Shown: piece after piece, positions 1 to 20,812 of the stretch
Numbering within the stretch: position 1 is the first letter of the stretch
Layout of the letters: every line of letters starts with the position of its first letter
Source: Deltaproteobacteria bacterium
GTDB lineage: Bacteria; Desulfobacterota; Desulfarculia; Adiutricales; Adiutricaceae
NCBI GenBank assembly: GCA_031278225.1
Contig: JAITKT010000451.1
Location: 1 to 20,812 of the forward strand
Reading direction: 5' to 3'
DNA: 20,812 bases
Notes under the pieces: model-generated
What the model was told of the DNA's origin: nothing
The model's database searches: none
The model's input: only the letters and a program-made list of their open reading frames with translations
Made by a program: the position numbers and the translations under genes

Positions 1-102
1 ATATTCTTTATTGGTAACAACAACGCGACTTTTCACCTCATCAATCCGCCCGACCTTCGCGCGCGAGAATTTTTCCCGCCGCGCCCGCCGCGGGAAAGGC
101 CG

Positions 103-132
103 TTGACAATCCTCTGGCGGCGGGGGTATGAT
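103..132 (+). promoter_or_regulatory. sigma70-like promoter: TTGACA(103-108)-N18-TATGAT(127-132)
   Basis: Read directly from the sequence: a consensus -35 hexamer and a near-consensus -10 hexamer with an 18-bp spacer. It lies about 220 nt upstream of the methyltransferase start codon. Confidence 0.45.
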
Positions 133-216
133 CGGGCCGTCGTCTTTCGGGGTCGAAAACTTCAAACGCCCGCCGTTTCATGACCGAAAGAAACCGCAAC
201 GCGCCACGAAGGCCGC

Positions 217-251
217 GTCCGTTTTTCAAAAACGGATCGGTCTTTTTTTTT
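217..251 (+). terminator. leader hairpin TCCGTTTTT-c-AAAAACGGA followed by a T9 run: intrinsic-terminator-like attenuator in the methyltransferase leader
   Basis: A perfect inverted repeat at 217-236 is followed by tcggtc and then TTTTTTTTT at 242-251. It sits between the predicted promoter at 103-132 and the ATG at 358. Confidence 0.4.
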
Positions 252-357
252 GTTTTGTTTTTTCGCCGCGCCGCGACTTCGCCCGGCGGTTTTTCGCCTG
301 ACGGGCGCGGGTCGAAAAGGTTCCGTTTCCGTCATTCCCGATCGAAGGAGCTCCGAC

Positions 358-1146
358 ATGGGAAAAGTCAAAAACACCGGCGCCGGCGGTTTTCCGGCGG
401 TCAACAAACCGGTCGGGTTTTGGGACAAGAAATCCGCGGTCTATCCCAGGTACAACACCGACGAAAACTCTTACGAAGCGAGGGTCTTGGGTCTCATAAA
501 GAGCGCCGGGGTCGATTTCGCGGGGAAATCCGTCCTGGACATCGGGTGCGGAAGCGGCATGCTCACCATCAAAATCGCGCTTCTCGCGGACCGGGTGACG
601 GCCCTGGACATTTCCCCCGGGATGCTCGAGGTCCTGAGCGCGGACGCCGAGGCGCACGACGTCCGCAACATTGAACGCGTTTGCGCCGACTTCGCGAAAT
701 ACGTTCCGGAAACCCGCCATGACATCGTTTTCTGTTCCATGACCCCCGCCGTCGCCGACGAGGCGGGGAAGAAAAAACTCCTGAGCCTCGAAGGCGCGAC
801 CGTCGTTTTCACGGGCACGAGAGAAAGCGCCCGCTCGAACGTGATGAACCCTCTTTTCGAGGAGCGCGGCGTCGTTCCGTACCCGCTCAAGACCGCCATC
901 GCCATGAAAAACATCCTGGACTTCGAAGGGATAAGCCATGAGACGGTGCCGCTGGAAGGCACCTGGCGCGTGGGCTTCGAGCGGGAAAAACTGGAGTTCG
1001 CGGTGAGATCGACCATGGAGGGTCACGGAATCGAATTGGACGACGGTTTTTTGAGGGAATACCTCGAAAAGTTCAAAGGGGATGACGGACGGTGGTGGGA
1101 AGTCACCGACTATTTTCTGGAAATAGTCATCTGGAAGAATCCCTGA
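358..1146 (+). CDS. class I SAM-dependent methyltransferase (262 aa)
   Basis: ORF 250..1146 trimmed to the ATG at 358, which is preceded by AAGGAG at 345-350. It carries motif I (VLDIGCGSGMLT), followed by an acidic-residue motif ending ALD. The N-terminus reads MGKVKNTGAGG. Confidence 0.8.
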   Translation: MGKVKNTGAGGFPAVNKPVGFWDKKSAVYPRYNTDENSYEARVLGLIKSAGVDFAGKSVLDIGCGSGMLTIKIALLADRVTALDISPGMLEVLSADAEAHDVRNIERVCADFAKYVPETRHDIVFCSMTPAVADEAGKKKLLSLEGATVVFTGTRESARSNVMNPLFEERGVVPYPLKTAIAMKNILDFEGISHETVPLEGTWRVGFEREKLEFAVRSTMEGHGIELDDGFLREYLEKFKGDDGRWWEVTDYFLEIVIWKNP

Positions 1147-1173
1147 ATCATCCGTTTTCGTTCCGGCGGATAA

Positions 1174-3324
1174 TCATTTCCCCCCTCCCTCTTTCTTCAA
1201 AAGCCTGTGCAGAAAGCCCGCCATGTGCTCCACCGGGAGTTTCCTTCTCCTGCGTTCCTCGACGCCCGAGAGTTCCATGACGCAGCCGGGGCAGTCCGTC
1301 ACGACAACGCTCGCCCCCGCCCTCTCGTAGCCGTCGAGCTTCCTCTCCGTCAGGGTTTTCGAGATCTCCGGAAACTTCAGGGAATAGGTCCCCCCGAAAC
1401 CGCAGCAGAGCTCCTCGTCTTCCGTCCGGACGTAAGAGGCGGCGGCCGCGAGGAGCTCCCTCGGCTCCCTTCCGGCCCCCAGGCCGAGGCGCTGGTGGCA
1501 GGAGCCGTGGAAGGCGGCTTTCTCCGAGTTCGACTCGAAATCTTCCTTGGAATACTTGAGGACGTTGAAAAGAAAGGCGCTGAAGTCGACGATCCTTCGC
1601 GCGAATTTCGCCAAGTCCCCCGAAAGTTCCGGCATGTCCCCGAGAAGCGCGGGATATCTGTTTTTCATGTGGGAGGCGCAGGAGGGACACAGGGAAATGA
1701 TGTGGTCCGTGTCTTCGGCGAGGAAGATCTCAAGATTCTTCAGGGCGATTTTCGCGGCGGTCTTCCTCCCGCCCAGGGTCAGGGCCGGAAGGCCGCAACA
1801 GGCCTGCTCCACCGGAAAGGAGACGGAAACCCCCTTGCGGACGAGGAGCCTCACGCCCGCGACGAGGTCCCCCGGGTACATGAACTCGTGGGCGCAGCCC
1901 GCGAAGATCGAGACCCTCGCGTCGCCCGGACCGTTCAAATCCCGTTCGTCCACCAGTTCCCGGAAGTTTTCGGGCGGGAGGGCCGGAATGGCCCTGAAGT
2001 CCTGTTCTTCGGTCAGGACCGCGGGAACGCTTTTGACGAAGCCCCCGCGAGCGAAAGGTTTCTGAACGAACCTTCCCGCCTTGAGGAGGCCGTGCCAGAG
2101 TTTTCTGTCCGGAAGGACGACGGAGAGGAGGAGAGACCAAAGGGAGGGCCCCTCTTCCCTCGCGAGACGGTCCCTGAGGTCGAAGACGAGTCCGGGGAGA
2201 TCGATCCCCGCGGGGCAAAGGTCCTTGCAGGCCTCGCAGCCGATGCAATTCGCGACGATGTGCCGGGCCTCGTCGGCACCGTGGAAAAAATGGGTGAAAA
2301 GGAGTCCCGCGGCCCCCACGTAGACGTGACCGAGAACGCGCCCTCCCACCAGGCGGTAAACGGGACAGAGGTTGGCGCAGGCCCCGCATCTGACGCAGCG
2401 GAGGACGCTCCGGAAGACCTCGTCCCCCAGGAGCCGCGAGCGGCCGTTGTCGAGAAAGACCACGCGCCTTTCCCGTTTTTTCCCGGAGCGGTCGAAGCCC
2501 GGGTTTCCGGTCAGGAAAGTCGCGTAAGCGGTGATCTTCTGGGCCGTGGCGCTTCGGGGGAGGGCTTTCAGAATCGGGTAAAGGTCCCCGGGCCCGGCCA
2601 GGAGCTTCTCGAGACCCACGACGCTCGCGACGGTCCCCGGAAGGGAGGTCGCGAGTCCGCCGTTTCCCTCGTTCGTGAGGATGCCCAGGGTGCCGGTTTC
2701 CGCCAGCGCGAAATTGGCCCCGGTCACGGCCATGTCGGCCTCCAGAAACTTCCTTCTGAGCTCCCTTCTCGCGAACCTCACGAGCTTTTCTATGTCGGGC
2801 TCGAGCCTCGTCCCCGCGACCCCGGAGAAAGTTTCGGCCACAGCCTCCCTTGAAAGGTGTATCGCGGGAAGCACCATGTGGGTGGGTCTCTCGCCCCTCA
2901 GCTGAACGATCCACTCCCCCAGGTCCGTCTCGCAAACCTCGAGGCCACCCGCGATCAGGGCCTCGTTCAAACCGATCTCCTCGGCGGTCATGGATTTGGT
3001 CTTGATTATCTTCCGGGAGCCCGTCTCTTCCGCGATTTTCAAGATCGTTTCCCGGCATTCCCGCGCGTCCCGCGCGAGACTCACCCCCACCCCCCTCTTC
3101 TCCGCCTCCCTTTTGAAGGTTTCGTAGAGTTCGGGGATGTTTTTCAAGGCCTCGTCCTTGATGGCCGCGATCTCGGCGAAGAGGGCCCGGGTGTCGATCC
3201 CCGCGAACGCCTCTTCCCTCGCGACCTCGTATTGCCTCGCGAACTTGTCGAGGACCGCCCCGAGGTAAGAATCCCCCAGGGCCTCCCTGATTTCTTCGCG
3301 GTACCTTCCCATGGACCTCGCCAT
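1174..3324 (-). CDS. lutB: lactate utilisation iron-sulfur protein, a LutB::LutA fusion (716 aa). The N-terminal part has a LutB/LldF-like DUF162 plus 2x[4Fe-4S] ferredoxin domains. The C-terminal part has two LutA-like CCG cysteine-rich domains.
   Basis: ATG at 3322-3324, with a GGAGG RBS about 8 nt upstream on the minus strand. Ferredoxin motifs CVRCGACANLCP and CIGCEACKDLCP are present. The C-terminal 240 aa carry CCGLPA, CPSC, CCGFGG and CPGC motifs, which are typical of LutA/GlpC-type CCG domains. Confidence 0.8.
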   Translation of the reverse strand: MARSMGRYREEIREALGDSYLGAVLDKFARQYEVAREEAFAGIDTRALFAEIAAIKDEALKNIPELYETFKREAEKRGVGVSLARDARECRETILKIAEETGSRKIIKTKSMTAEEIGLNEALIAGGLEVCETDLGEWIVQLRGERPTHMVLPAIHLSREAVAETFSGVAGTRLEPDIEKLVRFARRELRRKFLEADMAVTGANFALAETGTLGILTNEGNGGLATSLPGTVASVVGLEKLLAGPGDLYPILKALPRSATAQKITAYATFLTGNPGFDRSGKKRERRVVFLDNGRSRLLGDEVFRSVLRCVRCGACANLCPVYRLVGGRVLGHVYVGAAGLLFTHFFHGADEARHIVANCIGCEACKDLCPAGIDLPGLVFDLRDRLAREEGPSLWSLLLSVVLPDRKLWHGLLKAGRFVQKPFARGGFVKSVPAVLTEEQDFRAIPALPPENFRELVDERDLNGPGDARVSIFAGCAHEFMYPGDLVAGVRLLVRKGVSVSFPVEQACCGLPALTLGGRKTAAKIALKNLEIFLAEDTDHIISLCPSCASHMKNRYPALLGDMPELSGDLAKFARRIVDFSAFLFNVLKYSKEDFESNSEKAAFHGSCHQRLGLGAGREPRELLAAAASYVRTEDEELCCGFGGTYSLKFPEISKTLTERKLDGYERAGASVVVTDCPGCVMELSGVEERRRRKLPVEHMAGFLHRLLKKEGGGK

Positions 3325-3366
3325 CCCCCGTCCTCCCCGATTTTTTCCGATCTTCCCCGAGCTTGC

Positions 3367-3957
3367 CTAATCTTCCGTGAGCACCACCAGCAGTTCCAGG
3401 GGTCCGTGGGCCCCCAGGGTCAAAACCCTTTCGATGTCCGAGGTGCGGCTGGGCCCCGTGACCATGACGAGCCGGGAATCCGTTTCCCTCATGATCTCCG
3501 TCATCTTCGGTTCGGCTTCCCCGAAACCCGGGACCAGGGAGGATTTCCCGAGGGCCACCACTTGAATCTCGCACAGGAGCGCGGCGGCCCGGGAATCATC
3601 CGAATCGAAGCGCAAAACCGCCGTGCCGGTCTCGGAAATCCCGAAGAGCGCGACGGAAAAGGCCGCGTCCGGACCTTCCCCGAAGTCCCCCGCGAGATCC
3701 CTCCCGACGAGTATCCCCTCTTTTCCCGCGGTCTCTTCGAATCTTCGGTAAAGTTCGTCGGGAACGTCCGCCAAAAAGAGGGTTTTCGGGGCGTTCGCGG
3801 CCCCCCCGGAATCCGGGGCCTTGGTTTTCTCCCTCGTGACTTTCAGGGCGAGAGCCAGGGCCTCTTCCAAATTTTTCGCCTCGAGGACCCCGGCCCCCAC
3901 CGCCCTCGCGTTTTCGGCGAAGAGTCTCGCGAGGTCGGCGTTCGCCGTTTCGCTCAT
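3367..3957 (-). CDS. lutC: LutC-like lactate utilisation protein C (LUD/DUF162 family, 196 aa)
   Basis: ORF 3367..4191 trimmed to the internal ATG at 3955-3957 (MSETANADLARLFAENARAVGAG...). Its size and its position immediately upstream of the lutB-like gene fit LutC. The upstream 78 codons are a low-complexity G/R-rich run and are unlikely to be coding. Confidence 0.65.
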   Translation of the reverse strand: MSETANADLARLFAENARAVGAGVLEAKNLEEALALALKVTREKTKAPDSGGAANAPKTLFLADVPDELYRRFEETAGKEGILVGRDLAGDFGEGPDAAFSVALFGISETGTAVLRFDSDDSRAAALLCEIQVVALGKSSLVPGFGEAEPKMTEIMRETDSRLVMVTGPSRTSDIERVLTLGAHGPLELLVVLTED

Positions 3958-4457
3958 GTTTGAAATCCTTCGGGCCGGGCGCGGGAGCGCGGGAACCGGC
4001 GTTTCCCCGGCCCCGGCGCCCCTCGAAAATCCAAAATCTTCCCCGTTTTTCCCCCCGCGTTCCCAGGAAAGGGGCCCGGCGTCGCGTGCCCCCGGGTCGC
4101 GGGAAACGATGGGAAAAAAGCCGCGCCGCGCCCGCGAAGCCCGAAAAACCGGCCGGCGCCGAAGGGGAAAAGGAAAGAAGGCGTAAAACAAAGGAAGGAA
4201 AAAGGAAGGTCAAAATAAGGCGTTTTTCGGGACCCGCCGTTCCCGGTCAAAAAAAAGGCCGTTTCGGAACGAGACGGGCCGCGATCGAAAAGCGCTCCTC
4301 ATATCTTGACGTTTAATCGAAAAAAAAGCAATGACGGGGCGGGGAGACGGGACGCCTCCGCGGGGACCCTTCGACCGCGACGCCCCCGAGGGAAAATGCG
4401 CCCCCGTAACGGGGAAGAGCCTCCCTAGGGGGAAGTCCCCCGACCGGGTCCGGGCTT

Positions 4458-4501
4458 CCCTCCGGATCGCTCCCCGGGCCCCCCTCCGGATCGCTCCCCG
4501 G
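4458..4501. repeat. 24-bp tandem direct repeat x2 (CCCTCCGGATCGCTCCCCGG) in the non-coding region
   Basis: Two near-identical copies at 4458-4477 and 4482-4501, read directly. Confidence 0.6.
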
Positions 4502-5223
4502 CGAACCCGCGCCGGGTCGAATCCGACGCGTCAAAACCCGGGTCGACGCCAAATGTGGGCAGGACCAAGGCGGAAGCCACCGGAATTGGCGCGGGAATCC
4601 CCCCCCGAAATGCCAAAGAAACCGAAACATGTTAAAATAAGCCCATGTCCGTCAGAACCCGGTTTCAAAAAACCGAACGGGACCGAACGGGGCCAAACTC
4701 GACATTCCGCGATTCGGACGCCGAACGGGCTTTGTCGTTGAGGCCCGGAACCGGTCCCCGAAGGCGGATGCCCCGGGGAACGCTTCCCCGCCCGGCTCTT
4801 TCGGGGACCCCGGCCGCGCCGGGAGTCTTCGTAACCGCGTTTTACGGTCATTTGATTTTAAAATACGCTAAAATAAGTTATGATAAGCTTAAAATGGCGA
4901 CATCGGACTCTTTCCCGTTTGAATCCGGTCGCGCGACGTCATGAAATCGCGAAAGAGACCCTTCGAATCGCCCGGGACCATGGCCGGAAAACCCGAACCG
5001 GCGCGAAAACGGGGGTCTTTGCCGGCCGAGCGGCCCGTTCGGGACCGTCGGCTTCGAAAATCGGCGGCCGCTTGACGGGGCCGGAGGCGACATGGTAAAA
5101 AAAACTCCCTTGAATCAAGATTTTATTTCATAATTCGATAATTCTCGGAACGTTTTCACGATAAAAACGCCGGAAAATAAAAAAAATGGCGAAATAGTGA
5201 GGAATAAAAAGCAAAAATAGGTA

Positions 5224-5253
5224 TTGACTTTGTAACAAAACAAGTGGTATTCA
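5224..5253 (+). promoter_or_regulatory. sigma70-like promoter: TTGACT(5224-5229)-N18-TATTCA(5248-5253), inside an AT-rich island
   Basis: A strongly AT-rich island at 5100-5260 lies in an otherwise GC-rich context. The -35 and -10 candidates sit about 190 nt upstream of the HU/IHF-like gene. Confidence 0.4.
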
Positions 5254-5444
5254 TACTCTTTAGTAATGAAAGCTTATTCTTGCGTCACTTGCTTCGGCCG
5301 TTTTCGGGCCGACGGCGCCGGACCGCCCCCGAAGCTTCGAGAACGACGATTGAGACCCGGGCGCCGACGTCCCGGCGACGGGTCACCCCGGGTTTCCCGA
5401 TTTTCCCCCGGCGGCCCAAGGCCGTCCGAGAAAAAGATTCAACC

Positions 5445-5744
5445 ATGACCGTCACGAAGGACAGCATCGCGAGACAAATTTCGACCGAGACCGGCCACTC
5501 CGCCCAGGCCTCGTCGGAGCTGGTCGACAAGATACTGGACGTTTTGAAGGAATCCATGGAAAAAGGAAACGACATTCTCATAACCGGTTTCGGGAAGTTC
5601 AAAATAACCGAAAGACCGGGGAGGACGGTGAACAATCCCCTGACCAAACACCAAATGGTGGTGAAAAGCAGAAACGTGGTGACTTTCAGGAGCTCCGCGA
5701 AGTTCAGGAAGGACATCAACAAAGACACCGAAAGCGAATCCTGA
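5445..5744 (+). CDS. HU/IHF-family nucleoid-associated DNA-binding protein (99 aa)
   Basis: ORF 5244..5744 begins with GTG, so it is trimmed to the ATG at 5445 (MTVTKDSIARQISTETGHS...). It carries GFGKF and a RPGRTVNNPLT (arm) motif characteristic of HU/IHF, and a 99-aa length is typical. Local GC content is lower than in neighbouring genes. Confidence 0.8.
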   Translation: MTVTKDSIARQISTETGHSAQASSELVDKILDVLKESMEKGNDILITGFGKFKITERPGRTVNNPLTKHQMVVKSRNVVTFRSSAKFRKDINKDTESES

Positions 5745-5979
5745 GGCCCCGTCCCGCTTCGCCTTTCGGCCCGTTCTCGAAAAACGCCTTCAAACTCTTA
5801 CCGATTCGACTTTAAACATCTTTTCGACGCTTTTTTTTTCGATAATCCGACAAAGTCGGAAAAACCCTTGTCACTTTTCACGTCCGCCCGTCCGAGGATC
5901 GTTTTCGGACATCCGACCAACTTCTTTCCCCCATCGGCTGTGTTATGGGGCCAATCCTATCAGAAAGGTTATCGTTGCC

Positions 5980-6279
5980 ATGACGACCCTGCAACTGACC
6001 CACCTCGCAGAGATCCGGGAACAGCGCCTGATGAGCAGAGCAGAGCTGGCTCGCAAGGCCGAGATTTCCCCTTTGACAATTCTTAAAATCGAAAAAGGCC
6101 AAAGATGCCGCCCGGAGACCGCCAGAAAGATCATTTTGGGACTGGGTCACTCTCCCGAAGACCAGGACAGGCTCTTCCAGGAAATCATCGGCCCCGACGC
6201 TTACGGCCACAACGAGGGAAAAACCGAAAAGGCTTCCCCGGGTGACCAGGATCCCAAGTCCAAACTGAGAAAAAAGTAA
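5980..6279 (+). CDS. XRE-family helix-turn-helix transcriptional regulator (99 aa)
   Basis: MTTLQLTHLAEIREQRLMSRAELARKAEISPLTILKIEKGQRC is a classic HTH_3 (Cro/C1-type) pattern. A GAAAGG sequence sits about 9 nt upstream of the ATG. Confidence 0.75.
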   Translation: MTTLQLTHLAEIREQRLMSRAELARKAEISPLTILKIEKGQRCRPETARKIILGLGHSPEDQDRLFQEIIGPDAYGHNEGKTEKASPGDQDPKSKLRKK

Positions 6280-6518
6280 CCCCGGTTTCGGACGCGCACA
6301 CCGCGAAAAAAAGGTCGACCGCGCCCGAGGCAAACCGTTTTCGCGGGGACGCCGGGGACATACCCTTCGGGAAAATCCCGACGCGCGCGCCACCCGGAAA
6401 ACGAGAGGGTTCCGAAATTTCGGTCGCCTTTTCCGATCGACTTGGTTTAAACGCCTCGGGCGCGCGATTTCCAAAGCCTTGATCTCGCGTTTCGGTTTCC
6501 GTTCGCGACCGAATTGAC

Positions 6519-6554
6519 AAAAAAAGGGGGGGACGGTCCCCCCCTTTTTTTTTC
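6519..6554. terminator. bidirectional intrinsic terminator: A7-GGGGGGGacggtCCCCCCC-T10
   Basis: A 7-bp G/C stem with a 5-nt loop is flanked by an A-run on the left and a T-run on the right. It lies between the XRE gene on the plus strand and the convergent DUF1638-like gene on the minus strand. Confidence 0.8.
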
Positions 6555-6623
6555 TTGTTTTTCTTGTTTTGCCCTTTTCGCCCGCAGGCGTCCGGAAGAA
6601 TCGTTCCGGGAGCGGGCCGGCCG

Positions 6624-7334
6624 TCACCCGCCTCCGCCGTGTCCGCCCTCTCCGCCGTCCCCGGGCCAATAAAAAATTTTATTCCAAAGGGTCAGGTCCA
6701 AACGGCTTCCGGGCGGCAAAATCAAGAAGCGCCCGGGGTCGTGGGGGCCCGTCAGAAAATCCCTGAGCCAGGCGCGGTCGACTTCCAGGGTCTCGACCGT
6801 GAGCCCCAGGTCGATCGCCATGGGCGAAACCATTCTCGCGACTTTTTCCGGGTCGAAGCTCTTCGTGTCCAAGACTCCCAGCCTGGAATAACCGTCGAGC
6901 ATCTTGTGGTTCAGAAAGGAGGCCGTCTCGCGGTCGAACATGCTCGCGGCTTTCCGGTAGGACGCGAGAAGGCCGCACTCGTGGCGGAGCCACCCCTCGG
7001 TGAGAAAATAGGTGACGGGTTTGGAGGCGTTCATTCTCGCTTCGAAGGAACCCAAAAGGAAGGTGAGGCAGTCGTCGGCGAGGGGCAAAATCGTCTCGTA
7101 GTTTCCCGTCGAAAGCCCGGACAAGCCTCCCCCGCAGTAGCCCAGGGCCACGAGAAGCCTGTCGCAGTTTCCCTCCGCCTCGCCGAAGAGCTCCCGCGCC
7201 CGCGCCCGCAGACGTTCGGTGCTGTTGTGGAGACCTCCGTCGAGCCACAGGACCCTGTGGTTCAGTCCCAATTCGGAGCATGCCCGCTCGATCTCGTCCC
7301 GAATGGTCTCGCAGGCCACGAGGATCGTTTCCAT
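6624..7334 (-). CDS. hypothetical protein, DUF1638-like (236 aa)
   Basis: ORF 6624..7751 trimmed to the ATG at 7332-7334 (METILVACETIRDEIERA...), which has a GGAGG RBS 7 nt upstream. The upstream 139 codons are low-complexity. The DUF1638 assignment is from memory of the family; it features a GYCGGG motif, and confidence in the family is low. Confidence 0.55.
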   Translation of the reverse strand: METILVACETIRDEIERACSELGLNHRVLWLDGGLHNSTERLRARARELFGEAEGNCDRLLVALGYCGGGLSGLSTGNYETILPLADDCLTFLLGSFEARMNASKPVTYFLTEGWLRHECGLLASYRKAASMFDRETASFLNHKMLDGYSRLGVLDTKSFDPEKVARMVSPMAIDLGLTVETLEVDRAWLRDFLTGPHDPGRFLILPPGSRLDLTLWNKIFYWPGDGGEGGHGGGG

Positions 7335-7476
7335 TTCGAAAGGGAGCCTCCAAAGTTTCGCGCTCCTCGCGGGAAAAAGCGCCCGCGAACCGCGAACCGG
7401 AAAAAACCGACCGGAAAACCGGAGCCGGCCAAGGGGGTCGGAAACGCCCCGGAAACAAAACCCGCGCCCGGCGCGA

Positions 7477-7495
7477 AAAGCGTCGCCGACGCTTT
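7477..7495. promoter_or_regulatory. perfect palindrome AAAGCGTCG-c-CGACGCTTT in the intergenic leader
   Basis: Read directly. It has 9-bp arms and lies in the 5' region of the minus-strand DUF1638-like gene. Confidence 0.35.
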
Positions 7496-7640
7496 GAATT
7501 GTACACCAAATTCGGGCGGACATCTTCCGCGAGAGCCCGTTTCCGGCGCCCGGGGAAGCGTTCCGGGCTATACGACTCCCGGCCGCGTTTCCCGAAGCCG
7601 ACGCGGGATGAAGGGGAAAACCCCGCCGGCGGGAAGGCCC

Positions 7641-7660
7641 GGCGATTGGACACAATCGCC
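7641..7660. promoter_or_regulatory. perfect 8-bp-arm inverted repeat GGCGATTG-gaca-CAATCGCC
   Basis: Read directly. It lies about 75-95 bp upstream of the -35 element of the 7733 promoter and is a candidate regulator-binding site. Confidence 0.35.
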
Positions 7661-7732
7661 GCGCGTCCGCGAACATCGCCAAACATAACCTCTTATGTGT
7701 TAAAATGGCATGATTTGTGTTATCGTGCGGAC

Positions 7733-7761
7733 TGGACAGAAGGCGGGTCAAAACTTATAAT
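7733..7761 (+). promoter_or_regulatory. near-consensus sigma70 promoter TGGACA(7733-7738)-N17-TATAAT(7756-7761)
   Basis: Read directly within AT-rich island 7680-7770. It is oriented toward the SPFH gene, whose start lies 285 nt downstream. Confidence 0.55.
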
Positions 7762-7846
7762 TGTTTGGATTCCGCTTTTCTTCGCGCTTTCCCGGGCTTT
7801 CCGCCCGCTCTTTCCCGCGATGTTTCCCCGACCCTTCCGGGCCCGC

Positions 7847-7890
7847 CCGGCCCGAAACCGGCCCGAGACCGGCCCGAGACCGGCCCGAGA
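7847..7890. repeat. 11-bp tandem repeat x4 (CCGGCCCGARA) in the leader of the SPFH gene
   Basis: Units at 7847, 7858, 7869 and 7880, read directly. Confidence 0.6.
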
Positions 7891-8045
7891 ATCGTACGGA
7901 CCTTCCCGCCCCGGGACGGCCTCCCCGCCCGCGAAGAGCCGCCGTAAACGAATTCGCGCCGACGAAAGGCAATACCCGTTTTATTTTCGCCCTGTCCGCG
8001 TCCGGTCCGTCCGGGAACGCCAAATCCTACTCAGCGGTGGTGTCC

Positions 8046-9335
8046 ATGTCAATTCTTCAACTTGTCAAATACGACGGTCCGAACAACGTGTTCGCCTGGA
8101 AATGGCCCAATCAATCTCTTATCACGGGTTCCCAACTCGTGGTCAACGAGTCTCAGGAAGCCGTCTTTTTCAGCGGCGGAAGGGCTTTGGACATCTTCGG
8201 TCCCGGCCGGCACTCCCTGAGCACCAAAAACCTTCCCCTGCTCACCTCCATCGTCAAAATACCCTTCGGGCCCGAATCCCCTTTCACGGCCGAGGTCTGG
8301 TTCGTGAACAAGGTCCACTCCCTGGACGTCAAGTGGGGCACCCCCACGCCAATCCAGGTCCAGGACCCCAAGTTCGGGGTGATGTTGCCCGTGCGCTCCT
8401 TCGGGCAGTTCGGGGTCCAGGTGGAGAACTCGGCCAAGTTTCTGTTCAAGCTGGTCGGCACCACCTCCCGCTTCGACCAGGACTCCATGGGCAGGGTCTT
8501 CAAGGGCCTCTTTCTGACCAAGGCCAAGGACACCCTCGCCCAGTACGTCATCAACAAGAAGATAAGCGTTCTCGAGATAAGCGCTTACCTCGAGGAGCTG
8601 TCGGCCTCCCTGCAGGAGAAGATAACGCCGACCTTCTCCGATTACGGCATAAGGCTTCTGAACTTCTTCGTGAACGACGTCTCGGTCCCGGAAAACGACC
8701 CCGCGGTCGTCCAGCTGAAGAGCGCCCTCGCCAAAAAAGCCGAGATGAACATCCTGGGTTACGACTACACCCAGAAACGCTCCTTCGACGTCATGGAGGG
8801 GGCGGCCAAAAACCCCGGGGCCCCCGGAACCGTCATGGGAACGGGAATAGGCCTCGGCATGGGGATGGGGGTCGGACCTCAGATGAACGAAGCCATGGGA
8901 GGCATTTCGACGAGACTCGACCCGAGATCCTCCTCCGTCTGTCCCAACTGCAACGCGGCGGTCCCGGCGGGCAAAAAGTTCTGCCCCGACTGCGGGACCC
9001 CCCTGGCGGGCGAACCCCAAAAGGCGGCGCCGGTCATCACCTGCGACAAATGCGGGTCCCCCATCTCCCAGGGCGCCAAATTCTGTCCCAACTGCGGGGA
9101 TCCCTACAATCCCTGCCCCAAATGCGGAACGGACCTTCCCAGGGAAGCGACCGTCTGCACCAAGTGCGGTTACGCGCTCCCCAATCCCTGTCCTTTCTGC
9201 GGAACGCCCCTGGAGCGCCCCGGCCTCAAATTCTGCCCCTCCTGCGGAAAGCAACTCACCAAGAAATGCCCCGACTGTCAGACGGACAACGACCCGAAAG
9301 CCAAATTCTGCCTGAATTGCGGCACCAAACTGTGA
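8046..9335 (+). CDS. SPFH/Band-7 (stomatin/prohibitin/flotillin-like, COG4260/YdjI-like) protein with five tandem C-terminal zinc ribbons (429 aa)
   Basis: ORF 7761..9335 trimmed to the ATG at 8046 (MSILQLVKYDGPNNVFAWKWPNQSLITGSQLVVNESQEAVFF...GPGRHSLSTKNLPLL). This N-terminal pattern matches the Band_7_1/COG4260 family as far as I recall. The C-terminal 140 aa carry 10 CxxC motifs, which make 5 zinc ribbons of the form CPxCG...KFCxxCG. Confidence 0.75.
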   Translation: MSILQLVKYDGPNNVFAWKWPNQSLITGSQLVVNESQEAVFFSGGRALDIFGPGRHSLSTKNLPLLTSIVKIPFGPESPFTAEVWFVNKVHSLDVKWGTPTPIQVQDPKFGVMLPVRSFGQFGVQVENSAKFLFKLVGTTSRFDQDSMGRVFKGLFLTKAKDTLAQYVINKKISVLEISAYLEELSASLQEKITPTFSDYGIRLLNFFVNDVSVPENDPAVVQLKSALAKKAEMNILGYDYTQKRSFDVMEGAAKNPGAPGTVMGTGIGLGMGMGVGPQMNEAMGGISTRLDPRSSSVCPNCNAAVPAGKKFCPDCGTPLAGEPQKAAPVITCDKCGSPISQGAKFCPNCGDPYNPCPKCGTDLPREATVCTKCGYALPNPCPFCGTPLERPGLKFCPSCGKQLTKKCPDCQTDNDPKAKFCLNCGTKL

Positions 9336-9351
9336 AAAGGAACGTCGAAAC

Positions 9352-10119
9352 ATGTCAAATCCACTCTCTCAATCAAGATTCAGGAAAATAGTCCTCGTCT
9401 GGGGAGCCGCGATCGTCGTCTGTTCCATTTTGTTCGCCCTCGCCTCTTCCGGGGGAGGCCCGAGCTGGCTGGGCTTTTTCTTTCTCCTTTTGGTGATCAC
9501 CGTGACGGCGGCGGCCTTCGTCTTCAGGCTTCTGTACTCGAAGGACGAGGCCCTGGGCATCTTCAACATCGGGTTTTCCACCCTGACCCTTCTCTATTTC
9601 ATCTTCGGCTCCATAGTGGCCCTGTTTTTCATAGTGGGCAATTTTCAGTCCGTTCGCTTTCTGGTGGCCCCGGAGCTAATCCTTCTCGTCGTGTATTTCG
9701 TGGCCTGCCTCGTGATATTCCTCACCGCGAGGGAACACGACTCCCGGGGCGAAGAGATTTCCAGAAGGGTTTCCCTCGTGGCCGGAATGGAGGCGCGCTG
9801 CAGAAACCTTCACGCGAGGCTCGCCCTCTCCAATCCCGAGGCGGCGGCAATGCTGGAAAAAATTTCGGAAGAAATCAAATACTTCGACAAAAATTCGGAA
9901 GTGAGGGTGGACAAGATCATCACCGACAAACTCATAAGCATCGATGACATGACGAACCCCCAACCGCGGCTCGCGACGACCCCCGCCGGGCCCGGGGAAC
10001 CCCTCCCCGCCGCCGAGCCGCCGAGTCAACGGACGATCGTCGATTCCCTGAAGGAACTCCACCAACTGGTCTTGTCCAGAAAGGACGAGAGCCTGAGGGC
10101 AAAGACGGGTGGTTTTTAA
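9352..10119 (+). CDS. hypothetical integral membrane protein (4 predicted TM helices plus a ~130-aa soluble helical C-terminal domain, 255 aa)
   Basis: The ATG is 17 nt after the SPFH stop, with AAAGGAA upstream. There are four hydrophobic stretches of 20-23 aa. No recognisable catalytic motifs. Confidence 0.6.
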   Translation: MSNPLSQSRFRKIVLVWGAAIVVCSILFALASSGGGPSWLGFFFLLLVITVTAAAFVFRLLYSKDEALGIFNIGFSTLTLLYFIFGSIVALFFIVGNFQSVRFLVAPELILLVVYFVACLVIFLTAREHDSRGEEISRRVSLVAGMEARCRNLHARLALSNPEAAAMLEKISEEIKYFDKNSEVRVDKIITDKLISIDDMTNPQPRLATTPAGPGEPLPAAEPPSQRTIVDSLKELHQLVLSRKDESLRAKTGGF

Positions 10120-10248
10120 GTCGATCCGATCCTCGCCTTCGGATTTCCGCCATCGATCGAACGACGAAAACGGGACCGCGCCGTTCGAAATGAAAATTTT
10201 TTCGCGTTTTTCGGACACCGCCAGCTTTTCCCCGAAAAGGACACGCTC

Positions 10249-11490
10249 ATGGAAGGGCCCGCCCGGTTGATTTGCAAAAATTGCGGGGGAGACATAGACG
10301 TCATCCCGGGAGTCACGAAATACAGATGTCCGTATTGCGACTCCGAGAATTTCGTCTTCGATTCCCAGTCCCCGGGCCCGCAGCCGACCGCGATAGCGCA
10401 CGTCATCTGCGCCAAAACCGACGAAAAACGACTCCATTCCCTCCTCTTGTCAAAGATGATAGAGGACCAAATGGCCCCGGACGACATCCTCACCGCGAGC
10501 GTCATCCAGGAAGAAACGGTGATGTACGTTCCCTGTTTCGTGACCAGGGGAACCTTCGACATCAACTGGACGGCCTCCTTCGGCTACGATCGCCGGGAGG
10601 CCTACGTGGCTTACGTCACCGTCGCGGAAGGCGGCCAAAGGAGAACGAGACCCGTGACCCAATACAGAACGGTCACGGATTGGAAACCGGCGAGCGGAAA
10701 CGCCGCCGGAAATTACGCGGCCCTCGGCTACGCCGGCTCCAATCTCTCCAAGGAAGCCGCGGCCTTGGTCGAGGGTCTCCCGACGTCATACCTAATCCCC
10801 TACACCCCGGCCTACGTCGAGGGCTTCACCGTGGAGCCTTTTTACAAGAAACCGGAAGAAGTGGAAGGCTCTTTCGACGACTCCATTCAAAAGCAGGAAT
10901 ACGCCGCGGTGGCGCGCCACTTTCAGGGCGATCGGCAGAGAGACGTCCATTTCAACTCCAAAAGAAAACCGGACTTCGTGCAGCCGGGTCTCCTTCCCGC
11001 GGCCCACGCGGTCTTCGCCTACAAAGACAAACAATACAACCTCTGGGCCGACGGCATCGACCTCTCCAGGGTGATTACCGACTATTTTCCCCGGGACAAA
11101 ACCAGGGGTTCCAAAATCGCGAGAGGCTTGTGGCCCGTTATCGTCGCCTTCGTCGCCCTTGCCGCCACCCTGTTTTTCACCGGGGATTTCACCCCCCTCG
11201 CCCTGGCGGGCCCAATCTTGGGCTTAATCTACTACTACGCCAGAAAGCACTCCATCATCGGCTACTCGAAAAGAATAAGGGAAGCGACGCTCGCCGCGAA
11301 AAAATTGGAGGACAACGACCAGGTGGGTCATCTCACGAACGAGGAAACGCTCGCCTTGAGACAAAAAGCGACGGAAATCGGGGTGAGCCTTCCACTCCTC
11401 GCCAAAACCGATCTGGACCCGTTGGTCATCCCCTTTCTCACCATCGTCTTCGGCGCTTCGACTTACGTCCTGACTTTGTTCTTCCACTGA
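10249..11490 (+). CDS. hypothetical protein with an N-terminal zinc ribbon (CKNC...CPYC), a ~280-aa central domain and three C-terminal TM helices (413 aa)
   Basis: MEGPARLICKNCGGDIDVIPGVTKYRCPYCDSENFVF. Hydrophobic segments are GLWPVIVAFVALAATLFF, LALAGPILGLIYYYA and LVIPFLTIVFGASTYVLTLFF. It lies on the same strand and in the same cluster as the SPFH gene. Confidence 0.6.
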   Translation: MEGPARLICKNCGGDIDVIPGVTKYRCPYCDSENFVFDSQSPGPQPTAIAHVICAKTDEKRLHSLLLSKMIEDQMAPDDILTASVIQEETVMYVPCFVTRGTFDINWTASFGYDRREAYVAYVTVAEGGQRRTRPVTQYRTVTDWKPASGNAAGNYAALGYAGSNLSKEAAALVEGLPTSYLIPYTPAYVEGFTVEPFYKKPEEVEGSFDDSIQKQEYAAVARHFQGDRQRDVHFNSKRKPDFVQPGLLPAAHAVFAYKDKQYNLWADGIDLSRVITDYFPRDKTRGSKIARGLWPVIVAFVALAATLFFTGDFTPLALAGPILGLIYYYARKHSIIGYSKRIREATLAAKKLEDNDQVGHLTNEETLALRQKATEIGVSLPLLAKTDLDPLVIPFLTIVFGASTYVLTLFFH

Positions 11491-11912
11491 ATTTTTCGGG
11501 GGAATTTTTCCCGGTTTCCGCGATGTTTTTTCCCTCGTTTTCCCCGGCCTTCCCGGATAATCGTTTTCCGGGGGTTTGTCCGTCTCGCCCCTCAAAGCGG
11601 ATCGGGTTCCCGCGAAAAATCCGAACCCCCCGGACCCCGGCCGAGGGCTTCGGGCCGAAATCATCCCCCGCCCGCCCCGATCTTCTCCCGAAAAAACCCC
11701 GAAATCCCCCTAATTTCCCCCAAAAACCCCTTTTTCGCCCCCGAAACCCCCCCTTTTTTTTTTCGTCCGCGGCTCTCCCGGCTTCCGGTCTTCGCTTCCT
11801 ACGCCCCGCGCGGCATCCCCTTTTCCCCTGACCCCGGAGCTTCGGGGGAACGCCTTTGTTTTGTCCTACGGGCCCGAGGACTTGTTTTGTCGGTTTCGCC
11901 GCGTCGCGACGA

Positions 11913-11938
11913 CATCAATTGACGCGCGAATCATTTGA
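11913..11938 (+). promoter_or_regulatory. degenerate copy of the operator-like direct-repeat pair (ATCAATTGAC-N6-ATCATTTGAC)
   Basis: Related to the pairs at 12094 and 12319. It is preceded by the same CTTGTTTTGTCGG...CGCCGCG motif. Confidence 0.35.
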
Positions 11939-12093
11939 CCGGCGCCGAATGAAGACCGACCCGGGAAACCACCGACCCCTCCGGCGACGGGTTCTCCGCG
12001 GATCCGAAAACCGAACGCGCCCGGGGACCGGCCGCCATATTCGTCCGAAGGGCGAAAGGCCTTGTTTTTTTGTCGGCGCCGCGCTAAAATGAT

Positions 12094-12119
12094 ATTAATT
12101 GACACGAGAATTAATTGAC
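12094..12119 (+). promoter_or_regulatory. operator-like direct repeat ATTAATTGAC-N6-ATTAATTGAC (copy 1). Each half contains the palindrome AATTAATT.
   Basis: Read directly. It lies about 75 bp upstream of the truncated tetR 5' copy. Confidence 0.45.
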
Positions 12120-12191
12120 CCGCCGCGAAAAAACACCGTTCTTCAAAATCCGAAACAACCCAACAACGCGATCTTCCGCGGTGGTGAAAGA

Positions 12192-12329
12192 TGAATTCGA
12201 TGCCGCAAAGGCGCCGCGTCGGTCGACCCCAGACCCCGCCCCCCGACGGTCCCAAGATCAAAGACATCATCCCGGAAAAATCCATAGAGGTTTTTTTGTC
12301 GGCGCCGCGCCGGAATGATATTAATTGAC
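12192..12329 (+). pseudogene. truncated duplicate of the tetR 5' end (45 codons, no HTH). Its RBS is degraded from GGAGG to GGTGG.
   Basis: MNSMPQRRRVGRPQTPPPDGPKIKDIIPEKSIE... is identical at 30 of the first 33 residues to the TetR N-terminus at 12417. It then diverges and stops inside the second operator copy. Confidence 0.5.
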
Positions 12330-12344
12330 ACGAGAATTAATTGA
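12319..12344 (+). promoter_or_regulatory. operator-like direct repeat ATTAATTGAC-N6-ATTAATTGAT (copy 2), proximal to the intact tetR
   Basis: Read directly. It lies 73 bp upstream of the tetR ATG at 12417. Confidence 0.45.
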
Positions 12345-12416
12345 TCCGCCGCGAAAAAACACCGTTCTTCAACATCGGAAACAACCAAACAACGCGATCT
12401 TCCGCGGAGGTGAAAG

Positions 12417-13346
12417 ATGAATTCGATGCCGCAAAGGCGCCACGTCGGTCGACCCCCGACCCCGCCCCCCGACGGTCCCAAGATCAAAGACATCATCCTG
12501 GAAAAATCCATCGAGGTCTTGAGCGAACAGGGAATCACCAATTTTTCCCTCAAAGACATCTCGACCCGCGCCGGAGTCACGCCGGCCGCCATCTATTACT
12601 ATTTTCACAACAAGAAGGAACTCGTTCTCCAAACACTGGAATTCTATCTGGTGCCCCTCGTGAAAAGTTACTGGGACATCATGAAAAACGAGGAAGACCC
12701 GGTGAAGATGGTCACCTCCCTTCAGGAGAGAATGTTCGAGATAGCGACCGAATACCCGTGGTTTCTGGCCCTCTGGACCCGCGAGCTCGCCAGCGACTCG
12801 CACCCCATGAGGAAATTCCTCAAGGAAAGGATGAGCGAATATTCCTTCTTGTCCTTCTCCGAAAAGATAAAGAAGGGTCAGGACGATAAGCTCATCCACC
12901 CGGACATCATCCCGGAGATGCTCTTCATCTCGATTTTCTCCTCGCTCTACATAAATCTCCTCTCCAGACACAACTGGGAGATGATCTACAACATCGAGAT
13001 ACCCGTCCCCAATCTCCTGAAGCACATCAAGGCCCTGACCGTGCGGGGCATAATTCACAACCCGGAAGAAGAGGGCCGGAAGGCCCGCGAGGCCGCGGCC
13101 GAAACCGTCGCGAAAGCGGCCGCCGAAACCGCCCCGGCGAGCGACCCGGCCGTGGAAACTCCCGTCGCTCCCGACGTTCGCGCCGATCTCGCGGTTCCCG
13201 CCGAACCCGTCACTCCCGCGGATCCCGAAAACCCTTGGAATCCCGACGATCCCGGGGCGCGGCGCGATCTCGAAACCCCGAACAATCCCGAAACCCGAAA
13301 CCCCGAGGAAGCGCATGCCCAAACCGACGGAAACCCCGCCGACTGA
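12417..13346 (+). CDS. TetR/AcrR-family transcriptional regulator with a ~90-aa low-complexity Pro/Ala/Glu-rich C-terminal tail (309 aa)
   Basis: A GGAGGTG RBS sits 5 nt upstream. The HTH reads EQGITNFSLKDISTRAGVTPAAIYYYFHNKKEL, which is a TetR_N signature. The tail from about residue 215 is disordered-looking, and the last 32 nt overlap the emrA-like start. Confidence 0.8.
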   Translation: MNSMPQRRHVGRPPTPPPDGPKIKDIILEKSIEVLSEQGITNFSLKDISTRAGVTPAAIYYYFHNKKELVLQTLEFYLVPLVKSYWDIMKNEEDPVKMVTSLQERMFEIATEYPWFLALWTRELASDSHPMRKFLKERMSEYSFLSFSEKIKKGQDDKLIHPDIIPEMLFISIFSSLYINLLSRHNWEMIYNIEIPVPNLLKHIKALTVRGIIHNPEEEGRKAREAAAETVAKAAAETAPASDPAVETPVAPDVRADLAVPAEPVTPADPENPWNPDDPGARRDLETPNNPETRNPEEAHAQTDGNPAD

Positions 13347-14625
13347 CGACCCGAAATTCGCCGTCCCCGCGGGGCCGAAAGGCCCGGGGCCCGCGGAAAC
13401 CGGACGCCCCGCGCCTTCCCGGAAAAACGGGGCCAAAGCCCTCGTCAAAGCCTTCCTCGTTTTCGCGGTCTTGGGGGCCCTTATCTTCGGATGGTGGCAC
13501 CTCTTCAGGAGGGGAACGGTTTCCACCGACGACGCCTACGTCCAGGGAAACATCGTGAGGGTCGCGCCCCTCGCGGGCGGGACGGTCGTGGAAATTTTGG
13601 CCGACAACACCCAAAGGGTCAAAAAGGGAGACACCCTCATTCGTCTCGACGCGACCGACGCCGCGCTTTCCCTGGAAACGGCCAAAAACGGCCTCAGGAG
13701 CGCCTGTCTCAACCTCAAAAGCCTCGACGCCACCAAAAACAAACTCGCGGCGAACGTCAAGGCCCTCGAAAGCGAGCTCTTTCTCGCCCGAAACGATCGG
13801 GAAAGGGGAATAATCCTCGCGGCCAAAAATTCCATCAGCGCCGCGGAAATGGAGCGTCACGAGGCGGCCTTGGAAATCGCGGGGGCGAGGCTCGCCGCGG
13901 CCAAAGAAGAGCTGGCCTCGACCTTGAGTCTTTTGGGACCCGGACCTCCCGATGCCCACCCCTCTATCCTCCTCGCCGCGGCCGCGATGGAGGAAGCCTG
14001 GCTCAATCTCGCCCGCTCGGAAATAAAGAGCCCCGTCTCGGGAAAGGTCGCGAAAAGAACGGCGCAACTCGGGAGCCGGGTCAACTCGTCGGCCCCGGTT
14101 CTGATGGTCGCCGCGGACGACGAGCTCTGGGTGGACGCCAATTTCAAGGAGAGTCAGCTGAGAAGGATAAAGCCCGGAATGCCCGCCCGGGTCACGGTCG
14201 ACATGCTCGGAAAGAAGACGGTCATAAGGGGGGTCGTGGAGGGACTGGGAGCCGGCACGGGTTCCGTCTTTTCGCTCCTTCCCCCGGAAAACGCCACGGG
14301 GAACTGGATCAAGGTGGTGCAGAGGGTTCCGGTCCGCATAACCCTGGACGCGGATGACCTCGGGGACGCGCCCCTCATTTTGGGACTCTCCTGCCGGGTG
14401 GAAATACGGACGGACGGAACGACGGCCGCGAACGTCAAAAGACGGGAACGCTGGAACTTCAAGACCGAGGTTTTGACCGAGGACGTCTCGGGCGTCCGCG
14501 CCCTCGCGAAAGAGGAACTGGAAGCCTGCCTCGGGACGCCGGACGGATTCGCGGGTTTGGCGGAAACCGCGAAAACCGCGAGCCCGTCGGCGATTTCCGG
14601 CACGGCGGGGAAAAAGTTCCCGTGA
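13315..14625 (+). CDS. emrA: HlyD-family membrane fusion protein, EmrA-like (436 aa)
   Basis: GAGGAAG lies 5 nt upstream of the ATG. A single N-terminal TM helix is followed by TDDAYVQGNIVRVAPLAGGTVVEI, a pattern matching the EmrA N-terminal region. Coiled-coil and barrel regions are present. Confidence 0.8.
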   Translation: MPKPTETPPTDDPKFAVPAGPKGPGPAETGRPAPSRKNGAKALVKAFLVFAVLGALIFGWWHLFRRGTVSTDDAYVQGNIVRVAPLAGGTVVEILADNTQRVKKGDTLIRLDATDAALSLETAKNGLRSACLNLKSLDATKNKLAANVKALESELFLARNDRERGIILAAKNSISAAEMERHEAALEIAGARLAAAKEELASTLSLLGPGPPDAHPSILLAAAAMEEAWLNLARSEIKSPVSGKVAKRTAQLGSRVNSSAPVLMVAADDELWVDANFKESQLRRIKPGMPARVTVDMLGKKTVIRGVVEGLGAGTGSVFSLLPPENATGNWIKVVQRVPVRITLDADDLGDAPLILGLSCRVEIRTDGTTAANVKRRERWNFKTEVLTEDVSGVRALAKEELEACLGTPDGFAGLAETAKTASPSAISGTAGKKFP

Positions 14626-16163
14626 ACGGACGCGCGGGACCTCCCGGACCATCGCGGCCTCCCCTTTCGGGACACAAGCTGGCCCTCATAACCTTCGCCC
14701 TGCCCCTCGCGACCTTCATGCAGGTGGTGGACTCCACCATAGCCAACGTGGCGATCCCCACCATCGCGGGAAACCTCGGGGCCTCGTACTCCCAGGGCAC
14801 CTGGGTCATAACCTCGTACAGCGCGGCGAACGCCATAGTCCTGCCCCTCACGGGAAAACTCGCCCGGGGCTTCGGGGAGGTGAGGGTCTTCACGGCTTCC
14901 GCCCTTCTCTTCTCCCTCGCGTCCTTTCTCTGCGGTCTCGCCCCGGATCTGACTTTTCTGGTGCTCTTCCGGATCTTCCAGGGGGCGGCCGGGGGTCCCA
15001 TGATTCCCTTGGCCCAAACCCTCCTCATGAACAACTACCCGACGAAGTTTCAGGTCTTGGCCCTCGCCCTGTGGTCCGCGACCGTCTCCGTCGCCCCCGT
15101 GGTCGGTCCCGTCCTGGGGGGGTTCATAAGCGACAACCATCACTGGAGCCGGATCTTTTTCATAAACGTCCCCTTGGGGGTTCTCGTCGCGGCGCTCGTC
15201 CACCCCGTCCTCGGCCCGCGGGAGTCGCCCGTCTCCAAGGCCTCCTGGAGCGCCCTGAGCTTCGCCTTTCTGGCCGTCGGGGTGGGCTCGCTCCAACTCC
15301 TTCTCGACAAGGGGAAAGAGCTCGATTGGTTCAACTCGGACCTCATCCTGGGACTGGGAATTTCGTCGGTCGTCGGAATCACCTTTTTGATCGCCTGGGA
15401 AAAGCACAATCCCAATCCCTTGATGGATCCGGACCTTTTCAAACACCGGAATTTCACCGTGGGCGCGACCCTCATCAGCCTCGGGATGATGCTCTACCTG
15501 GGGACCGTGGTGCTTTTGCCCCTTCTTCTTCAAACCCATTACGGATACACGGCCACTTGGGCCGGTCTCGCCACGGCTCCCGTGGGGATTCTTCCCGTCC
15601 TTCTGACCCCCGTCATCGGGCGCTTCGGGGGCAGGGGGGATCCGAGAATCATGATATCCGCGGGCTTTTTGGTCTTCGCCCTGTGCATGCTCATGAGAAC
15701 CGGGTTCGCGCCGGGGGCGGATTTGAAATTCGTGGTCATTCCCCAATTCGTCCAGGGTTTGGCGCTCGCCCTCTTTTTCGTTCCCATCACGAGTCTGGCC
15801 TTCATCGGCCTCGAACCCTCCAAAATGGCCGGGGCCTCGGGCCTCTTCAACTGTCTCCGCACCCTCTTCGGTGGAATCGGCGCCTCGGTCGCGACCACCC
15901 TCTGGGAAAGAAGGGAGGCCTTCCATCATTCGCGGCTCGTCGAATCAATCGACGGACTCGACCCGGAATATCTTCGGGCCATGGAAGGCATGAACGCGGC
16001 GGGCCTCGGGGAAAGCGAGGCACTGGGAAACTTGAGCCGACAAATAACCGCCCAGGGACACATTTTTTCCGCCGCGGAAATCTACATGCTCTGCGCGGTT
16101 TGTTTCGTTTTCCTGATCGCGGTCACTTGGCTCGCGAAGACGAAAAAACCCGCGGCCGCTTGA
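14622..16163 (+). CDS. emrB: MFS transporter, DHA2 (EmrB/QacA, 14-TM) drug:H+ antiporter family (513 aa)
   Basis: GTG start overlapping the emrA-like stop in a GTGA arrangement. TFMQVVDSTIANVAIPTIAGNLGAS matches the EmrB N-terminus, and many TM segments are present. Confidence 0.8.
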   Translation: MNGRAGPPGPSRPPLSGHKLALITFALPLATFMQVVDSTIANVAIPTIAGNLGASYSQGTWVITSYSAANAIVLPLTGKLARGFGEVRVFTASALLFSLASFLCGLAPDLTFLVLFRIFQGAAGGPMIPLAQTLLMNNYPTKFQVLALALWSATVSVAPVVGPVLGGFISDNHHWSRIFFINVPLGVLVAALVHPVLGPRESPVSKASWSALSFAFLAVGVGSLQLLLDKGKELDWFNSDLILGLGISSVVGITFLIAWEKHNPNPLMDPDLFKHRNFTVGATLISLGMMLYLGTVVLLPLLLQTHYGYTATWAGLATAPVGILPVLLTPVIGRFGGRGDPRIMISAGFLVFALCMLMRTGFAPGADLKFVVIPQFVQGLALALFFVPITSLAFIGLEPSKMAGASGLFNCLRTLFGGIGASVATTLWERREAFHHSRLVESIDGLDPEYLRAMEGMNAAGLGESEALGNLSRQITAQGHIFSAAEIYMLCAVCFVFLIAVTWLAKTKKPAAA

Positions 16164-16210
16164 AAACCCGACACCGGAAAAACGAAACGACGAAAACGAA
16201 ACGGCGAAAA

Positions 16211-16250
16211 AAAGGGGGAGATTCCTTTCGAAAGCTCCCCTCTTTTCTTT
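16211..16250. terminator. intrinsic terminator (A-run-GGGGGAG...CTCCCCT-CTTTTCTTT) nested in a 10-bp inverted repeat GAGATTCCTT(16218-16227)/AAGGAATCTC(16259-16268). It is probably bidirectional.
   Basis: Read directly. It lies between the convergent emrB-like gene on the plus strand and ccsA on the minus strand. The outer inverted-repeat arm overlaps the ccsA stop codon. Confidence 0.5.
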
Positions 16251-16266
16251 CGTTCCCGAAGGAATC

Positions 16267-17040
16267 TCAATACACGTGAACGCTTTGGGCCGCGGTGGGA
16301 AGATAATTGACCCCCAGCCAGGTCATCATGAGAAAAAGAAAAGCGACCGGGAGCACCCACAGGGTCAGGGCGTTTTTAAGGCCAATCCGTCTCAGGTGGA
16401 TGTAGAGCAGGAAGGCGGCAGCGGTGACGAAGGCCCAGGTCTCTTTCGGGTCCCAGGACCAATAGTGGCCCCAGGCCGCCTTGGCCCAGAGGGCGCCCAG
16501 GATGAGTCCCAGCATCAGGGCCCCGACACCCACGTGGACGAGATTGTCGACGAGGTCCAAGAGTTTCGGATCCTCCGCGCCTTTCCTTCGTTTCACCATG
16601 ATGACGACGCTTCCGACCGCCGACGCCGCGAGGAGGGCGTAGGAGAGGATGTAGAGCGTCACGTGGGGTATGAAGTAAGGGCTCATCAGAGCCGGCATCA
16701 GGGTTTTGGAGTGGATCTCGGGCTTCAGGAGATTCACCGCCGCGAAGACGATGGCCAACGCGGCCCCGAAGGCGAGGAGCCAGGGGTAACCCCAGCGCCT
16801 GTGGGCGAGTATGCCCAGGACGGAAAGAAAGAGGGAATACCAGAGTCTGGTCTCCCCCATGGTCCGGAAGGGGGGTCTTTTCAGGCCGATCCAAAGCCCG
16901 ATTATGAAAACGAGGCTGACCGCCGCGCCGATGGCAATCGCGAGAACGGCCTTGTCGTTCTTTTTCAAAACGAACCACAGGCCCAGGAGCCAGAAAAGAA
17001 TCGCGAGGGGCCCGAAAAATTCGAAGTGAGTCCAGCGCAT
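16267..17040 (-). CDS. ccsA: cytochrome c-type biogenesis protein CcsA/ResC (System II haem handling, 257 aa)
   Basis: WWD tryptophan-rich motif AAWGHYWSWDPKETWAF, and 8 predicted TM segments. The start is chosen at the ATG at 17038-17040, which follows the resB stop in a TGA-A-ATG arrangement and has a GGGGG about 12 nt upstream. An alternative ATG at 17067 cannot be excluded. Confidence 0.75.
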   Translation of the reverse strand: MRWTHFEFFGPLAILFWLLGLWFVLKKNDKAVLAIAIGAAVSLVFIIGLWIGLKRPPFRTMGETRLWYSLFLSVLGILAHRRWGYPWLLAFGAALAIVFAAVNLLKPEIHSKTLMPALMSPYFIPHVTLYILSYALLAASAVGSVVIMVKRRKGAEDPKLLDLVDNLVHVGVGALMLGLILGALWAKAAWGHYWSWDPKETWAFVTAAAFLLYIHLRRIGLKNALTLWVLPVAFLFLMMTWLGVNYLPTAAQSVHVY

Positions 17041-17041
17041 T

Positions 17042-18358
17042 TCAGTCCGCCCCCTTGTCCTTGGCAATGTCGACGGCCTTGCCGGAGACGTCGTTCGCGG
17101 CCTTGTTCGCGGCTCCGGTGTTCGCGCCCTTGTCGGCGCCCATGACGACGAGCCCGAACGCGCCCAGGGCCATGAGAACGAATCCGGCGTAGGCGACGAA
17201 GAGCCAGGGGTCTCTCACGAGAAGGAAGCTGCTCCACGCGGAAAGGTTTCCGGCCTGGTTGTCGTAGCCGTGTTGGTAGACCATCCAATCACCCGCCCGG
17301 AGGGGCTTGTTCACGAGAATCTCGCCTTCCTTTTCGATCCCCTCCTCGGTGAAAACTTTCACGAGAGAGGCGAAACGTTTGGGCTCGGGTCTTGACATGA
17401 CGAGCAGTCTCTCGTCGTCCAGGGTCAGGGGTTGGGGCATGACGAATCTGTTTCCCCCGGCCACCCAGCCTTCCGAGTCGATTCCCGTCAAAGAGCTTTT
17501 CACGCGGAGTTTGGCGGCCTGGGTGGAGGCCTTCATGACGGCCCTCGCGAAGACGCCGTCCCCCACGGGAACCGCCTTTCCCAGGAATTCCAGGACCTCG
17601 ATTTCCAGGTCCAGGATTCCCCTCTGGCCCCCGGGGTCGTCCAAAAAGAACAGGGCCGGTCTTCCCTCCGGAAGCGCGGTTCCGGTGTTCTTTTTGATGA
17701 CGGCCAAGTGGGCGGGCCATTCATCCATGGAAAAATCGTCGAGCCTCACCGCGACGGGAAGTTGAAGCACCTCCCCCGGCTTCGGGCCTTCGACCCTCCA
17801 TTCGACCTCGCCCTCCAAAACCCTCATGACGTGCTGTTCCCGATCGGGGGCCCCGATGCCCGCCGCGAGAAGAACCAGGAAGAGCCCCAGATGGTTCGCG
17901 AGAAAGATCTTCCTCTTTTTGAATTTGGGGACGGTCCTCATGACGGTCGCGGAAAGCGACAGGAGCATGGCGAGATACAAAAACACGAAGGGCCAGGAAG
18001 TCGTGAGATTGAAGAGACCAAGGCCCCGAAGGAAACCCTCCCCCCCGGACCCGGGGATTCTTTGAGGCACGAATCCCATGACGAGGGAAAGAAGCAAAAT
18101 AAAGAGCATCAAGGACAGGGAAAAGGCCCCTCCGGAAAAGAACCCGAAAAACCGGGTCTTTCCCAAGGGAATCGCGGCCAACCCGAAGAAAATCACGAAG
18201 ATTCCGACGTAATGACTCGCGGGGGCGGCGAAAGCCGAAAGGTCGAGGGGCCCGACAACCAAAGAGGTGACGATTCCCCCGCAAAAAACGGCCCCCGCCG
18301 TCAAAAGACCCAGGGACAAGCGATTCAACCGTTTGTTTTTGAGACCGACGTCAGCCAA
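17042..18358 (-). CDS. resB: cytochrome c biogenesis protein ResB/CcsB (438 aa)
   Basis: Basic N-terminus, TM helices, a large periplasmic domain and a C-terminal TM, which is ResB architecture. It sits immediately upstream of ccsA. The apparent TTG start at 18356-18358 has a GGAAAGG about 9 nt upstream, and the exact start is uncertain. Confidence 0.65.
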   Translation of the reverse strand: MADVGLKNKRLNRLSLGLLTAGAVFCGGIVTSLVVGPLDLSAFAAPASHYVGIFVIFFGLAAIPLGKTRFFGFFSGGAFSLSLMLFILLLSLVMGFVPQRIPGSGGEGFLRGLGLFNLTTSWPFVFLYLAMLLSLSATVMRTVPKFKKRKIFLANHLGLFLVLLAAGIGAPDREQHVMRVLEGEVEWRVEGPKPGEVLQLPVAVRLDDFSMDEWPAHLAVIKKNTGTALPEGRPALFFLDDPGGQRGILDLEIEVLEFLGKAVPVGDGVFARAVMKASTQAAKLRVKSSLTGIDSEGWVAGGNRFVMPQPLTLDDERLLVMSRPEPKRFASLVKVFTEEGIEKEGEILVNKPLRAGDWMVYQHGYDNQAGNLSAWSSFLLVRDPWLFVAYAGFVLMALGAFGLVVMGADKGANTGAANKAANDVSGKAVDIAKDKGAD

Positions 18359-18402
18359 GGGACTCGCCTTTCCGAAGATGAAAACCGCGTTTGGGGGAAA
18401 AG

Positions 18403-18445
18403 CCCCGAACGGCCCGAAAAAAGGGGATTTTCGGACCGTTCGGGG
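18403..18445 (-). promoter_or_regulatory. large near-perfect hairpin between nrfA and resB: CCCCGAACGG-c-CCGAAAA-aagggga-TTTTCGG-a-CCGTTCGGGG, a ~17-bp stem
   Basis: Read directly. There is one mismatch in the stem and a 7-nt loop. On the minus-strand transcript it is followed by CUUUUCC, so it could be a partial terminator or an mRNA-stability element. Confidence 0.5.
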
Positions 18446-18485
18446 GGATTGTGGAGGGGTGAGTCAAGGAGTCGCCGGGTCGGCG

Positions 18486-19976
18486 TCAAATCCTGCCGTT
18501 GGCCTTGGCGGTCTCGATCCATTTGGGAACGACGGTTTTCATGAACTCGGCCTTCTGGGCTTCCAGAAGCGGCATGTCGAGGCCTATGTAGCTCTGGGCC
18601 TTCTCCTTGGTCGAGATGTCGGGGAGATCGAATTCGGTGACCCCGTGCTTGAAGAGAATCTCGTTCGCGAGGAGCTGGGCCTGGAAGGTCTTGTCGATGC
18701 CGTGGGAGAGAACCCTCGCCGACTCCAGGGGGGCGTGGAAGGCCGCGCCGTGGGAGGCCACCACGAAATCCCAACGCCATTGGGCCGCCCTTATGAGTTT
18801 GCGGACCGGGGCGAGCTCCTCGTCCGTGGCGCCGTTTTCCATGGCGATCTTCACGAGGATGTGGGCCTTGGCGAGTTCGGGCTCCAACCTGCTTCTGAGT
18901 TCGACGATGGAATCGAAGCGCTCGTAGACCAGATTGCGGAGGGTCTCCTCGGAATCCCTGTGGCAGACCTGGCAGCTGGCCGAGATGTCTTTCAGGGGGC
19001 TCACCAGATGGTGGTTGGAGTACTTGACCCCTCCGTCGGAAACGTAGGGCATGTGGCAATCGGCGCAGGAAAGGCCCTTCTCGCCGTGGGGTCCCATGAG
19101 GAAGAGCTCGTAGTCGGGATGCTGGGTCTTGATGATGGGGGTTTTGGAGACCGCGTTGACGAAGTCGGAATACTCCAGCTCGTCGTAGTAGGCCTCCATG
19201 TCCTCGGCCTTCAGGCCCTTGTCCCAGGGCAGGGTGAGGTACTTGCCGTCGCCCTTGAAATAGTATTCGACGTGGCACTGGGCGCAGACGAGACTCCTCA
19301 TCTCGCCTATGGTGGCGTTCTTCACGTCTCCTCCCGTTCTTTGGTAGTACTCGATCACGCCGGGACGGGTGATGGTGAGCTCCATGGTCTCCGGGTCATG
19401 GCAGTCGGCGCATCCTATGGGATTCACGATCTCCGAACCCAAGCTGCTCCAGGGCGCCTTGTAGTACTCCGCCACGCCCATCTTTTCCATCATCCGGAGG
19501 ACGTCGGGGCTCTTGCAGGTCCAACAGGTGGCGGGCTGGAGGTCCTTGGAGTCCCCCACCCCCGGGGAGCCGACGCGCAGGGTGGCGCGCATGTCCTCGA
19601 TGGTGTACCAGTGTCCCCGGGGCGCCCTGTAATCCCTCGCGAAGGCGTAGCCGGCCCACAGGATGACCATGTCGGGCCGGGCCTCGAGGATGTCCTCGGG
19701 CATGTTCCCCAGATACTTGGATTTGAAATTCATTTCGGAAGTCTGCTTGAAGGTCTGATACTCCCGGGGATAATTCTTTCCCCATCTCTCGCTTTTGGGT
19801 TCTATGCCCTTGATGTCCTCGACCTTGTTGTTGAAAATCGAGGCCACCTCGCTCCTCTTCTCCGTCACGACGGCGGCGAGAAGACCCAAAAGCACGACCC
19901 CGGCCATGGCCCCGCAAAAAATAAAGATACCGATGAGCCAGGGCCCTGTGGAAAATTTTTCTTTCAATGACATCAT
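18486..19976 (-). CDS. nrfA: cytochrome c552 nitrite reductase (ammonia-forming), pentahaem NrfA (496 aa)
   Basis: It carries the diagnostic CWTCK (CxxCK) first haem motif, plus CADCH, CAQCH, CADCH and CQVCH. It has an N-terminal signal/anchor. A GGGGG RBS sits 6 nt upstream of ATGATG. Confidence 0.9.
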   Translation of the reverse strand: MMSLKEKFSTGPWLIGIFIFCGAMAGVVLLGLLAAVVTEKRSEVASIFNNKVEDIKGIEPKSERWGKNYPREYQTFKQTSEMNFKSKYLGNMPEDILEARPDMVILWAGYAFARDYRAPRGHWYTIEDMRATLRVGSPGVGDSKDLQPATCWTCKSPDVLRMMEKMGVAEYYKAPWSSLGSEIVNPIGCADCHDPETMELTITRPGVIEYYQRTGGDVKNATIGEMRSLVCAQCHVEYYFKGDGKYLTLPWDKGLKAEDMEAYYDELEYSDFVNAVSKTPIIKTQHPDYELFLMGPHGEKGLSCADCHMPYVSDGGVKYSNHHLVSPLKDISASCQVCHRDSEETLRNLVYERFDSIVELRSRLEPELAKAHILVKIAMENGATDEELAPVRKLIRAAQWRWDFVVASHGAAFHAPLESARVLSHGIDKTFQAQLLANEILFKHGVTEFDLPDISTKEKAQSYIGLDMPLLEAQKAEFMKTVVPKWIETAKANGRI

Positions 19977-19989
19977 TTACCCCCTGGAT

Positions 19990-20562
19990 TTAAAGCATGT
20001 TCCGGAGCCATTGAGGAGCCGGCGATTCGGGAAAAGGATTCGGAAGGTTGTCGGTCGTGCCCAGGCCGCTTACGCCGCCGTGGGCGAGATCCCTGTGGCA
20101 GTCCCAACAGGTCTTGTCCTTTCCCGCCAAAGCGTCGTTCATGTTGACGTTCATGCGGGTGAACTCGGTGACCAGCTGTTCGTGGCAGCGGATGCAATTT
20201 TCCATGATGACCCTGTTCGAGCCAGCCCTCGGGCGAATCACCTGAGGTTCCGCGCTCAACGTGTAGACGGCCGCGTGATAAAGCCCGTCGGTGGCCTTGA
20301 AATACCATTTTCTGGCGAAACCGTCCTGAGGCACGTGGCAATCGTTGCAGGTGGCCCGGGCGTAATGGGAGCTGCCCTTCCACGACTGGTAGTAAGTGCC
20401 CATTATGTGGCAGTTCAGGCAGGTTTCGGGAAGATCGTTCGCGTAGGAAAAGGCCCGGGAAACGTAGAGGAGATAAACGGTCACGCCCGCCAAAAGTCCG
20501 AAAACCAGGCAGAACGCCCATCTCCACTTATATACCCCGTACATTTGTTTTAATTTTCCCAT
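19990..20562 (-). CDS. nrfH: NrfH, the NapC/NirT-family tetrahaem quinol dehydrogenase subunit of the nitrite reductase (190 aa)
   Basis: Four CxxCH motifs (CLNCH, CNDCH, CIRCH, CWDCH) and a single N-terminal TM. ORF 19990..20610 is trimmed to the ATG at 20560-20562 (MGKLKQMYGVYKWRW...), with GGTGAG 5 nt upstream. It ends 13 nt upstream of the nrfA start. Confidence 0.8.
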   Translation of the reverse strand: MGKLKQMYGVYKWRWAFCLVFGLLAGVTVYLLYVSRAFSYANDLPETCLNCHIMGTYYQSWKGSSHYARATCNDCHVPQDGFARKWYFKATDGLYHAAVYTLSAEPQVIRPRAGSNRVIMENCIRCHEQLVTEFTRMNVNMNDALAGKDKTCWDCHRDLAHGGVSGLGTTDNLPNPFPESPAPQWLRNML

Positions 20563-20655
20563 AAGCTCACCGCCCGGCGTTGTGATTGAGGAGGAGGAGA
20601 AGGAAGACAAAACGGGCTGTTCGATGGTCCGAGAGTAGCAAAACCGAAAAACAAA

Positions 20656-20677
20656 AATCTTGACGTATGTTAAGATT
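20656..20677. promoter_or_regulatory. inverted repeat AATCTT-gacgtatgtt-AAGATT, overlapping a plus-strand TTGACG(20660-20665)-N16-CATAAT(20682-20687) promoter-like element
   Basis: Read directly in the AT-rich region upstream of nrfH. It could be a regulator site for nrfHA, or a promoter for a divergent plus-strand gene starting near 20793 (ATGGCTGACGAAGAACCGCG) that runs off the window. Confidence 0.3.
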
Positions 20678-20740
20678 ACGCCATAATCATGAAAAAAGCG
20701 AGAGCGGGAGCGGTTTCGGCCGCCGACGGCCCGCCAAAAT

Positions 20741-20763
20741 ATTTACTTAAAATATCCGTAAAT
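20741..20763. promoter_or_regulatory. inverted repeat ATTTAC-N11-GTAAAT with a flanking AAAATAT direct repeat
   Basis: Read directly. Its position in the divergent promoter region suggests a regulator-binding site, but this is speculative. Confidence 0.25.
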
Positions 20764-20812
20764 AAGTGATTTTATGGTTTAAATGACATATTATGGCTGA
20801 CGAAGAACCGCG

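Follow-up and report, generated by a model that had tools for sequence, protein, structure and literature searches.

The question raised by this locus is what kind of system is formed by three genes that lie together at positions 7733-11490 of the window (the whole stretch of DNA that was analysed, 20,812 nucleotides). The original prediction described them as an uncharacterised module of an SPFH protein, a protein with four transmembrane (TM) helices and a zinc-ribbon membrane protein, here termed G1, G2 and G3. It proposed an undescribed membrane-surveillance, microdomain or envelope-stress system.

The three open reading frames at 8046-9335, 9352-10119 and 10249-11490 are all oriented on the plus strand, with intergenic gaps of 16 and 129 nt. 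They share a coding-frame GC3 signature of 0.74-0.79 (measured for G1 on a longer ORF, 7761-9335), and AAGGA ribosome-binding sites are found 8-9 nt before the ATG of both G2 and G3. Upstream, a sigma-70-type promoter (TGGACA-N17-TATAAT, 7733-7761, plus strand) is visible in the sequence and agrees with 11 of 12 consensus positions. Scanning positions 7500-12500, 2 promoter-like sites were found versus 0.9 expected, so that the site count alone is weak evidence for a promoter. In the related locus L005, whose G3 is ~48% identical, the motif TGGACA-N17-TATACT is found at a similar distance, ~260 nt upstream of the SPFH gene. Between promoter and G1 lies a long C-rich 5' leader of ~285 nt (~7762-8045, plus strand) with four copies of the 11-nt repeat CCGGCCCGAGA at 7847-7890, identified by TRF. 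The predicted near-consensus promoter and repeat-containing leader ahead of three co-oriented genes were thus both confirmed. The folding of the leader was no better than that of shuffled sequence (z = +0.49), Rfam 15 gave no match at gathering score anywhere in the window, leader included, and the leader was not conserved in L005; it is accordingly a long leader with no evidence for an RNA element. Co-orientation, short gaps, AAGGA sites and a single strong promoter confirm G1-G2-G3 as a real operon.

Adjacency of three functionally unrelated genes by chance had to be considered, and its prediction was that homologues of G2 and G3 would never be found beside SPFH genes in other genomes. A total of 79 species-level loci with a G3 homologue was collected, 68 of them assessable. 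In about 51 of the 68, SPFH, G2 and G3 genes occur in the same order and on the same strand: 48 as strict trios, in addition to L011, L028 and L032, where the trio was hidden by ORF over-extension, and L014, where the genes stand farther apart. In six further loci the SPFH gene is immediately followed by G3. Median intergenic gaps across the loci are 25 and 55 nt. The cassette was found in Deltaproteobacteria, Burkholderiales, Acidobacteria, Chlorobi, Alphaproteobacteria and Micrarchaeota bins, so that co-localisation extends over about 50 species and several phyla. All-against-all clustering of the ORFs showed only the SPFH, G2 and G3 families to be conserved, with no conserved fourth gene, flanking gene, client, protease or NfeD-type partner in the related loci. 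The flanking genes are housekeeping genes which differ between lineages. With order and strand retained over several phyla, different flanks and short gaps, chance adjacency is refuted by the neighbourhood analysis and its residual probability is practically negligible. The efflux and respiratory neighbours, originally taken as a fit to an envelope function, are kept only in the closest relatives and so say nothing about function. In the termite-gut Deltaproteobacteria lineage synteny is preserved, and a tblastn search of plasmid and phage collections with G3 gave no match; the setting appears to be chromosomal and non-mobile. About ten G3 homologues stand alone beside unrelated genes. Tandem and orphan G3 paralogues also occur, and the spread across distant phyla is patchy.

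G1 (8046-9335, plus strand, 429 aa) was identified by Pfam, hydropathy and BLASTP as a soluble SPFH protein of the SamI/YdjI type. Its residues 21-219 (8106-8702) match Band_7_1 (PF13421) with E 1.5e-51 and 175.4 bits (cut-off 24), compared to only E 6.6e-07 for Band_7 (PF01145). BLASTP against B. subtilis YdjI/SamI gave E 5e-22 at 22% identity over the same architecture, in line with the YdjI-type SPFH protein and the Band_7_1 match that had been expected. No TM helix or hydrophobic segment was found by hydropathy. Behind the SPFH domain follow a Gly/Met/Pro-rich low-complexity linker seen in the sequence (residues ~250-292, 8793-8921), which aligns with the Met/Gly/Asn-rich linker of YdjI, and a C-terminal array of ten CxxC motifs, i.e., five zinc ribbons (residues 293-429, 8922-9332; Pfam DZR, Zn_Ribbon_1 and Zn_ribbon_3), which align with the YdjI ribbon as well. 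G1 is consequently SamI-like in being soluble, carrying a low-complexity linker and ending in a zinc finger. The original description of this gene omitted the five ribbons. Among the SPFH ORFs of the related loci, a few of them truncated by contig ends, exactly ten CxxC motifs were counted in 25 and none in 31; roughly every second partner SPFH protein lacks the five-ribbon array.

Homologues, an AlphaFold2 (AF2) model and hhalign identified G3 (10249-11490, plus strand, 413 aa) as a SamG/YdjG-like membrane protein. The homologue set comprised n=74 sequences, and the clade about 450 clusters of 50% identity at E<=1e-30; the AF2 model reached a pLDDT of 93.4. The predicted layout of zinc ribbon, domain and three C-terminal TM helices was borne out by hydropathy and model. 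The N-terminal ribbon is formed by C9, C12, C27 and C30 (10273-10338), which are invariant or nearly invariant, and the model shows four short strands there. It is followed by a beta-rich cytoplasmic alpha+beta domain of ~240 aa (residues ~50-285, 10396-11103) with the motifs WTASFGYDRxE, RTVTDWxP and QGDRQRD. A TM hairpin (residues ~290-335, 11116-11253; model helices 295-311 and 316 onward) has Lys/Arg residues flanking both of its cytoplasmic ends. A cytoplasmic helical stretch (11254-11418; model helices 316-359, the long one beginning within TM2, and 364-378) leads to the third TM helix (residues 391-412, 11419-11484; hydropathy and model). The C-terminus is predicted to be periplasmic. 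In the window G3 has no periplasmic domain, while longer homologues extend past TM3 into TPR, Sel1, TonB_C, SH3_3 or LprI domains. Aligning the G3 domain profile with B. subtilis YdjG/SamG, hhalign gave 99.5% with E 1.9e-22 over 259 columns, and G3 has the composition of a SamG-type partner, namely zinc ribbon, YpeB-related NTF2-like domain and TM anchor. Judged by these profiles, G3 is a distant YdjG/SamG homologue. In the G3 family, residues D114, R115, E117, T141, T143, D144, W145, Q226, G227, D228, Q230 and D232 are invariant, and these polar motifs are absent from YdjG.

G2 (9352-10119, plus strand, 255 aa) agrees by hydropathy with the predicted 4-TM protein with a cytoplasmic helical domain. 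Four hydrophobic helices span residues ~13-125 (nt 9388-9726), followed by a polar helical C-terminal tail (nt 9727-10116). No Pfam or PADLOC family matched and NCBIfam matches lay only far below the curated cut-offs; a set of G2 and 23 family members likewise contained no TPM or other Pfam domain. DUF4178, DUF4247 and the other families originally suggested for G2 and G3, including zinc_ribbon families, gave no match, and both proteins are indeed uncharacterised in the sense of lying outside every curated family. An iterated HMM located G2 in the position flanked by SPFH and G3 at about 50 loci. The corresponding B. subtilis protein YdjH/SamH matches TPM_phosphatase (PF04536), a domain not found in G2, and the G2 family alignment scored a probability of only 0.6% against YdjH in hhalign. 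By sequence G2 is unrelated to the TPM protein and appears as a non-homologous substitute in its slot. Since it occupies the YdjH/SamH slot, it is not the extra component for which it had been taken.

The predicted lack of a nearby pspA was confirmed. Pfam scans of all plausible genes revealed no PspA_IM30 in the window, and phmmer with B. subtilis PspA gave nothing at E<=10, neither in the window nor, with this single query, in 83 loci with ~6 kb around each. Operonic linkage to pspA was thus found neither in the window nor in these loci.

Taking the genuine B. subtilis pspA-ydjGHI locus as reference, the cassette has in common with YdjGHI/SamGHI a soluble Band_7_1 SPFH protein with low-complexity linker and C-terminal zinc ribbon (G1/YdjI), a membrane protein consisting of N-terminal zinc ribbon(s), YpeB/NTF2-like alpha+beta domain and TM anchor (G3/YdjG), and a third integral membrane protein between or beside them, all three encoded in one operon. 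The differences are considerable. The middle protein has four TM helices and a cytoplasmic helical domain instead of the TPM domain of YdjH, the gene order is I-x-G versus G-H-I, G3 has one ribbon and three TM helices whereas YdjG has two ribbons and one TM helix, the invariant G3 motifs have no counterpart in YdjG, and G1 carries five ribbons compared to one in YdjI. Furthermore, pspA is unlinked to the cassette in the window and the 83 loci searched but linked in the B. subtilis operon, and the hosts are mainly Gram-negative bacteria, in addition to MAGs binned as archaea, compared to Firmicutes for SamGHI. The claim that the partners differ from those in Bacillus held for G2, unrelated to YdjH, but not for G3 with its profile match to YdjG; and as YdjG itself ends in a TM anchor, this trait of the zinc-ribbon protein is common to both systems. 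The sequence comparisons identify the cassette as a distant PspA-less relative of YdjGHI/SamGHI, itself a variant of a known, poorly understood kind of system.

Microscopy and two-hybrid assays in B. subtilis showed that the soluble YdjI depends on YdjG and YdjH to reach the membrane and that YdjI recruits PspA; the two-hybrid data point to YdjH as the chief anchor of both YdjI and PspA (PMC8581546). Without SamI, signalling by SamG-SamH becomes unbalanced, a phenotype that does not require PspA (bioRxiv 10.64898/2026.02.06.704340). For the present operon we consider it reasonably probable that it encodes a sub-membrane SPFH scaffold system evolutionarily related to YdjGHI/SamGHI. By this analogy, G2 and G3 most likely anchor the scaffold beneath the inner membrane, where it would serve as a platform for envelope stress or assembly. 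Both would be inner-membrane proteins with their large domains facing the cytoplasm, a topology supported by positively charged residues flanking the cytoplasmic ends of the TM helices and by the envelope-type domains that homologues of G3 carry beyond TM3. They would recruit the otherwise soluble G1, whose SPFH domain would oligomerise into a scaffold at the membrane. G3 would reach the periplasm only via its C-terminus, and because homologues carry TonB_C, SH3, TPR, Sel1 or LprI domains there, the G3 family may link conditions in the envelope to the cytoplasmic scaffold. The output would likely be membrane stabilisation, organisation or stress signalling, with or without the involvement of a PspA/IM30 protein from another locus. 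G2, however, has no homology to YdjH, to which the anchoring of YdjI and PspA is mainly ascribed, so that the interaction logic may differ from that in B. subtilis. The distance to the B. subtilis proteins (22% identity for G1, similarity at the profile level for G3), the stand-alone G3 homologues, the partner SPFH proteins lacking the five-ribbon array and the invariant polar motifs of G3, for which a scaffold gives no account, also speak against this reading. Of the system originally proposed, the conserved SPFH cassette stands, its novelty in kind does not given the relation to SamGHI, and the envelope role is suggested by analogy.

An assembly or quality-control platform, in which an SPFH cage or microdomain chaperones or gates a client complex or protease like HflK/C-FtsH and G3 tethers it to cell-wall or outer-membrane partners, seems rather unlikely. 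As a rule, SPFH oligomers enclose their clients in ring-like assemblies (bioRxiv 10.64898/2026.02.06.704340), Ravi et al. interpret the partners of the band-7 and TPM type as factors that assist assembly in the manner of chaperones, the C-terminal domains of G3 homologues (TonB_C, SH3_3, TPR, Sel1, LprI) are typical of periplasmic protein or peptidoglycan binding, and folds of the PepSY, VirB8 and NTF2-like types often serve membrane machines as modules for protein interaction. However, the lack of a conserved client, protease or NfeD-type partner beside the cassette and of any periplasmic domain in the G3 copy of the window argue against it. G1 also differs from the SPFH proteins on which the idea is modelled. 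Flotillin, HflK/C and stomatin-NfeD have the SPFH domain in common with G1, and oligomeric membrane scaffolding is expected for all; yet flotillin, HflK/C and stomatin are self-anchored by a TM helix or hairpin, which G1 lacks, and work with FtsH, NfeD or YqiJ/YuaF-type partners, while G1 belongs to the separate Band_7_1 family. No NfeD, FtsH or YqiJ-type partner was found in the window or the related loci. The classical Psp (PspA/B/C/F) and Lia systems are likewise proposed to act on the cytoplasmic side of the stressed membrane and have membrane-integral sensor components, as proposed for the cassette, but no component is homologous, and no PspA, PspB, PspC, LiaF or Toastrack domain was detected in the window.

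An anti-phage or abortive-infection system, sensing or inflicting membrane damage during infection by means of SPFH and its membrane partners, is quite improbable. The patchy distribution with tandem and orphan G3 paralogues would suit it, and the PspA-YdjGHI operon, to which the cassette is related, is part of the sigma-W regulon, for which phage infection is one of several triggering stresses (bioRxiv 10.64898/2026.02.06.704340). Nevertheless, none of the three proteins matched PADLOC-DB v2 at E<=1 or contains a nuclease, NTPase or other effector-type domain, and housekeeping neighbours in place of defence islands, the missing plasmid and phage matches of G3 and the stable termite-gut synteny point away from defence. 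A regulator of transcription or translation that is tethered to the membrane until a signal releases or activates it, and whose zinc ribbons bind nucleic acid, is very improbable. One paper points out that the TF_Zn_Ribbon of YdjG represents a type with known DNA-binding ability (PMC9239133), loss of SamI leads to global transcriptional changes in B. subtilis (bioRxiv 10.64898/2026.02.06.704340), and the G1 ribbons show a weak resemblance to small Zn-ribbon proteins that bind RNA in archaeal ribosomes; these similarities are, however, not significant (E 0.07-0.65), the ribbons are absent from half of the partner SPFH proteins, HTH or other DNA-binding domains were not found, and contacts between proteins are a very common role of single C4 ribbons.

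Going beyond the SPFH scaffold reading, the invariant polar motifs of G3 hint at a family-specific activity or ligand. Whether the polar cluster is a catalytic, small-molecule or lipid-binding site, and the cassette an unrecognised PspA-independent trans-envelope signalling or enzymatic system, we regard as a doubtful possibility. If true, periplasmic TonB_C, SH3, TPR or Sel1 modules would act as sensors of the wall or outer membrane, and assembly of the SPFH scaffold would be under the control of the cytoplasmic domain of G3.

Band_7_1 SPFH proteins are widespread, and the only experimentally studied one that we found is that of B. subtilis, tied to PspA. The pairing of SPFH and SamG-like proteins appears as a much older and broader unit without linked pspA, present in numerous Gram-negative lineages as well as in some archaeal-assigned bins, which separates a conserved SamGHI core from the Bacillus-specific PspA link. 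The cassette defines G2 and the G3 clade as two families so far uncurated, and Oxalobacter, Paraburkholderia, Pandoraea, Ralstonia and Massilia provide cultivable hosts for genetics. The middle membrane partner was swapped more than once: it is a TPM protein in Firmicutes, the 4-TM protein in the present cassette, and a small TM protein together with a TPR-like protein in a Flavobacteriaceae MAG (L081) and an archaeal-binned MAG (L069). A clostridial pair, e.g., in Alkalibaculum sporogenes (L083), is an intermediate form. On its 6-kb contig no middle membrane protein was seen; the G3-like protein has two zinc ribbons, a TM region and the G3-family motifs WSASIGHEREETY, RTVTDWSP and APGDR, and is directly followed by a Band_7_1 protein with three WKCECG-type ribbons, in the order of Bacillus (G then I) and unlike the SPFH-first order of the cassette.

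The three genes G1 (8046-9335), G2 (9352-10119) and G3 (10249-11490) are co-oriented; the gaps between them measure 16 and 129 nt, and AAGGA ribosome-binding sites precede G2 and G3. Upstream, the element TGGACA-N17-TATAAT at 7733-7761 matches 11 of 12 sigma70 consensus positions. In locus L005, a relative with approximately 48% G3 protein identity, TGGACA-N17-TATACT was found about 260 nt 5' of the SPFH gene. As the promoter was kept in L005 despite an otherwise unrelated leader, the comparison supports a genuine promoter at 7733-7761, followed by a long leader. The leader carries an 11-nt repeat in four copies. No regulatory RNA was seen in it, since it had no Rfam match and its folding energy showed no excess (z = +0.49); together with the unrelated leader in L005, this led us to reject a riboswitch or attenuator. 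The original prediction of a sigma70 promoter, a repeat-containing leader and three co-oriented genes was confirmed.

G1 (429 aa) was identified, as predicted, as a Band_7_1 SPFH protein (PF13421, E-value 1.5e-51); it lacks a TM helix. The SPFH domain is followed by a Gly/Met-rich linker and ten CxxC motifs, i.e., five zinc ribbons, an array that the original prediction had missed. CxxC motifs were counted in the SPFH genes of the species-level loci L005 to L083, which carry a G3 homologue; 25 of these partner ORFs contained ten (five ribbons) and 31 none, with few intermediates and a few counted ORFs truncated by contig ends. The two classes were not strictly taxonomic: in the Burkholderiales, five ribbons were counted in L026, L031 (labelled as an Oxalobacter formigenes MAG), L036 and L047, and none in most others. 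As SPFH partners occur with five ribbons or none, the array is accessory. G2 (255 aa) consists of four TM helices and a polar helical C-terminal half, with both termini predicted to be cytoplasmic from the positive charges. It was matched by neither Pfam nor PADLOC, and by NCBIfam only far below threshold; for 23 members of its family Pfam likewise returned zero matches. A single-sequence search of the protein collection recovered only 5 G2 homologues, all on the same contigs as G3 homologues.

In G3 (413 aa), a C4 zinc ribbon is followed by a beta-rich domain reaching approximately residue 285, then by a TM hairpin, a helical segment on the cytoplasmic side and one last TM helix. Pfam recognised the ribbon alone. 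DUF4178 and DUF4247, proposed for the second and third proteins, were not matched. When G1 and the G3 profile were searched against PDB sequences, only zinc-ribbon or low-complexity noise was obtained. The positive-inside rule predicts a cytoplasmic location for the C-terminal half of G2 and, in G3, for the ribbon, the alpha+beta domain and the stretch linking TM2 to TM3; from G3 only the C-terminus would lie across the membrane. In longer homologues this C-terminus runs on into TPR, Sel1, TonB_C, bacterial SH3 or LprI domains, predicted to be periplasmic, envelope-facing binding modules, while the G3 of the window is the minimal form without such an extension. The protein collection contained 74 close G3 homologues. 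At E<=1e-30 the G3 clade comprises approximately 450 clusters of 50% identity; at E<=1e-10, with the wider superfamily included, there are 2,923. In several Deltaproteobacteria MAGs the main G3 homologue has a tandem paralogue beside it (L007 4263-5492, L021 4659-5954, L027 4583-5803); the L007 copy has lost cysteines and motifs and looks degenerate.

A profile-guided scan with one genome per species yielded 79 loci. They came from termite-gut Deltaproteobacteria MAGs, many Burkholderiales (Oxalobacter, Paraburkholderia, Pandoraea, Massilia, Ralstonia, Variovorax, Sutterella), Acidobacteria, Chlorobi, Nitrospiraceae, Roseococcus, Opitutae, Pirellulaceae, Flavobacteriaceae, Spirochaetia and Clostridia, and from bins labelled Micrarchaeota, Methanobacteriota and Nitrosopumilus. 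Six-frame translations of the loci were searched with G1, G3 and an iterated G2 HMM; 68 loci were assessable. SPFH, G2 and G3 were found on one strand in 48 of these, and 4 further trios were hidden by ORF over-extension (L011, L028, L032) or wider spacing (L014). SPFH was directly followed by G3, with G2 not detectable, in 6 loci, about 10 contained the G3 homologue alone, and one (L083, Alkalibaculum) showed G3 followed by SPFH. Median intergenic gaps were 25 and 55 nt. Orphan G3 genes had unrelated neighbours (Rho, aldo-keto reductase, a beta-lactamase-family protein, MORN-repeat proteins), which therefore carry no functional signal. Using B. subtilis PspA as a single-sequence query, no PspA was found within approximately 6 kb of any locus, extending the predicted lack of PspA beyond the window.

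For comparison with YdjGHI (SamGHI), the membrane-stress module of B. subtilis, the genuine operon was recovered from metagenome contigs via the published ydjG primer sequence. In B. subtilis, YdjG and YdjH are needed to bring YdjI, and via YdjI also PspA, to the membrane (PMC8581546). Without SamI, SamG-SamH signalling becomes unbalanced, a phenotype for which PspA is not required (bioRxiv 10.64898/2026.02.06.704340). The recovered YdjI contains Band_7_1 and one ribbon; G1 matched it over SPFH domain, linker and ribbon (E-value 5e-22, 22% identity). The G3 ribbon-plus-domain profile (22 sequences) matched YdjG with an hhalign probability of 99.5% (E-value 1.9e-22, 259 columns). The match covers YdjG residues 51-314 and thus more than the ribbon alone, identifying G3 by profile comparison as a SamG homologue. 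The profile also matched, at 98.5%, a YdjG-like protein whose gene has a TPM gene directly after it. The invariant motifs of the G3 clade (WTASFGYDRxE, RTVTDWxP, QGDRQRD) are not present in YdjG. YdjG (341 aa) also ends in a TM helix, so the membrane anchor of the zinc-ribbon protein does not distinguish the two systems as originally proposed. The systems differ in the middle partner, which is a TPM_phosphatase domain protein (YdjH) in Bacillus and a 4-TM protein in the window (G2 family profile versus YdjH, hhalign probability 0.6%). Hence, the predicted unlikeness to the Bacillus partners held for G2 and failed for G3, and G2 takes the place of SamH rather than being an extra component.

In L081 (a Flavobacteriaceae MAG) and L069 (a MAG labelled Methanobacteriota archaeon) the middle slot is occupied by a small 3-4-TM protein and a TPR-like protein, and some Burkholderiales have no middle partner. 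The SPFH and SamG-like pair is the constant core, and the middle partner is variable. The variant cassettes (L069 5174-5976, L081 2520-3303) read SPFH, 3-4-TM protein (106-116 aa), 150-aa TPR-like protein, G3 homologue; the inserted proteins are visibly similar in the two MAGs, suggesting either horizontal transfer or that the "archaeal" contig was mis-binned. In L083 (Alkalibaculum sporogenes, Clostridia; 2708-5369) the gene order is that of Bacillus. Its G3-like protein carries two ribbons as well as the motifs of the G3 clade, and the next gene encodes a Band_7_1 protein that has three ribbons of the WKCECG type. This locus is a useful evolutionary bridge between the G3 cassette and the Bacillus system. 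No description of the SPFH-G2-G3 cassette was found in literature searches on Band_7_1 and COG4260, in agreement with the original prediction. The cassette is a variant of the known, poorly understood SamGHI-type system, undescribed in its present form.

We consider it probable, with moderate confidence, that G2 and G3 form an inner-membrane platform docking the soluble SPFH protein G1. G1 would oligomerise beneath the membrane, and the complex would work in membrane/envelope homeostasis or signalling, as proposed for SamGHI; in the longer homologues the periplasmic end of G3 would be the link to the envelope. The main alternative, a scaffold for assembly or quality control of an unlinked client, appears clearly less probable. 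A defence system is unlikely, as PADLOC gave no match for G1, G2 or G3 and no plasmid or phage copies were found. Even less is to be said for a nucleic-acid-binding regulator, despite the zinc ribbons of G1 and G3. Adjacency by chance was excluded, being extremely improbable: the trio is kept, and all-against-all ORF clustering of the loci yielded G1, G2 and G3 as the only conserved families besides antisense shadow ORFs. Flanking genes vary with the lineage (in Oxalobacter they encode seryl-tRNA synthetase, glutamate dehydrogenase and MgsA), and the DUF1638 and TetR-EmrAB flanks of the window occur in its closest relatives only. For the same reason the efflux and respiratory neighbours, originally taken to fit an envelope function, are uninformative. 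The clustering also rejected a conserved fourth gene and a conserved link to these neighbours.

The window is a complete contig of 20,812 bp from a metagenome assembly labelled "Deltaproteobacteria bacterium", with locus tags LBF41_.... Coding frames were picked by GC3 and Pfam-scanned. The gene order is SAM methyltransferase, LutB-like and LutC-like LUD proteins, HU, a DUF1638 protein (minus strand) and G1-G2-G3, followed by TetR, an HlyD/EmrA-like protein, an MFS pump and then, on the minus strand, CcsA, ResB, NrfA and NrfH. At 1174-4191 (minus strand) a 716-aa LutB-like fusion (LUD, 4Fe-4S dicluster, two CCG domains) adjoins the LutC-like LUD gene; the pair forms a cluster of the lactate-utilisation type, in which no LutA-like gene was seen. 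Approximately 1 kb at 4200-5240 is without a convincing gene and contains a 24-nt repeat (4450-4501). The HU ORF (5244-5744) has about 65 surplus N-terminal codons, so the true start is probably further downstream. A 263-aa ORF at 5878-6669 (minus strand) had no Pfam match and ambiguous GC3. The genes for cytochrome c nitrite reductase, nrfH-nrfA, lie immediately upstream of resB/ccsA-type genes for system II cytochrome c biogenesis (16267-20610, minus strand), which suggests ResB/CcsA as a dedicated haem-attachment pair for NrfA. Between G3 and tetR lie about 900 bp, versus only 137 bp in the relative L001. A 226-bp tandem duplication of 94% identity (12064-12517, and ~11880-11945) comprises the tetR promoter/operator region with two ATTAATTGAC half-sites and the first ~30 tetR codons; the upstream copy has TAG in place of the TCG of the real gene. 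Still farther upstream the operator-like motif occurs a third time, in degenerate form. The duplication may be genuine or may have arisen in assembly. The TetR ORF (12417-13346) encodes 309 aa versus 219 aa in L001; the additional C-terminal part, which includes a 9-nt repeat (13160-13227, 7.6 copies), overlaps the HlyD-like gene at its start.

Follow-up and report, generated by a model that had tools for sequence, protein, structure and literature searches.

The window that we analyzed is a complete 20,812-bp contig of a metagenome-assembled genome (MAG) from an uncultured bacterium, and it holds an efflux operon headed by a tetR gene. All genes, repeat copies, and promoters described here lie on the forward strand. 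The operon comprises tetR (12417..13346; 309 aa), a gene for an EmrA-like membrane-fusion adaptor of the HlyD family (13315..14625), and a gene for an EmrB-like DHA2 MFS efflux permease (14622..16163). tetR comes first and is co-directional with the pump genes. The adaptor start overlaps the tetR end by 32 nt, and the permease gene overlaps the adaptor stop by 4 nt. No outer-membrane factor gene was identified within the operon. Upstream of tetR lies a 926-bp intergenic region, bordered on its left by a conserved hypothetical gene of 413 aa (10249..11490). The product of this gene matched no Pfam or NCBIfam model, but is 49% identical over 405 aa to that of a 412-aa gene in the same position of a syntenic locus (L002).

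The tetR product has an N-terminal helix-turn-helix (TetR_N, PF00440, residues 27 to 72; 49.3 bits, cut-off 24) and an all-helical ligand-binding and dimerization domain (TetR_C_29, PF17938, residues 95 to 210; 36.1 bits, cut-off 26.2), followed by a low-complexity C-terminal tail of ~90 aa. It reached no equivalog model, its best NCBIfam matches being far under their cut-offs. A profile made from three orthologs matched Protein Data Bank entry 3s5r (residues 24 to 216, E = 1.1e-23), the closest solved structure, which is itself an uncharacterized TetR from structural genomics. The permease passes the efflux_EmrB model TIGR00711 (486.7 bits, cut-off 230.2) and Pfam MFS_1, which places it among the 14-TMS DHA2/EmrB-subfamily permeases, and it scores below the E. 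coli-specific EmrB model NF000391 (622.7 versus a cut-off of 925). For the adaptor, the Pfam domains HlyD_3, HlyD_D23, and CusB_dom_1 pass, while its best NCBIfam matches, EmrA PRK15136 (302.8 bits, cut-off 563) and TIGR00998 (282.9 bits, cut-off 390.8), both stay below threshold. E. coli emrRAB has a MarR-family regulator, whereas the regulator here belongs to the TetR family and is not a MarR-family EmrR. The likeness to EmrAB is limited to the pump genes of the operon.

A duplicated control region

Two copies of a 226-bp unit lie head to tail in front of tetR, copy 1 at 12064..12289 and copy 2 at 12290..12515, in register and with no sequence between them. They differ by 12 mismatches in 226 positions (94.7% identity), all of them substitutions with no indels. 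Tandem Repeats Finder likewise reports a repeat at 12064-12517 with a period of 226, 2.0 copies, 94% matches, 0 indels, and a score of 824. The longest run that is identical between the copies is 41 nt, and no k-mer of at least 43 nt is common to both. Each unit contains a T-rich −35 region, an AT-rich site, a leader, a ribosome binding site (RBS), and tetR codons 1 to 33; copy 2 runs on into the functional tetR gene. Within the unit are (C)TTGTTTTTTTGTCGGCGCCGCG and the pair ATTAATTGAC-N6-ATTAATTGAC, whose members occupy 12094-12103 and 12110-12119 in copy 1 and 12320-12329 and 12336-12345 in copy 2, where the last one reads ATTAATTGAT. A first-pass annotation of this DNA had described a tandem tetR promoter-operator-5′ coding cassette of ~225 bp and ~95% identity, with a CGCCGCG-type motif, 10-bp repeats, a leader, an RBS, and ~33 codons. 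Its description of arrangement and content is borne out, as is the size class, although the exact unit is 226 bp.

The dinucleotide GT occurs at both unit starts (12064-65 and 12290-91) and just past copy 2 (12516-17), between unrelated flanks, and 2 nt of junction microhomology is weak evidence if taken alone. The junction between the copies (12289/12290) reads ...ATCCATAGAGG/TTTTTTTGTCGG... within 12279-12301 and adjoins a T-run. This tandem is the only repeat of at least 35 bp in the window at E ≤ 1e-3. We rejected a mobile, MITE- or REP-like dispersed repeat because no other copies exist in the window; the unit also includes the tetR start and 33 codons.

The coding part of copy 1 is a truncated tetR fragment of 45 codons (12191..12328), made up of 33 tetR codons and 12 out-of-context codons, and its TGA stop sits inside the operator-like site of copy 2. 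The fragment has no helix-turn-helix; in full-length TetR, the TetR_N domain begins at residue 27. Its RBS reads GGTGGTG versus GGAGGTG in copy 2. The 45-codon length, the missing helix-turn-helix, and the weakened RBS had been noted in the first-pass annotation, and the open reading frame and the comparison of the two RBSs bear this out. Furthermore, copy 1 carries P14Q and L28P: copy 2 and the orthologs have P at residue 14 and L or M at residue 28, and copy 1 has Q and P, the latter a proline in helix 1. Judged against copy 2 and the orthologs, these two changes and the weakened RBS are all derived, and the coding fragment is decaying, while the predicted promoter and predicted operator of copy 1 are intact. 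This is the pattern expected of a real, unconstrained duplicate fragment. The 45-aa peptide had no exact match in the protein collection.

An older and decayed copy of the cassette lies farther upstream (11860..12039), with a period of 180 bp relative to 12040, and can be detected to ~12014. With blastn, 11860-11958 aligns to 12040-12138 at 69.6% identity (E = 5e-7), and the local alignment score of 44 compares with 22.4 ± 2.5 (maximum 32) across 300 dinucleotide shuffles. An nhmmer search stretches the copy to 11883-12014, corresponding to unit positions 3 to 131 (E = 1.7e-7). The similarity of 11959-12063 to the leader was not significant taken alone, and no further, older copies were found in 11491-11860 by blastn, local alignment, or nhmmer profiles. 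The motif pair survives as ATCAATTGAC/ATCATTTGAC with the 16-bp spacing of the young copies. The operator-like site, CATCAATT-GACGCGCG-AATCATTT (11913..11936, given without strand), is degenerate, with three mismatches to ATTAATT-N9-ATTAAT among 13 conserved core positions, and CATCAA stands where the young copies have a −10-like TATTAA. A diverged third copy ~180 bp upstream, placed by the first-pass annotation at 11867-11940, thus exists and is significant, but spans ~11860 to 12014. To count "three potential operator pairs" was an overstatement given the 3 of 13 core mismatches and the TATTAA that is now CATCAA.

A single copy in orthologous loci

The comparison with related genomes that the first-pass annotation had called for covered five orthologous loci, one of them syntenic. 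Their TetR proteins are 47 to 56% identical to the one here (the closest ~56%) and 199 to 223 aa long versus 309 aa, and the intergenic DNA is otherwise unalignable. Each locus has one operator-like site, 17 to 141 nt upstream of tetR, and a tandem duplication of at least 40 bp is absent from all five. The duplication would therefore be a real but ordinary structural mutation. In the syntenic locus, a 255-aa gene, the 412-aa gene, tetR, the adaptor, and the MFS permease follow one another, and the intergenic region is 136 bp long versus 926 bp here. By tblastx, a second orthologous locus (L001) has tetR alone in common with the window. The exact TetR of the window occurs on no other contig on record. 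Scans of genome and metagenome contigs with the single TetR protein and with a two-sequence alignment returned nothing, and rescans with a three-sequence alignment returned only the contig of the syntenic locus (as L006) plus unrelated TetRs.

Copy 1 and the junction are known from one metagenome contig, the window itself, which raises the possibility of an assembly or library artefact: two strain haplotypes joined into a chimera, or a chimera that arose in amplification. A single independent assembly is available, Logan contig L005 (run SRR14710901, k = 31); it covers 12378-13348 with 2 mismatches in 971 nt (~0.2%, strain-level variation). It has all copy-2 variants from 12378 on, joining the copy-2 haplotype to tetR, and because it begins inside copy 2 it is silent on the junction. 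It is also unbroken at the 14 31-mers that copies 1 and 2 have in common, so copy 1 is possibly rare or absent in SRR14710901. However, the lack of any common k-mer of 43 nt or longer means that a large-k assembler cannot make the repeat by mis-traversal, and the junction sequence must therefore occur in reads. Sequences flanking the copies on the left and on the right are unrelated, so a popped or unpopped bubble is not at issue either. Nor do the differences between the copies look like those between alleles, since copy 1 is damaged in its RBS and at two conserved residues, and the adjoining older copy, with another breakpoint, shows that duplication does occur at this locus. We consider an artefact unlikely, and give a chimeric origin of the junction a very small probability.

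Predicted promoters and a candidate operator

A scan with the sigma-70 consensus found no promoter; the hexamers are weak, and the consensus may not be that of the host. Promoter positions were therefore predicted through comparison with the orthologs. The putative promoter of copy 1 is TTGTCG-N17-TATTAA (12070..12098), preceded by TGa, and that of copy 2 has the same hexamers and spacing (12296..12324). A matching architecture is found at two orthologous loci, as TTGCTT-N17-TATTAA in L001 and TTGCAT-N17-TATTAA in L019. Copy 1 alone has a possible alternative, TTGTTT (12062-12067)-N17-TAAAAT (12085-12090). At positions 12085-12087, copy 2 has CGG and the old copy CGC, while copy 1 has the derived TAA, and it is this change that places TAAAAT 17 nt downstream of TTGTTT. 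Terminator-like hairpins occur at chance level (5 versus 2.9 ± 1.6). We rejected a riboswitch or other structured leader: Rfam gave no match at the gathering threshold in the whole window or at E ≤ 1 in 11300-12700, a tRNA scan was also negative, and the leader RNA folds no more stably than shuffled sequences (z-scores of +1.04 and −0.30).

The ATTAATTGAC pairs had first been read as direct repeats. The repeats are present, but they form an inverted repeat equally well, and the site is better described as a palindrome of 22 to 24 bp, (T)ATTAATT-N8-AATTAAT(T), a form typical of TetR-family operators. The 22-bp core, ATTAATT-N8-AATTAAT, has 7-nt arms that are 100% complementary and an 8-nt spacer, with the arms at 12094-12100 and 12109-12115 in copy 1 and at 12320-12326 and 12335-12341 in copy 2. 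As TATTAATT-GACACGAG-AATTAATT, the full sites span 12093..12116 and 12319..12342 (given without strand). Matches to ATTAATT-N9-ATTAAT with up to three mismatches number 7 in the window, counting both strands, versus 0.59 ± 0.91 expected, and none of 100 shuffles reached 7.

Of the 22 loci that we fetched, five orthologous ones (L001, L002, L019, L020, and L022) carry the palindrome exactly once, upstream of tetR, and it occurs nowhere else in the set. Recognizing the direct repeats as a 22-bp palindrome conserved in these loci is new here. The 7-N8-7 inverted repeat is perfect in the window, L001, and L002, and the 24-bp site aligns across orthologs while the surrounding intergenic DNA does not. 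Because a single copy is kept upstream of tetR in five orthologs, close to the gene's own promoter and overlapping the −10-like TATTAA, TATTAATT-N8-AATTAATT is very probably the autoregulatory operator of TetR. The prediction draws on autoregulation, the inverted repeat, and conservation among the promoters of homologs, the same principles used by the operator-prediction tool Snowprint (PMC10858194). A length of 22 to 24 bp suggests that the putative operator would be bound by two dimers. A literature search returned nothing relevant on tandem TetR-operator duplications or on AATTAATT operators.

Alternatively, the palindrome might be an element of the promoter or be recognized by another factor, such as a global regulator or a nucleoid protein, with the TetR operator elsewhere. 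The left arm and the −10-like hexamer overlap, and the promoter could thus account for some of the conservation; the right arm, however, lies 16 bp downstream, where no sigma-70 element is expected, and is equally conserved in perfect dyad symmetry. The restriction of the site, within the 22 loci, to DNA upstream of tetR also points to TetR, as does the recognition helix, which starts with V(T/S)PA in the five site-bearing orthologs and with VSGAL in L021, the closest ortholog that lacks the site. On the other hand, L003 and L004 have a similar start (VSPAS) and yet no palindrome, and the covariation of recognition helix and site is only suggestive. Because L021 (48% identity) and the more distant L003 and L004 are without the site, the motif is confined to a sub-clade. 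Note that a palindrome of 22 to 28 bp over −10/+1 is the standard TetR-family arrangement at autoregulated efflux operons, as for AcrR, QacR, and TtgR, and the layout predicted here corresponds to it. A role unrelated to TetR is improbable.

Likely origin and possible consequences of the duplications

We find it likely that the locus underwent two nested, lineage-specific tandem duplications, leaving behind an additional promoter under operator control and a defunct remnant. The ancestral state would have been one promoter, its −10-like TATTAA overlapping a single palindrome. In the first event, a segment of ~180 bp with promoter, operator, leader, and ~10 codons would have been duplicated; the upstream copy (11860 to ~12039) would since have decayed, losing its −10 and operator core. 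Later, the 226-bp segment (12064-12289) would have been duplicated at the 2-nt GT microhomology, probably through replication slippage or illegitimate recombination, and the young copies would then have diverged by 5.3%. The different breakpoints (periods of 180 and 226 bp), the 2-nt microhomology, and the five orthologous loci without a duplication agree with an earlier suggestion that slipped or recombinational duplication, occurring repeatedly, left these repeats as its footprint.

Copy 2 would provide the working tetR promoter, operator, and start. With its promoter intact and its operator perfect, copy 1 probably acts as an additional promoter that TetR can repress. Transcription from copy 1 would first pass the poorly translated, non-functional 45-codon fragment, then run into the operator of copy 2, where bound TetR might act as a roadblock, and proceed to tetR-emrAB. 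All told, the effect is likely to be modest: somewhat more transcription under induction, repression at the same level or tighter, and a further site for a repressor that controls its own gene.

The extra promoter-operator copies could also have been kept by selection because they alter the response of the efflux operon, with tandem promoters raising induced expression, the downstream operator tightening repression as a roadblock, and extra sites buffering or titrating the repressor. A similar segment has been duplicated twice at this locus, and the young duplication has survived to 5.3% divergence, against ~0.2% strain-level variation; that is long for a tandem repeat to go without loss, which leaves room for selection. 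In copy 1, the −35, the −10, and both operator arms are untouched, while the RBS and coding part are damaged, and the derived change at 12085-12087 creates the alternative TAAAAT. However, the 31-nt stretch that holds the site would be identical between copies with a chance probability of ~0.19 at 5.3% divergence, and its identity is therefore not evidence of constraint. With a longest identical run of 41 nt, recombinational loss is expected to be slow, so persistence needs no selection. Furthermore, decay of the oldest copy was tolerated, no ortholog carries a second site, and with ~21.5 helical turns in 226 bp, the sites are not in phase for looping. We know of no TetR-family dimers that bridge distant sites. 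The "cooperative, titrating repressor array" first proposed for this locus is unsupported on these grounds of operator identity, spacing, and ortholog site number, and a selected array in general has a small but real chance of being correct. The more specific proposal, that stacked repressible promoters re-tuned the operon adaptively in this termite-gut bacterium, giving higher induced output while the operator roadblock held the basal level low, and that divergence between the copies then stabilized the array, has as a whole only a slim chance of holding. We continue to favor the two nested duplications as ordinary mutations.

Comparison with known systems

AcrR/acrAB, QacR/qacA, TtgR/ttgABC, and MtrR/mtrCDE are TetR-family efflux repressor systems with long palindromic operators, and MtrR-operator structures have reportedly been published. 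The locus described here resembles these systems (for QacR, at qacA IR1) in its TetR helix-turn-helix and ligand-binding C-terminal domain, in the adjoining efflux pump, and in the long palindrome overlapping −10/+1. In contrast to them, tetR is co-directional and first in the operon, not divergent, and there are two to three copies of the control region. EmrAB-type pumps under TetR control include VceR-vceCAB of Vibrio cholerae and the rhizobial TetR-type EmrR/RmrR with emrAB/rmrAB. These share the combination of a TetR regulator, an EmrA-like adaptor, and an EmrB-like DHA2 MFS permease, but the adaptor here scores under the curated EmrA cut-offs, and its operon has no identified outer-membrane factor gene. 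The predicted operator is unrelated in sequence to those that we know.

More than one operator per TetR-family repressor, acting on its own gene and an efflux gene, is familiar from Tn10 tetR-tetA, where O1 and O2 lie ~30 bp apart in one divergent promoter region, an ancient and conserved design. The sites here are instead 226 bp apart, arose when an entire cassette, coding sequence included, was duplicated, and do not occur as a pair in orthologs. Spontaneous tandem duplications in bacteria occur at short microhomologies, and in Aspergillus fumigatus the promoter tandem repeats TR34 and TR46 of cyp51A raise expression of a resistance gene. The parallels to this locus are spacerless head-to-tail copies, a junction at 2 nt of microhomology beside a T-run, and promoter elements duplicated upstream of a resistance-type gene. 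Unlike TR34 and TR46, the repeat here also copies the repressor's predicted operator and 5′ coding sequence; because the operator is duplicated along with the promoter, the expected gain in expression would be damped.

Current views of TetR regulation and of duplication mechanisms are unchallenged by this locus. The main use of the duplication is that it pinpoints the repressor's likely binding site. Its practical value is small: a well-supported operator prediction, TATTAATT-N8-AATTAATT, for a rare TetR clade in Deltaproteobacteria MAGs from termite guts, of potential help in regulon searches or in the design of biosensors. The locus also illustrates regulatory DNA that grows by nested tandem duplication and then decays, as seen in an intergenic region of 926 bp where the syntenic relative has 136 bp. 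If the two live copies do alter induction of the operon, the locus would exemplify natural promoter-operator stacking, and if the adaptive reading were true, it would represent natural regulatory evolution by operator-promoter duplication.

Tandem duplication of the tetR control region

The control region and 5' end of a TetR-family regulator gene occur twice in tandem, as the first-pass annotation had claimed. The sole large array found by Tandem Repeats Finder (TRF) lies at 12064-12517 (period 226, 2.0 copies, 94% matches, no indels), and in register, 12 mismatches over 226 positions separate copy 1 (12064-12289) from copy 2 (12290-12515; 94.7% identity). Each unit holds a T-run with TTGTCGGCGCCGCG, the AT-rich pair ATTAATTGAC-N6-ATTAATTGAC (the final repeat is GAT in copy 2), an 86-nt leader, an RBS and codons 1-33 of tetR, much as first described. 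A GT dinucleotide stands at both unit starts and directly after copy 2, and the DNA flanking the two copies is unrelated. Self-comparison of the whole window gave no further repeats of at least 35 bp. This is an ordinary microhomology-type tandem duplication.

Copy 2 is continuous with the working tetR. Because the copy 1 unit ends after 33 tetR codons, it has only the 45-codon ORF already annotated (12191-12328), which loses its tetR context at the junction and has its stop codon within the AT-rich site of copy 2. Residue 14 is Q in copy 1 but P in copy 2 and five of six aligned orthologs; residue 28, in helix 1, is P rather than the L or M of copy 2 and the orthologs; and the RBS is GGTGG instead of GGAGG. 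These departures indicate that the copy 1 coding fragment is an unconstrained relic. By contrast, copy 1 retains an undamaged putative -35 and -10 and both arms of the operator. At 12085-12087 it has a cluster of 3 nt, TAA, where copy 2 has CGG and an older copy has CGC; TAA is probably derived, with weak polarity, and yields TAAAAT 17 nt after TTGTTT, a possible extra -10.

This older, degenerate copy (11860 to ~12039), also claimed at first pass, is real. Positions 11860-11958 match 12040-12138 at 69.6% identity (E 5e-7; local alignment score 44 versus 22.4 +/- 2.5 in dinucleotide shuffles), and nhmmer extends the homology to 12014, the unit's start-codon position. The similarity begins 24 bp left of the young unit boundary and has a period of 180 bp. 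Because the breakpoints of the two duplications differ, the sequence points to two nested events, not a single triplication. With TATTAA now CATCAA and three mismatches in the operator core, the old copy is most likely dead.

Weak terminator-like hairpins with T-runs lie directly upstream of copy 1 (12049-12071, AGGGCGAAAGGCCTT+GTTTTTTT; its T-run is the exact start point of the young unit) and of the old copy (11843-11866, CGGGGGAACGCCTTTG+TTTTGTCC). The five such sites in the region are at chance level (2.9 +/- 1.6 expected).

We consider it very improbable that the repeat is an assembly artefact. The longest run identical between the copies is 41 nt, and they have no common k-mer of at least 43 nt, so the junction would have to exist in reads; mis-traversal by a large-k assembler is ruled out. 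A genuine duplication is further favoured by the derived, damaging changes that copy 1 has gathered and by the older copy, whose breakpoint is different. A k=31 assembly made independently (Logan contig of run SRR14710901) matches 12378-13348 with two mismatches and all copy-2 variants, starting one base past a copy-1/copy-2 variant site, 3' of the junction, and ending 2 nt past the tetR stop. It is unbroken across 14 31-mers common to both copies, which may reflect a run in which copy 1 is scarce or missing, or a simplified assembly graph.

The regulated operon

Downstream lie tetR (12417-13346; TetR_N and TetR_C_29 domains), an HlyD/EmrA-like adaptor (13315-14625) and a DHA2/EmrB-subfamily MFS permease (14622-16163; TIGR00711, 486.7 bits, cut-off 230.2). 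Each ORF runs into the start of the next, so the three are predicted to form one operon. The regulator agrees with the TetR family on every testable feature. The pump genes are EmrAB-like, with the adaptor scoring under curated cut-offs. Searches for Rfam families, tRNA and a significantly structured leader found none.

At 309 aa, the product of the tetR ORF is longer than six orthologs (199-223 aa). The additional ~90 aa (13086-13346) form a low-complexity tail rich in Ala/Pro/Glu, which contains a degenerate 9-bp repeat array (7.6 copies, 13160-13227) and overlaps the EmrA-like gene start by 32 nt. The tail also occurs in the Logan contig and is therefore no error of this one assembly.

A conserved candidate operator

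The TetR belongs to a rare clade, of which seven relatives (47-56% identity) were recovered, in six distinct loci. Exactly one ATTAATT-N9-ATTAAT occurs in each of L001, L002 (=L006), L019, L020 and L022, always upstream of tetR, and none elsewhere across all 22 fetched loci. In alignment, the sites are TATTAATT-N8-AATTAATT, except for AATTAATT on the left in L022 and AATTAATA on the right in L020, and the surrounding intergenic DNA is unalignable among orthologs. The AT-rich pair was first labelled a direct repeat. The pair stands, and the label holds in part, since ATTAATT and AATTAAT are reverse complements and the site is equally a perfect 7-N8-7 inverted repeat. Inverted repeats are the usual shape of TetR-family operators. 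Operator prediction by Snowprint rests on autoregulation, an inverted repeat and conservation in homologs' promoters (PMC10858194); judged by these principles, the palindrome very probably serves as the operator for the TetR encoded here.

The left arm overlaps TATTAA in L001 and L019, 17 nt 3' of TTGCTT or TTGCAT. Both young copies have TTGTCG-N17-TATTAA, a putative promoter recognised by comparison with the orthologs; a simple consensus scan called no promoter. The site is absent in one ortholog (L021) and in two more distant relatives (L003 and L004). The recognition helix starts VSGAL in L021 versus V(T/S)PA in the site-bearing orthologs, a difference that is suggestive only.

Single-copy state in relatives

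No orthologous locus has tandem repeats of at least 40 bp near tetR, and none has more than one site. The duplication therefore appears to be lineage-specific, and the ancestral state a single site. L002 is syntenic with the window (255-aa gene, 412-aa gene, tetR, adaptor, MFS; 38-69% identity), and its intergenic region upstream of tetR is 136 bp versus 926 bp here. The two duplications explain ~406 bp of this excess. The remainder, 11491-11860, consists of low-complexity DNA in which neither similarity to the unit nor an Rfam match was detected.

These ~370 bp of C-run/A-run/T-run DNA (for example, CCCGAAAAAACCCCGAAATCCCCC) separate the upstream gene from the old copy, show TRF periods of 10 and 20 at 11687-11750, and have nothing comparable in L002. 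The hypothetical gene pair (255 and 413 aa, no Pfam family; 9352-10119 and 10249-11490; L002 1012-1779 and 1964-3202) is 38% and 49% identical to that of L002. Its synteny with tetR-emrAB holds in that MAG, where protein identity is ~50%, and it may be linked functionally to the efflux operon. L003 (1219-1653, 2047-2260, 3235-3514, 5263-5453, 7684-8266) and L004 (1079-1323), both of the same sample series, have several tandem duplications of their own, 40-215 bp long and diverged (70-87%); tandem duplication thus seems to be frequent among these genomes.

The window makes up a complete 20,812-bp contig from a MAG with the label "Deltaproteobacteria bacterium", whose nearest relatives are other MAGs so labelled and Candidatus Adiutrix. 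The MAG of L002 carries the sample prefix Pcl387, which is given to MAGs from lower-termite guts. Elsewhere the contig resembles ordinary chromosome: genes with named domains (1174-4191, minus; 5244-5744, plus; 6624-7751, minus), among them a LUD-domain/4Fe-4S/CCG protein and a second LUD-domain protein (lactate-utilisation type), an HU-family DNA-binding protein with a ~65-aa N-terminal extension and a DUF1638 protein. Long ORFs at 7280-9391, 16276-17145, 17432-18544 and 18267-19970 have no Pfam family.

Proposed working and significance

We infer that TetR binds the site overlapping -10/+1 and keeps its own operon repressed until a ligand frees it, probably as two dimers because the palindrome is 22-24 bp long. 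This lineage would then carry a pair of such promoters, one behind the other and both repressible. Transcription starting at the upstream one would pass through the 45-codon relic, itself poorly translated, and across the downstream operator to reach tetR-emrAB. The net effect would be modest: perhaps more transcription on induction, with repression the same or tighter.

The first-pass annotation suggested a cooperative, titrating repressor array, which, as something kept by selection, we regard as unlikely. The same type of duplication did occur twice here, and the young repeat has lasted to 5.3% divergence versus ~0.2% strain-level variation. However, nothing is specific for selection: a 31-nt stretch around the site without any change could arise by chance (p ~0.19), the old copy was left to decay, the sites lie ~21.5 helical turns apart, and more than one site occurs in no ortholog.

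The TetR-family proteins AcrR, QacR, TtgR and MtrR are classical efflux repressors whose operators are long palindromes, and VceR-vceCAB is a TetR-regulated EmrAB-type pump. The present system would work like these repressors and like VceR-vceCAB, whereas E. coli emrRAB has a regulator of a different family. Its elements are of known kinds and involve no new mechanism; a useful by-product of the analysis is the predicted operator.
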